NCBI RefSeq assembly: GCF_050320075.1 | Contig: NZ_CP190018.1 | Direction: 5' to 3' (one strand) | Length of the DNA stretch: 64,000 bases | From: Escherichia coli | GTDB lineage: Bacteria > Pseudomonadota > Gammaproteobacteria > Enterobacterales > Enterobacteriaceae | In this document: piece by piece, positions 1 through 64,000 of the stretch | How the letters are laid out: the number at the start of each line of letters is the position of its first letter | Numbering within the stretch: the first letter of the stretch is position 1 | Notes under the pieces: generated by a model | What the model was told of the DNA's origin: nothing | Databases searched by the model: none | What the model saw: the letters and a program-made list of their open reading frames with translations, nothing else | Made by a program: the position numbers and the translations under genes

Positions 1-309
1 TAATGATGCTTCAATACCTGCTTTTGCCGTATCCTGATTCAACATATCCTGCACCCACAATTTAGACGTTATAAATAACTCATCTCGGGTACATAAACCT
101 TCAGATATAGCTTCACGAACGGCTTCACCGACGGCATCTTCATTACCGTATACCGCTGCAGTGTCGATGAGTCGATAACCCGTGCGGATAGCATTCAACA
201 CTGACTGTTTGCACACGTCTTTATCGGTAACCTGAAAAACACCAAATCCCATCATCGGCATTTTCAGATTGTTACTTAATACGGAAAATTCCACTGTCAG
301 TCCCTCCAT
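1..309 (-). CDS. aldo-keto reductase, N-terminal ~100 codons only (gene runs off the window start)
   Basis: Reverse-strand translation from ATG at 307-309 gives MEGLTVEFSVLSNNLKMPMMGFGVFQV...[14 protein letters not shown], the AKR N-terminal signature; not in the ORF track because truncated. Confidence 0.6.
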   Translation of the reverse strand, partial: MEGLTVEFSVLSNNLKMPMMGFGVFQVTDKDVCKQSVLNAIRTGYRLIDTAAVYGNEDAVGEAVREAISEGLCTRDELFITSKLWVQDMLNQDTAKAGIEASL

Positions 310-541
310 TAGGTATGAACAATGAGTCTACGTTAAAACGTAACCTCAAATTAGTATGTGGATTTTGATATCACTTATGCAAAAAATTCATTAATAATGT
401 AGGACTGAAACCTCTCTATTTTTGGGGCAATGAAGCAGACGCTATCAGTGCTTTTGCCTTGGGACTTGCTGTTTTTGATACACTTAAGGCCCAGGACATA
501 ACGAAAATGTGCGATATGACAAAGAATTAACGGAGAATGTG

Positions 542-1399
542 ATGATCAGGCAGAAGATTCTACAGCAGCTCCTGGAGTGGATTGAGTGCAATCTTGAGCA
601 CCCTATTTCAATCGAAGATATCGCACAGAAATCTGGCTACAGCAGACGCAACATCCAGCTTCTGTTCCGAAATTTCATGCATGTGCCTTTGGGAGAATAC
701 ATTCGCAAACGAAGGCTTTGTCGTGCCGCCATTCTTGTCCGACTCACCGCGAAATCTATGCTTGATATTGCACTCTCTTTACATTTTGACTCACAGCAGT
801 CATTCAGCCGCGAATTTAAAAAGTTATTCGGCTGCTCTCCCCGTGAATACCGCCACCGTGATTATTGGGATCTCGCAAATATCTTCCCTTCTTTTTTAAT
901 ACGTCAACAGCAAAAGACGGAGTGTAGATTAGTCAACTTTCCTGAGACACCTATTTTTGGCAATTCATTTAAATATGATATTGAAGTATCGAATAAATCA
1001 CCGGATGAAGAAGTCAAACTGCGACGTCATCATTTAGCCAGATGTATGAAGAATTTTAAGACGGATATCTATTTCGTCTCCACATTCGAACCGTCAACAA
1101 AATCGGTCGATTTGCTCACAGTTGAAACTTTTGCCGGTACGGTATGCAAACAAACCGATTCAGAGATGTCGAAAGAGTGGACAATTAACCGAGGACTGTA
1201 TGCCTCTTTCCGCTATGAAGGTGAGTGGGAGCACTACCCTGAATGGGCGCGAAACCTCTATCTGATGGAATTACCTGCCAGGGGGTTAGCCAGAGTGAAC
1301 GGCAGTGATATTGAGCGATTTTATTACAATGAAAACTTCGTCGAAATTGATAGCAATAACATTGTTTGCGAAATTTTTATCCCCGTTCGCCCGGTTTAG
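542..1399 (+). CDS. AraC-family transcriptional regulator (N-terminal HTH, C-terminal effector-binding domain)
   Basis: ORF 509..1399; GGAGA RBS upstream of ATG at 542 (MIRQKILQQLLEWIE...); AraC HTH motifs (IEDIAQKSGYSRRNIQLLF, SQQSFSREFKKLFGCSPREYR); sits beside eaeH as ykgA does in E. coli. Confidence 0.8.
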   Translation: MIRQKILQQLLEWIECNLEHPISIEDIAQKSGYSRRNIQLLFRNFMHVPLGEYIRKRRLCRAAILVRLTAKSMLDIALSLHFDSQQSFSREFKKLFGCSPREYRHRDYWDLANIFPSFLIRQQQKTECRLVNFPETPIFGNSFKYDIEVSNKSPDEEVKLRRHHLARCMKNFKTDIYFVSTFEPSTKSVDLLTVETFAGTVCKQTDSEMSKEWTINRGLYASFRYEGEWEHYPEWARNLYLMELPARGLARVNGSDIERFYYNENFVEIDSNNIVCEIFIPVRPV

Positions 1400-1523
1400 C
1401 CTGTAAATCCATCACATAAGATTTACCCTACCCTGCCACCGTCTAATCGGTACCAGGGTAGGTATTCAGTAAATAATGGCGCTGCGCATGTCAACGCCAT
1501 TATTATTTATTACATCGTCGTTT

Positions 1524-4500
1524 TTATTTCTCCTCAGCACCTTCAGTATCTGCAGGAACGGCGTTAATTGTCACAGTCACTGGTTTCATTTCATACCCTC
1601 CATATGTCAAAGAGTTGAATGTGAATGTGTATGTACCTGGCTTGTTGGTACTAAATGTACGCGTGATTTTCCCGCTCGCGAAATGGTCATTTTTCGACGG
1701 CAGGAACTGATAATCCGCCTCTGTCACCCCTTCCGGAGCCTCAATGTCGACCCACATGGTTCCTCCTACGGGGTTGACACCCGACATCAGAGTAACCGTC
1801 AGTGTTGCAGTAGTCTTCCCGTCCGCCACCAGAGAATCTACACGCTCTGGAGATGCAGCGAGCTCCGCGTTTTTATCATCCGCGACGAATTTAGATTCGG
1901 CAGTTTTCGTCGATTCCTGACCGTCGGCCTGTTCCACTTTCGCCGTGAGTGTATATGTCGCTGCGACAGTGGTCGTGGCGGTGAAAATAGCCTGTCCTTG
2001 CTCATTCGTTGTCGCCGTCCCATCGGGATCCAGAGCTAAATTTGCCGGGCTAGCAGTCAGCGTCACCTCGCTATCTTTCAACAGGTTGTTATTGGCATCA
2101 GTCACCGTAACTTTATACGTCTGTTTGGCTTTGCCATCCGCCAGTGCATAGTTGCCAATCACCTCAATACCGGAGACGGTTGCGGTCGCCTTATCGGCCA
2201 CAAACGTTATAGTCTGCGCATCCGAAGGCTGGTCATTTCCTGCCGATGCCGTGATCTCATAGGTTCCGGCAGTCACGGAAACCACCTGCAACTCTGCTTT
2301 CCCCTCATCGTTGGCTTTCACCCAGACATTATCGCCAGTAAGCGGCTTGACACCCCGGGGCAGATTAAAGGTCACCAGAGTGCCTGGAACAGGGTTACCG
2401 TTTTTATCCTCAACGGTCGCCGTCAGCGTAAAGGCATCTTTGCCGTTTGCCACTTTTTGAACGGCGGTGTCAACCTGCAGGTTTGCCTGACCGGTGCTGG
2501 CATCCGCGTTGAATTTCACCGTGACCGTCTTCTGAGAGTTTTTCACCGCGGCCGCGATTTCAAGTTCCCCTGCAACGGTTGATATCAACTCAATATCCGC
2601 TTTACCTGCCGCATTGGTTGTTACTGTATTCCCCGTCTTGCTAGTCACACCCTGCGGTAAAGTCAGCGTAACTTCTTGCCCCTGCAACGGGTTACCATAG
2701 CTGTCCACGACGGTCAGGGTTATCTGGTTAGCAGACTGTCCATTAGCCAGTTGGTTATTAACCTTCACTGTCATATCACGAATCTCAGCCTGAGAAGCGT
2801 CCCCTGCAACGTTCAGCACCAGTGGCTGAGCAACAGCATTTTGGCCGTTCACTCGCGGCATCACAGACAACTGACCCGCGGCAGATCCCAGCGTTAAGGT
2901 CGACACGTAGACCCCATTACCTTTCTCTGTCCAGTTTCCTGCTGAAGGACGCTCACTCCCCGTGCTGGCGGCACCGCTAAACACTGGTGCATCTGGCTTC
3001 AGCCCGGTGACCGGATTCCCGTACGCATCCTTCACGGTGAAGGTGAGTTCCGTCGTCGTTTTAACCGTTGGAGTTTTATTGTCCGCAACAAGCGTAGAAT
3101 TCGCTGATGACATCTCTCCGGCAATAACAGTCAGCTGCGCGGCTTCGGTGGCTGCTGGCTGGCCGTTGAAGAGCGGCATGACACGAAGCTCGCCCGTCTT
3201 TCCGCCTGTAGTTAACGTAGCAACATAGGAACCGTCACCTTTTTCGGTCCAACTGGAAACGGTCGCCCCTTCAGAGGCGGTCCCCGTCAAACTTGCCGAC
3301 AACGAAAGACCACTGATAGCGTTGCCATGTGCATCTTTCGCCACCAACGTCACGGTTGTGCTTTCGCCGGCTTTTACGTGATCTTCCGCGACAGAGACTT
3401 TCGACTGGTTTGAAGATAACGCATCAGCCACCACGGTTACTTTTGCCGCATTTGCTGCCGCATCCTGTCCATTTAGCTTCGGCATAACTTCTAATTCACC
3501 CGCCGTAGAGCCGAGAGTAATCTGCGCAGTCCACGTCCCATCACCATTATTTGTCCAGCCAGATGCCGTAGAACCAACAGCAGCGGCACCCGCTAATGAC
3601 GGCGCTTCCGGCGTGAGGCTGGTCACAGGGTTGTCATTGGCATCTTTTGTCGACCAGATTGCCGTAAGCGTACCGCCGACCACCGGTTTATCAGGATTCA
3701 GGGTGATGGACGAATGTGCTGCATCAAGCGGCCCGGCAACAAACTTCAGCGTTTGTTGTAATGTGCCCAGCTGATACTGCTCGCTGAAGGCGCGCACAAC
3801 AACGTTTCCGGCACGGGTCGAAGAAACCGTGGCGCTGTAAACCCCTGGTTTTATTTCCGAAATGGCACCAACGGTAACACCATTAGTGTCTTGCGGAACA
3901 AGTCGCAGGCGGCTGGCTTCTCCCGTCACCGGATTACCCTCGGAGTCCACCGCAGTCAGCGTCAGCGTGTAGGCTTGCTGACCATCAGCAACCACGTCAC
4001 CTGACGGCTCGTTAGCGCTCAGGGTGGAGTTTGCCACATCCATCATCGTGGCCCGCAGTTCTGCAGTGACGGTTTTGCTCATGCCATCAACGCTAACAGT
4101 AATCGTTGCCTCACCTGACTGCGTTCCGGTCGTAAAGACAGACTGGTACACCCCTGCTTCAGTTTCGGTGAACTCACCCAGTGTGGGCTGTGCCTGTGAT
4201 TTAGTGGCCTTCAGGGTACGAGTCACAATATTTCCAGCCGGTTTGAAGGTTAGTTCAGTCTTGATCTGCTCCTTCATGCCCGTGACTGGCTGACCCTCGG
4301 CGTCGCGCATAGACAGCACCAGCGGCTTTTGCTCATTACCGTTAGCAAGCATTTGAATACGGCTCTGACCGTCAAGCGTTAACGCCGTGCGATCGGCGCT
4401 CATACCAGCTCCGGTAATAACCACTTCTGTCTGCACACGTTTCGAGGCATTGCCTTTGTTATCGTAGGCAACTGCTGAAATCGCATAATAATTGTCTTTG

Positions 4501-5774
4501 CCTGGACGATAAGCCGGGAGCGTTACTTGCCACTGACTACCCTGACCGGTAATTTTGCCACCTTCAGCCAGTAATGACGGCGCTTCCCACTGCACATTTT
4601 TCAGTCCGTGTGTTGCTTTGCTGACCACAAGCCCCAGGGAAACCGTCTGACCGCCCTTACCTTCAATACGCTCAGGCAGAGCAATACGGATCACTTCAGA
4701 TTTGCGGTACTCAAGAACGATGTTGTTATTACGCTCAACCAGGTCATAGCGGCTGCCTGCCAGCATTCGACGCTCGCGAATGCTGTCTGTATCGAGTTGT
4801 TTTTGCAGAGGTTCGCCAATCCGATAATTAACTTCCAAGCCAAAGCGAGTGTCATTCTCACCACTCTTGCCCTGCTTATGCCCGGCACTCAGGGTCAGAA
4901 GAGGCACTGGCGTGTAATTCACTTCAGCGGTAATCGCATGTGGATCTTTCTGGCGTTTATCTTTGCCAAACAGCCCGACTTCATCGCCATAATACTGCTC
5001 ATACATCAGGCTTGCGCCAAGCTGCGGCCAGGCGGGTAAATAGCCCTCAGCACGAATATCCCAGCCATTCGCCGGGCGTTCCTGATAATCCTCAACATCC
5101 GGCGATTTTTTCCAGCCAGAAGCCCGGATATAACCATTGGCGCTCAATTTCAAATAATCACGCCAGTATTCCGCACCAACACCAATGCGGGTATGACTAC
5201 GGGATAAATCATGGTCGATAAAGGTGTTCACCCCCGCCATCCAGTCATTTCCTGAAAAATGACGCCAGCCAAAACCAATATTTGACTGAGTACGATCGTC
5301 GGTACGATGTATTGCCCCCTGAGTGAACAACATATTTGTCGGTGTATCATAAATCGGATAAAGCATTTCCAGCGAAGAATCCTTCAGCGAGAAATCTTTA
5401 TCGACATTCAGTTTGACGCGCGCAGTACCGTATTTCCCGAGCCACTCCTGAATTTCCTGGTTAGCTTTAGCGGTGGCCATTCCGGTAATAAAGTTACGTG
5501 TCGCATCGCTATCTGGCTGACTGCTTAAAAATGTCCCGGCATTTGCGGCAAACGACGCGACATTTTTCTCCACATTATTATCAGCAGCTACTGTGGTATT
5601 TTCCATGCTCAAACGTGGCTGAACCGCATGCTGCGCACGTGCTGCCATTACTGGCGTAAAGGTGACAGCGAGTGGAAAAAGAACCTGAACAGAGATATTT
5701 GCCCACGCCACGCAGCGGGCCAGAACTGAATAACGAAATCGTGGTTGTTTATGACCTGTTTTATAACGTGACAT
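1524..5774 (-). CDS. eaeH: intimin/invasin-like outer-membrane adhesin with repeated Big (bacterial Ig-like) domains, 1416 aa
   Basis: 1416-aa ORF; N-terminal signal and beta-barrel region, then many ~90-aa Thr/Val/Ala-rich Ig-like repeats; length and position match full-length EaeH/FdeC. Confidence 0.9.
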   Translation of the reverse strand: MSRYKTGHKQPRFRYSVLARCVAWANISVQVLFPLAVTFTPVMAARAQHAVQPRLSMENTTVAADNNVEKNVASFAANAGTFLSSQPDSDATRNFITGMATAKANQEIQEWLGKYGTARVKLNVDKDFSLKDSSLEMLYPIYDTPTNMLFTQGAIHRTDDRTQSNIGFGWRHFSGNDWMAGVNTFIDHDLSRSHTRIGVGAEYWRDYLKLSANGYIRASGWKKSPDVEDYQERPANGWDIRAEGYLPAWPQLGASLMYEQYYGDEVGLFGKDKRQKDPHAITAEVNYTPVPLLTLSAGHKQGKSGENDTRFGLEVNYRIGEPLQKQLDTDSIRERRMLAGSRYDLVERNNNIVLEYRKSEVIRIALPERIEGKGGQTVSLGLVVSKATHGLKNVQWEAPSLLAEGGKITGQGSQWQVTLPAYRPGKDNYYAISAVAYDNKGNASKRVQTEVVITGAGMSADRTALTLDGQSRIQMLANGNEQKPLVLSMRDAEGQPVTGMKEQIKTELTFKPAGNIVTRTLKATKSQAQPTLGEFTETEAGVYQSVFTTGTQSGEATITVSVDGMSKTVTAELRATMMDVANSTLSANEPSGDVVADGQQAYTLTLTAVDSEGNPVTGEASRLRLVPQDTNGVTVGAISEIKPGVYSATVSSTRAGNVVVRAFSEQYQLGTLQQTLKFVAGPLDAAHSSITLNPDKPVVGGTLTAIWSTKDANDNPVTSLTPEAPSLAGAAAVGSTASGWTNNGDGTWTAQITLGSTAGELEVMPKLNGQDAAANAAKVTVVADALSSNQSKVSVAEDHVKAGESTTVTLVAKDAHGNAISGLSLSASLTGTASEGATVSSWTEKGDGSYVATLTTGGKTGELRVMPLFNGQPAATEAAQLTVIAGEMSSANSTLVADNKTPTVKTTTELTFTVKDAYGNPVTGLKPDAPVFSGAASTGSERPSAGNWTEKGNGVYVSTLTLGSAAGQLSVMPRVNGQNAVAQPLVLNVAGDASQAEIRDMTVKVNNQLANGQSANQITLTVVDSYGNPLQGQEVTLTLPQGVTSKTGNTVTTNAAGKADIELISTVAGELEIAAAVKNSQKTVTVKFNADASTGQANLQVDTAVQKVANGKDAFTLTATVEDKNGNPVPGTLVTFNLPRGVKPLTGDNVWVKANDEGKAELQVVSVTAGTYEITASAGNDQPSDAQTITFVADKATATVSGIEVIGNYALADGKAKQTYKVTVTDANNNLLKDSEVTLTASPANLALDPDGTATTNEQGQAIFTATTTVAATYTLTAKVEQADGQESTKTAESKFVADDKNAELAASPERVDSLVADGKTTATLTVTLMSGVNPVGGTMWVDIEAPEGVTEADYQFLPSKNDHFASGKITRTFSTNKPGTYTFTFNSLTYGGYEMKPVTVTINAVPADTEGAEEK

Positions 5775-6324
5775 TGAGATAATTTCCTGATGAACGAATT
5801 AACGAACATAGGCAGACACAAATAATGGCGTCTGCTTGTCAGAAAAACCGGGGATTTCCCGGTTTCCTTTTCCGCAGAAAAGGAAATACCTTTATGTAAG
5901 AAAGTACACCGCCACCTAATATATCCAGTGTCTGTAGCCACTCATCAGGTGGTTGGGCGCGGGATTATATTTTTATTTATGGGTAAAAATTTAGCTTTTT
6001 GTGCAAGTTATTAAATAGATACTTAAGTTATATTTCTTACTCTGCGGGCAGTGAATAATTCATTATTAAGAGTGAATAATAATGACCCGTCTTTAATTAA
6101 CTGCTATTGGGAGTACGTCGAAGTGAGTATATACGCCAGGATAAACCAATATATTTTTTATGGACATTCATTTATATTCATCGGACTGTAAATTCCGGGG
6201 ATATCGAACTTGCACGACTAATCTCAACCCTCAAACAGATTTATGAATTTTGTTCATAACCCCTGACAAATCCTGCCGTCTAATCGAGCTTTTCCCTTTA
6301 CGTTATGCTTCTCATGAACGATAA

Positions 6325-9248
<2,924 letters not shown>

Positions 9249-9330
9249 CTAAACTTTCAGGAGATTTATTATGAATAAACGTATCCTCACGATTGCGCCA
9301 TTCTTCTTACCGATATTCTGACACACATCA

Positions 9331-10257
9331 TTAACTTTCTATTTTTACTCTTTTCTCCACCATAAAATCAATAAAAGCACGAACTTTAGAGGGCATTCTC
9401 ACCCGTGATGAAACATATATATAAAATCCAGGAAATGAAACGGCCCAATCCTCAAGAATCGGCTGTAACTTGCCCGCATTGATATGTTCAGCGATTGCAA
9501 AATCCAGATGTTGAATGATACCCGTTCCATTCAGCGCCATTCGTATCATGCTTTCGTCATCATTAGAAATATACTTACCTGAAACCTCTATTTCGAACTC
9601 TTCATTACCCCCCACAACATTAGAAAACTCCCATGCAGAGAGTGCACCGCTACTTTTATGCCGCAACCGAAGGCAATTATGGTTACTCAGTTCCTGAGGC
9701 GTTTCAGGAATACCGTGTTCTTTTAAATAATCTGGCGATGCCACAGTAACCAGTTTAATAAGCGGAGAAACAGGAACGGCAGTCATATGCTCATCCAGTC
9801 CTTGCTCAAGACGTATGCCCACATCACAGCCGTCCGCAATAATGTTAGATAAACCGTCATCCATAATGAGTTCTATCTTTGTTTTGGGGTAACGAGTAAG
9901 AAACTCGCCAATATGAGGCTCAACAAGCATCCGTGCTGCAACACGGGAGGAATTTATTCTCAACAGGCCTGTAGGTTCAAGTTGGGTATCACCAACATCT
10001 TTCAAAGCATCATCAATTTGCCCCAAAGCCGACACCAGCACTTCATACAGACGCTGTCCTTCCTCAGTAAGCGACATATTGCGGGTCGTACGGTATATCA
10101 GCTTGGTGTTAAGACGTTCCTCAAGAGATTTTAAATTCTGGGACAATGCGGCCCGCGTAATACCCATTTCAGAAGCGGCTCTGGAAAAACTGCCGGCACG
10201 AACAATAAGCGCAAACCAGGCAAGAGAAGGCAAAATTGAAGGCTCTATTTTCATCAT
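9331..10257 (-). CDS. LysR-family transcriptional regulator
   Basis: HTH FALIVRAGSFSRAASEMGITRAALSQNLKSLEERL; divergent from the hydrolase gene at 10414; start probably the internal Met. Confidence 0.8.
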   Translation of the reverse strand: MMKIEPSILPSLAWFALIVRAGSFSRAASEMGITRAALSQNLKSLEERLNTKLIYRTTRNMSLTEEGQRLYEVLVSALGQIDDALKDVGDTQLEPTGLLRINSSRVAARMLVEPHIGEFLTRYPKTKIELIMDDGLSNIIADGCDVGIRLEQGLDEHMTAVPVSPLIKLVTVASPDYLKEHGIPETPQELSNHNCLRLRHKSSGALSAWEFSNVVGGNEEFEIEVSGKYISNDDESMIRMALNGTGIIQHLDFAIAEHINAGKLQPILEDWAVSFPGFYIYVSSRVRMPSKVRAFIDFMVEKRVKIES

Positions 10258-10413
10258 TGTAAACCTTAACTTAACACTGTGATAGATATTAGACCATTGA
10301 TGATAACCAATACAAGTCATACTATTACGCCGTTCTCGATATGAACACGAATGCCAGTTGCGGATAATAGAAATGATATTTAAATCTGTTTAGGCAAATC
10401 CCCGGAGCTTGAA

Positions 10414-11334
10414 ATGAAAACTGTTTCGATAAAACATACTTACTGGGATATAGCTGCTGATATCTATTTCCCTGACGATTTTAATAGTGAAAAAAAGTAT
10501 CCTGCCATTATCAGCGCCCATCCAATTGGAAGCTGCAAAGAACAGACATCGGGTAGTGTGTATGGTGCCGCCCTGGCAAAAGCTGGTTTTATCGTCATTG
10601 CTTTTGATGCCAGTTTTCAGGGAAGCAGCGGTGGAGAACCGCGTTATCTGGAAGATCCAACAATGCGAGTAAAAGACTTCAGCATTGTCGTTGATTACCT
10701 TACCACCTTACCTTACGTTGATGCCGGGCGTATTGGTGTACTGGGTATTTGTGGTGGAGGTGGATATGCCATTAATGCCGCAATGACAGAACGTCGAATT
10801 AAAGCTATTGGTACTGTCACGGGTGCAAACTACGGGCGTCTTATGCGTGAGGGATTTACAGCGTTTAATCCTATCGGAGCACTCGAAGCGATGGCGCAAC
10901 AAAGAACAGACGAAGCTAACGGCGCAAAACTTCGCGTAGATGATTTACTCCCCTCTTCTCCGGATGCAGCTCTTGAAGCGGGATTAACAGAAATAGACCT
11001 TTTTGAAGCCACAGAATATTATCGTTCGCCACGAGGCTGTGCACCTAATGGGGTAAATCGTTCGCTATTCTCACATCAGACTGTTGCCGTGGGTTGGGAT
11101 GCATTTCATCTTGCAGAAGTCCTGTTAACTCAACCAATAATGGTTGTGGTGGGCGATAGAGTGGGCGCATTTGGTGCCTACCGTGACGGCTGCGAAATTA
11201 TTGGCCGCGCTGCCTCAAAACATAAAGAGCTGGTCGTGGTTGAAGGTTATTCACATTACGACCTGTATGATAAGCCAGAACCTGTGAAACAGGCACTCGA
11301 AAAATTAATTCCTTTTTATAAAACACATTTGTAA
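10414..11334 (+). CDS. alpha/beta hydrolase (dienelactone hydrolase / S15 peptidase-like), cytoplasmic
   Basis: 306 aa; paralogous to the 29616..30752 protein (shared KEQxSG...AFDxSxxGxSGG...IGxLGICG motifs); no signal peptide. Confidence 0.75.
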   Translation: MKTVSIKHTYWDIAADIYFPDDFNSEKKYPAIISAHPIGSCKEQTSGSVYGAALAKAGFIVIAFDASFQGSSGGEPRYLEDPTMRVKDFSIVVDYLTTLPYVDAGRIGVLGICGGGGYAINAAMTERRIKAIGTVTGANYGRLMREGFTAFNPIGALEAMAQQRTDEANGAKLRVDDLLPSSPDAALEAGLTEIDLFEATEYYRSPRGCAPNGVNRSLFSHQTVAVGWDAFHLAEVLLTQPIMVVVGDRVGAFGAYRDGCEIIGRAASKHKELVVVEGYSHYDLYDKPEPVKQALEKLIPFYKTHL

Positions 11335-11507
11335 TAATCTTACAGGGAGATTCCTTATCTCCCTGACATTTATCCTTTATTGACTACACAACAATAATAA
11401 AATTACTCAAAAAGAATTCTATTAAAGGAAAAAAAGCATCAAAAAGTAGCAACTCAACTTATTAAGATTATACGCATTAAAATCAGATAAACATTTGAGG
11501 TATTGTT

Positions 11508-12650
11508 ATGACAAATAAACACCCATCATTGTTTTCTCCTTTTATGCTGACAGAAAAAATAAAGCTACGTAATCGTATCGTTATGGCTCCTATGACAACC
11601 TGGTCAGCTAATCCTGATGGAACCATCTCTGAGCAAGAACTCGAATTTTATAAACGTCGCTCACAAAATGTTGGTTTAGTAATAACAGGATGCACCTATG
11701 TCACGCCAAGCGGCATTGGGTTTACTCATGAATTTGCCGCGTATGACGACCGTTTCATTAACAGCCTTGAAAAGTTAGCAGCTGCAGCCAAAAGTGGCGG
11801 TGCTCCGGCTATTTTGCAGATTTTCCACGCTGGTAATAAAGCCATCCCGGAGCTTGTGCCAAATAACGATGTTATTAGTGCCAGCGCATCAAGCGTAAAA
11901 TCTGGTGACTTTATGAAGAGAGTGGTACAAAGCAGGGAAATGACTGAAAACGAAATTCAGGAAACCATTAGAGCATTCGGAGATGTCACAAAAAGGGCGA
12001 TTAAAGCAGGTTTTGATGGCGTTGAACTTCATGGTGCGCACGGATTCCTTCTACAGAATTTCTTCTCCCCTCTATTTAACCAGCGTAATGACCGATGGGG
12101 AGGAGATCTCGAAAGACGTATGCGATTCCCGCTGGCCGTATTACAGGAAGTAAAAAATGTAGTCTATGAATATGCGACAAAGCCCTTTGCCATCGGTTAC
12201 AGAATATCTCCTGAAGAATCTGCAACAGGGGGGCTGCGGATAGAGGATACTTATAAACTCCTTGATCGGCTCATTGCATCCGGTATTTCGTATATACATA
12301 CCTCGCTGGTCAGTATTAACGATAGCTACCCTGTTGAGTCGCCAAATGGCCCCCGAACTATTGAATTGATTTTAAATCATATTGCAGGCAGAGTGCCGGT
12401 AATCGCTGCAGGTAAAATACGCACACCGTCTCAGGCTCAAGAAGCAATTTCCACTGGCCTGCCACTTGTTGCGATCGGTAAAGGGCTGGTGATAAATCCA
12501 GAATGGGTGACTTTAGCTGAATCAGGTAGAAGCCATGAAATTCAAACAACCCTTAATCCACAACTTGTTCCTGAATTAACCATTCCGGATAAACTATGGG
12601 ATCAAATTCAGGCATCGAAAGGAACTGGCTGGTTTCCGTTAATGGATTAA
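11508..12650 (+). CDS. NADH:flavin oxidoreductase, Old Yellow Enzyme family
   Basis: 380 aa; OYE/NemA-like fold motifs (PMTTWSANPDG, HGAHGFLLQNFFSP). Confidence 0.8.
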   Translation: MTNKHPSLFSPFMLTEKIKLRNRIVMAPMTTWSANPDGTISEQELEFYKRRSQNVGLVITGCTYVTPSGIGFTHEFAAYDDRFINSLEKLAAAAKSGGAPAILQIFHAGNKAIPELVPNNDVISASASSVKSGDFMKRVVQSREMTENEIQETIRAFGDVTKRAIKAGFDGVELHGAHGFLLQNFFSPLFNQRNDRWGGDLERRMRFPLAVLQEVKNVVYEYATKPFAIGYRISPEESATGGLRIEDTYKLLDRLIASGISYIHTSLVSINDSYPVESPNGPRTIELILNHIAGRVPVIAAGKIRTPSQAQEAISTGLPLVAIGKGLVINPEWVTLAESGRSHEIQTTLNPQLVPELTIPDKLWDQIQASKGTGWFPLMD

Positions 12651-13121
12651 ATATCTATTACTCTCCCGAGTGTAAAACTATCAAACCAATGAGTAACCGA
12701 TACAGCCTCGCAAATTCTTTCAGATAATTAACCCGTCACTGCGGCACGTTCTCTCATAAGGCGTGCCTGCTGTGTAATCCAGTATGGATCCAGCATAGTT
12801 GACGGCTTAATAGACTCAATTCCTTTCCCAGGTTACCAACAACGATATCTTGTATAACACCCCAGAAGATACGACATTATGATGAGATGAGGTATGCTCC
12901 TCAGCGCCAATCAACGCCAGGGCTGGGCCAGTTTTGAGATCAGACTCATTCCCGGACTGACTTCAGGCGACATATATCAATGACGTTGGGGCAATAAAAG
13001 ATAGCCGATGTAATACATCTATTCAAATTTGTGATACATGTCAAAAAATTGGTTGACCAAACTCGTTATTTATATAAGGGCACTTACGAAGTGCACTCTT
13101 TTTTAAAGCGAGGAAGTACCA

Positions 13122-13223
13122 ATGAAAGAGAATAAAGTACAACAAATCAGTCATAAACTGATTAATATCGTTGTTTTTGTCGCAATTGTAGAATACGCCT
13201 ATTTATTTCTCCATTTCTATTAA
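13122..13223 (+). CDS. ykgR: small membrane protein, 33 aa (MKENKVQQISHKLINIVVFVAIVEYAYLFLHFY)
   Basis: Short ORF with RBS AGGAAG, hydrophobic C-terminal half; conserved position upstream of ykgM; a degenerate copy occurs at 32044-32160. Confidence 0.6.
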   Translation: MKENKVQQISHKLINIVVFVAIVEYAYLFLHFY

Positions 13224-13543
13224 TAACGGCAATAAACTGTTCACTTCAGTGATATTAAAAAATATGCATCCTCTCCCTTTTTTGTAAGTAATTATTATAT
13301 CCGTGGGAGAGGAATACACGCTGTCCGGCAATCAATCAAACTGCGATAAATCATCGGCCAGTAAAATGGAGATAGCCTCCATTCTCGAAAAATTCATACT
13401 CTCAGCGAAACCATCACTCATCAAGGCGTTTATGGGAGCGTCGCCAATGGCTGCTAACAATGCCAGACTTCCCCGTTGCCGAAATTCCACATACCACAAA
13501 TGGTCACAGGGATTGGGTGTTGAAATGATCCGGATGAGCATGT

Positions 13544-13570
13544 ATCTTTATGGTTATGTTATAACATAAC
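13544..13570 (+). promoter_or_regulatory. Zur box (zinc-uptake-regulator operator) in the ykgM promoter
   Basis: Palindrome GGTTATGTTATAACATAACAGG immediately upstream of the ykgM start; the ykgM-ykgO operon is a known Zur target. Confidence 0.75.
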
Positions 13571-13581
13571 AGGTAAAAATG

Positions 13582-13845
13582 ATGAAGCCCAATATCCATC
13601 CTGAGTATCGTACTGTGGTGTTCCACGACACCAGTGTTGATGAGTACTTTAAAATCGGCTCGACTATCAAAACAGACCGTGAGATTGAGCTGGATGGAGT
13701 AACGTATCCGTACGTGACAATTGATGTCTCTTCTAAATCGCACCCGTTCTATACAGGGAAGCTGAGAACAGTGGCATCAGAAGGAAATGTTGCACGATTC
13801 ACCCAACGTTTTGGTCGTTTTGTTAGCACGAAAAAGGGGGCATGA
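13582..13845 (+). CDS. ykgM: ribosomal protein L31 paralogue (type B, zinc-independent)
   Basis: [27 protein letters not shown]...; 87 aa; lacks the CxxC zinc ribbon. Confidence 0.95.
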
Positions 13846-13985
13846 TGAAAGTCCTTAACTCTCTGCGTACCGCAAAAGAACGCCATCCAGACTGTCAGAT
13901 TGTGAAGCGAAAAGGACGGCTATATGTGATTTGTAAATCTAATCCACGTTTTAAGGCCGTTCAGGGTCGTAAGAAAAAACGTTGA
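13845..13985 (+). CDS. ykgO: ribosomal protein L36 paralogue
   Basis: [46 protein letters not shown], 46 aa; start overlaps the ykgM stop (ATGATGA); not in the ORF track because it is short. Confidence 0.95.
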
Positions 13986-14036
13986 TTCAAAATTCGACGA
14001 ATTAACGATATTTGTCTGATTAATAATCAGACCGGA

Positions 14037-14075
14037 TTAATGTTGGTGTATTTATTACACCAGCATTAATTTTCC
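14037..14075 (+). terminator. rho-independent terminator after ykgM-ykgO
   Basis: Hairpin TTAATGTTGGTGTA / TACACCAGCATTAA followed by a T-run. Confidence 0.6.
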
Positions 14076-14999
14076 TGGGGATGTATCTTCCTGTTCATTT
14101 AAAGTCAACTGCCTGACGTTTCTCTCCGAATATTCCATTATATTAATGTTGACTTGTTGACCAGGTGCGCCCTGTATGCTGGCATCAACTCTCTTTTAGA
14201 CTGAACACGCCACTCAGTTTCCTCCCTTTGCGACGCAGCCTGCATTTACACTCAAACGGTTAAGATGATAAATGTGGTAAATCTGTTGGTACTGACATAA
14301 AAACGTTTACGCCACAGGAACGGCCTGATCCACCGGTAACCCCATCGCCGACGTTCGAGTGCCAGTTAGAGTAACGCGCACAGATGACTGAATGCAGTGC
14401 CCTGGCAAAGAGGCCATCGTTCCTGTGACAACTGGCAGTCTTCGTTTAACTTCACTTAATTTGGCTCTTAGGGGGCTTACCGGACAGATGACGTACTTAC
14501 ACCTGTTTAATTTTTCATCACTTATTGGGATGAACCCCCATAACCATTTTGTGCGGCATGTTAATCCATTAAAACACCTTACTGATTGGCAAATCATCTT
14601 TAATTATGACTCATGATAGTTTTATATTCTATTTCTTATCATTTAAACTTGTTTTTTTACTAGTCCATTACACAACACATTAAGACTATTCCTAACACCT
14701 CAGGGCAAAGTTCCTGGCTAATATAAAATGCAAGTAAGAATTGAACGTTATATTGCCAATAACCTTATGAAACTGAATGTCTTTTTCTTCTTATCAAAAA
14801 AGCAATATTTTCATTTTTTGTAAATATTGACTTAACCATGGAATTCCTTTTCTGTTCACATATTGACACTCATCAGGAAAAAAACATAAATTTAAACCTA
14901 ATCGAAATAATTAAAACTTAATCTCGTTTAACCTATATTGATATGTGCTACGTATCTTATTTACTTCCGATTTACTAAAGAAACTGAATGTACCTGTAA

Positions 15000-15611
<612 letters not shown>

Positions 15612-15685
15612 ACTCCAGGCAAGTTAGTTTTAAAAAATGACTCACAGGGACATCACGTCCTCAATTCAACTCGGGAAGAAAAGCA

Positions 15686-16273
15686 ATGAAAAAAAAGGTT
15701 CTGGCAATAGCTCTGGTAACGGTGTTTACCGGCATGGGTGTGGCGCAGGCTGCTGACGTAACAGCTCAGGCTGTAGCGACCTGGTCAGCAACAGCCAAAA
15801 AAGACACCACCAGTAAGCTGGTTGTGACGCCACTCGGTAGCCTGGCGTTCCAGTATGCCGAAGGCATTAAAGGTTTTAACTCACAGAAAGGTCTATTTGA
15901 CGTAGCTATCGAGGGTGACTCAACGGCTACCGCCTTTAAACTGACCTCACGTCTTATCACCAACACCTTAACCCAGTTGGATACCTCAGGTTCCACACTG
16001 AATGTGGGCGTTGATTATAACGGCGCGGCAGTCGAAAAAACTGGCGATACCGTGATGATCGATACCGCCAACGGCGTACTGGGCGGCAACCTTAGCCCAC
16101 TGGCTAACGGTTACAATGCCAGCAATCGTACCACCGCACAGGATGGTTTCACTTTCTCCATCATCAGCGGCACCACCAATGGTACCACCGCAGTAACCGA
16201 TTACAGCACTCTACCGGAAGGCATCTGGAGCGGCGACGTTAGCGTACAGTTCGACGCTACCTGGACCAGTTAA
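15686..16273 (+). CDS. ecpA: common pilus major fimbrillin
   Basis: 195 aa with signal peptide [22 protein letters not shown]; Thr/Ser-rich pilin. Confidence 0.95.
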
Positions 16274-16329
16274 TCTCTCTGATGTACCAGCAGGGGTACC
16301 CCCCTGCTTTATTCCTGGACGGAATTGTT

Positions 16330-16998
16330 ATGAAAAAGCACCTTCTGCCTCTCGCTCTGCTGTTTTCCGGAATATCTCCGGCCCAGGCGCTGGATGTCGG
16401 CGATATATCATCGTTTATGAACAGTGACAGCAGCACGCTGAGCAAAACGATCCAAAACAGTACCGACAGTGGCCGCCTCATCAATATCCGTCTCGAACGG
16501 CTCTCTTCACCGCTTGACGACGGGCAGGTTATCGCAATGGACAAGCCGGATGAGTTGCTACTCACTCCCGCTAGCTTGCTGCTACCCGCCCAAGCCAGCG
16601 AAGTGATCCGCTTCTTCTATAAGGGACCAGCAGATGAAAAAGAGCGCTACTACCGCATTGTCTGGTTCGATCAGGCCCTCAGTGATGCGCAGCGCGATAA
16701 TGCCAACCGCAGCGCTGTAGCCACTGCTTCCGCCCGCATCGGCACCATTCTGGTCGTCGCCCCCCGCCAGGCGAACTACCGCTTTCAGTACGCCAACGGC
16801 TCCCTGACGAATACAGGAAATGCGACGCTGCGGATCCTCGCCTACGGCCCCTGCCTGAAAGCCGCCAATGGTAAGGAGTGTAAAGAGAATTACTACCTGA
16901 TGCCGGGTAAGTCGCGTCGTTTTACCCGCGTGGATACGGCGGATAACAAAGGACGGGTTGCACTTTGGCAGGGTGATAAGTTCATTCCCGTGAAATAG
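16330..16998 (+). CDS. ecpB: common pilus periplasmic chaperone
   Basis: Start at the internal Met ([20 protein letters not shown] signal), 222 aa; operon position. Confidence 0.9.
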
Positions 16999-17023
16999 AT
17001 AGCTGTGCAGATGGATAACGACA

Positions 17024-19549
17024 ATGCCTTTACGACGGTTCTCCCCAGGACTGAAAGCCCAGTTTGCCTTCGGCATGGTCTTTTTGTTCGTTCAGCCCGA
17101 TGCCAGCGCTGCTGACATAAGTGCGCAGCAAATCGGTGGGGTGATTATTCCGCAGGCCTTCAGTCAGGCGCTTCAGGACGGCATGAGCGTCCCGCTCTAT
17201 ATTCATCTTGCCGGTAGCCAGGGTCGCCAGGACGATCAGCGAATCGGCAGCGCTTTTATCTGGTTGGATGATGGACAGCTACGCATCCGGAAAATACAGC
17301 TGGAAGAGAGTGAAGATAACGCCAGTGTCAGCGAACAAACTCGACAGCAGCTGATGGCTCTGGCCAACGCCCCGTTCAATGAGGCCCTTACCATCCCCCT
17401 GACTGACAACGCGCAGCTGGATCTCAGCTTGCGCCAACTGCTGCTGCAGCTGGTGGTCAAGCGCGAAGCGCTGGGCACCGTACTACGCTCACGTAGCGAA
17501 GACATCGGGCAGTCCAGTGTTAACACCCTCAGCAGTAATCTGAGCTATAACTTCGGCGTCTATAACAACCAGTTGCGTAACGGCGGGAGCAACACATCCA
17601 GCTATCTGTCGCTGAATAACGTTACTGCGCTGCGCGAACATCACGTGGTGCTCGACGGCTCACTGTACGGGATTGGTAGCGGTCAACAGGACAGTGAATT
17701 ATATAAAGCGATGTATGAACGCGATTTTGCTGGTCACCGATTTGCCGGTGGAATGCTCGACACCTGGAACTTGCAGTCCTTAGGGCCGATGACCGCCATT
17801 TCAGCAGGGAAGATTTACGGCCTTTCCTGGGGAAACCAGGCCAGCTCCACCATCTTCGACAGCAGCCAGTCAGCCACGCCAGTGATCGCCTTTTTACCGG
17901 CGGCGGGCGAAGTACATCTCACCCGTGATGGGCGACTACTAAGCGTTCAGAACTTCACCATGGGCAATCATGAAGTGGATACCCGGGGTCTACCGTACGG
18001 TATTTACGATGTGGAAGTTGAGGTGATCGTTAACGGTCGCGTGATCAGCAAACGCACCCAGCGGGTCAATAAGCTGTTTAGCCGGGGGCGCGGCGTCGGT
18101 GCACCACTGGCGTGGCAGATATGGGGCGGTAGCTTTCATATGGATCGCTGGTCGGAAAACGGGAAAAAGACGCGACCAGCTAAAGAGAGTTGGCTGGCAG
18201 GTGCCTCAACCTCCGGCTCACTGAGTACGCTTAGCTGGGCGGCAACGGGATATGGATACGATAATCAGGCGGTGGGTGAAACCCGTCTGACGCTGCCGCT
18301 TGGGGGGGCGATCAACGTTAACCTGCAAAACATGCTGGCCAGTGACAGCTCATGGAGCAACATCGCCAGCATCAGCGCCACTCTACCTGGAGGCTTCAGT
18401 TCTCTGTGGGTTAACCAGGAAAAAACCCGCATTGGCAATCAATTGCGACGTAGCGATGCCGACAACCGTGCAATCGGCGGCACACTCAACCTGAACTCAC
18501 TGTGGTCGAAGCTGGGTACGTTCAGCATCAGCTACAATGATGACCGCCGCTACAACAGCCATTATTACACGGCAGATTACTATCAAAATGTCTACAGCGG
18601 TCCCTTTGGTTCGCTTGGCCTGCGGGCCGGTATTCAGCGCTATAACAACGGCGACAGCAGCGCCAATACAGGGAAATATATCGCTCTCGATCTCTCGCTA
18701 CCACTGGGCAACTGGTTTAGCGCAGGGATGACCCATCAAAACGGCTACACCATGGCAAACCTGTCAGCACGCAAACAGTTTGATGAAGGAACCATTCGCA
18801 CTGTTGGTGCCAATCTGTCACGAGCCATCTCCGGCGATACCGGTGATGACAAAACCCTCAGCGGTGGGGCGTATGCACAGTTCGACGCTCGTTACGCCAG
18901 CGGAACGCTGAACGTCAATAGCGCGGCGGACGGCTACATCAATACCAATTTGACCGCCAACGGCAGCGTCGGCTGGCAAGGTAAAAACATCGCTGCCAGC
19001 GGGCGGACCGATGGCAATGCTGGGGTGATATTCGACACTGGCCTGGAGAACGATGGTCAGATCAGCGCCAAAATCAACGGGCGGATTTTCCCGCTTAACG
19101 GCAAGCGTAACTATCTCCCGCTCTCTCCCTATGGAAGATATGAGGTGGAGTTACAGAACAGCAAAAACTCACTCGACAGTTACGATATCGTCAGCGGTCG
19201 CAAAAGCCATCTGACTCTCTATCCAGGCAATGTCGCTGTCATTGAGCCAGAAGTGAAGCAGATGGTTACCGTCTCCGGTCGTATCCGTGCGGAAGACGGC
19301 ACACTGCTGGCTAACGCACGGATTAACAACCATATCGGCCGAACCCGAACCGATGAAAACGGCGAGTTTGTCATGGACGTGGATAAGAAATACCCCACTA
19401 TCGATTTTCGCTACAGTGGCAATAAAACCTGCGAAGTGGCACTGGAACTCAACCAGGCGCGCGGTGCCGTCTGGGTCGGTGATGTGGTCTGCAGCGGCCT
19501 CTCATCGTGGGCGGCGGTGACGCAGACAGGAGAAGAGAATGAGAGTTAA
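17024..19549 (+). CDS. ecpC: common pilus outer-membrane usher
   Basis: 841 aa, signal peptide; operon position between chaperone and tip adhesin. Confidence 0.9.
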
Positions 19550-21182
19550 CCTACTGATAGCGATGATAATCGTTGCGCTAATCTGGCCTGCAACCGCGCT
19601 CAGAGCGGCAGTGAGCAAAACCACCTGGGCGGATGCTCCGGCACGCGAGTTTGTGTTTGTCGAAAACAACTCAGACGACAACTTTTTCGTCACTCCTGGC
19701 GGGGCGCTGGATCCGCGCCTGACCGGTGCCAACCGCTGGACCGGTTTAAAATACAATGGTTCAGGAACCATCTATCAGCAAAGCCTCGGCTACATTGATA
19801 ACGGTTACAACACCGGCCTTTATACCAACTGGAAGTTTGATATGTGGCTGGAAAATTCACCAGTTTCATCTCCTTTAACTGGCTTGCGCTGCATCAACTG
19901 GTACGCTGGGTGTAATATGACCACCAGTCTTATCCTGCCGCAAACCACCGACGCCAGTGGATTTTATGGCGCGACGGTGACCAGCGGCGGCGCGAAGTGG
20001 ATGCACGGCATGTTGTCAGACGCGTTTTACCAGTATCTGCAACAAATGCCCGTCGGCAGCAGCTTTACAATGACCATCAATGCCTGCCAGACCTCTGTGA
20101 ACTATGACGCCAGCAGCGGCGCACGCTGTAAGGATCAGGCCTCCGGCAACTGGTATGTTCGCAACGTCACCCATACGAAAGCAGCAAATCTACGGTTGAT
20201 AAATACCCACTCGCTGGCGGAGGTGTTTATCAACAGCGACGGAGTACCGACTCTGGGCGAAGGGAACGCCGACTGCCGGACGCAAACCATCGGCAGCCGT
20301 TCAGGATTAAGTTGTAAGATGGTTAACTATACCCTGCAAACAAACGGACTCAGCAACACCTCAATCCATATATTCCCGGCGATCGCCAACTCGTCGTTAG
20401 CCTCGGCCGTCGGGGCGTACGATATGCAGTTCAGTCTGAATGGCAGTTCATGGAAACCGGTGAGCAATACTGCCTATTACTACACCTTCAACGAGATGAA
20501 GAGCGCAGACTCGATCTATGTTTTCTTCTCGAGCAACTTCTTTAAGCAGATGGTGAACCTCGGGATCAGCGATATCAACACCAAAGATCTATTCAACTTT
20601 CGCTTTCAGAACACCACATCACCGGAGTCTGGCTGGTATGAATTTTCTACCTCCAACACGCTGATTATCAAACCCCGTGATTTCAGCATCAGTATTATCT
20701 CCGATGAATATACTCAGACACCGTCGCGGGAGGGATATGTTGGCAGCGGCGAGTCGGCACTCGATTTCGGCTATATCGTAACCACCAGCGGTAAAACAGC
20801 TGCCGACGAAGTGCTGATCAAGGTGACCGGACCCGCGCAGGTGATTGGCGGGCGCTCCTATTGTGTCTTCAGCTCCGATGATGGTAAGGCGAAAGTACCG
20901 TTCCCGGCGACGCTTTCCTTTATTACCCGCAGCGGAGCTACAAAAACCTACGATGCCGGGTGCGATGATAGCTGGCGGGATATGACCGATGCGCTGTGGC
21001 TGACCACACCGTGGACTGATATCTCTGGCGAAGTGGGGCAGATGGATAAGACCACAGTCAAATTTTCGATTCCAATGGATAACGCCATTTCGCTGCGTAC
21101 GGTAGATGATAACGGCTGGTTTGGCGAAGTCAGCGCTTCAGGAGAGATTCATGTTCAGGCGACGTGGCGTAACATTAACTAA
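19539..21182 (+). CDS. ecpD: common pilus tip adhesin / polymerised fibre subunit
   Basis: 547 aa, signal peptide; overlaps ecpC by 11 nt. Confidence 0.9.
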
Positions 21183-21861
21183 GGCCCTGCTGACAGTGGT
21201 CTGTATGCTGGCGGCACCTTTGACACAGGCGATTTCGGTCGGCAATCTGACTTTTTCACTGCCGTCCGAGACTGACTTTGTCAGCAAACGTGTAGTGAAT
21301 AACAACAAAAGCGCACGGATATACCGTATTGCCATCAGTGCTATTGATAGCCCGGGCAGCAGTGAATTGCGCACCCGACCGGTGGATGGTGAACTGCTTT
21401 TCGCCCCCCGCCAGCTGGCGTTGCAGGCTGGTGAGAGCGAGTATTTTAAATTTTACTATCATGGTCCACGGGATAACCGCGAGCGCTACTACCGGGTCTC
21501 ATTTCGCGAGGTCCCCACTCGTAACCTGACAAAACGCAGCCCTACCGGCGGTGAGGTCAGCACGGAGCCGGTGGTGGTGATGGATACCATTCTGGTAGTA
21601 CGACCACGTCAGGTTCAGTTTAAATGGTCCTTCGACCAGGTGACAGGAACGGTAAGTAACACTGGCAACACATGGTTTAAGCTACTGATTAAGCCAGGAT
21701 GTGATTCGACCGAAGAGGAAGGCGATGCCTGGTATCTACGTCCGGGAGAGGTGGTTCATCAGCCTGAGTTACGTCAGCCGGGGAATCATTATCTGGTCTA
21801 TAACGACAAATTCATTAAGATTAGCGATTCCTGTCCGGCTAAGCCCCCTTCGGCGGACTAA
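21151..21861 (+). CDS. ecpE: common pilus second chaperone
   Basis: Start at the internal Met ([27 protein letters not shown] signal), 236 aa; paralogous to ecpB (shared YYR, VVxPRQ motifs). Confidence 0.9.
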
Positions 21862-22173
21862 GACTTATCCATCGGTCAAGGGAAGAACTCCACCTCAGAG
21901 ACTCAAAAATCGTTTAAATAATGTGGAAGCGATCGTCAATGTCACCTGTAACGATGGGCTTTCTCATATGTACACCATAGTGTTCAGGAGACGCGGAAAG
22001 GTACCAGGCAGCCTGCTAACGAGTGGTTTATTCACGAATTAGTACGTAAAATCGGTAACGGCTGGAAATCATTCAATACTCACACTATCGAAAGTTCCCC
22101 AGCCAACCGCGGTACGTTCTTACATACGATGTACCGCTGTTCTCTTTACGATTTATAGCTGTACTGGTGAATT

Positions 22174-22503
22174 ATGAGCAATCTGAATCCATGCATGACG
22201 TGTGGTGCCTGTTGTGCATTTTTCCGCGTCTCTTTTTACTGGGCCGAAGCCGACGATGCTGGCGGTACCATTCCCGCCAGGCTCACTGAACAAATATCCC
22301 CTTTTCACCGATGCATGAGCGGTACCAATCAGAAAAACCCCCGATGTATTGCCCTTGCAGGAACACCGGGCAAAAATGCCTGCTGCACGATATATAAAAA
22401 TCGATCGTCCACGTGCAGAGAATTCGCCATGTCTGGTGAGAACGGAGTCGTCAATGAGGCTTGCAATCGTGCAAGAGCTAAATACGGGCTGACACCGTTA
22501 TAA
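22174..22503 (+). CDS. ykgJ: Cys-rich zinc/iron-chelating domain protein (UPF0153)
   Basis: 109 aa with CxxCxxCC and further Cys clusters; conserved position after ecpE. Confidence 0.85.
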
Positions 22504-22710
22504 ATATGCAATAATTAATTGCACTGCCCCGCCAGCTATAATCGCGGGGCTTCGTTTTTCAGGGATAACAAAACCCGAAACTTCTTCCATCTGCCAGCAA
22601 CAATGCCTCTTCCTCTATAGTGTTCTCCGGATCTACAGCATCCTGAAGTAGCGCGATGTACTCACGGGCTATCTGCTTCAGAAAGTAAAAAGCAATGTTT
22701 TTAACCTATA

Positions 22711-22740
22711 AAAATGGCGCTGCATTTGCGCCATTTTTAT
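22711..22740. terminator. bidirectional rho-independent terminator between ykgJ and yagU
   Basis: Hairpin AAATGGCGC / GCGCCATTT flanked by A-run and T-run. Confidence 0.65.
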
Positions 22741-22751
22741 TATTCAATGCA

Positions 22752-23366
22752 TTATCTGTTTGAGCCTAAAGGGATCTCAGGGTCTGGCTCATGAGTAATT
22801 CTGTTTCGTAAATCTCTGCGAATAATTTCAATGGACCAGAACCAGACTAAATGTCCAAAAATTTCAGAAACATTCTCATACCACGGGAGATCAAACAGAG
22901 GTGGCGTCAGTCCCATGAGAGGGAATGAAATCATATGAACAAAAAGTTGGGCTAAAGCACCTGCCAGTAAGCCCTGCCAGAGTTTAATTTTTGGAAATAC
23001 TTCAGCGACCACACAATAACCGACAGCAAACACTATCGAAAAGATAATGTGCGTAACACCAACCCAGTTAAAGACATGCCCGGCAAAGGTATAAACAGCC
23101 GCATTGGGATCTGTCAGCCCCAACCAGTCTCGAAGAAAAATATACGGAGGATTGAGAAAATTACGGGAGCAATCAATTTGCCCAGCAGCCCTGATTAATG
23201 ATTCCGGGCCACACGCTGCATTAAACATATCCACCGGGCTACGTGGCGGCAATGGAACTTCAGCCCCCCACTTCACAAATGCGGAAACAACGCCAGCAAT
23301 CAGCCCAATGAATGCAGCAAGACCATAACGTCTGCGGTTCGGTGGAGTTTGTTCAAATATATTCAT
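22752..23366 (-). CDS. yagU: inner-membrane protein, DUF1440 family
   Basis: 204 aa, several hydrophobic helices; conserved neighbour of the pao locus. Confidence 0.85.
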
Positions 23367-23771
23367 ATCTACCCTGCTTGTACCATTATGTTATACACCT
23401 CTTCAGGAGTATTCATAAAATAAGACAAATGTAAAGAACTGTATTGTTTTGTATAATGCAATGGTGACTAATCGCCAATGAATATAAGCACCATCATTTC
23501 TCCCTATTTTTATATTAAAAGTGACAACGATTTACAGGGTGATGCTGAGCTGACAATCACAGGTTTCCTTATCGGTTTTTGCATCGCACAACTAAAGCAA
23601 TAAACTAGCTCCCGTCATCGGCGAATATGAATTAATTAGCCGGGCTCATAGCTGCATTCGCGTTTTAAGAATAATCCTCCTGCTCTCACCGACTATGCTT
23701 AACGTTTAAAAAAGCATCAGCACTCTCGCAACGCACTCTTATTTTCCCCTTTAGAATACCGGAGGCCTGGT

Positions 23772-24461
23772 ATGAGCAACCAAGGCGAATACCCCGAAGA
23801 TAATCGGGTTGGGAAGCACGAGCCGCACGATTTTAGTTTGACCCGTCGCGATCTGATTAAAGTCAGCGCCGCAACGGCGGCGACCGCCGTGGTTTATCCT
23901 CATTCTACGCTTGCGGCAAGCGTTCCGGCAGCTACACCCGCGCCAGAGATAATGCCCCTGACACTTAAGGTGAACGGCAAAACCGAGCAGTTGGACGTTG
24001 ATACCCGAACCACGCTACTGGACGCTTTGCGTGAAAATCTGCATCTGATCGGTACCAAGAAAGGTTGCGATCACGGACAGTGCGGAGCCTGTACCGTGCT
24101 GGTCAATGGTCGAAGGCTTAATGCCTGCCTGACGCTTGCAGTCATGCATCAGGGGGCCGAGATCACCACCATTGAAGGCCTGGGTTCACCAGAGAATCTT
24201 CACCCCATGCAGGCGGCCTTTATCAAGCATGATGGCTTCCAGTGCGGCTACTGCACCTCCGGGCAAATTTGCTCATCAGTAGCGGTGCTAAAAGAGATTC
24301 AGGACGGCATTCCCAGTCACGTCACGGTCGATTTGGTTTCCCCTCCAGAAAGAACGGCCGATGAGATCCGTGAACGTATGAGCGGCAACATCTGTCGCTG
24401 TGGTGCATACGCTAACATCCTTGCCGCCATTGAAGACGCTGCGGGGGAGATAAAATCATGA
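23772..24461 (+). CDS. paoA: periplasmic aldehyde oxidoreductase, [2Fe-2S] iron-sulfur subunit with Tat signal
   Basis: 229 aa; twin-arginine motif ([18 protein letters not shown]), two Cys clusters ([11 protein letters not shown] and CGYCTSG...CRCG). Confidence 0.95.
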
Positions 24462-27205
24462 AGGCGTTTACCTATGAACGTGTGAACACCCCGGCCGAGG
24501 CGGCACTTAGCGCTCAGCGCGTACCTGGCGCAAAATTTATCGCTGGCGGGACCAATCTGCTGGACCTGATGAAGCTGGAAATTGAAACGCCAACCCACCT
24601 TATCGATGTGAACGGGCTCGGGCTCGATAAGATTGAAGTGACCGACGCGGGTGGGCTGCGCATCGGCGCACTGGTACGGAACACCGACCTGGCGGCTCAC
24701 GAGCGCGTGCGTCGTGATTACGCGGTACTCTCCCGCGCCCTGCTCGCTGGCGCGTCTGGTCAGTTACGCAATCAGGCAACCACCGCAGGTAATCTGCTCC
24801 AGCGCACGCGCTGCCCCTATTTTTACGACACCAATCAGCCCTGCAATAAGCGCCTGCCCGGGAGCGGCTGCGCGGCACTTGAAGGCTTTAGCCGTCAGCA
24901 CGCGGTGGTAGGCGTAAGCGAAGCCTGCATTGCCACCCATCCGAGCGATATGGCGGTCGCAATGCGGTTGCTGGATGCGGTGGTGGAAACCATCACGCCG
25001 GAGGGAAAGACTCGCAGTATCACACTGGCTGATTTTTATCACCCTCCGGGAAAAACGCCGCACATTGAAACCGCCCTGCTTCCCGGTGAGCTTATCGTTG
25101 CGGTGACGTTACCTCCGCCGCTCGGCGGAAAACATATCTACCGCAAGGTGCGCGATCGCGCCTCCTACGCCTTTGCCCTGGTATCGGTCGCGGCGATTAT
25201 TCAGCCTGACGGCAGCGGGCGCGTCGCGCTGGGCGTACTGGCTGTCATTACCGCCAGTAACGCCGGGGCACTCGGCAAAGGCGACAAAAACACCGCCAGG
25301 CTGTTAGGCGGCCCCACTATTGAACACTATCATCAGGCCATTGCGCTGGTAGTGGCCGAGACCTTCGAACAGGCGCGAGCGGCGGCCTCGCTGGTGCAGG
25401 CGCACTATCGCCGTAATAAAGGAGCTTACTCCCTGGCGGACGAGAAACAGGCCGTCAGTCAGCCGCCGGAAGACACGCCCGATAAAAATGTTGGTGACTT
25501 TGACGGGGCTTTCACCTCCGCTGCGGTGAAGATTGATGCTACCTACACGACCCCGGACCAGAGCCATATGGCGATGGAGCCGCATGCCTCGATGGCCGTC
25601 TGGGATGGAAATAAGCTTACCCTCTGGACCTCAAATCAGATGATTGACTGGTGCCGCACCGATCTGGCAAAAACGCTGAAAGTGCCCGTGGAGAATGTGC
25701 GTATTATCTCCCCGTATATCGGCGGAGGGTTTGGCGGCAAGCTGTTCCTGAGAAGCGATGCGCTGCTGGCGGCCCTCGCCGCCCGTGCGGTGAAACGTCC
25801 GGTTAAAGTGATGCTCCCCCGCCCCACTATTCCCAATAACACCACGCACCGCCCCGCCACCCTTCAGCACTTGCGTATCGGTACTGACCAGAGCGGGAAA
25901 ATCACCGCTATCTCACATGAAAGCTGGTCCGGAAACCTGCCCGGCGGCACGCCGGAAACGGCGGTACAGCAAAGCGAATTTCTTTACGCAGGGGCGAATC
26001 GTCATACCGGCCTGCGGCTCGCCATGCTTGATTTGCCGGAAGGGAACGCCATGCGTGCGCCCGGCGAAGCCCCCGGTCTGATGGCGCTCGAAATCGCGAT
26101 CGATGAACTGGCGGAAAAAGCGGGCATCGATCCCGTCGAGTTTCGCATCCTGAATGACACTCAGGTTGACCCCGCCGATCCGACGCGCCGCTTCTCTCGC
26201 CGTCAGCTTATCGAGTGCTTGCGCACCGGAGCGGATAAATTTGGCTGGAAGCAGCGCAACGCCACACCCGGACAGGTACGCGACGGGGAGTGGCTAGTCG
26301 GCCACGGTGTTGCGGCGGGCTTTCGCAATAATCTGCTGGAAAAATCGGGTGCGTGGGTTCACCTGGAGCAAAACGGCACCGTTACCGTGGAAACGGACAT
26401 GACCGATATTGGCACTGGCAGCTACACCATTCTGGCCCAGACGGCAGCGGAAATGCTTGGCGTACCGCTGGAGCAGGTTGCGGTTCACCTCGGCGATTCC
26501 AGTTTCCCGGTTTCTGCGGGGTCTGGTGGACAATGGGGCGCGAATACCTCCACCTCCGGCGTTTACGCCGCCTGTGTGAAGCTTCGCGAAATGATTGCCT
26601 CGGCAGTCGGGTTTGATCCTGAGCAGTCGCAGTTTGCCGACGGCAAGATTACCAACGGTACCCGAAGCGCCACGCTACATGAGGCCACCGCAGGCGGCAG
26701 ACTGACAGCGGAAGAGAGCATTGAATTCGGAATACTGAGCAAGGAGTACCAGCAATCGACCTTTGCCGGGCATTTTGTGGAGGTCGGCGTGCATAGCGCG
26801 ACGGGAGAAGTTCGGGTCCGGCGTATGCTCGCCGTGTGCGCAGCGGGGCGCATTCTGAATCCGAAAACTGCACGCAGCCAGGTCATTGGCGCGATGACTA
26901 TGGGCATGGGCGCGGCACTGATGGAGGAGCTGGCGGTAGATGACCGTTTGGGCTACTTCGTTAATCACGATATGGCGGGGTATGAAGTGCCGGTTCATGC
27001 GGATATCCCAAAACAGGAGGTGATTTTCCTGGATGATACCGACCCCATCTCCTCCCCGATGAAGGCCAAAGGTGTCGGTGAGCTGGGCCTGTGCGGCGTG
27101 AGCGCGGCTATCGCCAACGCGGTGTATAACGCCACCGGTATTCGGGTACGGGATTATCCCATCACTCTGGATAAGCTGCTCGATAAGCTGCCGGATGTGG
27201 TTTAA
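24458..27205 (+). CDS. aldehyde oxidoreductase FAD subunit (PaoB) fused in frame to the molybdopterin subunit (PaoC); apparent internal deletion
   Basis: Single 915-aa ORF: the N-terminal ~258 aa are a CO-dehydrogenase-flavoprotein-type FAD domain ([13 protein letters not shown]), continuing without stop at ...DGSGRVALG|[11 protein letters not shown]... into a molybdopterin-binding large subunit that lacks its first ~75 residues. Confidence 0.8.
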
Positions 27206-27214
27206 GGAGGAACA

Positions 27215-28168
27215 ATGTCATACTCGCTTTTTGACAAAGACGAGCACTGGCATAAGCCAGAGCAGGCGTTTCTCACCGATGACCACCGGGCCATTCTGCG
27301 CTTCGCCGTAGAGGCGCTAATGTCCAGTAAAGGAGCGGTGCTGGTGACGCTGGTGGAAATACGCGGCGGCGCGGCGCGCCCGCTCGGGGCGCAGATGGTG
27401 GTGCGCGAAGATGGTCATTACTGCGGTTTTGTCTCTGGCGGCTGCGTGGAGGCCGCTGCCGCTTTTGAAGCGCTGGAGATGATGGGCTCAGGCCGCGATC
27501 GCGAAATTCGCTATGGTGAAGGTTCGCCGTGGTTTGACATCGTTCTGCCCTGCGGCGGTGGGATCACGCTGACGCTCCATAAACTACGCTCGGCACAACC
27601 TCTGCTCGCCGTGCTGAACCGCCTGGAACAGAGAAAACCGGCGGGTCTGCGCTACGATCCGCAAGCACAATCGTTGGTGTGCCTGCCCACGCAAACCCGG
27701 ACGGGCTGGAATCTCAATGGCTTTGAGGTGGGGTTCAGACCATGCGTCAGGCTGATGATTTACGGACGTTCTCTTGAGGCGCAGGCAACCGCGAGTCTTG
27801 CAGCAGCCACAGGCTATGACAGCCATATCTTCGATCTTTTTCCGGCCTCAGCCAGCGCTCAGATCGATACCGATACGGCGGTCATTTTGCTGTGCCATGA
27901 TCTCAACCGGGAACTGCCAGTGTTGCAGGCCGCGCGAGAAGCAAAACCCTTTTATCTCGGCGCATTGGGCAGCTATCGAACCCACACTTTACGTCTGCAA
28001 AAGCTCCACGAGCTGGGATGGTCCAGGGAGGAGACAGAGCAAATCCGGGCACCTGTCGGGATATTCCCCAAAGCCCGGGATGCGCATACTCTGGCCCTTT
28101 CCGTACTGGCAGAAGTCGCCGCTGTACGTCTCCGTCAGGAGGATTCATGCCTGCCCCCATCGTCCTGA
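27215..28168 (+). CDS. paoD: XdhC-family molybdenum-cofactor insertion chaperone
   Basis: 317 aa; XdhC/CoxI-type sequence; immediately downstream of the Mo subunit. Confidence 0.9.
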   Translation: MSYSLFDKDEHWHKPEQAFLTDDHRAILRFAVEALMSSKGAVLVTLVEIRGGAARPLGAQMVVREDGHYCGFVSGGCVEAAAAFEALEMMGSGRDREIRYGEGSPWFDIVLPCGGGITLTLHKLRSAQPLLAVLNRLEQRKPAGLRYDPQAQSLVCLPTQTRTGWNLNGFEVGFRPCVRLMIYGRSLEAQATASLAAATGYDSHIFDLFPASASAQIDTDTAVILLCHDLNRELPVLQAAREAKPFYLGALGSYRTHTLRLQKLHELGWSREETEQIRAPVGIFPKARDAHTLALSVLAEVAAVRLRQEDSCLPPSS

Positions 28169-28254
28169 TCCTCGCGGCGGGGCGTGGGGAGCGCTTCCTC
28201 ACCTCCGGGGGAAATACCCATAAATTAAGAGAAAAATCTGCAGTAGCCGTTTAA
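28147..28254 (+). pseudogene. 5' remnant of a MobA/MocA-like nucleotidyltransferase gene
   Basis: ATG overlapping the paoD 3' end encodes MPAPIVLILAAGRGERF (the NTP-binding loop of MobA-like enzymes) and stops after 35 codons. Confidence 0.45.
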
Positions 28255-28346
28255 GAAAATCACCTAAATCGTTTAAAAGAGCGCCCAACCCATAGTGGGC
28301 GCTTATCGCCTTGTGAAACTTATTCAGCAACGCGCGCCTCGCCGGA

Positions 28347-29540
28347 CTAAAGCGCACCGGCCTTCTGGCGTGCGGTAACAAAGGTCAGTACGCCAGCGCA
28401 AAGGAGCAGCACGCTACTCATAGCAAACGTGCTCTGCCAGCCAAGGCGGTCAAACACAATGCCTCCTGCCGTTGATCCAAGGGCGATGGCGAGCTGAATC
28501 ACCGCGACCATGAGCCCGCCTCCAGCTTCGGCGTTGTCAGGCAACGTACGCGCAATCCATGTCCACCATCCGGTTGGCGCGGCGGTGGCCAGCATGCCCC
28601 AGAGTCCTAACAGCAGCGAGACCGTCCAGACGTGATGCCCGGTAAGCATCAGACCGATGGCAATGACGGCCATCAGTCCGGGTATGGCCATCAGCGTGGG
28701 GTAGAATTTTCTGTTGAGAAATGCCGAAACAACCAGCGTGCCAATAAAACCGGCCACGCCGATAATCAGCAAAATCGACGACAAGCCTAAGGAATTAACC
28801 CGTGTCACCGACTCCAGAAACGGGCGCACATAGGTGAATAGCGCAAACTGCCCCATGAAAAACAGGCCACAAGCTATCATGCCGACCACAACCATGCGGC
28901 GGCTAAATAAGCGGAATACCGCGCCACATGAAGTGTGGCTTTTATTCGCATCCATGCTTGGCAGGCTGATGCACTGCCAGATAAAGGCGACAACCGCGAT
29001 GGGCACCAGGCACAAGAAAGCGCCTCGCCATCCGACCGTAGCCCCCAGATAGCTTCCCAGCGGTGCGGCCACGACCGTCGCCAGCGCATTACCGGCGTTG
29101 AAAATTGCCAGCGCACGCGTGACCTGATGCTGCGGCACCAGACGAATCGCCGTTGCCGCTGACATCGACCAGAATCCGCCAATAGCCACACCAATCATCG
29201 CACGACCGACCATATACATCAGATAACTGGAAGCCAGCGCAATAATAAGCCCCGATACGGCCATCAGAACCGTCATCCCCAGCTGCAGGAACTTACGATT
29301 CATCTTTCCAGCTAGCGTTGAAAGCGTCAGGCTGGTCAGAACCGCCAGCGCGCCGGAGATAGCAATCCCCTGCCCTGCCAGCCCCTCCGTCACGCCTAAA
29401 TCGCGGGTAATCGGCGTGAGCAGGCTGACGGGCATAAATTCAGAAGCAATCAGCACAAACACGCACAGGGTCATGGCAAAAATACCGCCCCAGTATGCGC
29501 GCTGATGATGAGGTGATAGTGTTTGGCTTAGTGTCGACAT
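28347..29540 (-). CDS. MFS-family transporter (12-TMS efflux-type)
   Basis: 397 aa, highly hydrophobic with an MFS-like loop motif. Confidence 0.8.
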   Translation of the reverse strand: MSTLSQTLSPHHQRAYWGGIFAMTLCVFVLIASEFMPVSLLTPITRDLGVTEGLAGQGIAISGALAVLTSLTLSTLAGKMNRKFLQLGMTVLMAVSGLIIALASSYLMYMVGRAMIGVAIGGFWSMSAATAIRLVPQHQVTRALAIFNAGNALATVVAAPLGSYLGATVGWRGAFLCLVPIAVVAFIWQCISLPSMDANKSHTSCGAVFRLFSRRMVVVGMIACGLFFMGQFALFTYVRPFLESVTRVNSLGLSSILLIIGVAGFIGTLVVSAFLNRKFYPTLMAIPGLMAVIAIGLMLTGHHVWTVSLLLGLWGMLATAAPTGWWTWIARTLPDNAEAGGGLMVAVIQLAIALGSTAGGIVFDRLGWQSTFAMSSVLLLCAGVLTFVTARQKAGAL

Positions 29541-29615
29541 AGTGAAATTTCACAAAGATCAGGATAAAAGCCACCAGCCTATGGCCGGTGGCTTTGCATC
29601 AATTCAGGAGAGGTT

Positions 29616-30752
29616 TTATTTCAGTTTGGTCTGGAAAAATTGTTCGAACTTCGCGAAAGGTATTTTTCCGGCCACGTTATCGTACAGGTCCACGTGATTT
29701 GCCCCTGGTACCACCACCAACTCTTTGTCTTTACTGCCAACCGCCTTGTAAGCATCTTCAGCAAAATAGCGTGAATGTGCTTTCTCACCGGTCACAATCA
29801 GCGTCGGAATGGTGATTTCACTGGCGTAGCTCAACAGCGGCATATTCATAAATGACAGCGGCATCGTTGCCGTCCACGCCCCGGTAGAGTTAACGGAACG
29901 TTCGTGGAAGCCGCGCGGCATGCGATAGTAGTCAAAGAACTCTTTCAGTACCGGATGAGGATTTGCCGGCAGCGTTTCTGGCAGAATGCGCTCGCCCGCA
30001 CTGACCTTGCCGTTGCTGTCGACATTAATATCATGACCACCGTGAGCGAACGTTCCGCTCTGCGCATCCTTCCAGCGCTGTTCATTCAGATATTGCAGAA
30101 CAGCACGACGGTCGGCGGTAGAATAACGGTCTTTGCCATCCCCCACACCATGGCCCATCGCCCGGCTCATGTCATACATCACGCTGGTAGCTACCGCTTT
30201 AACGCGGGTATCCATCGCCGCGTCGTTCAGCGCCATGCCGCCCCAGCCACAAATACCGAGCAGCCCGATACGGTTGCGATCTACCTCTTTTTGCAGCCCT
30301 AAGAAATCCACTGCCGCGCTGAAATCTTCAGTGTTGATATCCGGTGAGGCGACGTTTCGCGGATAGCCGCCGCTTTCCCCGGTGTAAGAAGGATCGAACG
30401 CCAGGGTAACAAACCCTCGTTCCGCCAGCGTCTGCGCATACAGGCCGCTGGATTGCTCTTTCACCGCGCCAAATGGCCCACTGACCGCAATCGCCGCCAG
30501 CTTGCGATCGCCACGGTCTTTAGGCAGGTAAAGATCGCCCACTAAGGTGATGCCATATCGGTTCGGGAACGAGACTTTACGGTGATCGACTTTCTGGCTC
30601 TCGGCGAACGTTTTATCCCATTTATCTGTCATGGACACAGGGGCATTAGGATTGGTTGAATCAGCATAACTCATTGTCGTGACTCCACTTAATGATGCGA
30701 AAAGCAGCATGGTCGGCATCGCGGTTTTTAGCGTGCGGGTGAAGGCTTTCAT
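29616..30752 (-). CDS. secreted alpha/beta hydrolase (dienelactone hydrolase / S15-like), paralogue of the 10414 gene
   Basis: Signal peptide MKAFTRTLKTAMPTMLLFASLSGVTTMSYA; shared catalytic-core motifs with the 10414..11334 product. Confidence 0.75.
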   Translation of the reverse strand: MKAFTRTLKTAMPTMLLFASLSGVTTMSYADSTNPNAPVSMTDKWDKTFAESQKVDHRKVSFPNRYGITLVGDLYLPKDRGDRKLAAIAVSGPFGAVKEQSSGLYAQTLAERGFVTLAFDPSYTGESGGYPRNVASPDINTEDFSAAVDFLGLQKEVDRNRIGLLGICGWGGMALNDAAMDTRVKAVATSVMYDMSRAMGHGVGDGKDRYSTADRRAVLQYLNEQRWKDAQSGTFAHGGHDINVDSNGKVSAGERILPETLPANPHPVLKEFFDYYRMPRGFHERSVNSTGAWTATMPLSFMNMPLLSYASEITIPTLIVTGEKAHSRYFAEDAYKAVGSKDKELVVVPGANHVDLYDNVAGKIPFAKFEQFFQTKLK

Positions 30753-30938
30753 AAAAATCCCCATAAAAAACAACAGAGAGATACAGGTTTCCGACGGACA
30801 ACGCTGCGGTGCTTTACTTTGATGGGGTCATTATAGTGAGCAGAATTAGTGCTGATTAGGGGGCGATTAATGCTAAGATTAATACCATATTGTTATAAAT
30901 TAATGTGGAGATTGCCGGCATGAAGGGGGGATGTTTCA

Positions 30939-31823
30939 ATGGCGAAAAGGGAGAACTACAACGAGCTGTACCTGTTTATGCAGGTGGTGCGGGAAGGCAG
31001 CTTTACCGCAGCGGCTCAGCGGCTGGGTCTTGCTCAGTCAGGAGTCAGCCGTTCTGTTCGCGAGCTTGAAGAAAGGCTGGGTGTCCAGCTGCTAGTGCGC
31101 ACCACGCGTAAACTGTCGCTGACACAAGCAGGCGAGCAGCTCTACCAGAAGACGGCATCTGGATTTGAAATGTTAGATCTTGGGCTTGCCACGCTGGCGC
31201 ATTATCGAGAGACGCCCTCCGGCACGGTGCGTATCAATGCCAGCCAGCACGCGATTGATAAATGCCTGCTGCCAAAGCTGGCGGTATTTAAACAGAGATA
31301 TCCTGATATCCGGCTTGAACTGATAAATGAGAGCCGGTTCGTCGATATCATCGAGGAAAGATTCGATGCAGGTGTCCGCCTGGGGCCTGAAGTCGGCCAG
31401 GGTATGGTCGCGGTACGCATCACGCCCGATATGGAGATGGCAATTGTGGGGACTCCGGAACATTTTCGTCGCTATGGTTTTCCGCAAACCCCGGCGGATT
31501 TAAAGGCGCATCCCTGTATCGCCTATCAGTTTGCCGACGGCAGCGTATACCAGTGGGAACTCAATCAGGATGATAAAAAAATCACTCATCGCCCTGAAGG
31601 GCAATGGGCCCTATCCGACAGCTATATGGAAGCAGAAGCCGCCCGGCTGGGCCTCGGATTGGCCTATGTTCCTGTTGAACTGGTCGCGGATGATTTAGAA
31701 CACGGTAAGCTTATCAGGGTGTTGCAGCGTTACAGCCTGCGAATGGAGGGATTGTTTCTCTATTACCCTCATCGCAACGTCTCCCCCGCCCTGCGGATGG
31801 TCATTGATACATTGAAAATCTGA
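30939..31823 (+). CDS. LysR-family transcriptional regulator
   Basis: 294 aa; HTH LYLFMQVVREGSFTAAAQRLGLAQSGVSRSVRELEERL; divergent from the hydrolase/MFS pair. Confidence 0.85.
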   Translation: MAKRENYNELYLFMQVVREGSFTAAAQRLGLAQSGVSRSVRELEERLGVQLLVRTTRKLSLTQAGEQLYQKTASGFEMLDLGLATLAHYRETPSGTVRINASQHAIDKCLLPKLAVFKQRYPDIRLELINESRFVDIIEERFDAGVRLGPEVGQGMVAVRITPDMEMAIVGTPEHFRRYGFPQTPADLKAHPCIAYQFADGSVYQWELNQDDKKITHRPEGQWALSDSYMEAEAARLGLGLAYVPVELVADDLEHGKLIRVLQRYSLRMEGLFLYYPHRNVSPALRMVIDTLKI

Positions 31824-32043
31824 ACGTTAACAACGACCGACTCTTCACTGTGCAAAATTGTGTCAGGTAGTCCCTCTGCGTTCAATTCCAGGGTCTGCTT
31901 TGAGCGAGAAAGAGGGGACTATCCAGCAATGGAGATCACCCAAAAGAAAAAACCACCTGGCTCCCTCGACAACCTTCATCCGGGCATTTAGCCTCAATCA
32001 ACATTTTTATATCTGTCAGGTTACTTCATTATGAAAACTGATC

Positions 32044-32270
32044 ATCATCGTTGTTTTTGTTGCAATAGTAGAATACGCGTATTTATTCCTCCATCTCTAT
32101 TAATAACGGCAATAAACTGTTCACTTCACTGATATTTAAAATATGTATCCTTTTCAAGCTGTTCAGCGGCGTAAGAAAAAGTATTAATTATGAATTCGAT
32201 GATTTAACCATATCTGTCTGATTGGTAATCATCCGTGATTAATGCTGGTCTATTGATTACGCCAGAACCC
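32044..32270 (+). repeat. degenerate second copy of the ykgR 3' region joined directly to a ykgO 3' end-like segment
   Basis: 32044-32160 aligns by eye (roughly 80 percent) with 13155-13270, and 32170-32270 with 13951-14065 (encodes ...AVQRRKKKY* versus ykgO ...AVQGRKKKR*); the ykgM/ykgO body is absent between them. Confidence 0.7.
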
Positions 32271-33177
32271 TCTCTAGCTTATTCACCGCCGCCACATACT
32301 TCGCCGGATTTTTATCTTTAAGCACCGCCAGATTGCGTTGCTTCCAGCGAATAGCCGGAAGATGCTGAATTTCAGGATAGCGATACCGCGACCAGTCAGG
32401 GCTGTTTTGCTTAAAACTGAGCAAGAACTCGCGATCCAGATCCGTAAGATGTGACTTCAACGCCTGCGGCAGCAAAGTCGTTACTGACAGAAGCGATTCC
32501 AGCGACGTTTCCTGTTGCGTCATCCCTGAAAATTCCTGCGCGTACAACGTGGCGATCCGCTCTGTATCCCAGTTTGGAGCCAGCAACTCGGCGATGGGGC
32601 GGGGATGGCCTGCCAGATAACAAAGAAAACCGTCAAAGATCTCCCGCATCAGTCCCGGTTTCTCCAGCATATTCAGCACATCAAACAGATCGCGCGGGTG
32701 CTGACGATCAAGCGCAGCGCAGATTTTACCGCCATAAAGATCCGCCAGCGAGACGACACTCATGGTGGTGAAGCCATACTCCATTTCCACACGTTCGCAC
32801 ACAGGCATTTCTGCCGGAGGCAACAACAGCCCGCGCCAGACCGGGCTAACCTCGATCTTAATCTTTGCATCAGCGGTATTCACAATGATGCGCTTTTCAT
32901 CCGCTTTATTTTCCTGCCGAATCGCGGTGATCCCCGGTCTGCCGTTCAGCGATGCAGTAATCCTCTTCAAAGCGTCGTTGATAGCCGCCAAATCAGTATC
33001 GCGATCCGCAAAGCTCTTGTACGCCAGATCAATATCCACCGACAGACGGGGAAAATCCTGCACAAACAAATTGATTGCGGTGCCGCCTTTCAACGCGAAA
33101 CAGGACTCCTTCGCCACATACGGCAGAGCGGCCATCAACAGTTTGACCTGCCGGGCATAGCTATCACGCAGATCCAT
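32257..33177 (-). CDS. AbiEii/AbiGii-family nucleotidyltransferase toxin (type IV TA / abortive infection)
   Basis: 306 aa; NTase motifs (ALKGGTAINLF, DIDL); overlaps the upstream antitoxin gene by 14 nt. Confidence 0.85.
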   Translation of the reverse strand: MDLRDSYARQVKLLMAALPYVAKESCFALKGGTAINLFVQDFPRLSVDIDLAYKSFADRDTDLAAINDALKRITASLNGRPGITAIRQENKADEKRIIVNTADAKIKIEVSPVWRGLLLPPAEMPVCERVEMEYGFTTMSVVSLADLYGGKICAALDRQHPRDLFDVLNMLEKPGLMREIFDGFLCYLAGHPRPIAELLAPNWDTERIATLYAQEFSGMTQQETSLESLLSVTTLLPQALKSHLTDLDREFLLSFKQNSPDWSRYRYPEIQHLPAIRWKQRNLAVLKDKNPAKYVAAVNKLERVLA

Positions 33178-33967
33178 CTTCGACTCCTTCCGGTTTAAAT
33201 GCGCGTGGAACAGTAATTTGATAATCCGGCTCCAGCCAGCCGCCGGGTATGATTTGCCGCTTTCCCGTACCTGTTTCTATACCGCTTTGATCAATATACT
33301 GAAAATAAGGGTGTCCATTACGCCGGGCAAGGTAAAGCATCACCCGGTTGGTTTTAACCGAATGGCTGGCGCGAAGCAGTGCCTGCAATTTGCGTGGGCT
33401 GAGAAGATTCAACCCCTGAAACAGAGCATCGGCATGTTCGAACGAGATTAACGAAGGAACGCCGCAGGCGATCTCATACGCGGCCAGTTCCGGAACACTG
33501 CCTGCTAACTGGCGGTCGCCAATTTTCAGTTCCGTAGTAAATGGCGTTACATCAGCGGTAAGGCCTGACGTATACAGCGTGACAAACGTTGCGGATTGTT
33601 CAAAGGCAGAAAACCATCCCGGCAGTTTGACGTAAGCCGGAAGCGCGAGCCAGACCTGCGGCTTACCCTGTTCGGTATAGTGCGCATGACCCTGAAGCGC
33701 AAGGCTGGTTAGCCCCGCCACCCGAACAGGCTTTTCCCACTGCGATTGCAGGCAGTAAACCGCATCCACCCAATCCGGTTCACGACCCGTCCGGCAGTAT
33801 ACGCCGTGAGCGATCCGCCTGAGCCAGCCATTCTTCACATAGAGATAAGAGAGCTTACGATCTATGCCGTTGCGGGTAAGCCATGACTGGAGCAGCACCT
33901 GGCCGGGTAGCGTGTGCTGCATCAGCCAGTTTAGATAGTTTGGCAACTGTCGCCTCTGAATAGACAT
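33164..33967 (-). CDS. AbiEi-family antitoxin / transcriptional regulator
   Basis: 267 aa, N-terminal winged-helix-like region; immediately upstream of and overlapping AbiEii. Confidence 0.8.
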   Translation of the reverse strand: MSIQRRQLPNYLNWLMQHTLPGQVLLQSWLTRNGIDRKLSYLYVKNGWLRRIAHGVYCRTGREPDWVDAVYCLQSQWEKPVRVAGLTSLALQGHAHYTEQGKPQVWLALPAYVKLPGWFSAFEQSATFVTLYTSGLTADVTPFTTELKIGDRQLAGSVPELAAYEIACGVPSLISFEHADALFQGLNLLSPRKLQALLRASHSVKTNRVMLYLARRNGHPYFQYIDQSGIETGTGKRQIIPGGWLEPDYQITVPRAFKPEGVEDGSA

Positions 33968-34261
33968 TAGTACAAATATTTAAACCAGTGTAGATTCAGG
34001 GATACGCCACAGCAAGAAATAGTTTACTTATTCCTCATTTTGTCGACTAAAAATCGACATTAAACAAAAAATTCAAACTTAATCACTTTCGGGAAAAATG
34101 TGACAAATATATGCTCGGACTGGTTGCGGGGAGCGTGTAACATGGATACAAATCAAAATTATTGCCAGCCTCACTGATGGATTACTGGTGTCAAGAGCCC
34201 CCCTTCGGGCATGAAACGGCTGGCTAATTCTGTACAGACTGTAATCTAAGGACGATAACGC

Positions 34262-37200
34262 ATGACATATCAGGCAATTTTCACTGGCTGGGATGATCTG
34301 ACGATTGAAGACCTTCTGGTCGCTTACCGGAAAGCAAAAGCCGATAGCTTCTTTGAGAATACATTTCCTGTTGCTATCAAATTTGCCGAGTATGAGCAGG
34401 AATTACTTGAAAACCTGCAAAAACTCTTAGATCTTTTGCAGAGCGAAGATGGATTCAGTAGCAATAAGAAGTTGATTGGCAAATTTCGATTGTTACCGAA
34501 AAAATTAACCACAAAGAAAAAACATGAATCCCAAAATGGACACGTCCACTTTTCTAATCCTAAACGAGCAGCCGACCATTTATTTAATAATTTTGATCTG
34601 ATACCAGAGTTTCGTATTATTGGTGACTTCCCGGTTGATAGTCACATTATCTCTGCACTATGGATTAACATGGTCGGGCATAAATTTGATGCCAGCTTAG
34701 ATAACTGTTGCTATGGCGCGCGGCTAAAGCGTATTCGTAATGATGAATTATTTAGCAATGAGCAGGATAATCCATTCCATATCAGTGCCGTGGGTTCTTT
34801 TAGCCCCTACTTCCAGCCCTACCAAAAATGGCGTGGTGATGGCTTAAAAGCTATACGTGACGAGTTGGAAAAAGATCGTGACATTATCGCCGCCTCACTG
34901 GATTTAAAAAGTTACTATCATTTTATTGATCCACTGGCTATAACCTCTGATGATCTCTATAACACACTAAACATAAAACTGACTGAGGATGAAAAAGCGT
35001 TTACTGCACAGTTAGCAGTATTCTTAAAGCACTGGTCTGACGGCGCAGCGGCATTTGGAAAGAAAATAGCGTACAAAACACCTGTTATTAATGGTGGTCT
35101 GGTCATTGGATTAACAGCCAGTCGGATCATTTCAAATATATTGCTACACCATTGGGATAAATTAGTCATTGAAAAACTATCACCAATTCACTACGGTCGT
35201 TATGTCGATGATATGTTCCTTGTAATACGCGATACAGGGACAATTACTAATAATCACGAATTTATGTTATTGCTGCAAGATAGGCTTGGCAATGATTGCG
35301 TTTATTTGAAAAACGAGCAAAAACAAATATGGCAAATACAGCAGGGCGAGCATTTCCAGGGTAAGACCACCATCCAGTTACAATCCGATAAGCAAAAACT
35401 TTTCGTGCTTCAAGGGAGGGCTGGAATAGACCTGCTCGACAGTATCGAAAAGGAGATCTACGAGCTTTCTAGTGAACACCGCTTGATGCCTTCACCGGAT
35501 CAACTGGAACACTCCACCGCAGCTAAAGTCCTTTCCGCTGCCGGTAGTGTAGGTGAAAATGCCGATACTCTGCGCCGTGCGGATGGATTAACCATTCGTC
35601 GTTTGGGCTGGTCACTGCAATTACGCTACGTTGAAACACTGGCACGAGATCTGCCTCCAAGTGAATGGAAAGAACAGCGGGAAGAGTTTTATCAGTTTGC
35701 CTACAACCATATTCTTAGGGCTGATAATCTATTTGCACATTTTAGTTATCTGCCAAGGCTGCTTGGCTTTGCTATCAGTATGAATGAATGGCAGCACGCG
35801 GAAAAAATTGTACTTAAAGCTTACGAATCCATCAACCTGTTGGCATCGGTGATTACTTCAGGTAAGGAAGTGAATATAAATGGTTGCAAAACTCGAGCAG
35901 TAAATGATCTTTGGCGCTGTATAAAAGGCACATTAAGCTGGCTATTTGTTGATGCAGCGACACGATATTACAGTCCTGACAGATTATTTCTTGATAAACG
36001 TTCAAAGAAAGAAGAGTGCCTTGCGGATACATTTTTTAATCATATTTCACAAAGTCTGACGAATCTAAAGGATTTACTGGATCTTCGCTTTGATTCAGCA
36101 GATTTTTATTTAAAAGCGCCATTGGTAGCTCGAGCTGATTTAGCAAAGGAACCTTATAAACAGATCGTAAAGAGTCAGTCGGCAGAAAAACTTGTTAATC
36201 AGCGTGATAGTAAAAAAGAAGTTAAAATACTGAAATTAATGAGCGACTCATCGCTTATTGATATTGACGTTATTAAGCTATTTTTGAAATCAACCAAGAA
36301 TACCCGACTGGAAAAAGTGGCTAAAGGAAATCGTAAGAACGAAAGTTACCTACCTTACATTTTCCCTACACGTCCTTTAACACCCGCTGAAATATCAGAA
36401 CTGGCCCCCGAATGTGTTGGATTACCCTCCACATCCGACAAAAAACCAGATGAGAGACCGTCCACCATTTGGGCAAAATATACTCAAGCATTACGCGGAG
36501 TATGGATCAAACCGACGTTGCTAGCATCGGAGCAGGACTCAGATGAAGCGACAAAAAAAGCTCGGCCTAAGAAATTCATTCATATTGGCACAGACAGGAA
36601 ACATAAAGTTGTCGTTGCGCTAACCAGCATTAAAACAGAGGAGGACGACTGGGCTAAAATGGCCTGCAATAAATCTAACTTGTCCCGTTCAAGGTACCAG
36701 CGGATTTCTGAACTGGTTAATGCAACATTGAAACTATCTCCTAAACCTGATTATGTTTTATTCCCTGAGCTTTCAATCCCGTTACGCTGGGTTAACAGTA
36801 TTGCTGATCGTTTGAGTTCGGCGGGTATCAGTCTAATTGCGGGAACAGAATACCGCCACTTAGACGATAATCAACTGAAGAGTGAGGCCGTACTTGTCCT
36901 TTCAGATAACAGACTCGGCTATCCAGCGAGTGTCAAAATATGGCAACCCAAGCTGGAACCCGCCGTAGGTGAAGATGAGGCATTATTTTCAATTTATGGT
37001 AAGTCTTGGGATTCGACACTTAATGTTAAACAACGTAAGCCGGTATATATTCATCACGGCGTCAATTTTGGCGTTATGATTTGCTCTGAACTCCAGAATA
37101 GTAAAGCGAGGATCCGTTTTCAGGGCGCACTCGATGCATTAATGGTATTGAGCTGGAATAAAGATCTAGATACGTTTGCATCGTTGATTGAATCAGCAGC

Positions 37201-37471
37201 GCTGGATATTCATGCCTATACTATTTTAGTGAATAACCGAAAATACGGCGATAGTCGCGTACGTTCCCCGGCAAAAGAACCCTTTATGCGTGATATTGCT
37301 CGTGTGAAGGGCGGTGATAATGACTTTGTGGTCGCTGCAACGCTGGATATCGACTCGTTAAGGGCATTTCAGAGCAGGGCAAAACGCTGGCCTAAAGGCG
37401 GCGATAAATTCAAACCGTTACCTGAAGGATTCCAGTTGGCAAAGAACCGCAAAAAGCTACCGCCAAAATAA
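34262..37471 (+). CDS. reverse transcriptase fused to a C-terminal nitrilase (carbon-nitrogen hydrolase) domain; DRT type 1 / UG1-like defence RT
   Basis: 1069 aa. RT motif A ASLDLKSYYHFID, motif B GGLVIGLTASRIISNILL, motif C YGRYVDDMFLV (YxDD). C-terminal domain has nitrilase catalytic-triad contexts FPELSIP (Glu) and GVMICSE (Cys). AT-rich relative to flanks. Confidence 0.85.
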   Translation: MTYQAIFTGWDDLTIEDLLVAYRKAKADSFFENTFPVAIKFAEYEQELLENLQKLLDLLQSEDGFSSNKKLIGKFRLLPKKLTTKKKHESQNGHVHFSNPKRAADHLFNNFDLIPEFRIIGDFPVDSHIISALWINMVGHKFDASLDNCCYGARLKRIRNDELFSNEQDNPFHISAVGSFSPYFQPYQKWRGDGLKAIRDELEKDRDIIAASLDLKSYYHFIDPLAITSDDLYNTLNIKLTEDEKAFTAQLAVFLKHWSDGAAAFGKKIAYKTPVINGGLVIGLTASRIISNILLHHWDKLVIEKLSPIHYGRYVDDMFLVIRDTGTITNNHEFMLLLQDRLGNDCVYLKNEQKQIWQIQQGEHFQGKTTIQLQSDKQKLFVLQGRAGIDLLDSIEKEIYELSSEHRLMPSPDQLEHSTAAKVLSAAGSVGENADTLRRADGLTIRRLGWSLQLRYVETLARDLPPSEWKEQREEFYQFAYNHILRADNLFAHFSYLPRLLGFAISMNEWQHAEKIVLKAYESINLLASVITSGKEVNINGCKTRAVNDLWRCIKGTLSWLFVDAATRYYSPDRLFLDKRSKKEECLADTFFNHISQSLTNLKDLLDLRFDSADFYLKAPLVARADLAKEPYKQIVKSQSAEKLVNQRDSKKEVKILKLMSDSSLIDIDVIKLFLKSTKNTRLEKVAKGNRKNESYLPYIFPTRPLTPAEISELAPECVGLPSTSDKKPDERPSTIWAKYTQALRGVWIKPTLLASEQDSDEATKKARPKKFIHIGTDRKHKVVVALTSIKTEEDDWAKMACNKSNLSRSRYQRISELVNATLKLSPKPDYVLFPELSIPLRWVNSIADRLSSAGISLIAGTEYRHLDDNQLKSEAVLVLSDNRLGYPASVKIWQPKLEPAVGEDEALFSIYGKSWDSTLNVKQRKPVYIHHGVNFGVMICSELQNSKARIRFQGALDALMVLSWNKDLDTFASLIESAALDIHAYTILVNNRKYGDSRVRSPAKEPFMRDIARVKGGDNDFVVAATLDIDSLRAFQSRAKRWPKGGDKFKPLPEGFQLAKNRKKLPPK

Positions 37472-37817
37472 GAAACTGATTTTCGCTATTAATAATCAGG
37501 GTATTTTTGCGTGAGATGTTGGTAAACATGATGTAGCCCTTGCCACTCATGACCAATCGCAGTATCTTTCTCCCGCGCCTGCAAAATCAGGCGTCGGGAT
37601 TAGCCTCCTGAAGAAATCTTATCGGCGACACATGACGCGCCAGCGTCTTTTTTTGTGTTGTTCGCACGGTTACATCTCAATGGTGGGCCGGGCGGGGGCG
37701 TCGCAAGACGCGCCAGTGTCCGATAAGGCTGGTAAGGCTAACCCTGCCCGGTTCCACCACCCGCGAGATTAGCCTCTCCGGTGGTGGCTTGAACACCCAC
37801 TTATCGGAGGTTGCCCT

Positions 37818-38288
37818 ATGGCTACAATCCTCACCACTGACAGCGATTTACTCGATCTATTGACCGTCCCCTTCAATGCCACCACGGATTTCACTGTCCT
37901 TGCTGACTACTGCGCCCGCTTTGCCGAAACCCTGATTGAAACCGACGATCCAGCGCTACGACTGGCGCTCTGCGGGCGGCTTCACGCGGCTCTTGCGCTA
38001 CTGCAACCCACACTACACGACCCCATCCCACCGCATCTTACCGAAAGCCTGACCGTGGATACCCTTCCCGCCACACCAGAGCACTTTATTTCCGAACCTG
38101 ATTCCTTGTGCGAATACTGCCTCGCACTACTCCAGCTTCTGCTGGAACGTCCGGCGGAACCAAAAATGGAGCAAACCCTGACCGGGCTGCTGTGTGAGCT
38201 GGTCTGGTATTTCACGGAAGGACTCAAAGCCCCACGCTGGCTGCGTACCGCCGACGGCGTAAAATTTATCAGCGAGGTGGCCGCATGA
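37818..38288 (+). CDS. hypothetical protein (156 aa, acidic, Leu/Ala-rich), GC-rich
   Basis: ORF with good coding statistics; its stop overlaps the ATG of the downstream Ner-like fragment (ATGATG), suggesting an operon. Confidence 0.5.
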
Positions 38289-38410
38289 TGCAACAGGACT
38301 GGCATTCCGCCGACATTATTGCGGTGCTGAAAAAGCGGGGAACGCCTCTGGCGGCACAGAGAAAAACTCATTGCGGAAGCGCTGTAAATATCGCCAGAAA
38401 TCATCTGGCC
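38285..38410 (+). pseudogene. Ner/Nlp-like HTH regulator gene, frameshifted
   Basis: [25 protein letters not shown]... resembles the Ner/Nlp N-terminus (DWHxADIIAxLxKxG); continuation (REKLIAEAL) is in another frame. Confidence 0.5.
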
Positions 38411-38637
38411 TTCAAGGTACTTTGATAGCAAAGGCAAGCAGGCTGGTTCAGTCCAGTGTTTCTCTTCTTGCATTTTCAGAAATGGGAGGCTGGGAGTCTA
38501 TCGAAATGGTTCGTCGATATGCTCACCTCGCGCCTAATCACCTTACCGAACACGCACGGCAAATAGACTCAGTCCTGAACCCATCGGTCCCAAATTTGTC
38601 CCAGTCAAAAAATAAGGAAGGTACTAATGATGTGTAA
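38410..38637 (+). pseudogene. 3' fragment of a tyrosine-recombinase (phage integrase) gene
   Basis: Encodes ...[35 protein letters not shown]..., the C-terminal catalytic-Tyr region of phage integrases, with no N-terminal domains. Confidence 0.7.
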
Positions 38638-38789
38638 CTTATTGATTTTAATGGTGCGATAAGAGGAATGAATATTGCAAGTTAACGCATTGATTTATAA
38701 TAGATTATTATATTCAAAAAATATAACTATACACATATCTATACACACTGCGCGCATCGCTTGTTTTTCGCACAATTAAAAATAAGAAA

Positions 38790-39080
38790 AAAGTTTTTTT
38801 TCGAAAGAACTGTTCACACTGTTCACCTTTCTGTTTTCTCCTTTTATTTCAGTTTGATAGGTGGTGAATAATGGGTGAATGGTGAACATTCGATTCTTCA
38901 CCTCCGGCATTCTGCCGGTGTGACTCATACCGGTGATTAATCCCCCGTACTGAAATCACACAGGGAGAAAAAAAGTTTTTTTTGATTTGATTGTTCACAC
39001 TGTTCACCTTTCATTTTTCTCTTTTAATTTCAGTGTGATAACGGGTGAATATACGGTGAAGGGTGAACAGTGGATTGTTC
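38790..39080. repeat. P4-type crr (cis replication region): two ~100-bp direct repeats, each with TGTTCACC / GGTGAACA iterons
   Basis: Units at about 38790-38890 and 38973-39075 are near-identical and each contains TGTTCACACTGTTCACC plus inverted GGTGAAYA copies. Confidence 0.8.
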
Positions 39081-39098
39081 ACCTTCGGGGAATTCAGG

Positions 39099-39126
39099 GA
39101 TAAAAAAAGACCGGCAGATGCCGGTC
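39099..39126 (-). terminator. rho-independent terminator downstream of alpha
   Basis: Hairpin GACCGGCA / TGCCGGTC with an adjacent T-run on the minus strand. Confidence 0.55.
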
Positions 39127-39142
39127 AGATGAGTCATGATGG

Positions 39143-41476
39143 TCAGGTTGTTGCAGGGTCGTCACATTTTGGCAGCCAGTCGCCGTAGCTTTCCTCTTTC
39201 AGCGTCAGGTTGGTCTGTATCCCCTGTTTGGTATGGCGCTTCTCGTAATTCAGTCCGTATTCCTTCAGCATCACCGGCAGCCCCAGCCCGAACATTTTCA
39301 GACTGAGTACATTCCGGTAGCCGTTTGCCTCCATGTAGGCCAGATAGGCGTGATAGAGGTATTTACGGTAATTACGCGGGATGATACTGGCGTTCCCCAT
39401 ATACATGCCGCTGGTCTGCGGCAGGGTTTCCAGATAGCCGATAAAATCAAACGTCGGGTCGGCATCCCGTTTGATGTTCAGCGCCTCGTCTGAGTTCTGC
39501 TGGGACTGAAGCAGTGACCGGGCGAGCATCGGGTCGCTGAACTTCTGCATCAGGTGACGCACGATGACCGCCAGCTCGCGGGTGATTTTGTCCTTAAGCT
39601 GCGGGTCGCGCTCCTGCGGGGCTATCTGTTCCGGGAAGTGAATAATCACCCGCCGGCGTGACACGCCGCCGCTGCGGTCGGTGAAGCGCATCGGGTTATT
39701 GTTCACGGCCAGAATTACCGCCGGGATATGCGTGGAGTATGCATCCCGGTATTTCGGGTCAACGGACACCGCATCGCCGCCGGTGATGGCCTTGAGTCCG
39801 GCACCGTCGCCGCTCCATTTTTCCTGGTCCGGCAGGCGTATCAGTGAGAAGCCAGTTAACGCGGCACGTTCACGCGGGGATTCCAGCGTCTCGATGGTGG
39901 CCGACGTGGCGTTATCCTCCCCGGCCAGCAGGGTGGCTATTTCGGCCATGATACTTTTGCCGCTGCCGCCGGGACCGGTCACCTCCAGAAAGAGCTGCCA
40001 GTCGTAGCGGTTTGCCAGCACCATAAACAGTGCGGCCAGAATCACGTCGCGTTTTTCCGCACGGCCACCGGCGGCACGGTCAAGCCAGCGCCAGAACGCG
40101 GGGGCGTGGGTCTCCAGCGTTTCACCGTCCACCGGCGGGGTGAAATCCACATCGCACAGGGTGCGCATCCAGTGTGACGGACTGTGCGGGTGGAACGTGC
40201 CGTTCTGCGTGTCGAGCACGCCGTTACGAAAGCCAATCAGGCGGCGGGAGGGGGCTTCCTGCTGCGGAATAATCAGCTTCAGGGTGTCCACCACGGAGGC
40301 CACCTTCCCGGAGGAGAACGGCGCGCGCAGACGCTGAAACAGCCCGGCCACATCCCGGGCAAAGTCCTGTGGTGGCAGCACCTTCCAGACACCATTTTCA
40401 TAACGGGACAGAAGCTGGCCGTTGGCATCGACCGCGAGCGCCTCGCCGTAATGCTCATAGATACGCATGGCCTTTTCGCTGGTACTCATGGCGGAAAACT
40501 CCGCTTCGCTCATGGTGTCGAACGGGCTTTCAGCCGGTGGCCGGATGGCATCATAAATGGCCTTACGGGTGGCTTCCCCGCCGTACTGCGTGAAGGCATC
40601 ATTCCAGTCACCGAAGACCGGCGGCAGGGCAACAACGCCCTCACACGCATCTGCGGCTGCGGCGGCTTTTTTCTGGCCGTCACCGCTGAGGTCACGGTCT
40701 GCGGCAAGGACAATCTGACAGGCCGGATGCTTCTGCCGGGCAAGGCTGGCCAGAGAAAGGAGGTTCACGGAAGAAAGCGCCACCATCACCGTTTCACCGG
40801 TCAGGTGATGTACGGTAAGTGCGGTCGCGTATCCCTCCGCTATCCACAGACGTTTTCCGGCCTGATTCTGTCCTTCAAGGGTGTGACAGGTGCCCCTGAC
40901 CTGTCCGCCTTTCAGGGTGCGCTTACGGCCGTCAGCACTGATTAACTGAAGGTTAACCAGTTCGCCGCTGTCGTCATACAGTGGCACCACAAGGTCACCG
41001 GCACGCCAGCTCACGCCACCGGCTCTGTGTGTGCCGGTCAGCATCCGGCATTCCCGGCCGGGAAAGCCCTTGCGGGTCAGGTAGGCGTTACCGGTTCCGG
41101 GACGGGTTTTCGCCATCAGGGTTTGTGCCAGTGCGGCGGCGTTCTTCCGGGCAGCGTCTGTTTCAGCACCGGCGGCAGCCGTCACTGCCGGGTCAGCCGG
41201 GGGCAGGCTGCCGGTCACGGCAGCCACCTTTGCTGCCGCGTCGGACGGGGAAACACCAAACACCTTTTCAACCAGTTTCAGGCCGTCACCGGCACCACAC
41301 TGATTGCAGTACCAGGTGCCGCGCCCCTCCCTGTCATCAAAACGGAAGCGGTCACTCCCGCCACAGACCGGACAGGGCTGATGACGGTTTTTCAGCACCT
41401 GAATCCCCAGCGCCGGGAGAATACGCGGCCAGTGGCCGAGCGCATGGCTGACGGTGGCGGTTACGTTCATTTTCAT
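39143..41476 (-). CDS. alpha: P4 alpha-type primase-helicase
   Basis: 777 aa; N-terminal zinc-binding primase motif (CPVCGGSDRFRFDD...WYCNQCGAGDG), central and C-terminal helicase region; iterons on both sides. Confidence 0.9.
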   Translation of the reverse strand: MKMNVTATVSHALGHWPRILPALGIQVLKNRHQPCPVCGGSDRFRFDDREGRGTWYCNQCGAGDGLKLVEKVFGVSPSDAAAKVAAVTGSLPPADPAVTAAAGAETDAARKNAAALAQTLMAKTRPGTGNAYLTRKGFPGRECRMLTGTHRAGGVSWRAGDLVVPLYDDSGELVNLQLISADGRKRTLKGGQVRGTCHTLEGQNQAGKRLWIAEGYATALTVHHLTGETVMVALSSVNLLSLASLARQKHPACQIVLAADRDLSGDGQKKAAAAADACEGVVALPPVFGDWNDAFTQYGGEATRKAIYDAIRPPAESPFDTMSEAEFSAMSTSEKAMRIYEHYGEALAVDANGQLLSRYENGVWKVLPPQDFARDVAGLFQRLRAPFSSGKVASVVDTLKLIIPQQEAPSRRLIGFRNGVLDTQNGTFHPHSPSHWMRTLCDVDFTPPVDGETLETHAPAFWRWLDRAAGGRAEKRDVILAALFMVLANRYDWQLFLEVTGPGGSGKSIMAEIATLLAGEDNATSATIETLESPRERAALTGFSLIRLPDQEKWSGDGAGLKAITGGDAVSVDPKYRDAYSTHIPAVILAVNNNPMRFTDRSGGVSRRRVIIHFPEQIAPQERDPQLKDKITRELAVIVRHLMQKFSDPMLARSLLQSQQNSDEALNIKRDADPTFDFIGYLETLPQTSGMYMGNASIIPRNYRKYLYHAYLAYMEANGYRNVLSLKMFGLGLPVMLKEYGLNYEKRHTKQGIQTNLTLKEESYGDWLPKCDDPATT

Positions 41477-41490
41477 GGTGTTGTTCTCCT

Positions 41491-41811
41491 TCAGTGCAGT
41501 ACCGGCGCTTTTATGTGACGGGCACAGAGTTCATCCATCACAACCAGCCCGAGAAAGGACAGCGACGGCGCGGCCTTCAGGGGGCCGGATTCCATTAAAT
41601 CTTCCAGCAGGGCACAGGCTATCTGACGCCCTTTTTCCTCACCGTGCTGGCGCAGATAAAAGCCTTCCAGCTCAGCGGCGATGGCCGCCTCCAGTGATTC
41701 AAGGGTGAGATGCGGGTAGCGGTGCTGACGTTCGCACACGGTCAGCCAGGCACAGGCGACAGCGCGACGGTAAAGGGCTGCGCGTAAGACGGGCGGTAAG
41801 GGTGTTTTCAT
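41491..41811 (-). CDS. P4-family conserved hypothetical protein (106 aa)
   Basis: ORF directly upstream of alpha in the left operon. Confidence 0.55.
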
Positions 41812-41946
41812 TTGTTTTCCTCCCTGTGACAGATGACTGCATTCCGTGCCGGTTGCATTAACTGATAAGGCATATCTGCGTCTCCTGAAGACGTGCGTAT
41901 CCCTGCGCGAATACGCACATTTAATTTTTCGGGTGTCGTTTTTTAA

Positions 41947-42402
41947 TTACAGATAATTGCGGTAACTGTTATCCGGGGTGATTTCCGGGTCAGGCTCCGT
42001 GCGGGGAATTTCCCGCCATTCCCGCGCCACCGGTGCCGCCCGGCTGGCCGGAACAGTGTCCTGCGGGTAAATATCCAGATATTTCTCCCGCCATTTCTGT
42101 AATTCCGGGTCTCCGGCCATTTCTTTCAGTACCGCATGCCGGTTTACGGGGCTGCGTTTAAACAGGTCAGGACGGTCACAGGTAAATTCCCGCAGAAAAC
42201 GCCCCAGCGGGATGTCTGTGGTGCGCCCGTCAGCGAGGATACGCACAAGGATACTGAATTTACGGCGGTACGGGTTCCAGACAATGTCCGGGCAGCGGTA
42301 CGGCATTTCCCACGGAATACCGTCTTCCAGAATGCCGACCACGGCCACATCGGGAAAACCGGCAGAACGGTAAATCTCACCGGGCTGGGGAAAATCAAAC
42401 AT
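41947..42402 (-). CDS. P4-family conserved hypothetical protein (151 aa; P4 orf151-like position)
   Basis: ORF in the alpha operon; size and position as in P4. Confidence 0.55.
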   Translation of the reverse strand: MFDFPQPGEIYRSAGFPDVAVVGILEDGIPWEMPYRCPDIVWNPYRRKFSILVRILADGRTTDIPLGRFLREFTCDRPDLFKRSPVNRHAVLKEMAGDPELQKWREKYLDIYPQDTVPASRAAPVAREWREIPRTEPDPEITPDNSYRNYL

Positions 42403-42682
42403 GCGTCCTGTCTCCCCGGTCTTTCTGCTGGGCGAGAAAATCGCGGCACAGGCCTTTGGCTTTCAGTTCATTCAGCACAAAATCAATATCTTCATTCAGG
42501 TAGCTGAAAATATGCGGAATGTAGAGCTGATGCAGGCCGGAGAGTTCACGGTGAATCAAATCACCCCCAACAAACCGGGATACGGCGCTGGCGCGGTTGA
42601 GCTTATGGTAAGCCTCAATGCTGAGGTGTTCACGGGCGTCATGACGCGCTGAGACGGTCTGAGGGGCTTTTTTATTACGCAC
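42395..42682 (-). CDS. P4-family small protein with probable GTG start (95 aa; epsilon-like position)
   Basis: GGAGG RBS 6 nt upstream of GTG at 42682; ORF ends overlapping the orf151-like start; the 177-aa ORF in the track is probably an over-extension. Confidence 0.4.
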
Positions 42683-42875
42683 GGGACACCTCCACCACCG
42701 GCAGACGGGCAGCAAGGGAGAGCACATAGTCACGGACAAGGGAACGGCGGGCGCTGCGTTCATCACCGGCGACGGTGCGAAGCATACAGATACGGGGATG
42801 ACGATCTGCGCGACGGACAGCCGCAAACACAAAGACAAATTCAGGGTGTGAGGTGGTAAGGGTTGTAGCCATGAT
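42675..42875 (-). CDS. P4-family small hypothetical protein (66 aa, [26 protein letters not shown]...)
   Basis: Short ORF immediately downstream of the immunity-RNA region; stop overlaps the next start. Confidence 0.4.
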
Positions 42876-42883
42876 GGCAGCCT

Positions 42884-43136
42884 CCTTGAAGTAACAGTTA
42901 CAGCTACCACTGGAGTTCCTACGCTCATGGGTGGTAGCCCGGACGGGGGTAGGAATACCGGCCTTCAAGGAAACCGGCCAGCCCGAAGGCTGCCCCGCCC
43001 GGACCACCATTATCTGACAGAGGCTACGGTTTAAAAACCACAGCCAGAAAAACAGGTGTGCCGAAGCAACGACGTAAAAAAAGACGCATGGCGCGTCATA
43101 TGTCGCCTTGAAGTAACTCGGGTTCCTACGCCCGGC
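42884..43136 (-). ncRNA. P4-type RNA immunity region (CI-RNA-like seqB flanked by complementary seqA / seqC-like repeats)
   Basis: Direct repeats CCTTGAAGTAAC...GTTCCTACGC at 42884-42924 and 43106-43136, and between them (42949-42971) GGTAGGAATACCGGCCTTCAAGG, complementary to both; in the untranslated leader of the left operon. Confidence 0.5.
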
Positions 43137-43225
43137 TGCCGATTTTGCGGCAGCGGAAAAACTATATCCGCAAATGCCGGAAAAAGGCAAGCCAGAAAAA
43201 GGGACTTTTTGCAGAACAGGCATCA

Positions 43226-43492
43226 TCATGCGTCATACCCCCGTTGGCGTCCGGCAATGCGGCCGGCCATCCATGCGGTGACTTCAGAGTGCAGCCAGGC
43301 CACATTTTTACCGCCAAGACTCACCTGCGGCGGAAATTCCCCCTTACGGATGAGTTCATAGATGGTCGAGCGTGACAGGCCGCACAGGTGCATCACTTCC
43401 GGCAGACGTAAAAAACGCTCCTGCGTGATGTCCGGCAGCGGCATCAGTGGCGTCACAGGGGCGGGAGACGGGGAAGAAAAAACAGCTTGCAT
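43226..43492 (-). CDS. alpA: AlpA-family phage regulatory protein (small MerR-like HTH)
   Basis: [50 protein letters not shown] is the AlpA signature; true start may be the internal Met (43444). Confidence 0.85.
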
Positions 43493-43769
43493 CGGGCTAC
43501 CTCGTTAATGTCCATACAGCACCGGATAAGTCCGTCCGGCTTCTGGTAGCGCTTTATTTTGTGAATATTTTCAGCAGACGCAACAGGGGGAATTTGTTCC
43601 GGCAACCTTACAATGGCTGTGTGTTTTTTATCCATCTGGACTGGAAGGGTCTCAAAGGGTTCTGAAGGACCTGGAATTTTTTATAGTGAAATACAAATTG
43701 TTTTTTCTTATTTATTTCAGTGAATTAATAAAAATAAACAGTGATAAACAGCATAAAAAGCCCATCAAC

Positions 43770-43880
43770 GGGTGAACAGTGGTGAACAGACGGTGAACAG
43801 TCATTACTGCGATTGTTCACCCTTTAACTTACTGTATTACTTATCTTTTTTCTTATGGTGAACAGAGGTGAACAGTAAAA
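43770..43880. repeat. P4-type origin of replication: six GGTGAACA / TGTTCACC iterons
   Basis: GGTGAACAGTGGTGAACAGACGGTGAACAG (43771-43800), TGTTCACC (43815-43822), GGTGAACAGAGGTGAACAG (43858-43876), within AT-rich DNA between alpA and sid. Confidence 0.8.
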
Positions 43881-44043
43881 TATAAAAAAACAAACAGTAA
43901 GCCGGTTTTTCCTGCGACCTTTTCCTGGCTTGCCGGTCTGAGGATGAGTCTCCTGTGTCAGGGCTGGCACATCTGCAATGCGTCGTGTTGCTGTCCGGTG
44001 TACGTCACAATTTTCTTAACCTGAAGTGACGAGGAGCCGGAAA

Positions 44044-44778
44044 ATGTCTGACCACACTATCCCTGAATATCTGCAACCCGCACTGGCACAACTGGAAAAG
44101 GCCAGAGCCGCCCATCTTGAGAACGCCCGCCTGATGGATGAGACCGTCACGGCCATTGAACGGGCAGAGCAGGAAAAAAATGCGCTGGCGCAGGCCGACG
44201 GAAACGACGCTGACGACTGGCGCACGGCCTTTCGTGCAGCCGGTGGTGTCCTGAGCGACGAGCTGAAACAGCGCCACATTGAGCGCGTGGCACGCCGGGA
44301 GCTGGTACAGGAATATGACAATCTGGCCGTGGTGCTGAATTTCGAACGTGAACGCCTGAAAGGGGCGTGTGACAGCACGGCCACCGCCTACCGGAAGGCA
44401 CATCATCACCTTCTGAGTCTGTATGCAGAGCATGAGCTGGAACACGCCCTGAATGAAACCTGTGAGGCGCTTGTCCGGGCAATGCATCTGAGCATTCTGG
44501 TACAGGAAAATCCGCTCGCCAACACCACCGGCCATCAGGGCTACGTCGCACCCGATAAGGCTGTCATGCAGCAGGTGAAATCATCGCTGGAACAGAAAAT
44601 TAAACAGATGCAAATCAGCCTCAGCGGCGAGCCGGTTCTCCGGCTGACCGGACTGTCAGCGGCAACACTTCCGCACATGGATTATGAGGTGGCAGGCACA
44701 CCGGCACAGCGCAAGGTGTGGCAGGACAAAATAGACCAGCAGGGAGCAGAGCTTAAGGCCAGAGGACTGCTGTCATGA
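44044..44778 (+). CDS. sid: P4 Sid-type capsid size determination (external scaffold) protein
   Basis: 244 aa from the internal Met (MSDHTIPEYLQPALAQLEKARAAH...), coiled-coil rich; followed by delta and psu. Confidence 0.85.
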   Translation: MSDHTIPEYLQPALAQLEKARAAHLENARLMDETVTAIERAEQEKNALAQADGNDADDWRTAFRAAGGVLSDELKQRHIERVARRELVQEYDNLAVVLNFERERLKGACDSTATAYRKAHHHLLSLYAEHELEHALNETCEALVRAMHLSILVQENPLANTTGHQGYVAPDKAVMQQVKSSLEQKIKQMQISLSGEPVLRLTGLSAATLPHMDYEVAGTPAQRKVWQDKIDQQGAELKARGLLS

Positions 44779-45275
44779 TTTACTGCCCGTCGTGTGGACA
44801 TGTTGCTCACACCCGTCGCGCACATTTCATGGACGATGGCACCAAGATAATGATTGCACAGTGCCGGAATATTTATTGCTCTGCGACATTTGAAGCGAGT
44901 GAAAGCTTTTTCTCTGACAGTAAAGATTCAGGAATGGAATACATTTCAGGCAAACAGAGATACCGCGATTCACTGACGTCAGCCTCCGGCAGTATGAAAC
45001 GCCCGAAAAGAATGCTTGTTACCGGATATTGTTGTCGGAGATGTAAAGGCCTTGCACTGTCAAGAACATCGCGGCGTCTGTCTCAGGAAGTCACCGAGCG
45101 TTTTTATGTGTGCACGGATCGGGGCTGTGGTCTGGTGTTTAAAACGCTTCAGACCATCAACCGTTTCATTGTCCGCCCGGTCACGCCGGACGAACTGGCA
45201 GAACGCCTGCATGAAAAACAGGAACTGCCGCCAGTACGGTTAAAAACACAATCATATTCGCTGCGTCTGGAATGA
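44775..45275 (+). CDS. delta: P4 Delta-type late transcription activator (tandem Ogr-like zinc fingers)
   Basis: 166 aa; two CxxC...CxxC zinc-finger units (MIYCPSCGH...CRNIYC and YCCRRCKG...CTDRGC). Confidence 0.9.
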   Translation: MIYCPSCGHVAHTRRAHFMDDGTKIMIAQCRNIYCSATFEASESFFSDSKDSGMEYISGKQRYRDSLTSASGSMKRPKRMLVTGYCCRRCKGLALSRTSRRLSQEVTERFYVCTDRGCGLVFKTLQTINRFIVRPVTPDELAERLHEKQELPPVRLKTQSYSLRLE

Positions 45276-45348
45276 GGGCTGCCGGTTAACACCGGCCGTC
45301 GCCGCACACCGTATTTTTATTCTTCAGCATGATGAGAAAGAGATAACG

Positions 45349-45921
45349 ATGGAAAGCACAGCCTTACAGCAGGCCTTTGACACCTGTCAGAATAACAAAG
45401 CAGCATGGCTGCAACGCAAAAATGAGCTGGCAGCGGCCGAACAGGAATATCTGCGGCTTCTGTCAGGAGAAGGTAGAAACGTCAGTCGCCTGGACGAATT
45501 ACGCAATATTATCGAAGTCAGAAAATGGCAGGTGAATCAGGCTGCCGGTCGTTATATTCGTTCGCATGAAGCCGTTCAGCACATCAGCATCCGCGACCGG
45601 CTGAATGATTTTATGCAGCAGCACGGCACAGCACTGGCGGCCGCACTGGCACCGGAGCTGATGGGCTACAGTGAGCTGACGGCCATTGCCCGAAACTGTG
45701 CCATACAGCGTGCCACAGATGCCCTGCGTGAAGCCCTTCTGTCCTGGCTTGCGAAGGGGGAAAAAATTAATTATTCCGCACAGGATAGCGACATTTTAAC
45801 GACTATCGGATTCAGGCCTGACGCGGCTTCTGTGGATGACAGCCGTGAAAAATTCACCCCTGCGCAGAACATGATTTTTTCGCGTAAAAGTGCGCAACTG
45901 GCATCACGTCAGTCTGTGTAA
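45349..45921 (+). CDS. psu: P4 Psu-type polarity suppression / capsid decoration protein
   Basis: 190 aa; last gene of the sid-delta-psu operon, followed by cos. Confidence 0.85.
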   Translation: MESTALQQAFDTCQNNKAAWLQRKNELAAAEQEYLRLLSGEGRNVSRLDELRNIIEVRKWQVNQAAGRYIRSHEAVQHISIRDRLNDFMQQHGTALAAALAPELMGYSELTAIARNCAIQRATDALREALLSWLAKGEKINYSAQDSDILTTIGFRPDAASVDDSREKFTPAQNMIFSRKSAQLASRQSV

Positions 45922-46085
45922 AATTCCCCGAAAATCCGCCTGTTTTTACTGAAAAAAGCCATGCATCGATAAGGTGCATGGCTTTGCATGCGTTTTCCTG
46001 CCTCATTTTCTGCAAACCGCACCATTCCCGGCGCGGTCTGAGCGTGTCAGTGCAACTGCATTAAAACCGCCCCGCAAAGCGGGCG

Positions 46086-46104
46086 GGCGAGGCGGGGAAA
46101 GCAC
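46086..46104 (+). other. cos cohesive-end sequence of P2/P4 type
   Basis: GGCGAGGCGGGGAAAGCAC matches the 19-nt P2/P4 cohesive end as I recall it; position just downstream of psu fits P4. Confidence 0.65.
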
Positions 46105-46122
46105 TGCGCGCAACAATGATGA

Positions 46123-47517
46123 TTATGATTTCATTTTATCTGCAATATCTTCTAAGGAATCAAAGAATGCTTTGACAAAGTTGTCTTTATTAACAGTAGT
46201 AAAGTTTTGATTGTAAAATCCTACACATGCAGAAAAAATTGCTCTGCAAGTTAGCTCATTATATTTAGATGAATATAATGGTTCGACTCCACGATACACG
46301 GACCAAGAACCATGAGCTATATCAGACCTAGTCTTATACATTTCCTGAGCCACTCTAGCCCATTTTTTTTCATCTTGATAATAAATAGAAACTAATGAAG
46401 AAACACGACTTACGAAGTTCTTTGTTGTAGATGAATCCTTTTTTTCGCTACTTAGACTAACCAGCCGTTCAAGAGCCGTTGTTAATTTTACTATACGAGA
46501 ACTTTCATCCTTATCCTGTTGTGCGCTACTAAATAAATAGATAGCATCAATTAGCCTGTCTGCAATTACAGAGTTTTCATGAGGTTCTATCGCCAACTCT
46601 ATTAACCGAGAAAGAACTAACCCTAAGTCAGATTTGTAATCATCTTCAAACTTATTCCAAAACTCACCGCTATTGGCTATAGTCCCTTTAGTTGAGTAAT
46701 GATAGTTAAACATTTCGTTTGGTTTCTTGGAAAGATAAAAGCCGTCATAATTTGGGTAAGGATCTGTTGATATACTTAAAAAGTATGGGGAGATATTATA
46801 GTGCACACCAAATAGCTGTAGTATCCCAACCACAAAACATGCAATATTTTTAGCGATTCTCTGCCTACTTAACTTAGAGCGTTTGCTAACAGGGATTTTT
46901 AGGTAGTGTTTATAATGAAATTTATGAGAAGAACAAAATTTCTTAGCTAAATCAAGTTGTTGCTCAGTAAAATCATCACTAATAGTTAAGTGCATTTTTT
47001 CTGCCGATATAATATCAACTCGGCCAATAGACATTATATCTCGTTCCAACCCGTGAGCTAAAATAGGATAATAAAAATCCTCTTCAGACATTTCTCTCCT
47101 TGTTAGTTTTAATGTTTTATTTAGGAGGATAGTACATCCACTCCTGTCGCAACTGCCGTTCTCAACCCAAATATGCATAAACAATATTTTCTTAAGATTA
47201 CTTAAAAATTCATCGGTAGTAACTAGCATTTCTAAGCGATTTGATTTTATAAATCTAGCCGAAATAGCATATAACTTCTCATAAGAGGCATATGATAGAT
47301 GAATTTGAGTTCTAGAAAGATCTGTTCTTCCTTTTATTAGTTCATATGGTGCATCTATGGTCATTCCCAATGAACCAAAATTACCATTATATTCTTTTTT
47401 GTAAAATTCCATAAAATTAGATGAGGATGTTAACTCTTTATTTATTCTAACAGCCTCATCAAGAATAAATTTAAAATCTTTAACGTCTTCCAAACTGGCA
47501 CTCATCATTTTCACCAT
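46123..47517 (-). CDS. uncharacterised 464-aa protein in the P4 psu-int hotspot; C-terminal HEPN-like Rx4H motif; candidate anti-phage effector
   Basis: Strongly AT-rich versus the GC-rich flanking P4 genes; sits between cos/psu and int; C-terminal region contains RSDIAHG (R-x4-H-G, as in HEPN RNases); no Walker or other obvious motif; start overlaps the int 3' end. Confidence 0.7.
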   Translation of the reverse strand: MVKMMSASLEDVKDFKFILDEAVRINKELTSSSNFMEFYKKEYNGNFGSLGMTIDAPYELIKGRTDLSRTQIHLSYASYEKLYAISARFIKSNRLEMLVTTDEFLSNLKKILFMHIWVENGSCDRSGCTILLNKTLKLTRREMSEEDFYYPILAHGLERDIMSIGRVDIISAEKMHLTISDDFTEQQLDLAKKFCSSHKFHYKHYLKIPVSKRSKLSRQRIAKNIACFVVGILQLFGVHYNISPYFLSISTDPYPNYDGFYLSKKPNEMFNYHYSTKGTIANSGEFWNKFEDDYKSDLGLVLSRLIELAIEPHENSVIADRLIDAIYLFSSAQQDKDESSRIVKLTTALERLVSLSSEKKDSSTTKNFVSRVSSLVSIYYQDEKKWARVAQEMYKTRSDIAHGSWSVYRGVEPLYSSKYNELTCRAIFSACVGFYNQNFTTVNKDNFVKAFFDSLEDIADKMKS

Positions 47518-48685
47518 TTAAATTAATAATAAAATCACTATACCACTGCATCATTTTCTTTCGATCTTCTATATACTGTGCATGATTATATACACCACGT
47601 ATCGTGTTTTTATCCACATGAGCCAACTGCATTTCAATCCAAGCAGTATTAAAACCATTTTCATGGAGTATTGTTGATAATGTATGCCTAAATCCATGTC
47701 CTGTAAGTTTTCCCGCATAGCCTATGCGTTTGATAAGTTGATTAACACTTGCCTCACTCATAGGTTTGTTTGGATCATTCCGTCCCGGGAAAACATAACG
47801 ATAATTTCCTGTCATAGATTTAAGTTCATTAAGAAAGCCTAATACCTGGGTCGATAAGGGGACTAGGTGCGGCCTACGCATTTTCATTTTTTCGGCAGGA
47901 ATTTCCCAAATAGCGTTGTCCAGATCAAACTCTTGCCATAATGCCGCTCGCAACTCGATAGTTCTAACCCCAGTAACCATCAATAATTTTGTGGCAATCT
48001 GAACAAGTCGGCTTCCTGCATAACTATCTAAAGCACGCAGAAAATCAGGTATCTCATCTGATTTTAAGAAAGGAAAATGATTTGATTTGTGTACTTCGAG
48101 GGCACTGGACAGATCTGCCGCAGGATTAAACTCTGCTCTTCCGGTAGCAATAGCATATCGAAAAACCTCTGAGCAACGTTGCCGCACTTTGCGCATTTTC
48201 TCCAATGCACCACGTTTCTCAATTTTACGCAGCACATTTAGCAATTCTAGCGGTTTAATTTCCCCTACAGGCCTCGTCCCTACATACGGAAAAATATCAT
48301 TTTGGAACGCCTCAATAATATCTGAGGCATACCCAGCAGACCATTTTGCCGACTTCATCTGATGCCACTCTCTGGCAATCTTTTCGAATGCGTTCTCAGA
48401 TTGAATTCGTAATGCTAATTTTTGTTCTTTTCGAACCTCACTAGGATTTTTTCCCTCGGCCACTATTTTTCTGGCCTCATCACGGCGGGCGCGAGCTTCA
48501 GCAAGTGTGATCGTTGGATAAACACCAAGCGAGATCATTTTAGGTTTACCTGCATAGCGATAACGAAATCGCCAGCTTTTACTTCCATTTGGCTCTACAA
48601 GTAAAGACAACCCTTGCCCATCCCCAAGTGTATAGGCTTTAGCTTCAGGTTTAGCACGGCGAATCTGCATATCATTTAGGGGCAT
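47480..48685 (-). CDS. int: P4-type tyrosine integrase
   Basis: 401 aa; N-terminal arm-binding region (MPLNDMQIRRAKPEAKAYTLGDGQGL), C-terminal catalytic region (HGFRHT...YNHAQY); start faces the tRNA fragment 165 bp away. Confidence 0.95.
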   Translation of the reverse strand: MPLNDMQIRRAKPEAKAYTLGDGQGLSLLVEPNGSKSWRFRYRYAGKPKMISLGVYPTITLAEARARRDEARKIVAEGKNPSEVRKEQKLALRIQSENAFEKIAREWHQMKSAKWSAGYASDIIEAFQNDIFPYVGTRPVGEIKPLELLNVLRKIEKRGALEKMRKVRQRCSEVFRYAIATGRAEFNPAADLSSALEVHKSNHFPFLKSDEIPDFLRALDSYAGSRLVQIATKLLMVTGVRTIELRAALWQEFDLDNAIWEIPAEKMKMRRPHLVPLSTQVLGFLNELKSMTGNYRYVFPGRNDPNKPMSEASVNQLIKRIGYAGKLTGHGFRHTLSTILHENGFNTAWIEMQLAHVDKNTIRGVYNHAQYIEDRKKMMQWYSDFIINLNGENDECQFGRR

Positions 48686-48849
48686 GTGTATAGAATTCCA
48701 AAATCGAACAGGAACATATACATAATCCTATACACATTTAGTACTGGATTCTACTGGAAGGTTATGGACTAACACGGACAACGATAACAAAAAATCTTTT
48801 ATAAAACAGTATGCTTATGGACAAATACGGACGTTTGAAGAAGTTGGGA

Positions 48850-48896
48850 TGGTGCCGATAATAGGAGTCGAACCTACGACCTTCGCATTACGAATC
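48850..48896 (-). tRNA. 3' fragment (~47 nt) of a thrW-type tRNA-Thr(CGU); attachment-site core, not a complete tRNA
   Basis: Minus strand reads GATTCGTAATGCGAAGGTCGTAGGTTCGACTCCTATTATCGGCACCA (anticodon loop with CGU through T-arm to CCA); the sequence 5' of it cannot form acceptor and D stems. Confidence 0.8.
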
Positions 48897-49126
48897 TGTA
48901 GCACCAATCATAACTATCTGTTTTAGCAAGCATTAACCGCATTCACCAAGCAATAGTTGATGGCACAAACAGAAAGTTGATGCATGATGTTGTCATGTGT
49001 ATGTCACAAATACGGCACAACGATCTTCAAACATGTAGCCACTCAGCATAGAAGAGCACAAAGCCTTGCAATCCAGTGCAAAGCTTTGTGTGTCTCAGTT
49101 TTGTTTCATCTGTAATTATGTGTTCG

Positions 49127-49429
49127 CTACGATGCAAGAATCCATACCGATAAGCATCCGATAATTGGGAAAGAAAAATCCAACAAACTTCCCACACCCC
49201 ACGCGCGCGGATCAAAACCGCCCCACCACGGCATATTCATACGCTTGCCATGCCCGAACATTTCAATCCAGCGATATTCTGCCTGGGTGTGTTCACGCGC
49301 AATGAAGAACGTACAACCGGCTATCGCACCGTAAGCCCAGTTTCCGGTAAAAAGACCAATCAGTAGCTGCGCAGCCACAGCACAAAGTGCATGAAGTAAG
49401 GGTGTTATATCCATTTTCATCCTACCCAA
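49127..49429 (-). CDS. hypothetical small membrane protein (100 aa) between the att core and oac
   Basis: ORF with two hydrophobic segments; function unknown. Confidence 0.4.
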   Translation of the reverse strand: MGRMKMDITPLLHALCAVAAQLLIGLFTGNWAYGAIAGCTFFIAREHTQAEYRWIEMFGHGKRMNMPWWGGFDPRAWGVGSLLDFSFPIIGCLSVWILAS

Positions 49430-49885
49430 TAAAACGGGGCGCTCGGCCCATTAATATTATTTAGACGCAAGCGCTGCCTCAATTGCAGATAACATTTGTC
49501 TTAATTCTGCGTTTTCTTCTTCCAGTGCTGTTATTCTGTCGTCTGACTCTCTGGCTACCTGAACAAGCAAGCCAGTAACACCAGAATAATCTACAGTGTA
49601 ATACCGTTCACCTTCTTCACCTAAAGGATGACAAAATCACATAAATAATTTAAAAATCATAGCATTAGATTACTTAATGATTAAATAATAGACTGCGAAA
49701 CGCGACAAAACACAACATATCCAGTCACTATGAATCAACTACTTAGATGGTATTAGTGACCTGTAACAGAGTATTAGCGCAAGGTGATTTTTTGTCTTCT
49801 TGCGCTAATTTTTTGTCAACGCACTGGGTTAGTTGAATTTACAACCATGCTCAGTTTGGTGATCTCTTTAGGTCGATTGTTATGG

Positions 49886-50926
49886 TTATGCTCTGCTTGA
49901 TTCAGTGATTTTGGAATCCTGCATTTTAGTAATCATACCCATAATTTTATGCCTAAGCTTTTCCATTGGGTTTTCGATTAGATAAAAACTTACCGCCCCA
50001 ACTAAGATTGATGCTACCATCGTTGCTATATACATATAGAAACTGATTCCTACGTACCACACACCCATTGCTAGAATCAGGAAGTGCCATAGGTATATAG
50101 AGAAGCTCCATTTACCAATGTAAGACATTAACGGTGTTGACAGAGCCCAAGCAAATACACCTTCTCCATAGCTCATTAGCAGAACAATGAGTCCAAATAT
50201 TGGCGCATAGAAAATAAATTTGTTGAGAACCCATCCATCAGTAAACCCACCAGTTAACTTCCACATAACTTTAGGCAGTGCAATAAGCATTGATACAATA
50301 AAGAACAGGAAGGCTATATCAGACAACTCTTGACCAATTTTAAGGAAATTATCGTGATAGAGAAATGCTGCAATCATTCCGCAAGCAAACAGTGGGAAAT
50401 ACCACATCACCATTCCGCCATACGCACTATCCATCGCAGGGTACAATCCCTGTAGCAATACAGCCAGTGCGAAAATAAGGAATGCCGCTGCTTTTCCATT
50501 GTACACTTTTTGAATTGCGACACCAGCATACGCAAAGAATGGAAGTATGAAGTAGAATTTATACTCAATTGGTATTGTCCAGAAATGAAGCACGGCCTCT
50601 TTCATCGTTATGATTGAGATTGCCGTATTCAAATCAAAATACCCAAAATATGAATACACGAGAACAGCTATTGCGAACACCGGAAGGATTCTCATTGTTC
50701 TTCCAAGGAAATAACTTAAAAGAGACCGCCAGGAAAATCCGGTAGAAATAAATCTACTGGTTAGCAAAAATGCGCTGAGAACAAAGAATATCCAAACGCC
50801 AAACTGTGAACTTCCACCAAGCATAACCTCATACTCATGAAAATATATTCCTGTAGCGTGGGCTATTATTACAAGGAATACCGCTATTGCCCTTAGTCCA
50901 TCAAGAGACTTGATTTTACCTTTCAT
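49886..50926 (-). CDS. acyltransferase-3 family O-antigen acetyltransferase (Oac-like serotype-conversion enzyme)
   Basis: Multi-pass membrane protein with N-terminal LDGLRAIAVFLVIIAH (acyltransferase-3 signature); AT-rich; directly downstream of the tailspike gene; start probably the internal Met. Confidence 0.8.
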   Translation of the reverse strand: MKGKIKSLDGLRAIAVFLVIIAHATGIYFHEYEVMLGGSSQFGVWIFFVLSAFLLTSRFISTGFSWRSLLSYFLGRTMRILPVFAIAVLVYSYFGYFDLNTAISIITMKEAVLHFWTIPIEYKFYFILPFFAYAGVAIQKVYNGKAAAFLIFALAVLLQGLYPAMDSAYGGMVMWYFPLFACGMIAAFLYHDNFLKIGQELSDIAFLFFIVSMLIALPKVMWKLTGGFTDGWVLNKFIFYAPIFGLIVLLMSYGEGVFAWALSTPLMSYIGKWSFSIYLWHFLILAMGVWYVGISFYMYIATMVASILVGAVSFYLIENPMEKLRHKIMGMITKMQDSKITESSRA

Positions 50927-51009
50927 TTCTTTCCCAGATATGGAGTGAACATCTGCGAAAATGTAGCACATTTCAAGGTAAACAAGAAGCGCATCCATGC
51001 GCATTTTCA

Positions 51010-52929
51010 TCACCCTGCCTTGGTGTATGTCCAGTTAAATGTTGTTGTTCCCTGGCTTGTGATGGTTACAATCCTTCCTGTCACTGTAAATGATATCAAC
51101 CCTCCTGACTTAAGCGGAGTTAAAGTAAGTGTTGTTCCGTCCCACATGGCAAGCTGAAGCGAAGAGAAATTTGTTCCACTGCTTTCTGCCCAAACGCTTA
51201 TCAGGTACATCCCTTGGCTATTTGGCAGTTCAAACAACGTAGTTGCTACGTTAGCTGCAACAGCCTGAGTTCCTTTCGCTGTGTACACTGCTGGCAACTG
51301 ATTACCTGCAGAGCTTCGTGATTCAACATATGAGCCTGAAGTTTGCGTCCCAGTTAATGAGCAGTCAGTAAATACTCCATTCCCTGTGCTGTAAGTTGAT
51401 ATTACAGGAGTCCCACCAGTCGGAGCCTTAAACCGGCATCCCTCAGCAATTATTTTTGCTGTTGAGTCTGTCAGCAATGTGTTTGGGTATCCAGAGCCAG
51501 TGTAGGTTATTGATTCGCTATCAAGGAAGCTATCGGTACTTGATTTTATGTTAACAATGCTTGTGCCTGTTGCAAAGATAAATGCTGCTGTCCCACTCCC
51601 CGTTGTTTGCATTGAGTTTCCATGCCCGGCCAATCCTGATATATGGGCAATAGTATCATTAAGTTTTATATACGACGCAGTAATTCCATTTGTATTTTTT
51701 ATTATATTAGACTCACCATCATACCCTGTAATAGTAAGACACTTACATCCAGAAAAATATAACCCTGAGGAATCAAATGTATATTGCGACCCGTCAACTG
51801 TGATCTGGTCTCCTGCACAGTTTATTAGCTGAGGAGACAGGCAATTTACAACATACCATGCCTGTGCTGCATCCAGCACATAACATGTATCCCACTGTAT
51901 TGTCGTTCCGTTCGCCTTATAGAAACCATGCGCAACTCTCCTCGCCCATACCTGGGTATACTTTGTTAGGTAATTTCCAGAGTCATCATATATGGCCCAC
52001 CATGCACCATCAACCTCAACATTTTTAATGTGCATAACGCCTGGTGAAGTAGTTCCTCCATCAATTAGAATGCCAATTTTACCATCATTGCCAGTAGGTG
52101 ATGTAGGGCGTCCTCCATCGTAAAAAATATAGACATTTTCAATATTTATTGTATTAAACGCTGCGTGGTAATGGAAACAAGCTATATTTCCTATTACTGC
52201 TATGAAAGTTTCCGGCCTATTTATGTTGCTGTTTGTTTCGCCATTTATTGTGCAGTTTGAATTCATCTCTATCGTTGCATTTACGAAGTAAGTTCCAGAT
52301 GTCAATAATACATTCCGCCCTGTATTAATTGCGGCCTGTATGCCTGCATAGTCAAGAGACTGAGTTAGTGATGTTACGAATGGATAAACAGCCTGCGCCG
52401 CTGATAGTGTGGAGAATTTCTCGCTGAGTGGATGCAGAGTTCCGTCAGCTGTTGCACCGAAATCCTTGGCTGAAATGAAGTTGGTATTTTTATCATGTTG
52501 AGTTAAAGCTATTGAGCCGATATATGGCTGCTTAACTGCAACTAGTGCATCTCCCATTCCATCAGCATCGCTTTCTAACTGCTGCTTAAACTGATCAGGG
52601 TCATACTTCAGCACATTAGGAAAATAGAACTGCTGTGCACCATACGCATCATATACAGCCATAGAATGGCCTTGCACAGTTACGAACTTGGCAATCTGTC
52701 CGTTATATACAGGGTAACCAGCGGCGTTAATGATGATTGGTTGCGAAACAGGAACGTGAGAGCCGTCTTCGTTCTCTACATAAACCTGAATCTGGTTTTC
52801 TGGATTTACTGGGTCCGTGTCAATTTTACCGATATAAATTTTGCCATTGGCAACCGCTTTAAAAGAACGCGCCATAGTGAAGAGTTGCGAAGGCATGCTT
52901 ACCACAACATTTGCGGTGATATCTGACAT
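51010..52929 (-). CDS. tailspike protein: P22-type head-binding N-terminal domain with a different, AT-rich receptor-binding body
   Basis: From the internal Met: [43 protein letters not shown]... closely resembles the P22 gp9 N-terminus; remainder is Ser/Thr/Gly/Asn-rich and AT-rich. Confidence 0.85.
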
Positions 52930-53017
52930 TTCATTGCTCCAGACGAATGATATGATGCAACCATGATGTGATTGCATACCGAAATGGTACTATTGAGTAT
53001 TTATCCAGTAGGTTACG

Positions 53018-53311
53018 ATGCCATTCCACCCAACTGGTGAGGCATCAAGGATGTACAGCAAATACGACGAGGCGCAGTTTCACTTGAGACTTCCGCATGA
53101 ACTCCACGCGAAAATTAAGCAGCGTGCGAAGATGAATAACAGGTCGCTGAACTCAGAGATAATTGCAGCGATTGAGGAATCATTGGATAAACAAAGCTCT
53201 GCATCAGTTTACATTGACGATGCAGAGCGTATGGCAGAACAACAATCTGATATGGTTAAGAAAATTGTCTTTGATACGCTCAAGAAGCTATATAAAAAAG
53301 ACAGCAGATAA
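53018..53311 (+). CDS. Mnt/Arc-like ribbon-helix-helix repressor
   Basis: Resembles P22 Mnt (…RSLNSEIIAAIEESL…DAERMAEQQSDMVKKIVFDTLKKLYKK); located between gene-16-like and tailspike as in the P22 immI region; start may be the internal Met (53051). Confidence 0.75.
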   Translation: MPFHPTGEASRMYSKYDEAQFHLRLPHELHAKIKQRAKMNNRSLNSEIIAAIEESLDKQSSASVYIDDAERMAEQQSDMVKKIVFDTLKKLYKKDSR

Positions 53312-53400
53312 CCATCCGTTACGGAGGATTTATGCACAGAGATATGCTGAATATTGCGTTCTACATATTTGGTTTTTGCACGTTCCTGGTGTTTGCGAAG

Positions 53401-55794
53401 CTATTCTGACAGCGCATCAGACTTAGCCCCCTGAGTCAGGGCGTTAATGGCCTTTTGTGCCTGCTGCATGGCTTTCTCGAACGCTGTTGATCCGCGTGGG
53501 GTGTTTGCCATTCGGAGCATTGCATTTCTGAATGGCTCGCTCTCATAGGCGCGAGTAAGAAGTCCGTAGCTTACCGCTGCGCCAGTTGTCGCAGGGTTCA
53601 TTGCTGTCCCATATCCGATAATGAACGGGATGGTTTGCTGCCCTGTTGGTGTTGTTACTGCCGCTTTTGCAGCCTGCTGCGTGGATTGCAGGTAGTTTTT
53701 CAATCCTTTCAGATAAGCGGCTTCCTGACCTTTAAATGTGATGCCAGTCTGGTTTTGCAGGATGTTAAGCTGTCGAAGGAACTGGTCAGGGGAACCACCT
53801 GATTTCTCCATCGCCTTTCCAATGATGCCATTGCGCATTTGCGCCCTGCCAACACGACCAACTGAGTTATACAGCGTCTTAATTTCCGATTTGTTCTTGC
53901 TGAATAGCATGTTGTTGACAACTTCCGGCGTCAGGTCGCCTTTCATGAGAACATTCTTCAGCCTGGTATTCTTTAGTTTCGCCGCTTCGTCAGCGTAGAC
54001 GGCATTGGCCTGCTGATATTTACGGAGAGTATCGTTGCCAAGATTCTGACCAATGGCACCATTGATATCGTCGGTCATTGCCTTGTAAACGCGCTGAATG
54101 GCAGCATCGGAACGGTTTGGTAACACTGGTCGCTCCCCCTTCACGTCCATTCTGAACTGGCTGCGCAGATCGCTTAATTGCTTCAAATCCAGATTTACCG
54201 GACCATCAGGACCAGCATTGCGAACAAGCTCATCACGATAGGACTGAAGTTTTGAAATAGTCTCGTTATCAGCAACCTTACCAAGCTTCTGCAGGTTAGA
54301 TATTTCTGTATCAATCTGCTGAATTGCTCTTGCAGGCTGAATGTTTATTCCCGCCATAGCATTCTGAACCTGCTCCAGTCGATTTCCTGCAGCGCGACGA
54401 ATTCCTGATGTTTTCGCTTTAAGGCTGTCAATAACAACCGCTGGATCATACTCACCGAATTTATCAGCAAATCTCTGCACCAACTGGCTTCTCGCTTCCT
54501 GTTGCGTTGCTCTCATTCCGCTTGTGCCAGCCAGAGGGATATTTTCTGCTGTAGTCTGCGCCATTTTTCCGACGCGGGAAGTTGGTTGTAACAGGTCTGT
54601 GGTGTGCAGAGGAACTCCTTCACGCTCTGCAAATCTGATAGCCTGCTGCGCTTCTGGCGCGATAGCACCACGAACGCCACGATAAGCAGCACCTAACCCA
54701 CGTCCGGCAGCGTTAATAGCACCGCCAGTAAGTACACCAACGCCTAAATCGGTGGCGAGTGCTTCCGCATCATCTTTCGCACTATTTGCAGCAAGTGATC
54801 CAACTGCGTTTTCTGCGAGAAGTCGTGTTGCCCCCTGAGCAATTCGACCAGCAAGTGTTGGTGCCTGTGCCGCCGCTCTCTCAACGCCAGCAGGAGTGAG
54901 GTAAGGCAATGATTCAGCAAATACCCTTCCCTCTGTCGTTTGTGGAGTCAGCGCGCCTTGCTGAAGGCCAAAGTCCTGCTCTAATCCCTGCGTTGTTACT
55001 CGTGGCGCTGGTTGATATGTCCCATCGCCAATGCCGAGTTTACCTCCAGCCCAAGCCGCCGCGCTTGTTACAGCATCAGTGAGTTCAGCAGGTATGTTCG
55101 CTACGTTGATTCCTGCCTGTAGTAAGCCGCGCCCGGTTTCAGCAAGTCCATTACCAAGGTCAGACATTATTCCGCCTTGCTGCTGAACAGGTTTCGGTGC
55201 GACAGAACTTACGGGTTGAGGTGGCTGCTGACTGGCTGCCTGCTGCTCAATCTGAGCAAATGGATTATTTGGGTCTGACTGCACGCCTGATGCCGATACT
55301 TGTTCGGATGACTGTGCTTCCAGTTGTGCAAACGGGTTGTTAGGGTCTTGCTGAGGATGTACCTTTGCAGAGGTGGCGCGCTGTTCGACTGTTGAGTCTG
55401 TCACCGGGTCACCCGCCCATTGAGCAAAGCGATCATCAACGTAACCGCGGCCTTCAGGTCCTGGCGTATATTCACCACGCTTTGCCTTCATAACGTTGCC
55501 GGGACCGTCGTGATAAGCCTGAAGAGCGTCACGCCAGTTACCAAACTGCTGGTACATCTTTGCCAGATAGCGCGCGCCAGCGTCAGCCTGATATTCGGGG
55601 TTTTGCATTTGCTCATCGGTATAACCCATATCACGCCATGTCCCAGGCATGACCTGAGTCAATCCTACAGCCCCGGCGGAGCTTACTGCGGCAGGGTTGT
55701 AAGAAGACTCCTTGGCACCCAGTGCAGTCATCAACCCTTCTGGCACACCGTAACGTGCGCCAGCCTGCTCTAACAAATCACGGTAATTAGCCAT
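53401..55794 (-). CDS. DNA ejection / internal virion protein (P22 gp16 position) with N-terminal lytic transglycosylase domain
   Basis: 797 aa; N-terminal SLT motif (GLMTALGAKESSYNPAAVSSAGAVGLTQVMPGTW), Gln/Ala-rich remainder. Confidence 0.75.
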   Translation of the reverse strand: MANYRDLLEQAGARYGVPEGLMTALGAKESSYNPAAVSSAGAVGLTQVMPGTWRDMGYTDEQMQNPEYQADAGARYLAKMYQQFGNWRDALQAYHDGPGNVMKAKRGEYTPGPEGRGYVDDRFAQWAGDPVTDSTVEQRATSAKVHPQQDPNNPFAQLEAQSSEQVSASGVQSDPNNPFAQIEQQAASQQPPQPVSSVAPKPVQQQGGIMSDLGNGLAETGRGLLQAGINVANIPAELTDAVTSAAAWAGGKLGIGDGTYQPAPRVTTQGLEQDFGLQQGALTPQTTEGRVFAESLPYLTPAGVERAAAQAPTLAGRIAQGATRLLAENAVGSLAANSAKDDAEALATDLGVGVLTGGAINAAGRGLGAAYRGVRGAIAPEAQQAIRFAEREGVPLHTTDLLQPTSRVGKMAQTTAENIPLAGTSGMRATQQEARSQLVQRFADKFGEYDPAVVIDSLKAKTSGIRRAAGNRLEQVQNAMAGINIQPARAIQQIDTEISNLQKLGKVADNETISKLQSYRDELVRNAGPDGPVNLDLKQLSDLRSQFRMDVKGERPVLPNRSDAAIQRVYKAMTDDINGAIGQNLGNDTLRKYQQANAVYADEAAKLKNTRLKNVLMKGDLTPEVVNNMLFSKNKSEIKTLYNSVGRVGRAQMRNGIIGKAMEKSGGSPDQFLRQLNILQNQTGITFKGQEAAYLKGLKNYLQSTQQAAKAAVTTPTGQQTIPFIIGYGTAMNPATTGAAVSYGLLTRAYESEPFRNAMLRMANTPRGSTAFEKAMQQAQKAINALTQGAKSDALSE

Positions 55795-57126
55795 TTACTG
55801 CCCCAAAGATGGAAGATATCCGTAGCGATTAATGAAGTCGATTGACAGTTCGGGGTGCTGCTTCAGGTAATCTATAGAAGCCTGAGGCGCTTCCACTCGC
55901 TTGATACCGTTTTGCTGAACGTACTTACCAACCGCCTCATTACGCTTCTGGTTGAGCGTGTTCAGGATGACGCCAGCGTTGCGACGAAAGGACTCCTCGC
56001 TCTGCGAGTTCTGCAGCGAACCAACAGCCTGGTCGAGCTTTTTGCCCTCGGCATCAGAAAGTGCGCCCATGCCTCGCATGGCCTGAACCGCTGTCAGGTA
56101 TGCTTGTGATTTAAAGGTATCAAGTCGTGCCTGAGTGTCTGCAGCCTGTGAGCCTGGAACGTTGGGGATTACTCCACGTAAGCCTGTAATGCTCTTAAGT
56201 GAAGGAGAACTAACGATATCGTTCAGAGTGAACATGCTGGTTGTGAGGGTGTTGATGCCGTCTTTGTAGCCATCATTTAGCGCTTGCTGCTTCTGCTGCA
56301 ACTGCTGGTTGTTGGCTGCTATGCGGCTCTGTATTTCCTGGCGCTTCAGGTCGTTAGTTTCTGCTGATAGCATCCGGTCAAGGCGCTTATTTTCGTTGTT
56401 AATGCGGTTTGTTTCTGCGTCCAGATTAATGCGCTGCTGACCTAAATTCGCCTGGATATCTTGCCCGCGCATTGTGATTGCTTGATTCCGAGCGGCGGTT
56501 TGCGAATCCAGGTCCTGACCGCGCATGGCAACCTGGCGACCCTGCATTTTATCCTGTAGGTCAAAGTATTTTTCGGGTCCGAGACTGTTCATCCCCAGGT
56601 GATCGACAAATTCTCCGAACTGCCGCGGGTTCTGTTGGTACATCTGAGCGACGTCCTGAGGATTAACGCCAACACGAGCTAACTCACCGGCGTTGTTTTG
56701 CAGCCATGATTGCATTGCTTCTGGAGACGATGACGCAAGGCGTGCGCCAGCCGCTAAGGTGCCGATAGAATTACGCTGGTCTTCATCAATGAATCCCATG
56801 CCTTTACGAACGGATTCAATCTGGTCTGGATATTGAGTAGCCAACTGACGCAAAGCACCGCGATCACCAGAAGCATAAGCATTAGCGTATGCCTGCTGAA
56901 ATTCTTTCTGCCGCTGAGCCTGCTTTTCCTGCTGAAACACCCCCGCAATACCTGAAAGGCCTTGCAAAGCAGTCAGCCCAACATTGTTAGCTCCTGAACG
57001 CTCAATATCATTGTTCTGCCTGATAAGCTGAAGCGTATTGCCGATGTCATTTACGCTCGGAGCGTTTGAGTTGACGCCGCCGATACCAGCCAACAATCCG
57101 CCATTTGATCCTTGCCAAGTAGCCAT
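55795..57126 (-). CDS. DNA ejection protein (P22 gp20 position)
   Basis: 443 aa, Gln/Asn-rich coiled-coil protein; position. Confidence 0.7.
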   Translation of the reverse strand: MATWQGSNGGLLAGIGGVNSNAPSVNDIGNTLQLIRQNNDIERSGANNVGLTALQGLSGIAGVFQQEKQAQRQKEFQQAYANAYASGDRGALRQLATQYPDQIESVRKGMGFIDEDQRNSIGTLAAGARLASSSPEAMQSWLQNNAGELARVGVNPQDVAQMYQQNPRQFGEFVDHLGMNSLGPEKYFDLQDKMQGRQVAMRGQDLDSQTAARNQAITMRGQDIQANLGQQRINLDAETNRINNENKRLDRMLSAETNDLKRQEIQSRIAANNQQLQQKQQALNDGYKDGINTLTTSMFTLNDIVSSPSLKSITGLRGVIPNVPGSQAADTQARLDTFKSQAYLTAVQAMRGMGALSDAEGKKLDQAVGSLQNSQSEESFRRNAGVILNTLNQKRNEAVGKYVQQNGIKRVEAPQASIDYLKQHPELSIDFINRYGYLPSLGQ

Positions 57127-57135
57127 GATTACCCC

Positions 57136-57828
57136 TTAAAACAACGAGCCAAGCAATCCGATACCAGCACCAATGCCAGCGCCCCAAGGTGTTGATGTTC
57201 CCAAAAGGCTGGCAAGACCTGCACCGGTAATCGCACCAGACGTGCCACCGCTAATTGCAGTCTGAAGACTTGATGGTTTATTGGCATTAGCAGCGGCAAG
57301 AGCTGCGCTTTGCTGTGCAATGCTGCTCATGTTGTTGGCGTACGTCTGCCCGGCGTTTGCCTGACCTTGCAGCGCACCAAGCCCAACGTTTGCCAGATTG
57401 TTGTAATTGCTCATCTGATTTGATAACCAAGACTGACCGAGTGTCGGCGCGATCGTAGCCAGTTGATTGCTTGTGGCTGTCGAACCAAGTCCACCCGTCG
57501 CCTCCGCAGCAGCAAGACTCTGGTAACGCGCCTGCCCTGCAAGGTCTTTATACTGCTGAGAGTTGTAATACTGATTAAGTGCCTGCCCCTGACCTTCTAA
57601 ACTGGAAAGGTTCTGAAGCTGGTTAACATACTGCTCCGCAAGAGGCGTGAACGGAGCAAGGTTTTTCATGATCGTCTGCCACTGCTGATTTTGCAGATCT
57701 GCAGCATACTTCTGAGCTTCTGCTGCATACTTTGCGCTTTTATCAGAACTGCCACCTTTCCCGCCTTTTTCAGGGCAATAAGGTTCCTCGCCGCGCAGTT
57801 TTCTGCCCAGCTTAAATGCATATAACAT
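57136..57828 (-). CDS. DNA ejection protein (P22 gp7-like)
   Basis: 230 aa; MLYAFKLGRKLRGEEPYCPEKGGKGGSSDKSAKYAAEAQKYAADLQNQQ... near-collinear with P22 gp7. Confidence 0.85.
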   Translation of the reverse strand: MLYAFKLGRKLRGEEPYCPEKGGKGGSSDKSAKYAAEAQKYAADLQNQQWQTIMKNLAPFTPLAEQYVNQLQNLSSLEGQGQALNQYYNSQQYKDLAGQARYQSLAAAEATGGLGSTATSNQLATIAPTLGQSWLSNQMSNYNNLANVGLGALQGQANAGQTYANNMSSIAQQSAALAAANANKPSSLQTAISGGTSGAITGAGLASLLGTSTPWGAGIGAGIGLLGSLF

Positions 57829-57830
57829 GG

Positions 57831-58289
57831 CTATCTCCCGTGATTCAGGAAGTCGATTAGTTCTTCGCGTGTGGCGCTGTAAAAAGTCACGTCATCCACG
57901 CCTTTAAAGTATTTCTTGATGGTTCCGACACGCTTAAGGCCAATCATTGCGCAGTACATCTGACCGTGGCGGAATTTGCGTGCAGCGAACGATGTTACGC
58001 ACTGAACGGTGGTGTTAGTCAGAATGTATCTCCAGAACGCCAGCCCGATTTCCTTGCTGAAGCCGCGAATCTCTGGCAGGTACATGGCGTGGCAATCGAA
58101 TGTCAGCGGCTGAATCTCTTGATAGTAAACAATGCCGCCAAACTGACCGTGCACGTTAACCTCAAAGTAACGGCATTCAGGCTTGTAGTCGTATCCATCA
58201 CCGTTGTTGCTTCCGGCAATAATGTCAGGGTGATTTCCGACTGCTTCGATCAGGTCGATGTTTCGCGTTGGTTTGAACTGAATCATCAC
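57831..58289 (-). CDS. head assembly protein (P22 gp14 position)
   Basis: 152 aa; position between tail needle and gp7-like genes. Confidence 0.6.
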
Positions 58290-59134
58290 TGCTCCGCGAT
58301 TATCTTGATGGTTGTGGCAGTAAACGCCGCACCATTCGACTGAATGGTTAACGTACTGCCATTTGTGGCAAGAAATCCGTCTTTATCCACGCTGAAGAAC
58401 GTAGCTAACAAGATGTTATCGGTTGTTGTCGCCGAGTTGCGACTGCTTACCAGTGTGTCAGGAACAGAACCGGAAAAGGTTAGCTGCATTGACCTGTTGG
58501 CTGTTCCGCTGGGCCACGTCCCGACAATCGACAGCTTGAAGAACAGGGTTTTGTTCTCGTTGAACACAACCATCTTGTTGTTAACGGTGTCGAAGAATGG
58601 CGCCAACGCGCCGGATGACGGCGTGAGCGTTTTCAGCAGGCTAACAAGGTTGGTCGGCGCTGTCGGGATGGTTACAGATACGCCAGAGTAAACAACCTCT
58701 GACTTTTTGCGAGTAGTGGCATACTCCAGAGCATCGATGCGCGTTTCATGGTCTGAAACCTGCGATTCCAGCGACTGAACTCTGGTATCAAGCGACGCAA
58801 TATCGCTTTCATTCTGAGCTATTCGTGTTTCATGTTCCTGAAGAGTTGATTCTGCCTGGCTGATTCGCTCCTCATGATTAACAAGCGTTGCTTCCGCAGC
58901 AGAAATTCGCTGCTCATGGTCAGCGAGAATCACATCCTGCTCATCGTTCCTGACCTGTGCATCATAAGCGCCCTGTCCGGCCTCGTTGGCCTTGTTAGCC
59001 ACGTTACCAACATCAGTGCCCTGTGCGATAACGTAAAGCAGATACGACTGCGAGAAGATATTGCGTGGAAGGACTGATGTGTCGAGCCGCGTAGCCTGGA
59101 TGATTACCGGCACATTGAGATTCGAATCCGCCAT
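58286..59134 (-). CDS. tail needle protein (P22 gp26-like) with extended C-terminal knob
   Basis: N-terminus [43 protein letters not shown]... matches P22 gp26; heptad coiled coil ([37 protein letters not shown]), then ~110 extra residues. Confidence 0.85.
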
Positions 59135-60552
59135 TACTCAATCCTTATCTGGCAGCCAGACAGAGTGACAGGTGACTTCGTGATAACGCGCAATTTGAAG
59201 CCGACATTTTTCCTGATGCGCCCTACTCGCTTCCACAAAACGCGTTTGTCGTAAACGAACGGTTCATTCTGCTCAATCATCTGCTCACGCCCGTAATTGA
59301 TGCCGTCAGTGGTTGCAGAGAGAAAAAGGCGGTCAGCATACTGCGCAACGCCAGTTGACGATTCAACCTCAAGGTCGAACACTCTGGCGTTATCCGCTTT
59401 GAACAGTGGAGTAAACAGCAGGTGTTCCTGTTGCTTGTCGTACTGGCTGCTGATGTCGAATTGCAATTTCCCGGTCACGGACTCCAGCTTATCGCCACAC
59501 GTTATCTGATTGCCTTCGTAAATGAAGTCGATAGCGCGGTACACATCGTCATACAGGCCTGTTTTCAGCACACACCATTGCGGACCATTGGCACTTGAAG
59601 ATGCGTCGTACACGAGGACGTGACGCGGAAGATGGATAATCAGCAACTCATGAGCATCAAACCGCAGCGATTCCATCACACCATCAGCCAGTTCATCAGC
59701 AGTGTAGGAGCGTAGTATTTTCTCAATGCTCGCGCTGGCGATTGGTGACACCTGACCGGAGCCGATGATGTATACAGACGGCGCACCTGTTGCCGGATTG
59801 CTGATAAACGCATAGGAATCAGCAAACGGCGTTTTGCAGTAAGTCCCGGCGATTCCTTTTTGCACCATCAGTGATGGCTGTGCGACATACAAAGCGGCAC
59901 CAACGGTGGTTGCGCCAGTCAGGGAGAAATATTCAATCGTCGATGAACCAAAGCAGACGATGAAGTCTCGCCATGTTCCGATGCCGATGATGCCGTCCGG
60001 CTGCGATTCTGCGCGATATTGTGCACTGTATCGGTCAGGGTGCGATTCGTCTTCAAGGTCAGTGATAAACCATGAATCAGTTCCGTCTTTTGACCACGCA
60101 TAACGCCCACGTAAGCGCGTAATGTCGCGAACTGAACCTAACTCGTACTGTGTGAATCCGCTGTCTGTAGGCCAGTTTGAGACGGTTTTAACCGTGCCAT
60201 CATAGCGATACTCGACCAGTTGACCATTAACGCCTACCGCCTGTGATGTTCGACCATGCGCCATTGATACTCTACCACTTCCGGCAACATCACCGACTTC
60301 ACTTTCTCCTTTGTACAGCTTGCCACCACACACGCGATAAACAGCACTCTGCGCCATGTTGTACTCGACGCCGCGAGATACACCGTTCACATCAGAACGT
60401 TTGGCAATGCCCGGGAATGAGCGAAGATATCCGCTGCTGTTGAGTATTTCTTTGGGTGTAGCCAGCATATTCACTGGCATATAGTCGATATAGTCAGCGT
60501 TTCTAAAGTCTTTGCCGACACCTTTCATAAGCGGAAGTTGCTGAATCGGCAT
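59134..60552 (-). CDS. tail hub / tail accessory factor (P22 gp10 position)
   Basis: 472 aa; position between gp4-like and tail needle. Confidence 0.75.
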
Positions 60553-60560
60553 TTATTCAC

Positions 60561-61043
60561 CTATGCGTTTGGGATATCGCCATCAATCAGAGGGAGATCG
60601 CCTGGGTAATATCGGTCAGATGTGAACACGTCATATTTATTACCCTGCCCTACAGGAAAATCTCCACGTCGTCGCATTGAAGGAACAACCAGAGTGTCGG
60701 TCATCAAGGCATCATATGAGCGTTGGGCGTTACTGAGAACTTGCGGAGTTGGCTCAAGGCTGTAATCAGATAGCATTCTCAACAATAACTGATAGCCTAC
60801 TGCGTGTTTGTATTTTCTTGGAAGACCTGACTCATCATCTGGTAATGGCTGCTCATCTCCAGTTGCGAAAGCGTAACCAATGTCGCCGGGGTTAATCATC
60901 CACTCTGACATCATATCTTCCAGATCATTTACACCATCTTCAATTGATTGCGGCTCAACATCAGTCAGCGATGCATTAGAAGCAATAGCAAACTTACGAA
61001 GCGCAAAAAGGACGATCTCACCCTTTGTCAGTGCTGTTGCCAT
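60561..61043 (-). CDS. tail accessory factor (P22 gp4 position)
   Basis: 160 aa; position after coat gene. Confidence 0.65.
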   Translation of the reverse strand: MATALTKGEIVLFALRKFAIASNASLTDVEPQSIEDGVNDLEDMMSEWMINPGDIGYAFATGDEQPLPDDESGLPRKYKHAVGYQLLLRMLSDYSLEPTPQVLSNAQRSYDALMTDTLVVPSMRRRGDFPVGQGNKYDVFTSDRYYPGDLPLIDGDIPNA

Positions 61044-61245
61044 TGTCCGCCGCCTTACGACCTCGCTTACTGGTCGGTTTCAATTCATCAACTGAGGCAA
61101 CAAAGCCCAACCTTTCGAAAAACTGGAAGTCTTTTTCTGCGATAACGGCCTGTACATGCCCGGATTCGTTATCTGCGGCAAGGAATACACTCATCCGATC
61201 CATATTGTTTCCTTAAAACATAAAAGGGGCGTAAGCCCCTTGTTA

Positions 61246-62517
61246 TTACGGATTACCGAAGAACTGACCGCCCATGTGAGGGTTAAAGCACACATATGCA
61301 GGAAGTAAGTCGAAGCGCATTTTTTGCACGTTGGCATCGCCATCTGCGTATTTATGTACGCGGATGGAGAAACCTTCATATGTTGCAACAGCAGAATCAA
61401 TACTGTGCAGTTTCGGCAGTGGGATAGAGCCAAGTCCACAGAAGAACTTGTTATAGAACAGGTTTGGCTTCATTGTCTGGCTAGCAGTGCCTACTACAGA
61501 TACGGCATCGCCTGCCTCTACCTGACGACTTACAGAGTTGTACTGCGGGTTTGTAGTGTCATAAATCGGAACACCAGAAAGCGTAACCGTCACATCGCCA
61601 CTGCTGTCTGAATTAGCATCAGCAGTAACCGTTGCAGTGAAGCTAATTGGTGTGGCTCCGTTATACAACGCCTGTTTGGTCTGCTGTTGCAGCCAGTAGG
61701 TATTGGTGAATTTAACCTGATCACCAGCTTTCAGAAAACCTGTAACGCTGGCTGTCGCTCCGGTCAATGTTACAGTGAACTGGTATGAGTCTTTAACTGC
61801 GTTATAGGTAACAGTTGGCTGTGTTTTGACTGTCAGTGTTCCGCCAAATGCCCCCTGCGTACGAGAGGCAAGCCCATTAGACATCAGTGCGCGAATGCCG
61901 CCAAAATTGGTTGGAATCTGCGCATTCTCCCATGCAGTACGAACCAATTGATCTGAAGCGTGCAAACCAGTCTGCGCATCAGCAAGTCGCTGTGCAGACC
62001 ATGGATCCATTACAGCATAGTTTTCACCTTCATTAACGCCGAGGTCTTTCAGGAAAGATGCCGTCTGCGCAACATCAGACCATTTGGTGATTGGAGTATT
62101 GGGGCTACCAAGTGACAACGCACCGTTATTCATCATGAAGTGAGCAAGCTCTGTTTCAAGGTCGGTAACGATTCGCTGGCGAACCGGCGCGAGAATTTCT
62201 TCCAGTTGGTTAAGCTTGATCGCTTCCTCCAGTTGCTGATATTCAACAGCAACAGTGATGTAGTTACCTACACGCCCCGTAGCTTTACCTGAGATCAGGT
62301 TGTTTTTATTTTGCCCTGAAATATCACCAGTGGGAGTACGGAGGGATGAGAATTGATGCGGACGTTTAAAGCTAACGCTATCGCCAGTGCTGGAGTTGAT
62401 TTCACCTGCCAGCAACTGACGGTCTACGGTTTTCGCCAGAACTAAATCTGACATAAAACCCGGAAGGAATTTTTTCAGAACGATTTGACTGACGTTACTG
62501 TCGAGATTGTTAGGCAT
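61246..62517 (-). CDS. major capsid (coat) protein, Sf6-type
   Basis: 423 aa; length and position (after scaffold) fit the Sf6-like HK97-fold coat protein with insertion domain. Confidence 0.8.
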   Translation of the reverse strand: MPNNLDSNVSQIVLKKFLPGFMSDLVLAKTVDRQLLAGEINSSTGDSVSFKRPHQFSSLRTPTGDISGQNKNNLISGKATGRVGNYITVAVEYQQLEEAIKLNQLEEILAPVRQRIVTDLETELAHFMMNNGALSLGSPNTPITKWSDVAQTASFLKDLGVNEGENYAVMDPWSAQRLADAQTGLHASDQLVRTAWENAQIPTNFGGIRALMSNGLASRTQGAFGGTLTVKTQPTVTYNAVKDSYQFTVTLTGATASVTGFLKAGDQVKFTNTYWLQQQTKQALYNGATPISFTATVTADANSDSSGDVTVTLSGVPIYDTTNPQYNSVSRQVEAGDAVSVVGTASQTMKPNLFYNKFFCGLGSIPLPKLHSIDSAVATYEGFSIRVHKYADGDANVQKMRFDLLPAYVCFNPHMGGQFFGNP

Positions 62518-62528
62518 TTATCTTTTCC

Positions 62529-63413
62529 TTATTCGATTTTTGCGCCGGGGCATAATTTGTTGAATTCGTCTTGTTTCGCATCAGCACCGCCACCACGTAC
62601 TTCCGGCTCTGGCTTGATGGCTTTCTTTGGTTTTGGAGCAAGGCTTACCTGTTTGCTAATCTGCCCCAAGAGGAATGCTGCGCGAATTGGATCTGTCTCA
62701 GCGGCTACACGCTGGCGTAATTGCTGGCTCTTACCTAAGCCATAGGCGAGTAGTTCAGAGCCTTCGTCTGCACAGTGAATGATGATTTCCTGCTGAATTG
62801 GTGGTAGCTCACTAAGAACAATGGCCTCCATTTCCTGATAATCTTTCACAGGAAGTTTGGCTGCCCGTTGTTTATGCGCTTCTACCCTTTGCTGGAAACG
62901 CTGTTGGTATTCCTGTTGCTGACGTAGTTTTTGTTGCTGCTGCTGTTCGACACGGCCTTTTTTCTCATGCCAATCAGTCAATGCCTGTTCAAACGCCTGT
63001 TCGTCATAATCACACGACTCAAGAGTCGGTTTTGGTGGAATAGCGTCTGGTTGTGGTTGCTGATGTTCCGCAGGCTTGGCTAATGCTTCCTCAAGCTGGC
63101 GGCGCAACTCACGGTTTTCTTTCTGTGTTTCTTTGAAGCCTTTGCGAAGATCTTTCACCCATTGCGGTGCAGGTTGCCCGTCAATGTGATCATCATCGTC
63201 AGCGTTAAGCTGAATTTCTTCATCACCAATACGCAAGGCGTAATCTTCTGGTGTCTCTTCGGTTTTTTCAGGATCAGTTGCCATCTCTTTTCCGTTGTCA
63301 TCCTGGCTTTCATTCTCAGGCTGTGACTCTGTTTGGATGATGGTTTCTTCTGCATTTTCCTGTGTTTCAGACAGGTCAATAACCTGACCGTCGATGATCA
63401 GTTCGTTTTCCAT
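62529..63413 (-). CDS. scaffolding protein
   Basis: 294 aa, highly acidic, Gln-rich, helical (QQQQQKLRQQQEYQQRFQQRVEAHKQ); between portal and coat. Confidence 0.8.
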   Translation of the reverse strand: MENELIIDGQVIDLSETQENAEETIIQTESQPENESQDDNGKEMATDPEKTEETPEDYALRIGDEEIQLNADDDDHIDGQPAPQWVKDLRKGFKETQKENRELRRQLEEALAKPAEHQQPQPDAIPPKPTLESCDYDEQAFEQALTDWHEKKGRVEQQQQQKLRQQQEYQQRFQQRVEAHKQRAAKLPVKDYQEMEAIVLSELPPIQQEIIIHCADEGSELLAYGLGKSQQLRQRVAAETDPIRAAFLLGQISKQVSLAPKPKKAIKPEPEVRGGGADAKQDEFNKLCPGAKIE

Positions 63414-63426
63414 TGATTACTCCTGG

Positions 63427-64000
63427 TTAACTCGGCATTAAGTCTGCCGGTGACTGTGGTGGTGACTGGAATTGCTGTTGTTGTGACTCGGCGACATCTT
63501 TCAGAAGGCGTATTGCCTCCATCACTGCTTTGTCATCGATGTTTCTGGCTTGAGCCAGTTTATAGACAGTGTTTGCCTGACTCTCCATCGCATCCTGCTG
63601 GGCAGTAAATGCTTTGATTTGAGTTTGAGCGGTTTCGTTAGTTGCTTTTTGCGCTTCTGCCTGCGCTGCTACCATTTGCGCCTGAGCGAGAACCATTTCA
63701 GGATTTGGCTGGCTTTGTGCTGCCATTTGCGCCTGTTGAACAATCTGCTGCTCTTTCTCATTGCGTGGTTTTGCAATACCAGATATCAGCAGTTGGTTTC
63801 GGTTGTACTCTTTGAAGTCATCAAGGCCTTCGCCATCGATATTGTCCAGAATAATACCCTGAATTGCCGGGCGCATTGGGTCTGTTGGAAGCATAGAGCT
63901 AAGGACATTTGTCAGTACAGAAACCGTTGCATCACGTCGTGCTGTGTAGCTTGGTCCAACATCAACCGTCACATCGTATCGACCGACAGAAAGGTCATTT
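63427..64000 (-). CDS. portal protein, C-terminal part only (gene continues beyond window end)
   Basis: ORF open to the window edge; Gln/Ala-rich helical C-terminal barrel-like tail; position upstream of scaffold. Confidence 0.65.
   Translation of the reverse strand, partial: NDLSVGRYDVTVDVGPSYTARRDATVSVLTNVLSSMLPTDPMRPAIQGIILDNIDGEGLDDFKEYNRNQLLISGIAKPRNEKEQQIVQQAQMAAQSQPNPEMVLAQAQMVAAQAEAQKATNETAQTQIKAFTAQQDAMESQANTVYKLAQARNIDDKAVMEAIRLLKDVAESQQQQFQSPPQSPADLMPS

Follow-up and report, generated by a model that had tools for sequence, protein, structure and literature searches.

An intact ykgM-ykgO operon behind a perfectly palindromic Zur box in a 64-kb stretch of Escherichia coli DNA

A short region (13544-13985) within a 64-kb stretch of Escherichia coli DNA, hereafter called the window, raises the question of whether it holds an intact operon for two ribosomal-protein paralogues, what controls that operon, and how its second gene is tied to its first. 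As a whole, the region is best explained as an intact E. coli ykgM-ykgO operon under Zur control, a reading to which we assign a probability of about 95%. The ykgM-ykgO operon and its Zur box are textbook E. coli biology, already known and nothing new. The original prediction, which had described the region as ordinary, known biology, is borne out here: the ykgM/ykgO locus is annotated in 5,061 of 5,426 complete E. coli genomes (megablast with positions 13400-14100 as the query; ykgM / ykgO / ykgL). The value of the operon is that of an annotation anchor, which marks conserved E. coli core chromosome at this place and an intact zinc-starvation ribosome switch.

Positions 13400-14100 are a 100% match to E. 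coli YZLc1-3 (megablast), and the 64-kb window is collinear with the YZLc1-3 chromosome (34,100/34,100 and 33,567/33,582 bases identical), so that the RefSeq annotation can be transferred to it. The genes of the locus are as follows.

13122-13223: ykgR (RefSeq annotation)
13582-13845, plus strand: ykgM, type B (zinc-free) L31, 87 amino acids (Pfam, NCBIfam, RefSeq)
13845-13985, plus strand: ykgO, type B L36, 46 amino acids (Pfam, NCBIfam, RefSeq), with an alternative in-frame ATG at 13842
14020-14245, minus strand: ykgL, a frameshifted pseudogene in RefSeq, convergent with ykgO

The list of open reading frames shows the operon as two abutting short frames on the plus strand (13579/13582-13845 and 13842/13845-13985), and the ykgO stop codon ends at position 13985. 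Two minus-strand frames lying over the operon (13504-13743 and 13749-13886) were set aside as mechanical, RefSeq having no annotation there. The zur gene lies outside the 64-kb window. The pseudogene ykgL differs from K-12 by single-base indels (alignment columns 994 and 1079). Independent mobility by way of plasmid copies was also considered and rejected, as the 33 plasmid records that match ykgM-ykgO give no sign of it; the best-matching plasmid rows are mostly E. coli records from laboratory work or cell culture, ~210-240 kb in size and taken as F-prime-type, and one 4.9-Mb record is filed as a plasmid.

The closest characterised counterpart is the K-12 ykgM-ykgO operon (b0296-b4506) with its promoter PL31p, which has the same gene order, proteins, -35 and -10 hexamers, 18-bp Zur box, Shine-Dalgarno sequence and terminator hairpin. 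From 13518 to 13698, the first coding difference in ykgM, the window is base-for-base identical to K-12 MG1655, a span that takes in promoter, operator, Shine-Dalgarno sequence and ykgM start. The four coding differences are all synonymous (three in ykgM, one in ykgO), and YkgM and YkgO are therefore identical to the K-12 proteins, which settles the comparison with the reference genes that had been proposed as a check; one of the four turns GTGATGA into ATGATGA at the gene junction. The remaining differences are a 7-bp indel and scattered SNPs upstream of the promoter and a few SNPs in the terminator stem. The flanks also differ: the window carries an intact 4.25-kb fdeC (inverse autotransporter adhesin; 1524-5774, minus strand), followed by intact aldo/keto reductase, LysR-family, hydrolase and flavin oxidoreductase genes, whereas the equivalent place in K-12 holds only eaeH, ykgA, ykgQ and ykgP pseudogenes and IS3.

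Both gene products are assigned to the type B families by profile searches. YkgM scores 87.1 bits against Pfam PF01197 (Ribosomal_L31; cut-off 27) and 122.9 bits against NCBIfam NF002462, "type B 50S ribosomal protein L31" (cut-off 86), and stays below the cut-off of 70 for the type-A equivalogs NF000612 and NF001809. YkgO scores 68.6 bits against Pfam PF00444 (Ribosomal_L36; cut-off 26.1) and 91 bits against NCBIfam NF002021, "type B 50S ribosomal protein L36" (cut-off 70). YkgM contains no cysteine, compared with four in RpmE, and in the alignment with K-12 RpmE the cysteines of the RpmE "CSCG" and "CSKC" motifs face T/V and S/S. Aligned with K-12 RpmJ, YkgO shows the correspondences C11 to H14, C14 to C17, C27 to C30 and H33 to F36. 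Because we take C11, C14, C27 and H33 of RpmJ to be the zinc ligands of L36, YkgO should be without a complete CCCH zinc site, two of the four ligand positions being changed and two cysteines kept. Residues 1-68 of YkgM are identical to ribosome chain 6i7v_D7 ("50S ribosomal protein L31 type B") and residues 1-45 of YkgO to chain 6i7v_C5 ("L36 2"); YkgM also aligns with bL31B chains in many solved ribosome structures. By its identity to the solved structure 6i7v, YkgM can be taken to be a component of the 50S subunit.

How the two genes are joined calls for closer argument. The start of the L36 paralogue had been predicted to overlap the stop of the L31 paralogue within the heptamer ATGATGA. 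This heptamer is present at 13842-13848, with the ykgM stop codon TGA at 13843-13845, and an overlap therefore stands; its extent is another matter, since the functional overlap is most likely 1 nt (TGATG) and the 4-nt ATGA overlap unlikely. The start codon of ykgO is preceded by a ribosome-binding sequence of its own.

13834-13840, plus strand: Shine-Dalgarno-like AAGGGGG for ykgO, within the last ykgM codons, 4 nt before 13845 and 1 nt before 13842

We place the ykgO start at the second ATG (13845) because several lines of evidence agree on it. RefSeq begins ykgO at this codon, which gives the 1-nt overlap with the ykgM stop; in all homologues aligned, L36p begins MKVL at the aligned ATG, and the codon itself is conserved in K-12, O157:H7, E. 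albertii and a divergent Escherichia; position 13842 is a G in K-12 and O157:H7 (GTGATGA); and the spacing of the Shine-Dalgarno-like sequence suits the second ATG. A purine-rich stretch resembling AAGG(A/G)G is kept in E. albertii, the divergent Escherichia locus L109 and two Moritella loci, and weaker forms (AAGGTAAAG and AAAGGCAAAA) occur in Aliivibrio and Enterovibrio. Across seven L31p-L36p pairs, the spacing ranges from -1 to +6 nt, with -1 (ATGA) in E. albertii, +2 (TGATG or TAATG), and +4 and +6 in Moritella and Enterovibrio.

Tight translational coupling of ykgM and ykgO, as the original prediction had it, is a reasonable inference from this arrangement; our literature search found no report testing it. 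The form that such coupling could take is narrowed by the predicted RNA structure at the junction, which has a minimum free energy of -16.6 kcal/mol and is no more structured than shuffled sequences (z = +1.5). This absence of structure makes coupling through the unmasking of a hidden ribosome-binding site unlikely, so that any coupling would probably proceed by termination and reinitiation. Together with the Shine-Dalgarno sequence that ykgO has of its own, it also means that coupling is not required for translation of ykgO. A possibility to which we give some, though clearly less than even, credence is accordingly that ykgO is translated mainly by independent initiation at that sequence and that the 1-nt overlap reflects compact packing. 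The position of AAGGGGG 4 nt before the ATG at 13845, with an equivalent purine-rich stretch kept in relatives, is consistent with this, as are a ribosome-binding site that the unstructured RNA leaves accessible without upstream translation and the Moritella and Enterovibrio gene pairs without overlap (+4 and +6 nt). What argues against it is that none of the pairs examined has a junction spacing outside -1 to +6 nt, and this is the range of efficient termination-reinitiation in E. coli operons. Termination-reinitiation and independent initiation are not mutually exclusive.

Far less probable is initiation of ykgO at the first ATG (13842), which would produce the 4-nt ATGA overlap and a 47-residue protein beginning MMKVL. 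An in-frame ATG does exist at 13842 in the window and in L109, and the exact 43-mer across the window's junction is common to 1,890 of 5,026 E. coli records; however, K-12 and O157:H7 have GTG at this place, the A at 13842 alters the third position of the ykgM codon for Ala87 without changing the residue, the Shine-Dalgarno-like sequence would be only 1 nt away, and the homologues, the RefSeq entry and the 6i7v chain all begin MKVL. Similarly improbable, in our estimate, is a composite proposal in which ykgO might start at either ATG in the ATGATGA alleles (~38% of E. coli records), and in which the scar near 32 kb, described below, could in addition remain from a second, horizontally acquired ykgMO locus bordering the neighbouring run of mobile elements. 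If the two-ATG start were true, it would imply a minor MMKVL isoform or a shifted L36B/L31B ratio under zinc starvation. We therefore keep the second ATG as the start of ykgO. The same octamer, ATGATGAA, opens both genes (13579-13586 and 13842-13849), giving each two tandem in-frame ATGs; this is probably a coincidence.

Upstream of ykgM, a consensus scan and inspection of the sequence yield the following elements.

13520-13525, plus strand: putative sigma-70 -35 hexamer TTGAAA (consensus scan)
13543-13548, plus strand: putative -10 hexamer TATCTT (consensus scan), ending 4 nt upstream of the Zur box
13553-13570, no strand assigned: Zur operator, the perfect 18-bp palindrome GTTATGTTATAACATAAC (palindrome, skeleton, conservation, K-12 identity)
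13571-13574, plus strand: Shine-Dalgarno-like AGGT for ykgM, 7 nt before the ATG at 13582, its AGG invariant in a six-sequence alignment

The original prediction of a palindromic Zur operator directly upstream of the L31 paralogue thus holds, the palindrome beginning 9 nt inside the region's first position (13544) and ending 11 nt before the ykgM ATG at 13582. No other perfect palindrome of at least 16 bp exists in the 64 kb, and allowing up to 3 mismatches brings up no second copy of the 18-mer in the window (0.03 matches expected from shuffled sequences). Measured against the 18-bp Zur skeleton RxxxYRxxR*YxxYRxxxY, which derives from the Zur-DNA crystal structure (Gilston et al., PMC4219657), it matches all 8 constrained positions and is palindromic at 18/18. 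The skeleton has 231 matches in the window, among which this one alone is fully palindromic, the next best reaching 14/18. Comparison with the Zur consensus, proposed earlier as a check, was clear for this skeleton and only partial for the 23-bp consensus GAAATGTTATA-N-TATAACATTTC: a search of the window for the latter at up to 3 mismatches returned no match, because the site agrees at 17/23 positions and has its centre between two bases, that of the consensus falling on a single base. Even so, 17/23 is the best score in the window, followed by one position at 16 and seven at 15. When the window is aligned with K-12, E. albertii, the divergent Escherichia L109 and two more E. coli strains (six sequences in all), the 18 bp show no change, nor does the AGG after them, and adjacent positions vary. 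By context and by form, we identify GTTATGTTATAACATAAC as the predicted Zur operator of this operon.

The putative promoter, TTGAAA-17 nt-TATCTT, has 9/12 consensus matches, in a scan whose overall yield did not exceed chance (2 sites, with 3.4 expected). The hexamer pair lies at the same place in K-12, in E. albertii (TTGTAA/TATTCT) and in L109 (TTGATA/TATCTT). Since the predicted -10 hexamer is followed 4 nt later by the Zur box, the transcription start, which we infer to lie ~7 nt downstream of that hexamer and predict near 13555, would fall inside the box. For ykgM, the second of the tandem ATGs (13582) is the likely start, because the ATG at 13579 is absent in HCM-28C-2, E. albertii and L109. 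The start codons are fixed at 13582 for ykgM and 13845 for ykgO.

Published experiments on K-12 bear directly on this operator, its identity to the characterised L31p operator being taken from the K-12 genome alignment, as the text of Gilston et al. gives no sequence for that operator. At PL31p, Zur protects ~30 bp, binds with a Kd-app of 0.025e-18 M^2 (EMSA), the tightest of the four E. coli Zur operators, and represses 560-fold in vivo (PMC4219657). The L31p operator is also the most palindromic of the four known E. coli Zur operators (PMC4219657). A chromosomal ykgM-lacZ fusion is nearly silent and becomes ~1000-fold derepressed in a zur mutant or with TPEN (PMC7297116), and L31p represses L31 synthesis via the rpmE 5'UTR (PMC9825181). 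Binding of Zn-Zur and zinc- and zur-dependent repression at the window's operator would carry over from the identical K-12 DNA. The same logic, a Zur-repressed zinc-free paralogue that replaces a zinc-binding protein, is known from B. subtilis ytiA/rpmEB and from bL31B elsewhere (PMC7297116); the C- paralogues of other bacteria have lower sequence identity, and for the B. subtilis Zur box a 9-1-9 repeat has been described.

The 18-mer is not confined to this operon. The exact sequence GTTATGTTATAACATAAC occurs in at least 120 loci of other genomes (one genome per species, 298 Gb), compared with ~4 chance matches by a rough estimate for uniform sequence of 298 Gb. Among the matches listed, nearly all loci belong to alpha-, beta- and gamma-proteobacteria; a single one lies outside the Proteobacteria, in a spirochaete metagenome-assembled genome (L110, Brevinema andersonii). 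For the matches listed, we took the first substantial open reading frame on each side of each box and scanned the resulting 223 frames against Pfam. In this set, cobW/COG0523 was found 29 times, the FUR family and ABC_tran 14 times each, ZnuA and the TonB receptor plug 8 times each, FolE2 and Ribosomal_L31 6 times each, ZinT 4 times, DUF1826 3 times, and ZrgA and Ribosomal_L36 twice each (the last in the first set of frames). By these assignments, the families beside the 18-mer are those of the classic Zur regulon. As a by-product, the exact 18-mer thus marks Zur-regulon genes across alpha-, beta- and gamma-proteobacteria.

The Zur boxes in front of proteobacterial znuA/znuCB, zinT, COG0523 (cobW-like), folE2 and TonB-receptor genes are also close counterparts, the exact 18-mer lying beside these gene families; unlike them, the window's box would control ribosomal-protein paralogues. 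Such an arrangement recurs among the matches listed: by tblastn, an L31 paralogue starts 10-36 nt after the box in seven loci, and in two more an L36 paralogue is the first match after it. The C- paralogues of these relatives vary in their order, the box standing before L31p alone in L033, and the L36 paralogue coming first after it in L018 and L037 (Morganella). In the last two, the L36 paralogue lies 24-31 nt after the box, and tblastn finds no L31 paralogue in the locus.

That the palindrome is no Zur site at all, and instead arose by chance in A/T-rich sequence or serves some other regulator of the Fur family as operator, is an idea that the A/T-rich inverted repeats common to all Fur-family boxes and the modest agreement with the 23-bp consensus might encourage. 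We regard it as extremely improbable, given that no second palindrome of at least 16 bp exists in the 64 kb, that the K-12 operator of identical sequence is bound by Zur in vitro, and that the exact 18-mer flanks ZnuA, ZinT, COG0523, FolE2 and zur genes across the Proteobacteria. Gilston et al. (PMC4219657) also report a central TATA, touched by Zur residue Tyr45, that the Fur box lacks.

Under the preferred reading of an intact, Zur-controlled ykgM-ykgO operon, we propose the following mechanism, in which Zur binding, the size of the repression and ribosome replacement are taken from the literature on identical K-12 DNA. In zinc-replete cells, two Zn-Zur dimers would occupy ~30 bp centred on the palindrome; Zur would thereby cover the predicted transcription start and keep the operon silent, presumably by occluding RNA polymerase. 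When zinc is scarce, Zur would leave, allowing synthesis of one short bicistronic mRNA, which the hairpin and T-run at 14036-14074 would end. This mRNA would yield cysteine-free L31B (YkgM) together with L36B (YkgO), both of which are expected to replace the zinc-binding L31 and L36 in the 50S subunit, and L31B would also repress translation of rpmE. Ribosomes that terminate on ykgM could reinitiate on ykgO at TGATG, aided by the Shine-Dalgarno sequence 4 nt upstream, since the junction is compact in all relatives examined.

The transcript end assumed in this scheme corresponds to a structure downstream of ykgO.

14036-14074, plus strand: probable intrinsic terminator, with a hairpin at 14036-14070 (15-bp stem, 5-nt loop) followed by TTTT

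The underlying inverted repeat is 93% complementary (repeat search), and the RNA of 13983-14085 folds at -33.2 kcal/mol (z = -5.07), none of 200 shuffled sequences folding as well. A simple terminator scan listed none after ykgO; it missed the hairpin at 14036-14074 because no more than 4 T come after a stem rich in A and U. Between the ykgO stop and this main terminator hairpin lies a second, small hairpin, GTCTGATTAATAATCAGAC (14014-14032), detected as a self-inverted BLAST match. An Rfam scan of 12900-14400 gave as its sole match folP RNA, which was rejected as chance-level (20 bits against a gathering score of 99; E = 0.29).

The degenerate copy of the operon that had been predicted at 32 kb is real, and consists merely of a 3' fragment of ykgR joined to the tail and terminator of ykgO.

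32035-32265: 3' end of ykgR joined directly to the ykgO tail with its terminator hairpins

Its first block, 32035-32151, matches 13155-13272 (the last 22 ykgR codons, the stop and 49 nt downstream) at 90% identity, and its second, 32151-32265, matches 13949-14063 (the last ykgO codons and the hairpins) at 77%. The two blocks abut, so that 676 bp (13273-13948) have no counterpart in the remnant, which is without promoter, Zur box, ykgM and most of ykgO. A diverged terminator hairpin is kept, and the small GTCTGATTAATAATCAGAC hairpin is kept in part. Searching the window with YkgM and YkgO (tblastn) found no second protein-coding copy; the sole extra match comprises 10 C-terminal residues of YkgO (32152-32181). 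In RefSeq, the ykgR piece of the remnant is an incomplete pseudogene. As a non-functional scar without Zur box or ykgM, the 32-kb copy should not be annotated as a paralogous operon. Among 5,426 complete E. coli genomes, 909 carry the remnant over at least 80% of the query length. Its two halves have diverged unequally (90% against 77%), and it is flanked by a LysR-family gene and an AbiEii/AbiEi pair, at the point where conserved chromosome yields to defence and mobile-element genes.

A defence cluster (32257-37471) directly follows the remnant.

32257-33177, minus strand: AbiEii (PADLOC, 385 bits)
33164-33946, minus strand: AbiEi (PADLOC, 265 bits)
34262-37471, plus strand: reverse transcriptase-nitrilase fusion, 1,069 amino acids (PADLOC RT_UG5-nitrilase (DRT), 1,034 bits)

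Other parts of the window merit brief description. At 24458-27205, paoB lacks its C-terminus and paoC its N-terminus; their annotation as partial pseudogenes that overlap points to an internal deletion inactivating the periplasmic aldehyde oxidoreductase in this strain. The segment 39143-48685 looks like a P4-like satellite element, for which RefSeq lists a primase-helicase, Icd-like and ash genes, an ogr/Delta-like zinc finger, a polarity suppression protein and a tyrosine integrase; no PADLOC model matches its 460-residue HEPN-domain cargo protein (46123-47508, minus strand). Finally, 49127-64000 is part of a P22-like prophage that continues past the end of the window and encodes a tail-fibre fragment, an acyltransferase, a head-binding protein, Arc, ejection proteins, gp10, gp4, the major capsid protein and the portal protein.

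Follow-up and report, generated by a model that had tools for sequence, protein, structure and literature searches.

A short open reading frame that begins within the end of paoD in Escherichia coli is very probably a non-functional relic of a fifth pao-cluster gene, namely its first 27 codons, left by an internal deletion. In most related genera, and by all appearances ancestrally, paoD is followed by a gene for a MobA/MocA-like transferase, and E. coli presents a reduced case. The relic was found in a stretch of 64,000 nt (assembly GCF_050320075.1, contig NZ_CP190018.1), called the window here; coordinates refer to it unless another locus is named. Its loss is ordinary gene decay, with a modest bearing on how the Pao enzyme gets its cofactor. 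The view of how the Pao system works is left unchanged, and the main value of the finding lies in annotation and in the absence of a pao-linked cofactor transferase from E. coli.

The reading frame at the end of paoD

The gene paoD (27215-28168, plus strand) codes for an XdhC-family molybdenum-cofactor insertion chaperone, as judged from Pfam matches (XdhC_CoxI and XdhC_C) and from the RefSeq annotation of an identical genome. Its last 22 nt are shared with a 35-codon reading frame, whose ATG (28147-28149) precedes the paoD stop by 19 nt and whose TAA occupies 28252-28254. The product, read directly from the window sequence, is MPAPIVLILAAGRGERFLTSGGNTHKLREKSAVAV. A Shine-Dalgarno sequence, AGGAGG (28137-28142, plus strand), is located 4 nt upstream of the ATG, within the coding region of paoD, and is conserved in the aligned E. 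coli variants. An earlier sequence-only reading had described a 35-codon frame starting over the paoD stop at 28147-28254, and these limits, with the 22-nt overlap, are confirmed. Between 20600 and 38667 the window is 99.98-99.99% identical to E. coli strain CFSAN061763. The RefSeq annotation of the identical genome contains no feature between paoD and the convergent MFS gene; the frame is without annotation, a pseudogene remnant from a known protein family.

Relatives of paoD were collected together with their flanks, one genome per species. A tblastn search with the remnant peptide returned a match directly 3' of paoD in 20 loci, among them representatives of Pluralibacter, Leclercia, Enterobacter, Silvania, Siccibacter, Pseudenterobacter, Dryocola, Cedecea, Kosakonia, Citrobacter sedlakii, Pseudocitrobacter and Pseudescherichia. 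These 20 loci carry intact reading frames of 183-197 amino acids, whose start overlaps the end of paoD as in the window; such a gene thus occupies this position in about 20 enterobacterial genera. The MobA-like NTP-transferase domain PF12804 was present in all four intact orthologues scanned (E = 1e-23 to 1e-26). The sequence-only reading had taken the frame for the truncated start of a MobA-like gene once located 3' of paoD and had suggested a comparison with related genomes; these do carry the full-length gene at the same position. It had also named similarity limited to the glycine-rich loop as the outcome that would speak against such a gene. All 27 codons match instead, and the matching DNA is continuous from paoD onwards.

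The remnant (28147-28227, plus strand) carries the N-terminal nucleotide-binding loop LAAGxGxRF. Compared with the closest full-length copy, on a Salmonella contig (L035), 26 of its 27 amino acids and 77 of its 81 nucleotides are identical. In the next 81 nt past codon 27 only 20 positions agree, which is the random level (~25%). Alignments made by blastn to three loci (L003, L030 and L035) all end at 28227 and place the deletion junction at 28227-28228. The frame is thus truncated with respect to intact orthologues of the same locus, and its homology ends abruptly. By these alignments, homology is confined to codons 1-27, and codons 28-35 are junction sequence: the non-homologous tail (28228-28254, plus strand) consists of eight codons (REKSAVAV) and the TAA. 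Reading the frame as a truncated gene is accordingly right for codons 1-27 and wrong for the tail.

A profile HMM built from 20 full-length orthologous proteins of other genera was used to search all 1,496 stop-to-stop segments in the window. The remnant frame was matched (E = 4e-10) over profile positions 1-28, and the segments yielded no further part of the gene. A weak match at 60564-61079 on the minus strand (E = 0.002) is spurious, as the region codes for a P22 tail accessory factor. A Pfam scan of the 35-residue peptide gave no NTP_transf_3 match even at E <= 10, and its LonC_helical match (E = 0.25) is meaningless. The peptide covers no more than about 22 of 160 positions in the PF12804 profile: the nucleotide loop is kept, and the central and C-terminal substrate-binding parts of the catalytic domain are gone. 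The family assignment is therefore based on positional orthology to full-length genes and not on the glycine loop alone; membership in PF12804 follows from position, sequence and DNA continuity, and not from a profile match of the peptide itself. The remnant is a fragment of a PF12804 member, not a functional member.

Junctions downstream of paoD

The closest full-length protein carries a Salmonella enterica annotation (92% identity). The Salmonella contig L035, 17.8 kb long and adjoining conjugation and integrase genes, carries a 5'-truncated paoD (94% amino acid identity to that of the window), the full 184-aa gene, an interval of ~7.2 kb, and then genes for an MFS transporter (minus strand), a hydrolase (minus strand) and a LysR-family regulator (plus strand). 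The last three genes have the same order and orientation in the window. There, the MFS transporter gene (28347-29474, minus strand; Pfam MFS_1, RefSeq) is the first gene past the junction and its product is 82% identical to that of L035. It is followed by an alpha/beta hydrolase gene (29616-30674, minus strand; Pfam, RefSeq; 95.6% amino acid identity) and by the gene of a 294-aa LysR-family regulator (30939-31823, plus strand; Pfam HTH_1 and LysR_substrate; 98.3%).

The interval of ~7.2 kb in L035 encodes a second hydrolase, a response regulator, a histidine kinase, a cupin, a CMD protein, a flavodoxin and an abhydrolase. Genes of this interval are also located 3' of the pao cluster in Silvania, from the second hydrolase through the CMD gene, up to the end of the loci compared. 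Part of them has been deleted in Enterobacter oligotrophicus and in a Pluralibacter metagenome-assembled genome (MAG), and the pattern differs between the two: in E. oligotrophicus, truncated hydrolase and CMD genes directly adjoin (L032-L034, 8722-9648), and in the Pluralibacter MAG a flavodoxin fragment is all that is left (L003, 6509-6842). Genes 3' of the intact pao-linked gene are thus decaying independently in other lineages.

The state found in the window is best read as a single internal deletion of ~7 kb, which extends from codon 28 of the lost gene to just beyond the MFS gene. Because L035 carries the full gene together with the same three genes, and because the interval is syntenic elsewhere, the MFS/hydrolase/LysR block was probably already linked to the cluster. 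The sequence-only reading had attributed the loss to the acquisition of this block; with the full gene and the three genes ~7.2 kb apart in L035, the block was probably not acquired at the time of the loss, and this part of the reading is not supported. The full pre-deletion order is seen in one contig only, which is associated with mobile elements and whose MFS protein is more diverged (82%) than its neighbours; the arrangement in L035 could be a mosaic and not, in the strict sense, the ancestral one.

The junction is separated from the MFS stop codon by a spacer of 119 nt (28228-28346), found in E. coli loci of the window type only. Since this spacer has no counterpart outside E. coli, the right breakpoint of the deletion cannot be placed exactly. 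The spacer contains a GC-rich hairpin (28279-28304; -16.6 kcal/mol, z = -3.7, plus-strand fold), which may act as a terminator where the MFS and pao transcripts converge. A scan of 27900-28500 for promoter and terminator consensus called nothing, the hairpin included.

Two other accounts of this junction have to be weighed. It might be supposed that no gene ever existed here and that the glycine-rich stretch is a chance match, as the 35-aa peptide taken alone has no significant Pfam match. Such an account is practically out of the question and is already refuted: the 81 nt contiguous with paoD are 95% identical to a full-length gene, the gene occupies the same position in 20 loci, and the orthologue HMM finds the remnant at the E value given above. 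The gene could also have been cut by insertion of a horizontally acquired MFS/hydrolase/LysR island instead of being lost through an internal deletion. The region lies beside thrW, a hot spot for the integration of variable islands; most other genera do not have the three genes 3' of pao; and the identity of 82% between the MFS proteins, compared with 94-98% for the flanking genes, hints at mosaicism. We nevertheless find an insertion quite unlikely, as L035 has, within a single contig, the full gene and, ~7.2 kb away, these three genes in the order and orientation of the window. An island would moreover be expected to leave the 3' part of the gene beyond itself, and that part is absent from the window and from all E. 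coli genomes searched, while the junction is flanked by no integrase, IS element or repeat.

A further junction is found in the K-12-type arrangement. There the first 26 codons of the remnant are fused in frame to 110 C-terminal codons of a LysR gene, which yields a reading frame of 136 amino acids (L041, 3382-3792, in E. coli K-12; also L002, 5551-5961). In MG1655 the fusion is annotated as yagP (b0282), with an overlap of 22 nt with paoD. Genomes of the O157 type have the window-type junction and, ~6 kb downstream, an intact copy of the yagP-type LysR gene (L036, 11440-12339). The K-12-type sequence reads ACCCATAAG up to the junction and TGTATC beyond it; the intact LysR gene of O157-type genomes reads AATCATAAGTGTATC. 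This junction is the product expected of a deletion between the CATAA in codons 25-26 of the remnant (28219-28223, plus strand) and a CATAA in the LysR gene, so that the K-12 state presents a second, microhomology-mediated deletion over the first, one that the window does not have. The LysR fragment in yagP is not derived from the LysR gene of the window: tblastn gave no match at 30939-31823, and O157-type genomes carry both LysR genes.

The protein known in K-12 as 'putative LysR family substrate binding domain-containing protein' thus has the start codon, the paoD overlap and the first 26 codons of the window frame, whereas the window still shows the state before the second deletion, in which codon 27 and the MFS, hydrolase and LysR genes are present. 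Being a chimera, yagP should not be taken for a LysR-family protein that has its own start. A literature search of incomplete coverage found no account of its origin, which is not proof that none has been published. The left ends of the window-type and K-12-type deletions lie 4-8 nt apart (28219-28228) within a gene of 555 nt. The CATAA microhomology explains the endpoint of the second deletion, not its closeness to the first.

Among 5,426 complete E. coli genomes, the end of paoD is present in 3,600, and similarity to the full-length gene past codon 27 was found in none of the 5,426. The window-type junction occurs in 912 genomes and the K-12-type junction in 2,678, which together account for 3,590 of the 3,600. 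About one third of complete E. coli genomes are without the pao region, and the paoD scan returned no representative of another Escherichia species. The E. coli pao region (23600-28227) has 88-94% DNA identity to the 'Pluralibacter' MAG (L003), to E. oligotrophicus (L032) and to the mobile-element-associated Salmonella contig. These observations are hints of a horizontal history of the whole pao cluster.

We propose the following history. The ancestral cluster would have consisted of paoABCD followed by the gene of a MobA-like nucleotidyltransferase of ~184 amino acids, and the start codon of the latter, 19 nt before the paoD stop, would probably have coupled its translation to that of paoD. 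A first deletion of ~7 kb in the E. coli lineage would have removed codons 28-184 and the genes for the second hydrolase, the two-component system, the cupin, the CMD protein, the flavodoxin and the abhydrolase. It would have brought codon 27 next to DNA that lies 119 nt past the stop codon of an MFS gene already located downstream. The ribosome-binding site, the ATG and 27 codons now lead into junction DNA, with a stop after eight more codons. In most E. coli, K-12 included, a second deletion between CATAA repeats then fused codon 26 in frame to 110 LysR codons, giving yagP.

The lost gene and the fate of its remnant

PaoC binds the molybdopterin cytosine dinucleotide cofactor, and this cofactor is made by MocA (PMC2997495). 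XdhC-like chaperone genes paired with a MocA-like gene are known from Bacillus subtilis (pucA-pucB), from Arthrobacter pAO1 (xdhC-mocA) and from Oligotropha (PMC2997495). In E. coli, PaoD reportedly interacts with MocA, from which it receives the cofactor, and the operon has been described as ending with paoD (PMC3909100).

The best-scoring NCBIfam model for the intact orthologues is that of MocA/YgfJ (TIGR03310), with 80-95 bits, below the equivalog cut-off of 186.45. MocA belongs to the same fold family (PF12804), and its loop TAAGxSxRM resembles the LAAGxGxRF loop of the remnant. The intact orthologues also follow an XdhC-type chaperone of a cytosine-dinucleotide enzyme, a pairing like pucA-pucB and like xdhC-mocA of pAO1 (PMC2997495). 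An intact orthologue is nevertheless just 21% identical to MocA of E. coli K-12 (E = 5e-4), in an alignment over the C-terminal two-thirds only, and the E. coli remnant is a stub of 27 codons and no enzyme. PucB of B. subtilis, encoded next to the XdhC homologue PucA, presents the same pairing of a chaperone and a MobA-like transferase in a gene cluster of the xanthine-oxidase family (PMC2997495), but its model (TIGR03202) gives a weaker match (45-51 bits, cut-off 235) and its gene order relative to the structural genes differs. MobA, the GTP:molybdopterin guanylyltransferase, shares the Pfam domain and has a similar glycine-rich nucleotide loop at its N-terminus, but MobA models score the orthologues at 18-23 bits, and the context is that of a xanthine-oxidase-family enzyme and not of a bis-MGD enzyme. 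The nearest solved structures, the 'MobA/MocA-related protein' (2we9) and a Sulfolobus protein, are both weak matches. In public databases the intact orthologues are mostly named 'nucleotidyltransferase family protein', and a few 'CTP:molybdopterin cytidylyltransferase'.

Judged from its family and its context, the intact gene most plausibly codes for a dedicated pao-linked cofactor transferase. Its position most likely means that it makes, or helps to deliver, the cytosine-dinucleotide molybdenum cofactor for PaoC, and from the same context we infer a cytidylyltransferase activity. The sequence-only reading had called the lost gene MocA-type. This label holds in a qualified way, as a family resemblance combined with genomic context: TIGR03310 is indeed the best model, but with the scores and the identity given above the label does not amount to tested membership. 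Outside E. coli the intact gene could serve Pao specifically, as a fifth gene that encodes a cofactor transferase other than MocA, and E. coli could be unusual in being without it. The loss may have been tolerated through compensation by the paralogue MocA (ygfJ), encoded elsewhere. The reduced state of E. coli fits the reported reliance of PaoD on an unlinked MocA (PMC3909100). For Pao maturation in other Enterobacteriaceae, or for heterologous expression of PaoABC, the intact gene is a candidate dedicated cofactor gene.

The stub itself behaves as a decaying pseudogene and is very probably a non-functional relic. With about 22 of 160 domain positions left it yields no enzyme; a short peptide may still be translated from it, given the intact ribosome-binding site and ATG. 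In O157/O145 strains a deletion of 1 nt in codon 24/25 results in a frame of 26 amino acids, and in another E. coli strain an insertion of 1 nt past the junction results in one of 49. Together with the 35 amino acids of the window and the 136 of K-12, four lengths are thus found. Substitutions at residues of the motif among E. coli stubs include E15K, T19A and S20C, and the MG1655 stub has R16C at a nearly invariant arginine. The differences among strains, in a small sample, are those of relaxed constraint.

One might argue that the stub is kept for a function, either as a small protein or because its translation is needed for paoD expression or termination, for example through ribosomes reading through the overlap. 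No E. coli variant examined has lost the ribosome-binding site or the ATG, two different deletions both spared the first 26-27 codons, and MG1655 annotates the fused yagP as protein-coding. We consider this very unlikely. The ribosome-binding site and the ATG both sit inside paoD and are constrained by it, as are the first 22 nt of the frame in any case, and the endpoint of the second deletion is explained by the CATAA microhomology. The end of the frame is not conserved (26, 35, 49 or 136 amino acids), the O157/O145 frameshift falls within the retained codons, and E15K, R16C, T19A and S20C affect conserved residues of the motif. The pao operon of the window is itself broken by a deletion between paoB and paoC. 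All pao-bearing E. coli examined keep 26-27 codons and the ribosome-binding site, so it may be asked whether initiation inside the end of paoD, or the N-terminal peptide, is still selected, for example by coupling or stabilising paoD expression; we give this very little credence. Decay of a relic is the reading we retain.

Surroundings of the remnant in the window

In the window, paoB and paoC are fused into one frame of 915 amino acids (24458-27205, junction at 25226-25233). The fusion corresponds to a deletion of 404 nt between imperfect 8-bp repeats, GCGC(T/C)GGG, and in the identical genome both genes carry a pseudogene label in RefSeq. This strain probably has no active Pao enzyme.

The window matches CFSAN061763 up to 38667, 16 nt into the 3' end of a tRNA-Thr gene (thrW; 38652-38667). 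From 38668 to 64000 it diverges from this strain into prophage-like DNA, with the gene of the P22 tail accessory factor at 60561-61043 (minus strand). No intact tRNA was detected in the window by ARAGORN. According to the annotation, an AbiEii/AbiEi toxin-antitoxin pair (32257-33177 and 33164-33967, both minus strand) and, next to it, the gene of an RNA-directed DNA polymerase of 1,069 amino acids (34262-37471, plus strand) lie between the LysR gene and an integrase fragment at thrW. Together they resemble a small defence island. The LysR gene is directly followed by a partial second ykgR (32035-32103), coding for a small membrane protein and ~90% identical to the copy at 13155-13272.

Follow-up and report, generated by a model that had tools for sequence, protein, structure and literature searches.

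The closest described relative of the locus reported here is GI-thrW of Escherichia coli ST131, published for EC958 as a 10.8-kb island carrying a Type I restriction-modification (R-M) system (Totsika et al. 2011, PMC3203889). P4-like satellites are likewise tRNA-associated elements with defence cargo next to a tyrosine integrase (Rousset et al. 2022, PMC9122126). The type IV toxin-antitoxin and abortive infection system AbiE, known from Lactococcus and Streptococcus agalactiae, consists of overlapping, bicistronic AbiEi and AbiEii genes and is known to work alone (Dy et al. 2014).

Reverse transcriptases (RTs) of the UG5-large group (class 3), such as DRT11, DRT5L and the E. coli 'RT-nitrilase + 1TM' of a P4 hotspot, exceed 1000 aa, join an N-terminal RT bearing a YVDD motif to a C-terminal nitrilase with a Glu-Lys-Cys triad, and reside in defence islands or mobile elements. 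A TM partner is optional and present in a minority of UG5-large members (PMC9226505; DRT11 preprint): one E. coli UG5-large tested elsewhere required it (PMC9226505), and an S. meliloti UG5-large gives defence without it (DRT11 preprint). DRT1 (UG1) of Klebsiella pneumoniae (PDB 9yfd) is also an RT-nitrilase fusion. DRT1, DRT5S and DRT5L perform protein-primed, template-free synthesis, and the priming serine of DRT1, S402, is reportedly not conserved in other class 3 RTs (PMC13275509).

Here we describe a chromosomal block of E. coli (NZ_CP190018.1), analysed within a 64-kb stretch of DNA (hereafter, the window), in which homologues of these systems stand side by side. In our view, this block is likely to represent an immobilised thrW island remnant, of the ST131 GI-thrW family, which has become joined to the final 200 bp of an older SfII/P22-type prophage and which bears two functional defences.

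Results and Discussion

Content and distribution of the block

All the features that a first-pass annotation had listed in the block were recovered in place by ORF calls, PADLOC, NCBIfam and RefSeq annotation (Table 1). The mixed composition it had described was also evident, the GC content being 0.36-0.48 in the RT cassette and 0.52-0.58 in the AbiE and 156-aa regions.

Table 1. Features of the thrW island remnant and its borders (window coordinates)
Feature	Position	Strand	Evidence or remark
Backbone relic, outside the island	32047..32223	+	ykgR 3'-end paralogue and ykgO-downstream-like piece
Left deletion junction	32256..32265	.	10-nt microhomology ATTACGCCAG
Whole block (AbiE, RT-nitrilase, 156-aa ORF, Ner-like gene, integrase 3' end)	32257..38637		~6.4 kb
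AbiEii nucleotidyltransferase toxin, intact, 306 aa	32257..33177	-	PADLOC PDLC02290, RefSeq
AbiEi antitoxin/autorepressor, intact	33164..33967	-	PADLOC PDLC02227 (E=5.1e-80), RefSeq
AbiEi upstream region, conserved	33968..34170	.	Common to ST131 GI-thrW; AR_0089 (L004) homology ends at 34170
AT-rich RT cassette	34171..37538	+	Borders against AR_0089 (L004); composition
UG5-large (class 3 UG/Abi) RT with C-terminal nitrilase, 1069 aa	34262..37471	+	PADLOC
isrK-like sRNA gene	37575..37653	+	Rfam RF01394, 68.8 bits (gathering score 50)
C4/CI-type antisense immunity RNA gene	37676..37764	+	Rfam RF01695, 71.1 bits (gathering score 45)
GC-rich 156-aa ORF	37818..38288	+	Conserved downstream of isrK/C4 in related islands
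Ner/SfsB-like HTH pseudogene	38285..38441	+	NCBIfam SfsB (E=5e-7)
SfII/P22-type thrW-phage integrase 3' end, 67 codons	38434..38637	+	SfII Int alignment
SfII-attP-like 14-nt flank and 16-nt thrW 3' core copy	38638..38667	.	TGGTGC-GATAAGAGGA

Among 5,426 complete E. coli genomes, the RT-bearing block occurs in ~259 (~4.8%), AbiE in 832 and the right arm in 803. The block is thus accessory, not core; an unoccupied site, i.e. a chromosome without the island, exists in L006, and within the lineages that carry it the block is fixed and ~100% identical. In most of the carriers it directly abuts thrW, and in a genome without the P4-like and P22-like elements (L003) the order is LysR...int'-14 nt-thrW-proA. 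The block therefore represents the older thrW junction, as had been suspected, and a decayed integrative island. A tRNA scan of the window found no tRNA, thrW being located ~29 kb past its end.

Two putative defence systems

PADLOC, used as the defence-annotation tool, gave full-length matches to AbiEii, AbiEi and RT_UG5-nitrilase. The AbiEii match covers residues 5-305 of 306 (E=4.4e-116). AbiEi lies immediately upstream on the same strand and the two genes overlap by 14 nt, reproducing the bicistronic arrangement of the Lactococcus and S. agalactiae systems; the present pair belongs to the enterobacterial subfamily. The AbiEi upstream region, with 82% matches in ~570 genomes lacking the RT, contains near 34040-34061 an inverted repeat (TGTCGA-N-TCGACA), kept in L014, which is a candidate AbiEi operator. 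When the sequence between AbiEi and the RT was scanned for promoters and terminators, no consensus sites were found. By analogy with characterised homologues, the AbiEii nucleotidyltransferase toxin would be restrained by AbiEi, acting as both transcriptional autorepressor and antitoxin.

The RT-nitrilase matches its PADLOC model (PDLC03780) over residues 1-1068 (E=0, 1034.5 bits). At E<=0.001, Pfam recognised neither an RVT nor a CN_hydrolase domain in this protein, and the precomputed Pfam field is empty for 120 of the 120 homologues among the matches listed; such recognition is not a defining UG5 criterion in the literature. The assignment depends on the PADLOC model, together with some weak DRT/retron matches and the correspondence of 118 residues to the DRT1 structure, sequence similarity to DRT1 being detectable in the nitrilase C-terminus only (E=1e-6). 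The RT motif YVDD (314-317), which aligns with that of DRT1, and the nitrilase residues E836, K897 and C941 are invariant in 28 species-level homologues. C941 aligns with C1116 of DRT1, and K897 is probably the lysine of the Glu-Lys-Cys triad. Judged by these residues, the RT and nitrilase active sites are both intact, and the ORF itself is unbroken in the 259 genomes, where its identity is at least 99%.

No TM ORF was found near the RT, whose stop codon is 136 nt from the next feature; in this it resembles DRT11 and most UG5-large members, unlike the E. coli 'RT-nitrilase + 1TM'. Over ~50 nt upstream of its start codon there is a resemblance to a KwaB-like gene at its 3' end, and KwaA/KwaB-like genes precede the RT in Salmonella, Yersinia and Citrobacter.

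Protein-primed, template-free DNA synthesis is presumed to be the mechanism common to DRT1 and the RT described here. By analogy with DRT1 and DRT5L, the resulting DNA adducts might keep the nitrilase effector silent, and a phage factor would set it free. AbiE and the RT-nitrilase would constitute two independent, single-locus defences of the abortive-infection type, both probably still functional.

The right arm and the thrW junction

The isrK and C4 RNA genes (37575-37764) had escaped the first-pass annotation. Annotation pipelines call an 'ash' protein over such genes, and here an annotated 'ash family protein' ORF (37608-37772) overlies the two. The isrK-like gene is conserved in AR_0089 (L004), in strain 06-00048 (L008) and in L009, and the resident, bona fide P4-like satellite, which begins 1 kb from the islet, has a homologous isrK/C4 immunity module at 42927-43154. 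When the 156-aa and Ner-like proteins were compared with this satellite by tblastn, no homologues were found and only the 'ash'/C4 region matched.

The 156-aa protein has no match in PADLOC, NCBIfam, PHROGs or Pfam, and homologues of its ORF occur in L009, L014 and L018. Its TGA overlaps the ATG of the Ner-like gene at 38285 (ATGA), in agreement with the coupling previously described. Against a full-length 84-aa homologue from L009, the Ner-like gene aligns in two different frames, the first covering residues 1-35 and the second 42-74, and it contains an in-frame stop; it is therefore frameshifted, as had also been proposed, and its last ~10 codons were lost where it is fused to the integrase fragment.

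The integrase debris had, by implication, been regarded as the islet's own. The fragment, however, shares 87% amino acid identity with residues 321-387 of SfII Int (60% with the integrase of the resident P22-like prophage), and an attP flank of the SfII type comes next to it, which makes it a relic of a separate prophage. Correspondence to the thrW-integrating phages SfII, SfV and P22 covers the terminal 67 codons of the integrase and the attP flank; only ~230 bp are left here and the rest of that prophage is gone. The 14-nt flank and the core copy (38652-38667, previously missed) can be aligned both to SfII attP and to the thrW of L003, and the same int-14 nt-thrW geometry is intact in the resident P22-like prophage. 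All other islet-bearing genomes part from the window sequence after 38667, and this junction is the entry point of the later P4-like satellite.

The left border

The ykgR/ykgO-like scar had been proposed as the other boundary. Positions 32047-32141 share 92.6% identity with the 3' end of the genuine ykgR (13167-13261), and 32193-32223 are 87% identical to 13991-14021, just downstream of ykgO. Both the empty site and strain 06-00048 have this scar, in the latter at 2.9 kb from the island; on this comparison it is chromosomal backbone, not an island boundary.

Alignment to the locus of strain 06-00048 places the actual junction further right. Window positions 30900-32265 correspond to 2972-4355 of that locus and 32256-38667 to 7289-13699, the two blocks overlapping by 10 nt. 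This overlap is a microhomology, ATTACGCCAG, common to the backbone and the AbiEii 3' end; the backbone copy, TTACGCCAG, is found at position 4347 of the 06-00048 locus. The window sequence can thus be derived from that of 06-00048 by a 2.9-kb deletion at ATTAC(G/T)CCAG.

A search for att-like direct repeats found none flanking the islet on the left. When thrW-core copies were sought at the left border with up to 3 mismatches allowed, the only one obtained was that at 48850, beside the P4-like integrase, and a generic direct-repeat search of 31.7-50.5 kb gave no att pair for the islet. Since neither an att repeat nor an island integrase is present in the window, the element was reconstructed from relatives only. 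The yagP gene of K-12 corresponds to a second, different LysR gene, absent from the window, and aligning the LysR 3' flank globally to K-12 was uninformative.

Related islands and the proposed history

In AR_0089, a 10.8-kb island comprises, from left to right, a 47-nt partial thrW, a 439-aa tyrosine integrase with one internal stop, AbiE (93% nucleotide identity to the window copy), hsdRMS, isrK/C4, the 156-aa gene, int' and thrW. Strain 06-00048 keeps a 225-bp 3' stub of the island integrase beside AbiE-RT. These fuller islands bear out the view of the block as an integrative-element remnant that kept its defence cargo, and by comparison with them, the native integrase of the island was located left of AbiEii, as was its att site, and both were wholly deleted here.

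ST131 GI-thrW (EC958/SE15) occupies the same thrW site and has AbiEii/AbiEi with 93-95% nucleotide identity, followed by the same right arm of isrK/C4, 156-aa gene, Ner' and int' (~90%). The Ner'/int' fusion point is the same, and is common to the RT and R-M variants of the island. The differences are the RT-nitrilase slot here (3.4 kb), where ST131 has hsdRMS (6.1 kb), the deleted integrase and 47-nt att copy, and the left chromosomal backbone.

In the relatives, the integrase is found at the far end of the element with respect to thrW, as it is in the cryptic CP4-6 at K-12 thrW. A P4-like ancestry of the island is suggested only by the isrK/C4 module and the integrase architecture. The 439-aa recombinase of the relatives is 22-24% identical to IntF and the resident P4-like integrase (24% to the latter), and the islet has no P4-type integrase. 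Neither primase, psu, delta nor sid was found in the islet or in L004, L008, L009, L014 and L018, nor cos in the islet or the relatives examined.

The ancestral island would have consisted of a partial thrW (att), the tyrosine integrase, AbiEii/AbiEi, a cargo slot, the isrK and C4 immunity RNAs, the 156-aa gene, the Ner-like gene, further genes and thrW. Through one deletion, the Ner-like gene may have become fused to the terminal (3') part of a phage integrase adjoining thrW. Later deletions would have removed the island's integrase and att site, the last of them, at the 10-nt microhomology, also taking chromosomal genes over ~2.9 kb. Two later integrations into thrW, first by a P4-like satellite and next by a P22-like prophage, probably shifted the stump in this strain ~40 kb from the tRNA. 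The order of deletion and insertion events rests on parsimony. The element structure and its decay series are read from sequence comparison, and the defence mechanisms are modelled on characterised homologues.

The RT clade in other genera

The RT is one of a tight clade of gammaproteobacterial proteins, 64-82% identical, whose genes are often appended to a Type I R-M operon, and in most other genera it occurs without AbiE. In 16 of 39 distinct non-E. coli loci, from Salmonella to Methylomonas, it stands immediately 3' of a conserved hsdRMS (HsdM 81-96% identical). The 39 loci, all with a readable upstream region, comprise 7 contexts (the identical Salmonella L010/L011 counted once) and 32 species-level ones.

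The blocks often take the form hsdRMS-X-RT, the hsdS-RT slot being swappable and holding Kiwa-like, Doc/Fic (PDC-M59) or ABC/AAA ATPase genes. These genes were considered as RT accessory factors and rejected as such, since they match independent known or candidate defence systems. A literature search for hsdS, reverse transcriptase and nitrilase found no paper in the collection covered.

We regard it as quite unlikely that the RT-nitrilase clade is a module functionally tied to one Type I R-M lineage. If it were, the RT would be a back-up firing once restriction is defeated, like PrrC, which fires when EcoprrI restriction is defeated, and the E. coli thrW variants with hsdRMS only or RT only would be natural uncoupling mutants.

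Alternative explanations

One competing account, implied by the first-pass annotation, is that one element decayed in place, with 38434-38637 as its own integrase and the ykgR-like scar as its other end. The two do bracket the block, but the fragment is the end of an SfII-type phage integrase with a phage attP flank, a different, full-length integrase sits across AbiE in the relatives, next to the 47-nt partial thrW, and the scar occurs at the empty site and 2.9 kb off the island in 06-00048, which makes this account highly improbable. Virtually no credence can be given to the idea that the block is ordinary conserved chromosome: its fixation and near identity within carrying lineages would fit, whereas its presence in only ~5% of complete genomes, the empty site, the alternative cargo at the same place in AR_0089 and the atypical GC content would not. 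The arrangement as conserved core that would have contradicted the first-pass annotation was accordingly not what we found.

The remaining alternatives concern the cargo. It is unlikely, in our opinion, that the RT is an orphaned, non-functional leftover of an hsdRMS-KwaA/KwaB-RT cassette, leaving AbiE as the only active system. The position of the RT directly after conserved hsdRMS in the 16 loci, usually with another system in between, and the KwaB-like trace upstream of it would agree with such an origin; moreover, as the tested E. coli UG5-large required a TM partner (PMC9226505), which is absent here, a lone RT could be inactive. On the other hand, the ORF is intact and nearly invariant in the 259 genomes, all its catalytic residues are invariant, ~20 species carry the RT without linked R-M, the inserts between hsdS and RT match separate known or candidate defence systems (Kiwa, PDC-M59, PDC-S06), and DRT11 and DRT1 act as single genes (DRT11 preprint; PMC13275509). 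It is very unlikely that AbiE and the RT-nitrilase form one coupled system, e.g. a nucleotidyltransferase and an RT sharing a nucleic-acid product. In both E. coli and Serratia their genes are divergent neighbours, Vibrio anguillarum has an AbiEii gene at a distance of 6 kb from the RT, and a nucleotidyltransferase toxin module is located beside the S. meliloti UG5-large (DRT11 preprint). However, the same AbiE pair accompanies hsdRMS in ~554 E. coli genomes that lack the RT, AbiE is missing within 10 kb of most RT homologues from other genera, and AbiE (Dy et al. 2014) and DRT11 are each known to work alone.

Biological significance

All components of the block are already known, and current concepts are left unchanged by it. 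With two intact, already-described anti-phage systems, the immobilised thrW island remnant is a well-resolved case of island decay rather than a new kind of system. About 5% of the complete E. coli genomes, those of clinical ESBL isolates among them, encode a TM-less UG5-large RT-nitrilase, which therefore offers a convenient native system for functional tests of class 3 DRTs. The locus as a whole constitutes a base-level, multi-step record of the passage from a mobile defence island to a fixed chromosomal defence locus, in which the loss of integrase and att site, fusion to earlier prophage debris, exchange of the cargo cassette and burial under newer elements can each be followed.

Gene content of the islet

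The first-pass annotation had described a block of mixed composition between the LysR gene and the P4-like satellite, in a region of the E. coli chromosome that strain YZLc1-3 (NZ_CP123240) shares at 100% identity. Its list of features was borne out by the coordinates, the PADLOC profiles and the GC profile. The two AbiE genes overlap by 14 nt, and the GC content is 0.36-0.48 in the RT-nitrilase gene (hereafter RT), against 0.52-0.58 in the flanks on both sides. The 156-aa protein found no match in PADLOC, NCBIfam, PHROGs or Pfam. The Ner-like gene behind it is near full length and broken: against an intact 84-aa homologue, it covers residues 1-35 in one frame and residues 42-74 in a second, and a stop intervenes. 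At about 24458-27205, the annotation gives paoB and paoC as truncated pseudogenes, fused mid-way through an internal deletion in this lineage.

Features of the islet and integrase-like sequences at related sites (window positions unless a genome is named)
Feature	Position	Strand	Evidence or remark
LysR gene	30939-31823		left neighbour of the islet (right neighbour: P4-like satellite)
AbiEii	32257-33177	minus	PADLOC AbiE profile, full-length, E=4e-116
AbiEi	33164-33967	minus	PADLOC AbiE profile, full-length, E=5e-80
RT-nitrilase, 1069 aa	34262-37471		PADLOC RT_UG5-nitrilase matched over the whole length, E=0, 1034 bits
isrK	37575-37653		Rfam, 68.8 bits (gathering 50)
C4 antisense RNA	37676-37764		Rfam, 71.1 bits (gathering 45)
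156-aa ORF	37818-38288		stop overlaps start of Ner/SfsB-like gene (ATGA at 38285)
Integrase 3' fragment	38434-38637
~90-nt P22-like integrase 3'-end match	L006 (strain EC1) 6432-6523
~90-nt P22-like integrase 3'-end match	K-12 downstream of yagP (L002, about 37100-37210)	minus
~90-nt P22-like integrase 3'-end match	L053 29231-29298

Left border and loss of the island integrase

Strain AR_0089 (L004), an ST131-type genome, shows the order 47-nt partial thrW, 439-aa tyrosine integrase (interrupted by one stop), AbiE pair (93% nucleotide identity to that of the window), Type I R-M operon, right arm (isrK/C4, 156-aa gene, Ner-like pseudogene, integrase fragment) and thrW. At 10.8 kb, this island agrees in size with the published GI-thrW of EC958, an island that likewise encodes a Type I R-M system (PMC3203889; PMC4659465). 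In strain 06-00048 (L008), LysR is followed by ykgR', a hypothetical gene, an SDR gene and a full LysR2 gene, and then by just the last 225 bp of the AR_0089-type integrase, AbiE, RT, the right arm and thrW. Judged from these two comparators, the island's own integrase lay to the left of AbiEii, and it was probably lost stepwise, first acquiring a stop codon, then being reduced to a 3' stub and finally disappearing. When aligned with 06-00048, the window falls into two blocks with 10 nt of overlap, ATTACGCCAG on the backbone side and ATTACTCCAG at the stop codon of AbiEii; it therefore represents the 06-00048 form minus 2.9 kb, deleted at microhomology.

The ykgR/ykgO-like scar proposed as a boundary is real sequence, 32047-32141 being 92.6% identical to the 3' end of true ykgR and 32193-32223 matching the stretch immediately behind ykgO at 87% identity, but it is chromosomal backbone, present both in 06-00048 and at the unoccupied site of strain EC1 (LysR, ykgR', LysR2 fragment, thrW). 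A search for att-like direct repeats found no thrW-like repeat at the left edge of the islet.

Right border and the thrW junction

The integrase fragment shares 87% identity over 67 residues with the C-terminus of the integrase of Shigella phage SfII, an enzyme of the P22 type, and the DNA 3' of its stop codon corresponds to the SfII attP flank (cttattgattt(t/a)aa) followed by the 3' end of a tRNA-Thr gene. The P22-like prophage of the source genome terminates as integrase, 14 nt, thrW and proA, and the fragment appears to be the remnant of such an intact phage arrangement after deletion of the rest.

Just 16 nt of the thrW 3' end (38652-38667) are left in the window before the satellite begins, and a tRNA scan of the window found none. 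The match to the window ends at 38667 in 257 other complete genomes; beyond this point, in the one genome examined, lie the remainder of thrW and then proA-proB-phoE. Taken together, the lack of a tRNA gene in the window and this arrangement identify the islet as the older thrW junction, which two later integrations have displaced. The thrW flank is composed of layers of integrase debris of several ages.

Comparison of related genomes thus upheld the first-pass view in part. The islet is accessory, an empty site exists, the islet does adjoin thrW-proA-proB-phoE elsewhere, and the idea of a decayed element with retained defence cargo gains support from AR_0089 and 06-00048, which keep more of the island. 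The roles assigned to the scar and to the integrase debris did not stand, the latter in view of its SfII-like C-terminus and attP flank.

Even at the "empty" thrW site, some 90 nt match the 3' end of a P22-like integrase of the type resident in YZLc1-3. The P4-like satellite (38668-48896) looks intact and is integrated at the 16-17-nt thrW core; among 5,426 genomes, this strain is the only one with such a satellite at the islet junction. It encodes a primase, psu, a HEPN-domain cargo gene (46123-47517) situated in the psu-int defence hotspot, and an integrase (47480-48685). Its crr-like repeats (38785-39088) include a 123-nt direct repeat (38785-38907 and 38966-39088) that is crr/ori-like and rich in the TGTTCACC motif, and a 47-nt partial thrW (48850-48896) separates it from the P22-like prophage. 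At the left end of the latter (49127-51013), a tail-fibre fragment and an acyltransferase gene of the O-antigen-modifying type lie beside the tailspike gene. We rejected the classification of the islet itself as a P4-like satellite: the immunity RNA module is all that it has in common with these elements, and no primase, psu, delta or sid was found in the islet or in the relatives examined (L004, L008, L009, L014, L018).

The isrK/C4 module

Besides isrK and C4, the islet interior contains a c4-a1b1 target-like Rfam match just under its threshold. An ORF annotated in RefSeq as "ash family protein" (37608-37772) coincides with the isrK and C4 matches. A second ORF of this name (42897-43229) also lies on strong isrK and C4 matches. 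Both are probably RNA genes mis-called as proteins. The resident satellite carries the same trio at 42927-43167, and the two copies align. The isrK and C4 matches are kept in AR_0089, in 06-00048 and in an asn-tRNA island (L009), where they precede a homologue of the 156-aa gene (~153 aa) and an intact Ner-like gene (L009 14003-17045), followed by HigA and a 294-aa Integrase_1-type protein. These matches and their conservation argue that the right arm represents a P1/P4-type immunity/regulatory module, not a protein-coding "ash" gene. The intact copy in L009 suggests that isrK/C4/~153-aa/Ner-like is a regulatory cassette common among the tRNA islands of enterobacteria. The point at which the Ner-like gene is fused to the integrase fragment is identical in the RT and R-M variants, so the deletion that fused them is older than the split between the variants.

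Exchange of cargo and distribution of the RT

Homology between the window and ST131 GI-thrW breaks at 34170 and returns at 37539, the 6.1-kb hsdRMS cassette being replaced in the window by a 3.4-kb AT-rich RT cassette. Of 5,426 complete E. coli genomes, 832 carry the AbiE pair, 803 the right arm and 259 the RT; AbiE without RT (ST131-like, ~95% identical to the window AbiE) occurs in about 554. AbiE and RT are probably independent systems, because each is widespread without the other.

The RT clade is very uniform across Gammaproteobacteria (1064-1081 aa, 48-82% identity). Its context was assessed in 39 distinct loci outside E. coli whose upstream sequence could be read, namely 7 contexts read individually (the identical Salmonella L010 and L011 counted once) and 32 species-level loci. 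The RT lies directly downstream of a conserved hsdRMS, on the same strand, in 16/39 loci (HsdM 81-96% identical), with a variable insert between hsdS and RT: nothing, Kiwa-like KwaA and KwaB, PDC-M59A/B (Doc/Fic), a PDC-S06 ABC-ATPase or an AAA ATPase. These hsdRMS-X-RT blocks (L010, L012, L015-L017, L020-L022, L034, L036, L040, L042, L046, L050, L051), of which we found no description in the literature searched, are conserved and mobile across Gammaproteobacteria. A functional tie between the RT clade and Type I R-M strikes us as quite improbable, because the inserts resemble defence systems in their own right and the RT is often found by itself.

A metagenomic contig (L014) with an RT 82% identical to that of the window combines AbiEi, hsdRMS and RT with an isrK/C4 region, an HTH gene and a homologue of the 156-aa gene. 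Both E. coli variants align with this contig, which suggests that the variants are complementary reductions of a similar form. The AbiE-RT-156aa arrangement of the window recurs in Serratia marcescens. Before the E. coli RT start, about 50 nt (34201-34261) align with the terminal codons at the 3' end of a KwaB-like gene found in Salmonella, Yersinia and Citrobacter; they could be what is left of a Kiwa-like neighbour since lost, or else a conserved region for translation initiation.

Defence functions and affiliation of the islet

Both defence loci are intact in the window. AbiEii is reportedly a nucleotidyltransferase toxin kept in check by AbiEi, causing abortive infection (Dy et al. 2014, as cited elsewhere), and by analogy we infer that AbiEi would restrain both the expression and the activity of this AbiEii, with the same outcome. 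All 28 species-level homologues compared keep the YVDD (314-317) of the RT active site as well as E836, K897 and C941 of the nitrilase, and C941 is aligned with catalytic C1116 in the DRT1 structure 9yfd. [quoted passage not shown] A UG5-large system without a TM partner protects S. meliloti (DRT11 preprint). Another, from an E. coli P4 hotspot, needed its TM gene (PMC9226505).

By sequence comparison, the islet belongs to the known GI-thrW island family, of which it is a cargo variant in a further state of decay; it carries members of two known defence families and the relic of a known phage integrase.

Follow-up and report, generated by a model that had tools for sequence, protein, structure and literature searches.

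An intact AbiE toxin-antitoxin pair beside an exchangeable defence-cargo slot in a decayed P4-like island of Escherichia coli

The abiEi-abiEii gene pair

The stretch of DNA analysed here, referred to as the window, comprises 64,000 nucleotides of an Escherichia coli chromosome; its identity to strain YZLc1-3 is 99.9-100%. Its minus strand carries, in intact form, the well-known AbiE toxin-antitoxin (abortive infection) pair, already known and annotated in hundreds of E. coli genomes. The downstream gene, abiEii (32257-33177), encodes a 306-aa nucleotidyltransferase toxin of the DUF1814/COG2253 type, named 'nucleotidyl transferase AbiEii/AbiGii toxin family protein' in RefSeq (WP_000365809.1). 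The upstream gene, abiEi (33164-33946), starts with TTG and encodes a 260-aa antitoxin and putative autorepressor with a winged HTH and a C-terminal domain, for which the RefSeq name is 'type IV toxin-antitoxin system AbiEi family antitoxin domain-containing protein' (WP_001550661.1). An earlier note on this DNA had described two overlapping minus-strand genes, in agreement with the list of open reading frames (32257-33177, 306 aa, and 33164-33967, 267 aa, both on the minus strand). The antitoxin length of 267 aa that it gave is correct for the longest reading frame, which begins at the ATG at 33967, but a product of 260 aa from the TTG at 33946 is more likely. This start, seven codons after the ATG, is that of all close abiEi homologues and of the RefSeq annotation; AGAGG (33953-33957) lies ahead of this TTG, which does not vary across genera. 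In the model predicted for the 267-aa protein, confidence is low over residues 1-10.

The two genes overlap by 14 nt (33164-33177) in the list of open reading frames. Read from the sequence, the junction between them (33164-33189, minus strand) comprises an SD sequence, AAGGAG (33184-33189), situated within the 3' end of abiEi and 6 nt 5' of the toxin ATG (33175-33177), and the antitoxin stop codon TGA (33164-33166). With this junction, abiEi and abiEii form a translationally coupled pair. The bicistronic arrangement, with the antitoxin gene directly upstream on the same strand, is shared with nine other loci, and the overlapping layout is also seen in Pectobacterium, Buttiauxella, Photorhabdus and Trabulsiella, among other loci.

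The identification of the genes as an AbiEi/AbiEii pair, made earlier from the sequence, passed the Pfam profile check that was run and agrees with PADLOC models and predicted folds. The toxin matches Pfam AbiEii (PF08843) with 122.6 bits, against a cut-off of 22.5 (E = 3.2e-35), and the PADLOC AbiEii model PDLC02290 over its full length (4.4e-116). The antitoxin matches Pfam AbiEi_3 (123.4 bits, 8e-36) and AbiEi_3_N (101.2 bits, 3.2e-29), the cut-off being 26 in each case, and PADLOC AbiEi, again over its full length (5e-80). AbiEi_4, the Pfam family expected in the earlier note, gave 18.9 bits, under its cut-off of 25, and the correct family is AbiEi_3. NCBIfam contained no model for either protein. 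Sequence searches of the PDB with single proteins and with family profiles likewise returned no significant AbiE or MenT match, the sole marginal one being JHP933 (E = 0.04, with the motifs in the correct register), and folds were therefore compared. The predicted structure of AbiEii has the DUF1814 pol-beta nucleotidyltransferase fold and matches MenT4, MenT3, JHP933 and MenT1, while that of the antitoxin, an N-terminal winged HTH followed by a C-terminal domain, matches Rv2827c and S. agalactiae AbiEi.

Conservation within the toxin was assessed in an alignment of 47 diverse family members (34-91% identity), drawn from a family that counts 4424 clusters (50% identity) in a representative library. 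The GGTAINLF motif previously remarked upon in the 306-aa protein is present at residues 31-38, within F-A-L-K-G-G-T-A-I-N-L-F (27-38), and G31, G32, T33, A34 and N36 are invariant. Dy et al. 2014 (PMC3985639) defined four motifs in such toxins, namely hG[GS]-x15-DhD with an arginine in motif II, K...R in motif III and +DxxD in motif IV, and found by mutagenesis that they are required for toxicity. In the present toxin motifs I and II correspond to K30-G31-G32 and, after exactly 15 residues, D48-I-D50 with the family-specific R44; motif III is K151...R158 and motif IV R162-D163-L-F-D166. In the 47 sequences every residue of the four motifs named here is either invariant or conserved to at least 90%.

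A further residue, Ser46, is also invariant in this alignment. It precedes the first aspartate of motif II by two positions (R44-L-S46-V-D48-I-D50), and its position in the sequence is that of the Ser/Thr phosphoacceptor in type VII systems with DUF1814 toxins. It carries the same number as, and corresponds to, S46 of Serratia AbiE-T2, which is equated with the phosphorylated S78 of MenT3 in PMC7725324. Judging from the R-x-[S/T]-x-D-x-D spacing, Ser46 probably corresponds to T65 of S. agalactiae AbiEii as well.

The upstream region of abiEi

The 250 nt found 5' of abiEi were aligned across eight orthologous loci from six genera. Two palindromes were recognised in this region. Site B (33948-33966), with the form TGTC-N11-GACA, covers the abiEi SD sequence AGAGG and ends 2 nt before the TTG, and is a candidate AbiEi operator; site A (34041-34059), TGTCGA-N7-TCGACA, lies 93 bp upstream of site B and is a candidate second operator. 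The core of site B is invariant across the eight loci and six genera, and an exact match occurs 2 nt 5' of the start codon in six of the other loci compared (L006, L007, L012, L013, L014 and L015). It has been kept even though synonymous sites are saturated between the abiE orthologues, with dS values of 0.8 to over 2. Site A is recognisable in six of the eight aligned loci and absent from the other two, and an exact TGTC-N11-GACA pair with the identical 93-bp spacing is found only in E. coli, Pectobacterium (L006) and Trabulsiella (L014). Sites A and B are the two exact TGTC-N11-GACA matches in the 64-kb window, against 0.7 expected, but because the pattern was derived from the abiEi upstream region itself, it is the conservation across genera, and not this count, that carries the evidence. 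A 22-nt imperfect inverted repeat, I1 (33956-33999), and a 38-nt direct repeat, D1, were also considered, but the two TGTC-N11-GACA sites explain them better. Scans for inverted repeats in the more distant loci of Photorhabdus and Providencia revealed nothing comparable, hence the operator motif is specific to a clade.

Between the two sites lies a promoter-like element (33987-34015, minus strand), consisting of a -35 hexamer TTGCTG (34010-34015), a spacer of 17 nt and a -10 hexamer TACACT (33987-33992). Its hexamers are weak, with seven of twelve positions matching the consensus, and a sigma-70 consensus scan, which missed it, reported no minus-strand promoter upstream of abiEi. The suggestion that this element is the abiEi promoter is therefore based on its conserved position across genera: the pattern TTGnnn-N17-(T/C)AnAnT is found at the same place in seven of the eight loci, with TAAAAT, CATAAT, TATATT and TACAGT as variants of the -10 hexamer. 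A terminator scan detected none directly after abiEii.

The presence and conservation of inverted repeats in the promoter region make them a possible AbiEi operator. Autoregulation via inverted repeats has been shown for S. agalactiae AbiEi and for Rv2827c (PMC3985639 among the sources), and it is only for these S. agalactiae and M. tuberculosis homologues that binding of the repeats and repression of the protein's own operon have been demonstrated. The layout of two palindromes in E. coli fits with autoregulation of this kind, in which AbiEi would bind the sites as operators.

The neighbouring cargo slot and the island

The RT-nitrilase gene that the earlier note placed next to the pair does adjoin it (34262-37471, plus strand). 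It is identified by PADLOC as RT_UG5-nitrilase (E = 0), matches this stand-alone DRT model end to end, and is transcribed divergently from abiEi, with which it shares an intergenic region of 294 nt. The distribution of junctions between E. coli genomes reveals that this neighbour is exchangeable. RT-nitrilase is present in 260 genomes and the AbiEi|RT junction in 258, and an AbiEi|hsdR junction is found in 549, including ST131, where a type I hsdRMS system occupies the same slot. The AbiE pair beside hsdRMS is 94.9% identical and is accompanied by the same 'ash' and hypothetical genes downstream. A third cargo in the slot is a DUF4747 gene.

Pairwise alignment with the ST131 locus places the upstream boundary of the AbiE module at 34170-34180. 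Homology between the RT and hsd contexts comprises abiEi and approximately 210 nt upstream of it, such that in genomes carrying hsd the match to the window ends at about 34170, and what lies beyond is specific to the cargo (RT-nitrilase here, hsdR in ST131). This implies that the AbiE promoter region belongs to the AbiE module. The conservation ends approximately 85 nt before the start codon of the RT gene, so that the RT, like each cargo of the slot, carries its own leader.

Across the six other genera compared, gene calling in the 5-6 kb of sequence flanking the AbiE pair gave no RT. The pair is positioned beside a Dcm-type methylase and an HNH gene in Pectobacterium, beside CTD7/MC3/LmuB_C genes in Buttiauxella, and alone between housekeeping genes in Photorhabdus and others. 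Consistent co-occurrence, as would be expected of the parts of one multi-gene system, is thus not observed for AbiE and RT-nitrilase. The INDEPENDENCE of the AbiE pair from the RT-nitrilase, the two being separate modules that share a cargo-swapping slot, is supported by the junction counts, the DUF4747 cargo and the different neighbours in other genera. The earlier view that two independent modules are co-located here is upheld in particular by the same AbiE pair lying beside hsdRMS in 549 genomes, and beside the RT in only 258.

On one side the AbiE pair is flanked by a pao-MFS-hydrolase-LysR-ykgR(fragment) block, and on the other by P4-type remnants, comprising ash, a hypothetical gene, an HTH fragment and an integrase fragment, that end at tRNA-Thr in other strains; there are no tRNA genes in the 64-kb window. 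In ST131 and TB06052, too, abiEii has an integrase pseudogene at its side. In the window the remnants are followed by an intact P4-like satellite (39143-48685) and, after it, by genes with phage tail-fibre and head-binding protein annotations. Within the decayed P4-like (CP4-6-type) island the AbiE module occupies the integrase-proximal end, beside the exchangeable defence-cargo slot. AbiEii has been recorded at three integration hotspots in E. coli (Hochhauser et al., PMC10121019); AbiE is not mentioned in the study of P4 hotspots by Rousset et al. 2022. More widely, 832 of the 5426 complete genomes of E. coli have the pair, homologues occur across Enterobacterales and beyond, and 321 plasmid records contain homologous pairs, rhizobial or Ralstonia megaplasmids accounting for many of these.

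Proposed function and known relatives

The locus is very probably a functional two-gene AbiE toxin-antitoxin, or abortive-infection, module, operating by the mechanism set out below. This reading draws on the profile matches, motifs and folds, the presence of Ser46, the likeness to Serratia AbiE-2, the conserved palindromes, the wide spread of the pair, its independence of its neighbour, and selection. Against four orthologues dN/dS is 0.07-0.16 for both genes, which indicates that abiEi and abiEii are under purifying selection, and is consistent with a pair in which AbiEii would be toxic and arrest growth and AbiEi would rescue it.

In the proposed mechanism, abiEi and abiEii would be co-transcribed from the weak promoter approximately 35 nt upstream of abiEi, and their translation would be coupled through the 14-nt overlap. 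AbiEii, as a nucleotidyltransferase of pol-beta fold, most likely extends tRNA by nucleotides added at the 3'-CCA end, by analogy with MenT and S. agalactiae AbiEii, and such addition would block aminoacylation and translation, leading to reversible growth arrest. AbiEi most likely represses the operon by binding both TGTC-N11-GACA palindromes, one of which lies over the ribosome binding site. It would neutralise the toxin either through auto-phosphorylation at Ser46, in the type VII manner of S. agalactiae AbiE and MenAT1/3, or by a route of the MenA4-MenT4 type that does not involve phosphorylation; both routes are retained because MenA4 and MenT4 are reported not to interact and MenT4 not to be phosphorylated. 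The AbiE module is self-contained, and its roles probably include phage defence as well as keeping the island in the genome.

It is plausible, if on the doubtful side, that addiction, meaning stabilisation of the carrier island or plasmid, is the main selected role of the pair in place of phage defence, loss of the island freeing a stable toxin that arrests the cell. An unstable plasmid was stabilised by S. agalactiae AbiE (PMC3985639), an AbiE reportedly helps to stabilise an ICE in S. suis (PMC11062541), and homologues are common on plasmids, as the 321 records attest. In E. coli the AbiE pair is constant beside the integrase remnants while the adjacent cargo varies. The same reading could account for the failure of S. 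agalactiae AbiE, when present in E. coli, to protect against any of 32 coliphages, a result which means that a defence phenotype of the E. coli pair should not be assumed. However, effects on phages are known for L. lactis AbiE and for further DUF1814 pairs (SanaTA, RlegTA), and addiction is compatible with defence without excluding it. Nor is retention of an island easily reconciled with one that is already decayed and immobile, its integrase reduced to fragments, when both genes remain under purifying selection, or with the Photorhabdus pair that stands alone between housekeeping genes.

Beside the AbiE pair, the promoter and operator region of 210 nt is conserved, the junction at about 34170-34180 is sharp, and RT-nitrilase, type I restriction-modification and DUF4747 genes are swapped beyond it. 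These observations could also be taken, with a good deal of speculation, to mean that AbiE is the constant part of a cargo-exchange slot, an addiction or anchor module that keeps the slot in the genome and supplies one of the homology arms through which cassettes are exchanged. This is rather unlikely; with it would go the possibility that the two-palindrome operator, with its 93-bp spacing, works through looping of the DNA, with neutralisation taking the MenA4-type route.

Very little probability attaches to the pair being an inactive relic of the decayed island that has lost its toxin-antitoxin function. Truncated toxin variants do exist in the database, such as clusters of 175 aa and 234 aa with 88-99% identity, and the pair itself lies among pseudogenes (the ykgR, HTH and integrase fragments). 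Both of its own reading frames are nevertheless full length, with every catalytic residue of the toxin intact, and the low dN/dS of 0.07-0.16, together with the conservation across genera of the SD sequences, the overlap and the upstream palindromes, leads to rejection of this reading. Least credible of all, and likewise rejected, is a single three-gene defence system of AbiEi, AbiEii and the divergent RT-nitrilase, in which, say, the RT might be under the control of AbiEi or have the toxin as its effector, since the adjacency and divergence of the genes, their shared 294-nt intergenic region and their co-inheritance in 258 E. coli genomes are outweighed by the RT junction being limited to those 258 of approximately 833 AbiE-bearing genomes, by hsdRMS at that junction in 549 and DUF4747 as a third cargo, by conservation that ends approximately 85 nt short of the RT start, by the lack of an RT called beside the pair in six other genera, and by the end-to-end fit of the RT to a stand-alone PADLOC DRT model.

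Read as a functional two-gene module, the locus is an ordinary member of a very abundant family, AbiE being among the most abundant defence and toxin-antitoxin families. As it is also already named in RefSeq and matched by PADLOC, it matters little beyond its correct annotation. The corrected start codon of abiEi, the assignment of the antitoxin to the AbiEi_3 subfamily and a concrete operator and promoter proposal for this clade of enterobacteria are useful if modest by-products. To these can be added the demonstration, at the level of the population, that AbiE and RT-nitrilase are separate and share a slot in a decayed P4-like island.

A search of the literature found no experiment on this exact E. 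coli pair, and comparison must be made with its relatives. On the evidence of family and residue, and of PMC7725324, the AbiE-2 system of Serratia sp. ATCC 39006 (AbiE-A2/AbiE-T2) resembles it in having an AbiEi_3 antitoxin and an AbiEii toxin with Ser46, and differs in genomic context; homologues of the window toxin in the genus Serratia are approximately 54-56% identical. According to the same paper, Serratia AbiE-2 is toxic in E. coli, causing a 10^6-fold kill that only its own antitoxin rescues, and its induction perturbed tRNA levels; a phage-defence phenotype was not found in the keyword-matched passages of that paper. The closest structural relatives are MenA4-MenT4 (Rv2827c-Rv2826c) of M. 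tuberculosis, although identity with these is only 13-16%, they go undetected in PDB sequence and profile searches with the E. coli pair, and the antitoxin belongs to another Pfam family. MenT4 is reported to be neither phosphorylated nor bound by MenA4, whereas the E. coli family has an invariant serine at the phosphoacceptor position.

S. agalactiae AbiEi-AbiEii (SAG1284-SAG1285) has been reclassified as type VII in a 2026 preprint (bioRxiv 10.64898/2026.01.19.700257), which describes auto-phosphorylation at T65 and specificity for UTP. The same source reports that MenT toxins and S. agalactiae AbiEii extend the 3'-CCA ends of tRNA, and that auto-phosphorylation induced by the antitoxin neutralises S. 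agalactiae AbiE and MenAT1/3, but not MenT4. The S. agalactiae antitoxin is of the COG5340/DUF4095 type, as opposed to AbiEi_3 here, and its operator consists of two 23-bp repeats, 3 bp apart, over the -35 element, in contrast to the two 19-bp palindromes, 93 bp apart, that flank the promoter-like site in E. coli. L. lactis pNP40 AbiE, the founding member, is likewise an abortive-infection system of two genes, one of which encodes an AbiEii nucleotidyltransferase; it is carried on a plasmid of a Gram-positive host and has a demonstrated phenotype against 936-family phages.

Cargo beside abiEi

The site between abiEi and the 'ash'/hypothetical genes (approximately 34170-37800 in the window, 8974-14940 in L003 and 8720-10218 in L012, the latter two being loci retrieved for comparison) holds cargo that differs among E. 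coli strains. RT-nitrilase occupies this slot in 258 genomes and type I hsdRMS genes do so in 549, while a third E. coli cargo consists of a DUF4747 protein and a 165-aa hypothetical protein. Because neither of these two proteins is matched by PADLOC, both are regarded as possible uncharacterised defence candidates.

The RT-nitrilase gene of the window (34262-37471, plus strand; 1069 aa) is matched over its full length by the PADLOC RT_UG5-nitrilase model (E = 0). No Pfam match to the protein is found at E ≤ 0.01, RVT and CN_hydrolase both being absent, and its matches in NCBIfam are all sub-threshold. It is carried by 260 E. coli genomes and is nearly clonal, with at least 99% identity in all of them.

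Satellite and integration site

In other strains, tRNA-Thr directly follows the integrase fragment. In the window, the region at this fragment (38435-38638 and 38650-39140) leads instead into an apparently intact P4-like satellite (39143-48685), beyond which the annotation gives genes for a phage head-binding protein, an acyltransferase and part of a tail fibre; ARAGORN detects no tRNA gene in the whole 64 kb. That the satellite and then phage-annotated genes stand where other strains have tRNA-Thr suggests tandem integrations at a single attachment site. Between psu and the integrase of the satellite, the known P4 defence hotspot, lies a 464-aa gene (46123-47517, minus strand), labelled 'HEPN domain-containing' in RefSeq and matched by neither Pfam nor PADLOC at E ≤ 0.001. 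The gene may encode an uncharacterised defence function carried by the satellite.

Other copies and relatives of the pair

The sole 'plasmid' copy of the window's AbiE pair is on NZ_CP146678.1 ('plasmid unnamed3' of E. coli MS 69-1; L004), a 64-kb, non-mobilizable sequence for which the PLSDB typing shows no replicon. It has the same pao-MFS-LysR-AbiE-RT block as the chromosome, and so appears to be a piece of chromosome or an excised island and not a true plasmid.

In Serratia liquefaciens (L008, 6001-6774), an antitoxin gene of the AbiEi_3 type, at 48% identity to the window AbiEi, stands as an orphan beside mutS. No called gene with an AbiEii Pfam match is present in the 6 kb retrieved on each side; downstream, the first gene called is a fragment of a short-chain dehydrogenase in convergent orientation. 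In CFT073, an AbiE pair adjoining the kps capsule genes is reported to affect phage susceptibility (PMC12488582). A divergent second AbiEi_3/AbiEii pair in E. coli (L011, 6001-7684), whose antitoxin is 46% identical to the window AbiEi and belongs to a cluster of 502 sequences, adjoins BREX genes (PglZ, BrxL) and a PLD-like gene. In the region upstream of it, an inverted repeat of 11 nt with a spacing of 24 nt recalls the S. agalactiae AbiE operator.

Follow-up and report, generated by a model that had tools for sequence, protein, structure and literature searches.

The window, that is, the whole 64,000-nucleotide (64-kb) stretch of Escherichia coli DNA analysed here, carries the functional ykgR-ykgM-ykgO locus and, some distance downstream, a much shorter sequence, of about 230 nt, that repeats parts of it and that we call the relic (Table 1). 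From the functional locus to the relic, the gene order is ykgR-ykgM-ykgO-ykgL, ecpRABCDE, ykgJ, yagU, paoABCD, a MFS transporter gene, an alpha/beta hydrolase gene, a LysR-family gene (30939-31823) and a spacer. Past the relic lie AbiEii and AbiEi on the minus strand, the RT UG5-nitrilase defence gene (34262-37471), ash, HTH and integrase fragments. Several elements have integrated in tandem at thrW, and the relic lies at the far edge of their array; thrW is a genomic-island hotspot that hosts CP4-6 in K-12 and serves as the P22 attachment site. Over positions 1-38667, the window is 99.6-99.97% identical to E. coli CFSAN061763.

Table 1. Features of the functional ykgR-ykgM-ykgO locus, of the relic and of the surrounding sequence. 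Positions are those of the window unless another record is named.
Feature	Position	Strand	Remarks
ykgR	13122..13223	+	33 aa, source paralogue; RefSeq annotation
Zur-box palindrome upstream of ykgM	13554..13569	.	only match in the window with up to 3 mismatches
ykgM (type B L31)	13582-13845	+	RefSeq annotation
ykgO (type B L36)	13845-13985	+	RefSeq annotation
Hairpin 3' of ykgO	14036..14070	.	15-bp stem; counterpart of the truncated relic hairpin
Backbone spacer, LysR-family gene to relic	31824..32034	+	211 nt; outside the duplication
+1-frame ORF	32031..32132	+	33 codons, MKTDHHRCFCCNSRIRVFIPPSLLITAINCSLH; open in all five alleles
ykgR' pseudogene fragment	32035..32103	+	codons 12-33 and stop, KLIIIVVFVAIVEYAYLFLHLY; 90% identity to 13155-13223
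Copy of non-coding sequence 3' of ykgR	32104..32151	+	functional counterpart 13224-13272; within the 118-nt 90% match
Internal deletion junction	32147..32156	.	ATCC/TTTTCAAG; from the five-allele relic alignment
'ykgO fragment	32152..32187	+	last 11 codons and stop, FQAVQRRKKKY; 77% match to 13950-13985
Copy of sequence 3' of ykgO	32188..32265	+	functional counterpart 13986-14063
Relic/AbiE module junction	32256..32265	.	ATTACGCCAG, common to hairpin right arm and native AbiEii 3' end
AbiEi/AbiEii and RT UG5-nitrilase (DRT) remnant	32266-38650		with ash, HTH and integrase fragments
P4-like element			primase-helicase 39143-41476, integrase 47480-48685
P22-like prophage	past second thrW repeat to window end		tailspike head-binding domain, injectosome, coat protein
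E. albertii module	L024 9320-10500
E. marmotae module	L026 9311-10493

With regard to the similarity between the two loci, when the functional locus was compared with the complete 64-kb window by BLASTN, two collinear matches were obtained at the relic, on the same strand as the functional locus. The first aligns 32035-32151 with 13155-13272 (106/118 identical, 90%; E 7e-40) and comprises ykgR codons 12-33, the stop codon and 48 nt downstream. The second aligns 32151-32265 with 13949-14063 (89/115 identical, 77%; E 3e-20) and comprises the last 11 ykgO codons, the stop codon and the next 78 nt, including the hairpin region. The search was run two ways, with 31700-32700 against 12900-14400 and with 12900-14300 against the whole window, and beyond these two relic matches no further match to the functional locus was obtained within the window. 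The relic thereby lacks the 676 bp corresponding to 13273-13948, with the Zur box, ykgM and the first 35 ykgO codons. The preliminary description had reported two partial repeats of the functional locus from which about 700 bp, with the Zur box, ykgM and most of ykgO, were missing. This is borne out, as the similarity between the functional locus and the relic region is significant and the relic sequence is not of low complexity. The positions that it gave for the two repeats (32044-32160 and 32170-32270) were correct as to content but off by 5-19 nt.

The ykgR, ykgO and hairpin pieces that are retained in the relic have the same order and orientation as in the functional locus. Unlike the functional locus, however, the relic lacks the Zur box, ykgM, the ykgO start, the ykgR start and a promoter, and neither ribosomal protein can be encoded. 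The translation of the ykgR' fragment is KLIIIVVFVAIVEYAYLFLHLY, compared with KLINIVVFVAIVEYAYLFLHFY for functional YkgR. Homology to the C-terminal transmembrane segment is thus preserved, whereas a complete ORF of ~33 codons is not: the frame is preceded directly by a TGA (32032-32034) and contains no in-frame ATG, GTG or TTG. Pfam family PF28062 was found in the ykgR orthologues of E. albertii and E. marmotae. The RefSeq/PGAP annotation (NZ_CP042899.1) describes 32035-32103 as 'small membrane protein YkgR, incomplete, missing N-terminus', and the RefSeq records of other carrier strains also hold a PGAP call of a partial YkgR pseudogene. This annotation covers the partial YkgR only, and omits the ykgO fragment, the internal deletion and the paralogous origin.

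Of ykgO, the last 11 of 46 codons and the stop codon remain, which does not amount to a coding sequence; the fragment is 78% identical to the 3' end of Salmonella ykgO over 37 nt. The internal junction joins a point ~50-65 nt past ykgR to ykgO codon 36. Short T-rich repeats are found there, and the breakpoints are resolved to about 15 nt at best. Downstream, the terminator-like hairpin of the relic is broken in the window and no longer folds, with a left arm (32239-32248), a loop and only 4 nt of right arm (32262-32265). The hairpin of the functional locus has a z-score of -4.7, and that of the island-free relic allele L011, which is intact, a z-score of -5.1 (-33 kcal/mol). The spacer between the LysR-family gene and the relic is conserved in all carriers, with an 18-nt indel, and matches neither the functional locus nor the E. 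marmotae and E. albertii loci. No second ykgM-like sequence is present in the window or at the O157 relic locus.

Several changes were also seen in other E. coli genomes at the functional locus and in the genes that follow it. In E. coli O157:H7 FORC_044, an ISEc8 element (IS66 family) separates ykgR from ykgM, and ykgR is frameshifted (L005 15912-18562). A RefSeq genome nearly identical to the window has ykgL (window 14020-14245) annotated as frameshifted, and paoB and paoC (24458-27205) as partial pseudogenes, with a deletion across the end of paoB and the start of paoC.

The relic is a recurrent feature of E. coli. A 461-nt query around it was covered over at least 80% of its length in 910 records, corresponding to 909 of the 5426 complete E. 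coli genomes, and a 100-nt query centred on the junction was found contiguous in 913 records. The same deletion junction is observed in all 912 carriers among these 5426 genomes. The relic is thus present in 17% of complete E. coli genomes and absent from 83%, and it exists in several divergent allele classes. The extra matched places (911) correspond closely to the 913 junction-bearing records, each of which has one junction and one functional-locus match, and so give no sign of an intact second copy. Consistently, the intact second L31/L36 operon that the preliminary description envisaged at this position was found in none of the 5426 complete genomes, in which we looked for ykgR-ykgM-ykgO at the relic site. 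A dispersed repeat or a miniature mobile element is ruled out by the copy number (1-2 per E. coli genome; median 1, maximum 4), and no convincing terminal (inverted) repeats are found around the module. A pattern scan of genome contigs with ATTAATAACRGCMATAAACTG returned three chance matches, none of them in Escherichia, though E. coli S88 contains the pattern. In a literature search, we found no published description of the relic.

Five relic alleles were aligned, namely that of the window and those of four other allele classes. The ykgR'/'ykgO junction is identical in all five, except that ETEC-type alleles retain 9 extra nt. In the four other classes, homology to the functional locus extends through the complete hairpin to ~14104. 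The surroundings of the relic differ between strains. In O157:H7 and an ETEC strain, the order is LysR, relic, a gene for a 92-aa protein, a SDR oxidoreductase gene and a second LysR gene, followed by islands; in two island-free strains (L010 and L011), LysR and the relic are followed by part of the second LysR gene and then by thrW and proA. As the junction is the same in every carrier, the deletion would have occurred once, before the carrier lineages separated. The relic is part of the chromosome backbone, and its internal deletion is old.

The right-hand end of the relic in the window has a different history. The relic contains the stop codon of AbiEii (32257-32259, minus strand), so the preliminary description was right in placing the relic against the 3' end of AbiEii; the boundary between backbone and island is 32265/32266. 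The 3' end of AbiEii reads ...ATTACTCCAGCACCC in L022, and AbiEii genes in unrelated contexts end with ...ATTACTCCAGCACCCTCTCTAGC, with an identical stop codon. Uncut relic alleles read ...ATTAC(G/T)CCAGCATTAA at the right arm of the hairpin. Aligned across the boundary, uncut alleles show ...GATTAC(G/T)CCAGCATTAACC..., where the window shows ...GATTACGCCAG/AACCCTCTCTAGC... The native 3' end of AbiEii thus has 10-12 nt in common with the hairpin's right arm, and since AbiEii has the same 3' end in unrelated contexts and the arm is known in its uncut form, the junction falls within this 10-12 nt microhomology. In strains without the fusion, either the 92-aa gene, the SDR gene and the second LysR gene or a fragment of the second LysR gene adjoin thrW. 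The right end in the window is thus the product of a deletion, by which the 92-aa, SDR and second LysR genes were lost together with the distal att end of the island. It is a microhomology-mediated deletion junction of the kind found at tRNA-associated island hotspots, which accounts for the truncation at 32265 but not for the origin of the relic.

The elements beyond this boundary are separated by two repeats of the thrW 3' end, at ~38651-38666 (degenerate, with a 1-nt deletion) and at 48850-48866. These are the only such repeats; no thrW-derived repeat is found at or near the relic or 32266, as would be expected for an island att site. ARAGORN detects no complete tRNA in the window, and thrW itself must therefore lie beyond 64000. 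The match to CFSAN061763 ends at 38667/38668, inside thrW, where that genome continues with thrW-proA and the window with the P4-like element, which indicates two additional thrW insertions in the strain of the window. On the other side of the relic, the proteins of the MFS transporter, alpha/beta hydrolase and LysR genes (28347-31823) are 84-90% identical to counterparts in Kluyvera, Enterobacter, Raoultella, Citrobacter and others, where the genomic surroundings are unrelated, which suggests that this trio is a horizontally mobile cassette. We also inspected the contexts of the LysR homologues in Kluyvera and Citrobacter for clues to the origin of the relic; no ykg genes are found nearby, and these contexts are uninformative in this respect.

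With regard to the origin of the relic, neighbour-joining (NJ) trees were built for each half and rooted on E. albertii, from about 250 aligned columns and two outgroup species (E. marmotae and E. albertii), leaving out E. fergusonii, E. ruysiae and the cryptic clades. The relic and the functional E. coli locus form a clade that excludes E. marmotae with 100% bootstrap support, and within it the relic alleles and the functional alleles are each monophyletic (92-100%). At several positions, the relic still shows the ancestral state and the functional copy a derived one, as in the hairpin arm, with ATGCTGG in the relic versus ATGTTGG. Outside the gene module, uncut relic alleles and the E. coli functional locus share about 30 nt (14075-14104) of a flank that is not conserved in E. 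marmotae or E. albertii. The clade and this E. coli-specific flank argue for an intragenomic duplicate rather than a copy acquired from another species.

The two halves differ in their divergence from the functional copy, which amounts to 10% in the ykgR half and 23% in the ykgO half. Between the functional locus and E. marmotae, the same stretches differ by 14-16% and 26-28%. This parallel between species could explain the difference between the halves, without proving it, by a stretch downstream of ykgO that evolves rapidly in every lineage. Alternatively, gene conversion of the ykgR half may be the source of its lower divergence.

Comparison with other species places these results in context. 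The ykgR-ykgM-ykgO module is a discrete block of ~1.07 kb (13007-14075) that takes in ~115 nt ahead of ykgR and extends to where the hairpin ends; from ~13007 to ~14075 it is conserved in E. coli, E. albertii and E. marmotae, and its flanks differ between them. An indel of about 100 nt in the spacer between ykgR and ykgM is lineage-specific. A single module is present in each of E. marmotae and E. albertii, in its full form only. In E. albertii, it is flanked by espG-like and autotransporter genes on one side and by csiD-lhgO-gabDTP on the other. In E. marmotae, yagU is followed almost directly by thrW/proA, and the relic region is absent. We also compared the neighbours of the O157 relic (the 92-aa, SDR and second LysR genes) with those that precede ykgR in E. 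marmotae (LysR, NmrA and BhsA-like) and found no specific similarity. The neighbours of ykgM-ykgO in Salmonella, Enterobacter and Klebsiella are an EAL-domain (pdeB-like) or lacI-type gene on one side and ylaC-maa-hha-tomB-acrB on the other. As ykgR is missing from this arrangement, the E. coli location and the linkage to ykgR are Escherichia-specific. These genera were considered as a source of the relic and rejected: they have no ykgR, their identity is about 72%, and nothing downstream is shared, the ykgO codons being all that they have in common with it.

Taken as a whole, the sequence comparisons indicate that the relic is very probably a non-functional remnant of an intragenomic segmental duplication. 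Of the two explanations offered in the preliminary description, an ancient duplicate that later suffered a deletion is thus the one that is supported, by the ykgO coding remnant, by the identical junction in all carriers and by the sister position to the functional locus.

Among the alternatives, the relic could be a xenologue, that is, the remainder of a foreign ykgR-ykgM-ykgO that arrived, for example, with the pao/MFS/hydrolase/LysR block or through Campbell-type integration of a circular element. The mobility of ykgM(-ykgO) is clear from the copies on an integrating conjugative element (ICE) and on the urease/tellurite island (83% and 81% nucleotide identity, respectively), the flanks of the module differ among E. 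albertii, E. marmotae and E. coli, the cassette adjoining the relic is found with unrelated surroundings in Kluyvera and Citrobacter, and the functional locus and the relic form direct repeats around about 18 kb. Nevertheless, in both halves the relic is more closely related to the functional locus of E. coli than to those of E. marmotae and E. albertii, and it also contains the E. coli-specific flank past the conserved end of the module. Moreover, no match to the relic is found in the ICE and urease-island copies, from which ykgR and the hairpin are absent, and the loci of Salmonella, Klebsiella and Enterobacter share ykgO codons only. We therefore regard a foreign origin as unlikely.

These other copies of ykgM deserve a description of their own. 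The ICE copy of ykgM-ykgO is intact in E. coli O22:H8 strain 154 (NZ_CP067426.1 4961322-4961725; L017 8001-8404), where it lies with TIGR03756/03757 proteins and TraG and has a Zur-box-like palindrome upstream. Its nucleotide identity to the chromosomal operon is 83%, yet the encoded YkgO proteins are identical; 19 of the 5426 complete E. coli genomes carry this type. A copy of ykgM only is found in E. coli O157:H7 EDL933 (NZ_CP124742.1 121287-121550; L021 7000-7263; WP_000803992.1; 81% nucleotide identity); within the urease/tellurite island, ureG lies ~1.2 kb upstream of it and a hok/gef gene comes after it. This copy occurs at 602 places in 589 complete genomes, mostly STEC, which implies that many STEC carry two type B L31 genes. 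The second ykgM of O157 and other strains is island-borne, not prophage-borne, and has no similarity to the relic. The island-borne copies are extra ykgM-type genes in genomes that already have the chromosomal operon; they are intact, lie in mobile elements and lack ykgR and the downstream hairpin, whereas the relic is decayed and lies in the backbone.

The other explanation in the preliminary description was a recombination scar at the edge of the accessory region, by which the two-part structure would stem from the insertion or loss of islands at thrW rather than from the decay of a backbone duplicate. The relic does lie at the distal edge of the tandem array of thrW elements, and its right end in this strain is the product of an island-edge deletion. 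However, the same internal junction is found in O157 and ETEC strains, where three backbone genes separate the relic from the islands, and in the island-free strains L010 and L011, where the relic is uncut. Furthermore, the relic has no thrW-derived att repeat at or near it, and the internal deletion takes only ykg sequence. The two-part structure is not explained by a scar, and the truncation at 32265 is the sole respect in which the relic marks the edge of the accessory region. Given the island-free carriers, this explanation is largely refuted, and we consider it quite improbable.

The relic differs by 5-8% between phylogroups, compared with 1-3% for the flanking genes, which means that it evolves 2-4 times faster than its neighbours. 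In the ykgR' frame, 0-1 synonymous and 5-7 non-synonymous differences are observed among the alleles, a pattern that gives no indication of purifying selection; functional ykgR alleles differ by 1-2 nt over the same stretch. No Rfam 15 match at E <= 1 is found in 31700-32400, a promoter scan gives no promoter-like site in the relic, and a palindrome search of the window with up to 3 mismatches gives no Zur box in it. The relic thus evolves neutrally, and no evidence of a function was obtained.

It could be argued that the remnant still functions, either through a truncated YkgR-like peptide, through the +1-frame ORF at its 5' end or as a regulatory or terminator element. The +1-frame ORF has an ATG and is open in five alleles, its substitutions are somewhat enriched in synonymous ones (3-5 versus 4-6 non-synonymous in pairwise comparisons of the three most divergent alleles), and the hairpin is intact and stable in uncut alleles. 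On the other hand, no promoter-like site is present, the AGG upstream of the ATG is weak and distant, and an ORF of 33 codons is expected to stay open by chance at 8% divergence. In addition, Rfam yields no match, the ykgR frame is closed by a TGA and carries mostly non-synonymous changes, the sequence evolves faster than its neighbours and is missing from 83% of complete E. coli genomes, and the hairpin is destroyed in this strain. A remaining function is thus very unlikely, and the +1-frame ORF is most likely fortuitous. It is similarly hard to credit that the 5' end of the relic was exapted as a small gene, with an ATG created at the left breakpoint and the old ykgR sequence read in the +1 frame to give MKTDHHRCFCCNSRIRVFIPPSLLITAINCSLH; if this ORF were expressed, it would represent a small protein born from a pseudogene.

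Finally, the direct adjacency of both homologous pieces might suggest an ancestral 'empty' state, with the Zur-box-ykgM-ykgO cassette inserted later downstream of ykgR in the functional locus, but this is refuted, and next to impossible in our view, as the relic holds the last 11 ykgO codons and the stop codon in register, still matches the 3' codons of Salmonella ykgO and so descends from a complete ykgO homologous to that of other genera, and as E. marmotae and E. albertii carry the full module only.

Based on these observations, we propose the following history for the duplicate. A segment of at least about 950 bp, with ykgR codon 12 at one end and a point about 30 nt past the ykgO hairpin at the other, would have been copied in the lineage of E. 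coli, later than its separation from E. marmotae and earlier than the radiation of present-day E. coli. The copy would have landed ~18 kb away, between the LysR-family gene (at the yagP position) and the backbone genes beside the tRNA-Thr gene thrW. A single deletion of ~670 bp between short T-rich repeats would then have removed the Zur box, ykgM and 35 ykgO codons, joining ykgR' to 'ykgO, and the remnant, left with no start codon, promoter or Zur box, would have drifted neutrally. In the lineage of this strain, a further deletion at the ATTAC[G/T]CCAG microhomology (10-12 nt) would have fused the relic hairpin to the 3' end of AbiEii; the 92-aa, SDR and second LysR genes would have been lost with it, as would the distal end of the thrW island array. 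The data show directly the homology and the junction common to all carriers, as well as the distribution, the placement in the trees, the neutral pattern of substitutions and the microhomology. The order of the events and the mechanism of the duplication are what we infer, and the truncation of ykgR may date from the copying itself or from a later event. As neither an intact nor a less decayed intermediate was found, the duplication is reconstructed from its remnant.

The relic is a decayed duplicate of an ordinary kind, with one half already annotated, and is neither functionally nor conceptually surprising. It carries little functional weight: a single working ykgM-ykgO operon is present in the strain, to whose zinc-starvation physiology the relic contributes nothing. 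The ykgO fragment could join the existing YkgR pseudogene annotation. As a neutral sequence, the relic could be used for dating and for haplotype typing of the thrW-proximal variable region, and in this strain it pins the exact microhomology junction at which backbone genes and the end of an island were lost. Its main value is that of a historical marker, which indicates that a copy of the ykg locus probably reached the thrW-adjacent region before E. coli diversified.

Follow-up and report, generated by a model that had tools for sequence, protein, structure and literature searches.

The spacer between divergent abiE and RT-nitrilase genes in Escherichia coli is probably a mosaic of AbiE-linked DNA and the end of an RT cassette

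The spacer that separates the divergent AbiE and RT-nitrilase genes of an Escherichia coli defence locus is probably a mosaic of three parts, the abiE control region, an AbiE-linked block and the end of the RT cassette, and it probably holds no RT-associated RNA. The locus was analysed within a window of 64,000 nucleotides, which is the whole stretch of DNA to which all positions refer. The features of the locus are listed in Table 1.

Results

Gene layout and the start of abiEi

The AbiE genes on the minus strand and the RT gene on the plus strand diverge across 33968-34261, which is a distance of 294 nt. On this point the coordinates, Pfam and PADLOC agree with the initial annotation. The genes on the left were identified with Pfam as AbiEi_3 and AbiEii (E = 8e-36 and 3e-35), and AbiEi contains the DNA-binding AbiEi_3_N domain together with AbiEi_3. 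On the right, the residues YVDD (314-317) of RT and the residues E836, C941 and E943 of its nitrilase domain were invariant in 23 homologues. The latter three presumably include the catalytic Glu and Cys. The RT gene is at least 99% identical across about 260 E. coli genomes.

The mechanical open reading frame of AbiEi begins with an ATG at 33967 and that of RT with an ATG at 34262. The ATG at 33967 is unconserved among the aligned AbiE loci and missing in L005. The TTG at 33946 was invariant in all 12 aligned AbiE loci, likewise the AGAGG upstream of it, and the PGAP start is the same TTG. The true start of abiEi is almost certainly this TTG, and the spacer therefore measures 315 nt (33947-34261).

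Table 1. Features of the spacer and the adjoining genes, with positions in the window
Feature	Position	Strand	Basis or remark
abiEii	32257-33177	-	Pfam
abiEi (AbiEi_3 antitoxin, wHTH regulator)	33164-33946	-	Pfam and PADLOC; start = TTG 33946
Proximal 19-bp palindrome, candidate AbiEi operator O1	33948-33966	.	in abiEi sense TGTCTATTCAGAGGCGACA
Predicted -10 of the abiE promoter	33987-33992	-	TACACT in abiEi sense; sigma-70-like score
Predicted -35 of the abiE promoter	34010-34015	-	TTGCTG in abiEi sense; 17-nt spacer to the -10
Distal 19-bp palindrome, candidate AbiEi operator O2	34041-34059	.	TGTCGACTAAAAATCGACA; the inverted repeat of the initial annotation
AbiE-linked block	34060-34170	.	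holds the A-rich motif AAAAAATTCAAACTT (34065-34079) and the core CGTGTAAC (34134-34141)
Left end of the RT cassette, 29 nt	34171-34199	+	begins where the homology to RT-less E. coli stops
Relic of the 3' end of kwaB (Kiwa)	34200-34249	+	nhmmer, protein match, frameshift
Predicted RT ribosome-binding site AAGGA	34248-34252	+	overlaps the relic stop; 12-nt kwaB-RT spacer to 34261
UG5-large RT-nitrilase gene, 1069 aa, intact	34262-37471	+	PADLOC PDLC03780, E = 0
3' tail of the RT cassette	37472-37538	+	homology to hsdRMS-type E. coli resumes at about 37539

The left part of the spacer belongs to AbiE

The spacer was compared by BLAST with 5426 complete E. coli genomes, and 832 records with a match were obtained. 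The full length was matched in 260 of these (259 genomes), and 555 matched bases 1-203 only (33968-34170), with about 82% identity. In L001, which was sampled from the shorter matches, hsdR-hsdM-hsdS is found beyond AbiE in the place of RT, and another E. coli variant has HTH genes and dptFGH in the cargo slot. The flanks were alike in all E. coli variants, with ykgR on the left and a decayed P4-like satellite and tRNA-Thr on the right. The isrK/C4-like RNAs at 37562-37764 belong to this satellite and are common to the RT-less genomes.

The homology with RT-less E. coli stops at 34170/34171 and resumes at about 37539 in the comparison with the hsdRMS-type locus. RT therefore lies in a cassette of 3.4 kb (34171-37538), which carries just 91 nt upstream of RT. 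The left part of the spacer, up to 34170, belongs to AbiE, whichever neighbour is present (RT, type I R-M, Dpt or others).

The block between the distal palindrome and the cassette junction is common to RT-less E. coli (L001, L002), Serratia, UBA5654, Enterobacter and Lonsdalea. Around the core CGTGTAAC it was conserved in about half of the AbiE loci, and several loci were without it. A small open reading frame on the minus strand with an ATG at 34143, MLHV(L/P)FKPTE.I, was attractive at first, with several differences at third codon positions. It was rejected, since the copy in the window has no protein-level conservation, L081 is frameshifted, L104 has no ATG, and beyond codon 10 the frame is shifted by an indel while the DNA is still conserved.

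The segments of the locus differed in their conservation between E. coli and Serratia. The identity was 88% for the abiEi coding sequence, 76% for the RT coding sequence, 68-69% for the abiE promoter/operator segments and 51% for the AbiE-linked block. The RT-linked leader was the least conserved segment with 45%.

Two related palindromes flank the predicted abiE promoter

Twelve AbiE loci from at least nine genera and with differing neighbour genes were aligned: three E. coli types, Serratia, UBA5654, Salmonella, Pectobacterium, Enterobacter, Lonsdalea, Trabulsiella, Symbiopectobacterium and Buttiauxella. Metagenomes scanned for the abiEi start motif yielded seven further distinct AbiE variants. 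Viral contigs scanned for AbiEi gave no match, and a tblastn search of plasmids with AbiEi gave, E. coli aside, relatives of at most 41% identity, which are too distant for comparing operators. The TTG start, the AGAGG and the -10 and -35 hexamers were common to the 12 loci at fixed positions. Palindromes were counted with the pattern TGTC-N11-GACA, allowing at most one mismatch, and their positions were counted from the TTG.

The proximal palindrome was found at -20 in 12 of 12 loci and in all seven metagenomic variants, with the consensus TGTCnA-N7-GCGACA in the abiEi sense. It spans the Shine-Dalgarno sequence of abiEi, which is CCTCT at 33953-33957 of the plus strand, and its end is 1 nt short of the TTG. 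The perfect inverted repeat GTCGACTAAAAATCGAC reported by the initial annotation is present at 34042-34058, and with one added pair it extends to TGTCGA-N7-TCGACA at 34041-34059. This distal palindrome occurred at -113 in nine of the 12 loci (at most one mismatch; the background is 0.034 per 135 nt), and among the metagenomic variants at -113 in L094, L103 and L104 and at -108 in L105. The genes next to it vary and include RT, hsdR, Dpt, DUF4747, a methylase and others. One compensatory change was seen in L082 (TGTCGC..GCGACA), and the common E. coli variant L001 carries a non-complementary change in the arms (TGTCTA..TTGACA). The palindrome is degenerate in L005 and missing or rearranged in the Salmonella-type L079, L089 and L093 and in L085 and L088. 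The two palindromes are related to each other (TGTCnA-N7-nCGACA) and are exactly 93 bp apart, about nine helical turns. Each is part of a module of about 38 nt that is repeated at a spacing of 93 with 71% identity (direct repeat D1).

The predicted -35 and -10 elements of the abiE promoter are flanked by the two palindromes. In a position-weight-matrix scan, TTGCTG-17-TACACT was the top sigma-70-like site of the minus strand (score 9.9), and the Serratia equivalent TTGTGA-17-TATAAT scored 14.1. The positions A2 and T6 of the -10 (form TAnAnT) and the subsequent GTTTAA were conserved across the AbiE loci, and the TTG of the -35 was kept at the same position in 11 of the 12. The transcription of abiE is predicted to start near 33980. 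A second abiE promoter upstream of the distal palindrome was considered and rejected, because its candidate -10 is unconserved. The abiE control region would extend over 33947-34059, with a promoter directed leftwards between the two palindromes.

Since antitoxins of the AbiEi family autorepress via inverted repeats in their promoters, the distal inverted repeat is most likely an operator for the AbiEi autorepressor. By analogy, the winged-helix N-terminal domain of AbiEi would bind both palindromes and repress its own operon. The initial annotation had suggested that the spacer may simply hold divergent promoters and operators. For the abiE side this is borne out by the position-conserved palindromes and the sigma-70-like promoter between them; for RT no convincing promoter was found.

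The right part of the spacer carries a relic of kwaB

Judged by its homologies, the right part of the spacer (34171-34261) is the end of the RT cassette and mostly a deletion scar of kwaB. A scan of the genomes of 100,044 species led to 75 RT loci, and the 36 with at least 58% identity and an intact N-terminus were compared. Relatives of RT with 70-82% identity are common in Gammaproteobacteria. In 18 of the 36 loci a gene on the same strand either overlaps the RT start codon or ends at most 25 nt ahead of it. The commonest gene upstream of RT codes for a KwaB-like protein of 277 aa (PADLOC KwaB, E 4e-9 to 6e-13), and one locus has a canonical KwaB in this place (PADLOC, E = 1e-81). KwaA and KwaB follow HsdM and HsdS upstream of RT in nine loci, and the array hsdM-hsdS-kwaA-kwaB-RT was also observed in Citrobacter and Salmonella.

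An nhmmer profile was built from six kwaB-RT loci, with 200 nt upstream of RT taken from each. It had a single match in the 64-kb window, at 34200-34257 (E = 7.8e-9). The relic reads TTC GGG CAT GAA A/CGG CTG GCT AAT TCT GTA CAG ACT GTA ATC TAA. In translation, F G H E precedes a 2-nt deletion, which shifts the frame, and R L A N S V Q T V I and the stop come after it. Intact KwaB homologues end with ..PFGQEKRLANSVQAL*, and the match at the protein level comprises KRLANSVQ and the stop. Neither an intact kwaB open reading frame nor kwaA was found at the locus, where about 16 codons are left that include the 2-nt deletion. The sequence 34171-34199 showed no similarity to kwaB above that of shuffles, and an extension of the relic leftwards to 34171 was rejected for this reason. 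The 12-nt gap between kwaB and RT, together with an AAGGAC motif, was the same in six other loci (L052, L035, L034, L028, L107 and L108).

The closest relative outside E. coli, L106, has an RT of 82% identity and the order hsdR-hsdM-hsdS, 92 nt with a shorter relic, RT and ash. The hsdR-hsdM pair of L106 has 85% identity to the one found in place of RT in the other E. coli type. Both E. coli flanks are present in L106, and its right flank matches both E. coli types. From this arrangement, the two cargo states of E. coli look like alternative deletions of a tandem ancestor. RT would ancestrally have been the last gene of an hsdM-hsdS-kwaA-kwaB-RT array, of which the upstream genes were probably deleted in the E. 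coli lineage. It would thereby have retained the ancestral ribosome-binding site and lost the operon that formerly transcribed it.

Transcription of RT

No convincing sigma-70 promoter for RT was found in the position-weight-matrix scan, in which the maximum of the plus strand was 6.9, and a second promoter scan of the spacer showed no sigma-70 site for RT either. The sole position-conserved promoter candidate on the plus strand was TCGGAC-17-TAACAT at 34115-34143, with a weak score of 5.4. Since the upstream genes of the array have been deleted, RT would be transcribed from the AbiE-linked part (34016-34170).

Searches for a structured RNA

An Rfam search of the spacer gave no match, even at E values up to 10. 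The whole spacer folded no better than its shuffles (z = +0.95 for the plus strand and -0.88 for the minus strand). The RT-linked 91 nt and the AbiE-linked block showed no excess folding (z = +0.5 to +0.7, with a value of +0.68 among the scores); the block (z = +0.5 to +0.6) had no consensus structure. When seven orthologous spacers were analysed with RNAalifold on both strands, only the palindrome hairpin was returned (6-8 bp, -5 to -6 kcal/mol), with one compensatory pair. Structure conservation and covariation, which the initial annotation had proposed as a check across homologous loci, showed nothing beyond this hairpin in these spacers.

The upstream and downstream flanks of the RT loci were compared all against all by BLAST, and no common non-coding element was detected beyond close relatives. 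The RT loci with long upstream spacers likewise had nothing in common beyond close relatives, and no conserved element was found downstream of RT. A scan of 33800-34400 for intrinsic terminators (GC-rich hairpin and U-tract) found none, and no T run follows either hairpin. In the intact kwaB genes, the codons to which the relic is homologous differ at their third positions, a pattern that indicates a constraint at the level of the protein and not of an RNA.

The GC-rich segment CAAGAGCCCCCCTTCGGGCATG, for which stem formation had been proposed, is present at 34192-34213 and straddles the start of the kwaB relic, so that part of it lies in the relic. It allows only a 4-bp stem (GCCC/GGGC). As a hairpin it was rejected because of these 4 bp only and its absence from the homologues.

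Discussion

Alternative explanations

A structured non-coding RNA in the spacer could serve RT as a template, primer or scaffold, as in DRT2, DRT3, DRT9 and the retrons. The premise of the initial annotation is sound, as several defence RTs do use, and require, an adjacent non-coding RNA (PMC9226505); the spacer is the sole sizeable non-coding stretch at the RT start, and weak hairpins are possible in the leader. Nevertheless, a partner RNA is extremely improbable here. The inverted repeat and the left 200 nt belong to AbiE and recur next to hsdR or Dpt in genomes without RT. Of the 91 nt that the cassette carries upstream of RT, at least 62 nt are the frameshifted kwaB relic and its spacer, and half of the RT homologues (18 of 36) have no upstream spacer but a same-strand gene at most 25 nt away or overlapping. 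The RT loci have no non-coding element in common on either side, the spacer has no Rfam match, excess folding or consensus structure, and between E. coli and Serratia no segment of the locus is less conserved than the leader. The RT is of class 3 (UG5-large), and the nearest studied RT-nitrilases point in the same direction, with a UG5-large system for which no non-coding RNA was found and DRT1, which is template-free. Also very unlikely is a function of the inverted repeat at the RNA level, where its hairpin would serve as the stabiliser, attenuator or processing site of an mRNA leader, instead of as protein-binding DNA. Both strands are predicted to form a hairpin (-5.9 and -7.9 kcal/mol), the change in L082 from A-T to C-G is compensatory, and those in L005 leave G-U pairing possible on the plus strand. 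Yet a symmetric protein site predicts a compensatory change of the palindrome equally, and in L001, which represents about 555 E. coli records, the central pair is broken on both strands (U-U or A-A). The hairpin has no U-tract after it on either strand. With the predicted abiE promoter downstream of it, the distal repeat would be outside the abiE mRNA, and the second related palindrome, 93 bp away over the ribosome-binding site, fits a DNA-binding repressor. That the repeat is a functionless chance palindrome in a neutral AT-rich spacer would agree with the shuffles, as an inverted repeat with 6-bp arms (3-12 nt loop) occurred in 45% of the dinucleotide shuffles of the region. The distal repeat was taken as real because it is conserved in position, not because it is improbable by itself. 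Among 19 distinct AbiE upstream regions from many genera, 12 keep its position at -113 and the 93-bp spacing to the second copy, the surroundings have diverged to less than 70% identity in the same comparison, and the background of the pattern is low. A chance origin is very improbable in view of these data.

The reading of the two palindromes as AbiEi operators could be extended, without excluding it, to a bidirectional AbiE-linked region in which AbiEi bound at the distal palindrome controls a rightward promoter of the cargo. Within the RT cassette itself there is no promoter-like site (best score 5.0). The approximately 110 nt past the distal palindrome go with AbiE in roughly half of the loci, and their end coincides exactly with the cargo junction. 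The palindrome of L001 is abutted by a strong rightward sigma-70-like site, TTGAGA-18-TACATT (12.4), and the TAACAT hexamer is position-conserved with a fixed 17-nt spacing to TCGRTY. Against this control, which we regard as unlikely, stand the degeneration of the strong L001 site in the window, in Serratia and in Lonsdalea, the poor score of the conserved TAACAT candidate (5.4), which is broken in L104, and the absence of the block from several AbiE loci. It is decidedly unlikely that the distal palindrome and the block up to 34170 form an outward-facing module by which the cargo of the slot is transcribed under the antitoxin AbiEi. If this were true, the state of the AbiE toxin-antitoxin pair and the expression of a second abortive-infection effector would be coupled. 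The cargo would be the promoterless RT-nitrilase without its Kiwa and type I R-M partners in this locus and hsdRMS in other E. coli.

Implications

The result is mainly a negative one: for a UG5-large RT-nitrilase that is present in about 260 complete E. coli genomes, there is no comparative-genomic sign of a partner RNA. This agrees with the recent evidence that RT-nitrilases of class 3 synthesise DNA template-free. A non-coding stretch beside a defence gene of an island can be the control region of the neighbour joined to a deletion scar, and module boundaries should be mapped first and RNA hypotheses raised afterwards. Modest by-products are a predicted operator layout for the enterobacterial AbiEi_3 antitoxins and the probable descent of this RT lineage from an hsdM-hsdS-kwaA-kwaB-RT array.

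Comparison with known systems

The defence RT groups named in the literature consulted as bearing a non-coding RNA are UG2, UG3+UG8, UG28 and UG27. Like DRT2/UG2, DRT3/UG3+UG8, DRT9/UG28 and the retrons (PMC9226505), the E. coli enzyme is a defence RT beside a non-coding stretch of about 300 bp. Unlike them, it is a class 3 RT (UG5-large, RT-nitrilase), and its spacer is not conserved with RT, has no conserved structure and is absent from half of the homologous RT loci. A conserved adjacent region, covariation and membership in an RNA-using RT group, by which DRT2, DRT3, DRT9 or retrons would be recognised, were all lacking.

The class 3 UG/Abi RTs include UG5-large, and no associated non-coding RNA has been reported for this class. 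With the UG5-large DRT11 of Sinorhizobium meliloti, RNA-seq revealed no non-coding RNA, and the defence of this system survives a 179-bp upstream deletion (bioRxiv 10.64898/2025.12.16.694600). The class 3 RT DRT1 synthesises DNA in a protein-primed and template-free manner (PMC13275509). The RT of E. coli resembles DRT11 and DRT1 in its fusion to a C-terminal nitrilase, and like them it functions, or at any rate persists, with no transmembrane gene beside it. For both known systems no associated non-coding RNA is reported, and their mechanism is reported or proposed to be protein-primed and template-free. Unlike DRT11 of S. meliloti, to which it is only about 30% identical, the E. coli RT is known here from its sequence, and the missing RNA of DRT11 can thus be transferred by class only. 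A further difference to DRT11 and DRT1 is its apparent origin in a kwaA-kwaB-RT array located within a type I R-M operon. To kwaB of Kiwa (DUF4868), the relic is similar in that 34200-34249 is homologous to the last codons of the kwaB-like genes found immediately ahead of RT in eight related loci, and the stop position and the 12-nt spacer are the same. Unlike Kiwa, the locus has no kwaA and no kwaB open reading frame, and the roughly 16 frameshifted codons are a pseudogene remnant.

Antitoxins of the AbiEi family autoregulate via inverted repeats in their own promoters, and two arrangements have been described: PabiE of S. agalactiae has two 23-bp repeats that are 3 bp apart, and the Rv2827c promoter of M. 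tuberculosis has four repeats with 13-bp gaps within each pair (PMC7319586). The E. coli locus is like the type IV toxin-antitoxin AbiE of these two species (PMC7319586, PMC3985639) in its bicistronic order abiEi-abiEii with the antitoxin first, and like the characterised AbiEi in the N-terminal winged-helix DNA-binding domain. As in the characterised operators, the inverted repeats are located no farther than about 130 bp upstream of the start codon, in overlap with the promoter/ribosome-binding region, and the sites are multiple, as are the four repeats of Rv2827c. Unlike the characterised antitoxins, the protein belongs to the AbiEi_3 Pfam family (Enterobacteria), for which no operator was found in the AbiE operator literature consulted. 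Instead of 23-bp repeats spaced by 3-13 bp, two 19-bp palindromes 93 bp apart flank the promoter here, so the analogy is a loose one. The 23-bp architecture was not found; the palindromes at -20 and -113 are linked to abiE whatever the neighbour. In conclusion, the spacer is no more than a further example of an autoregulatory operator of a known kind.

Variable content between AbiE and a satellite remnant

In E. coli, the slot with AbiE on one side and a decayed P4-like satellite on the other varies in content. The RT occupies it in about 260 genomes, hsdRMS in a variant that stands for about 555 records, and HTH together with Dpt genes in other E. coli. In a metagenomic relative, hsdRMS is followed in tandem by the RT, and the right flank is unchanged, which suggests that the RT and hsdRMS states are alternative deletions from a single ancestor.

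On the left side lies an AbiE-linked block with the conserved core CGTGTAAC, which roughly one AbiE locus in two contains. Neither an RNA structure nor a good promoter match was detected in this block. A possible minus-strand upstream ORF (MLHV..) in it was rejected as a general feature, as it was not kept consistently. The start of abiEi is most likely the conserved TTG at 33946, giving 260 amino acids, whereas the mechanical ORF list instead places it at the ATG at 33967 (267 amino acids).

Just downstream of the RT cassette, Rfam matches were observed to isrK (68.8 bits), the C4 antisense RNA (71.1 bits) and the a1b1 target of C4. These belong to the decayed satellite (ash, a hypothetical gene, truncated HTH and integrase). 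The same remnant is present in genomes without the RT, and none of the three is therefore linked to the RT. Further to the right lies a second P4-like satellite, apparently intact, in which a HEPN-domain protein is encoded between psu and the integrase gene. This interval is likely a satellite defence hotspot.

Genes at the start of the RT

In half of the RT loci, a defence gene on the same strand ends right at the RT start, and the family of this upstream gene differs. The RT behaves like a promoterless gene tacked onto the ends of diverse operons. In Enterobacteriaceae bacterium UBA5654, the order of abiEi, gene relic and RT matches that in E. coli and Serratia; the RT is broken there into ORFs of 604 and 398 amino acids and is probably a pseudogene.

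An array of hsdM-hsdS-kwaA-kwaB-RT was found in 9 loci of different genera, with the UG5-large RT-nitrilase as the final gene. The gap between kwaB and the RT is only 12-22 nt, except in L017, where it measures 55 nt. No published connection between Kiwa and UG5 turned up in a literature search. The arrays may represent a functional three-gene module or merely a stable defence-island neighbourhood.

Positions of the features in the window and in the comparison loci (L numbers)
Feature	Position or locus	Detail
abiEi start	33944-33967	
AbiE-linked block	34086-34170	
Slot with RT	34171-37538	
Slot with hsdRMS	L001:6263-12206	E. coli
hsdRMS-RT tandem	L106:1-8200	metagenomic
isrK, C4, a1b1	37562-37764	
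Second P4-like satellite	39143-48685	primase, Icd-like, delta, psu, integrase, HEPN-domain protein
HEPN-domain protein	~46123-47508	
Split RT	L005:4001-7216	UBA5654
hsdM-hsdS-kwaA-kwaB-RT	L052, L035, L034, L028, L051, L044, L107, L108	~2590-4000 in each
hsdM-hsdS-kwaA-kwaB-RT	L017:2478-3945	
AAA ATPase upstream of RT	L007, L009, L024	4-nt overlap or abutting
Fic/DOC upstream of RT	L006, L054, L077, L049	gap 5-18 nt
HsdS-like C-termini upstream of RT	L067, L029	gap 14 nt
Putative type I R-M-like gene upstream of RT	L014, L016	gap 14-15 nt
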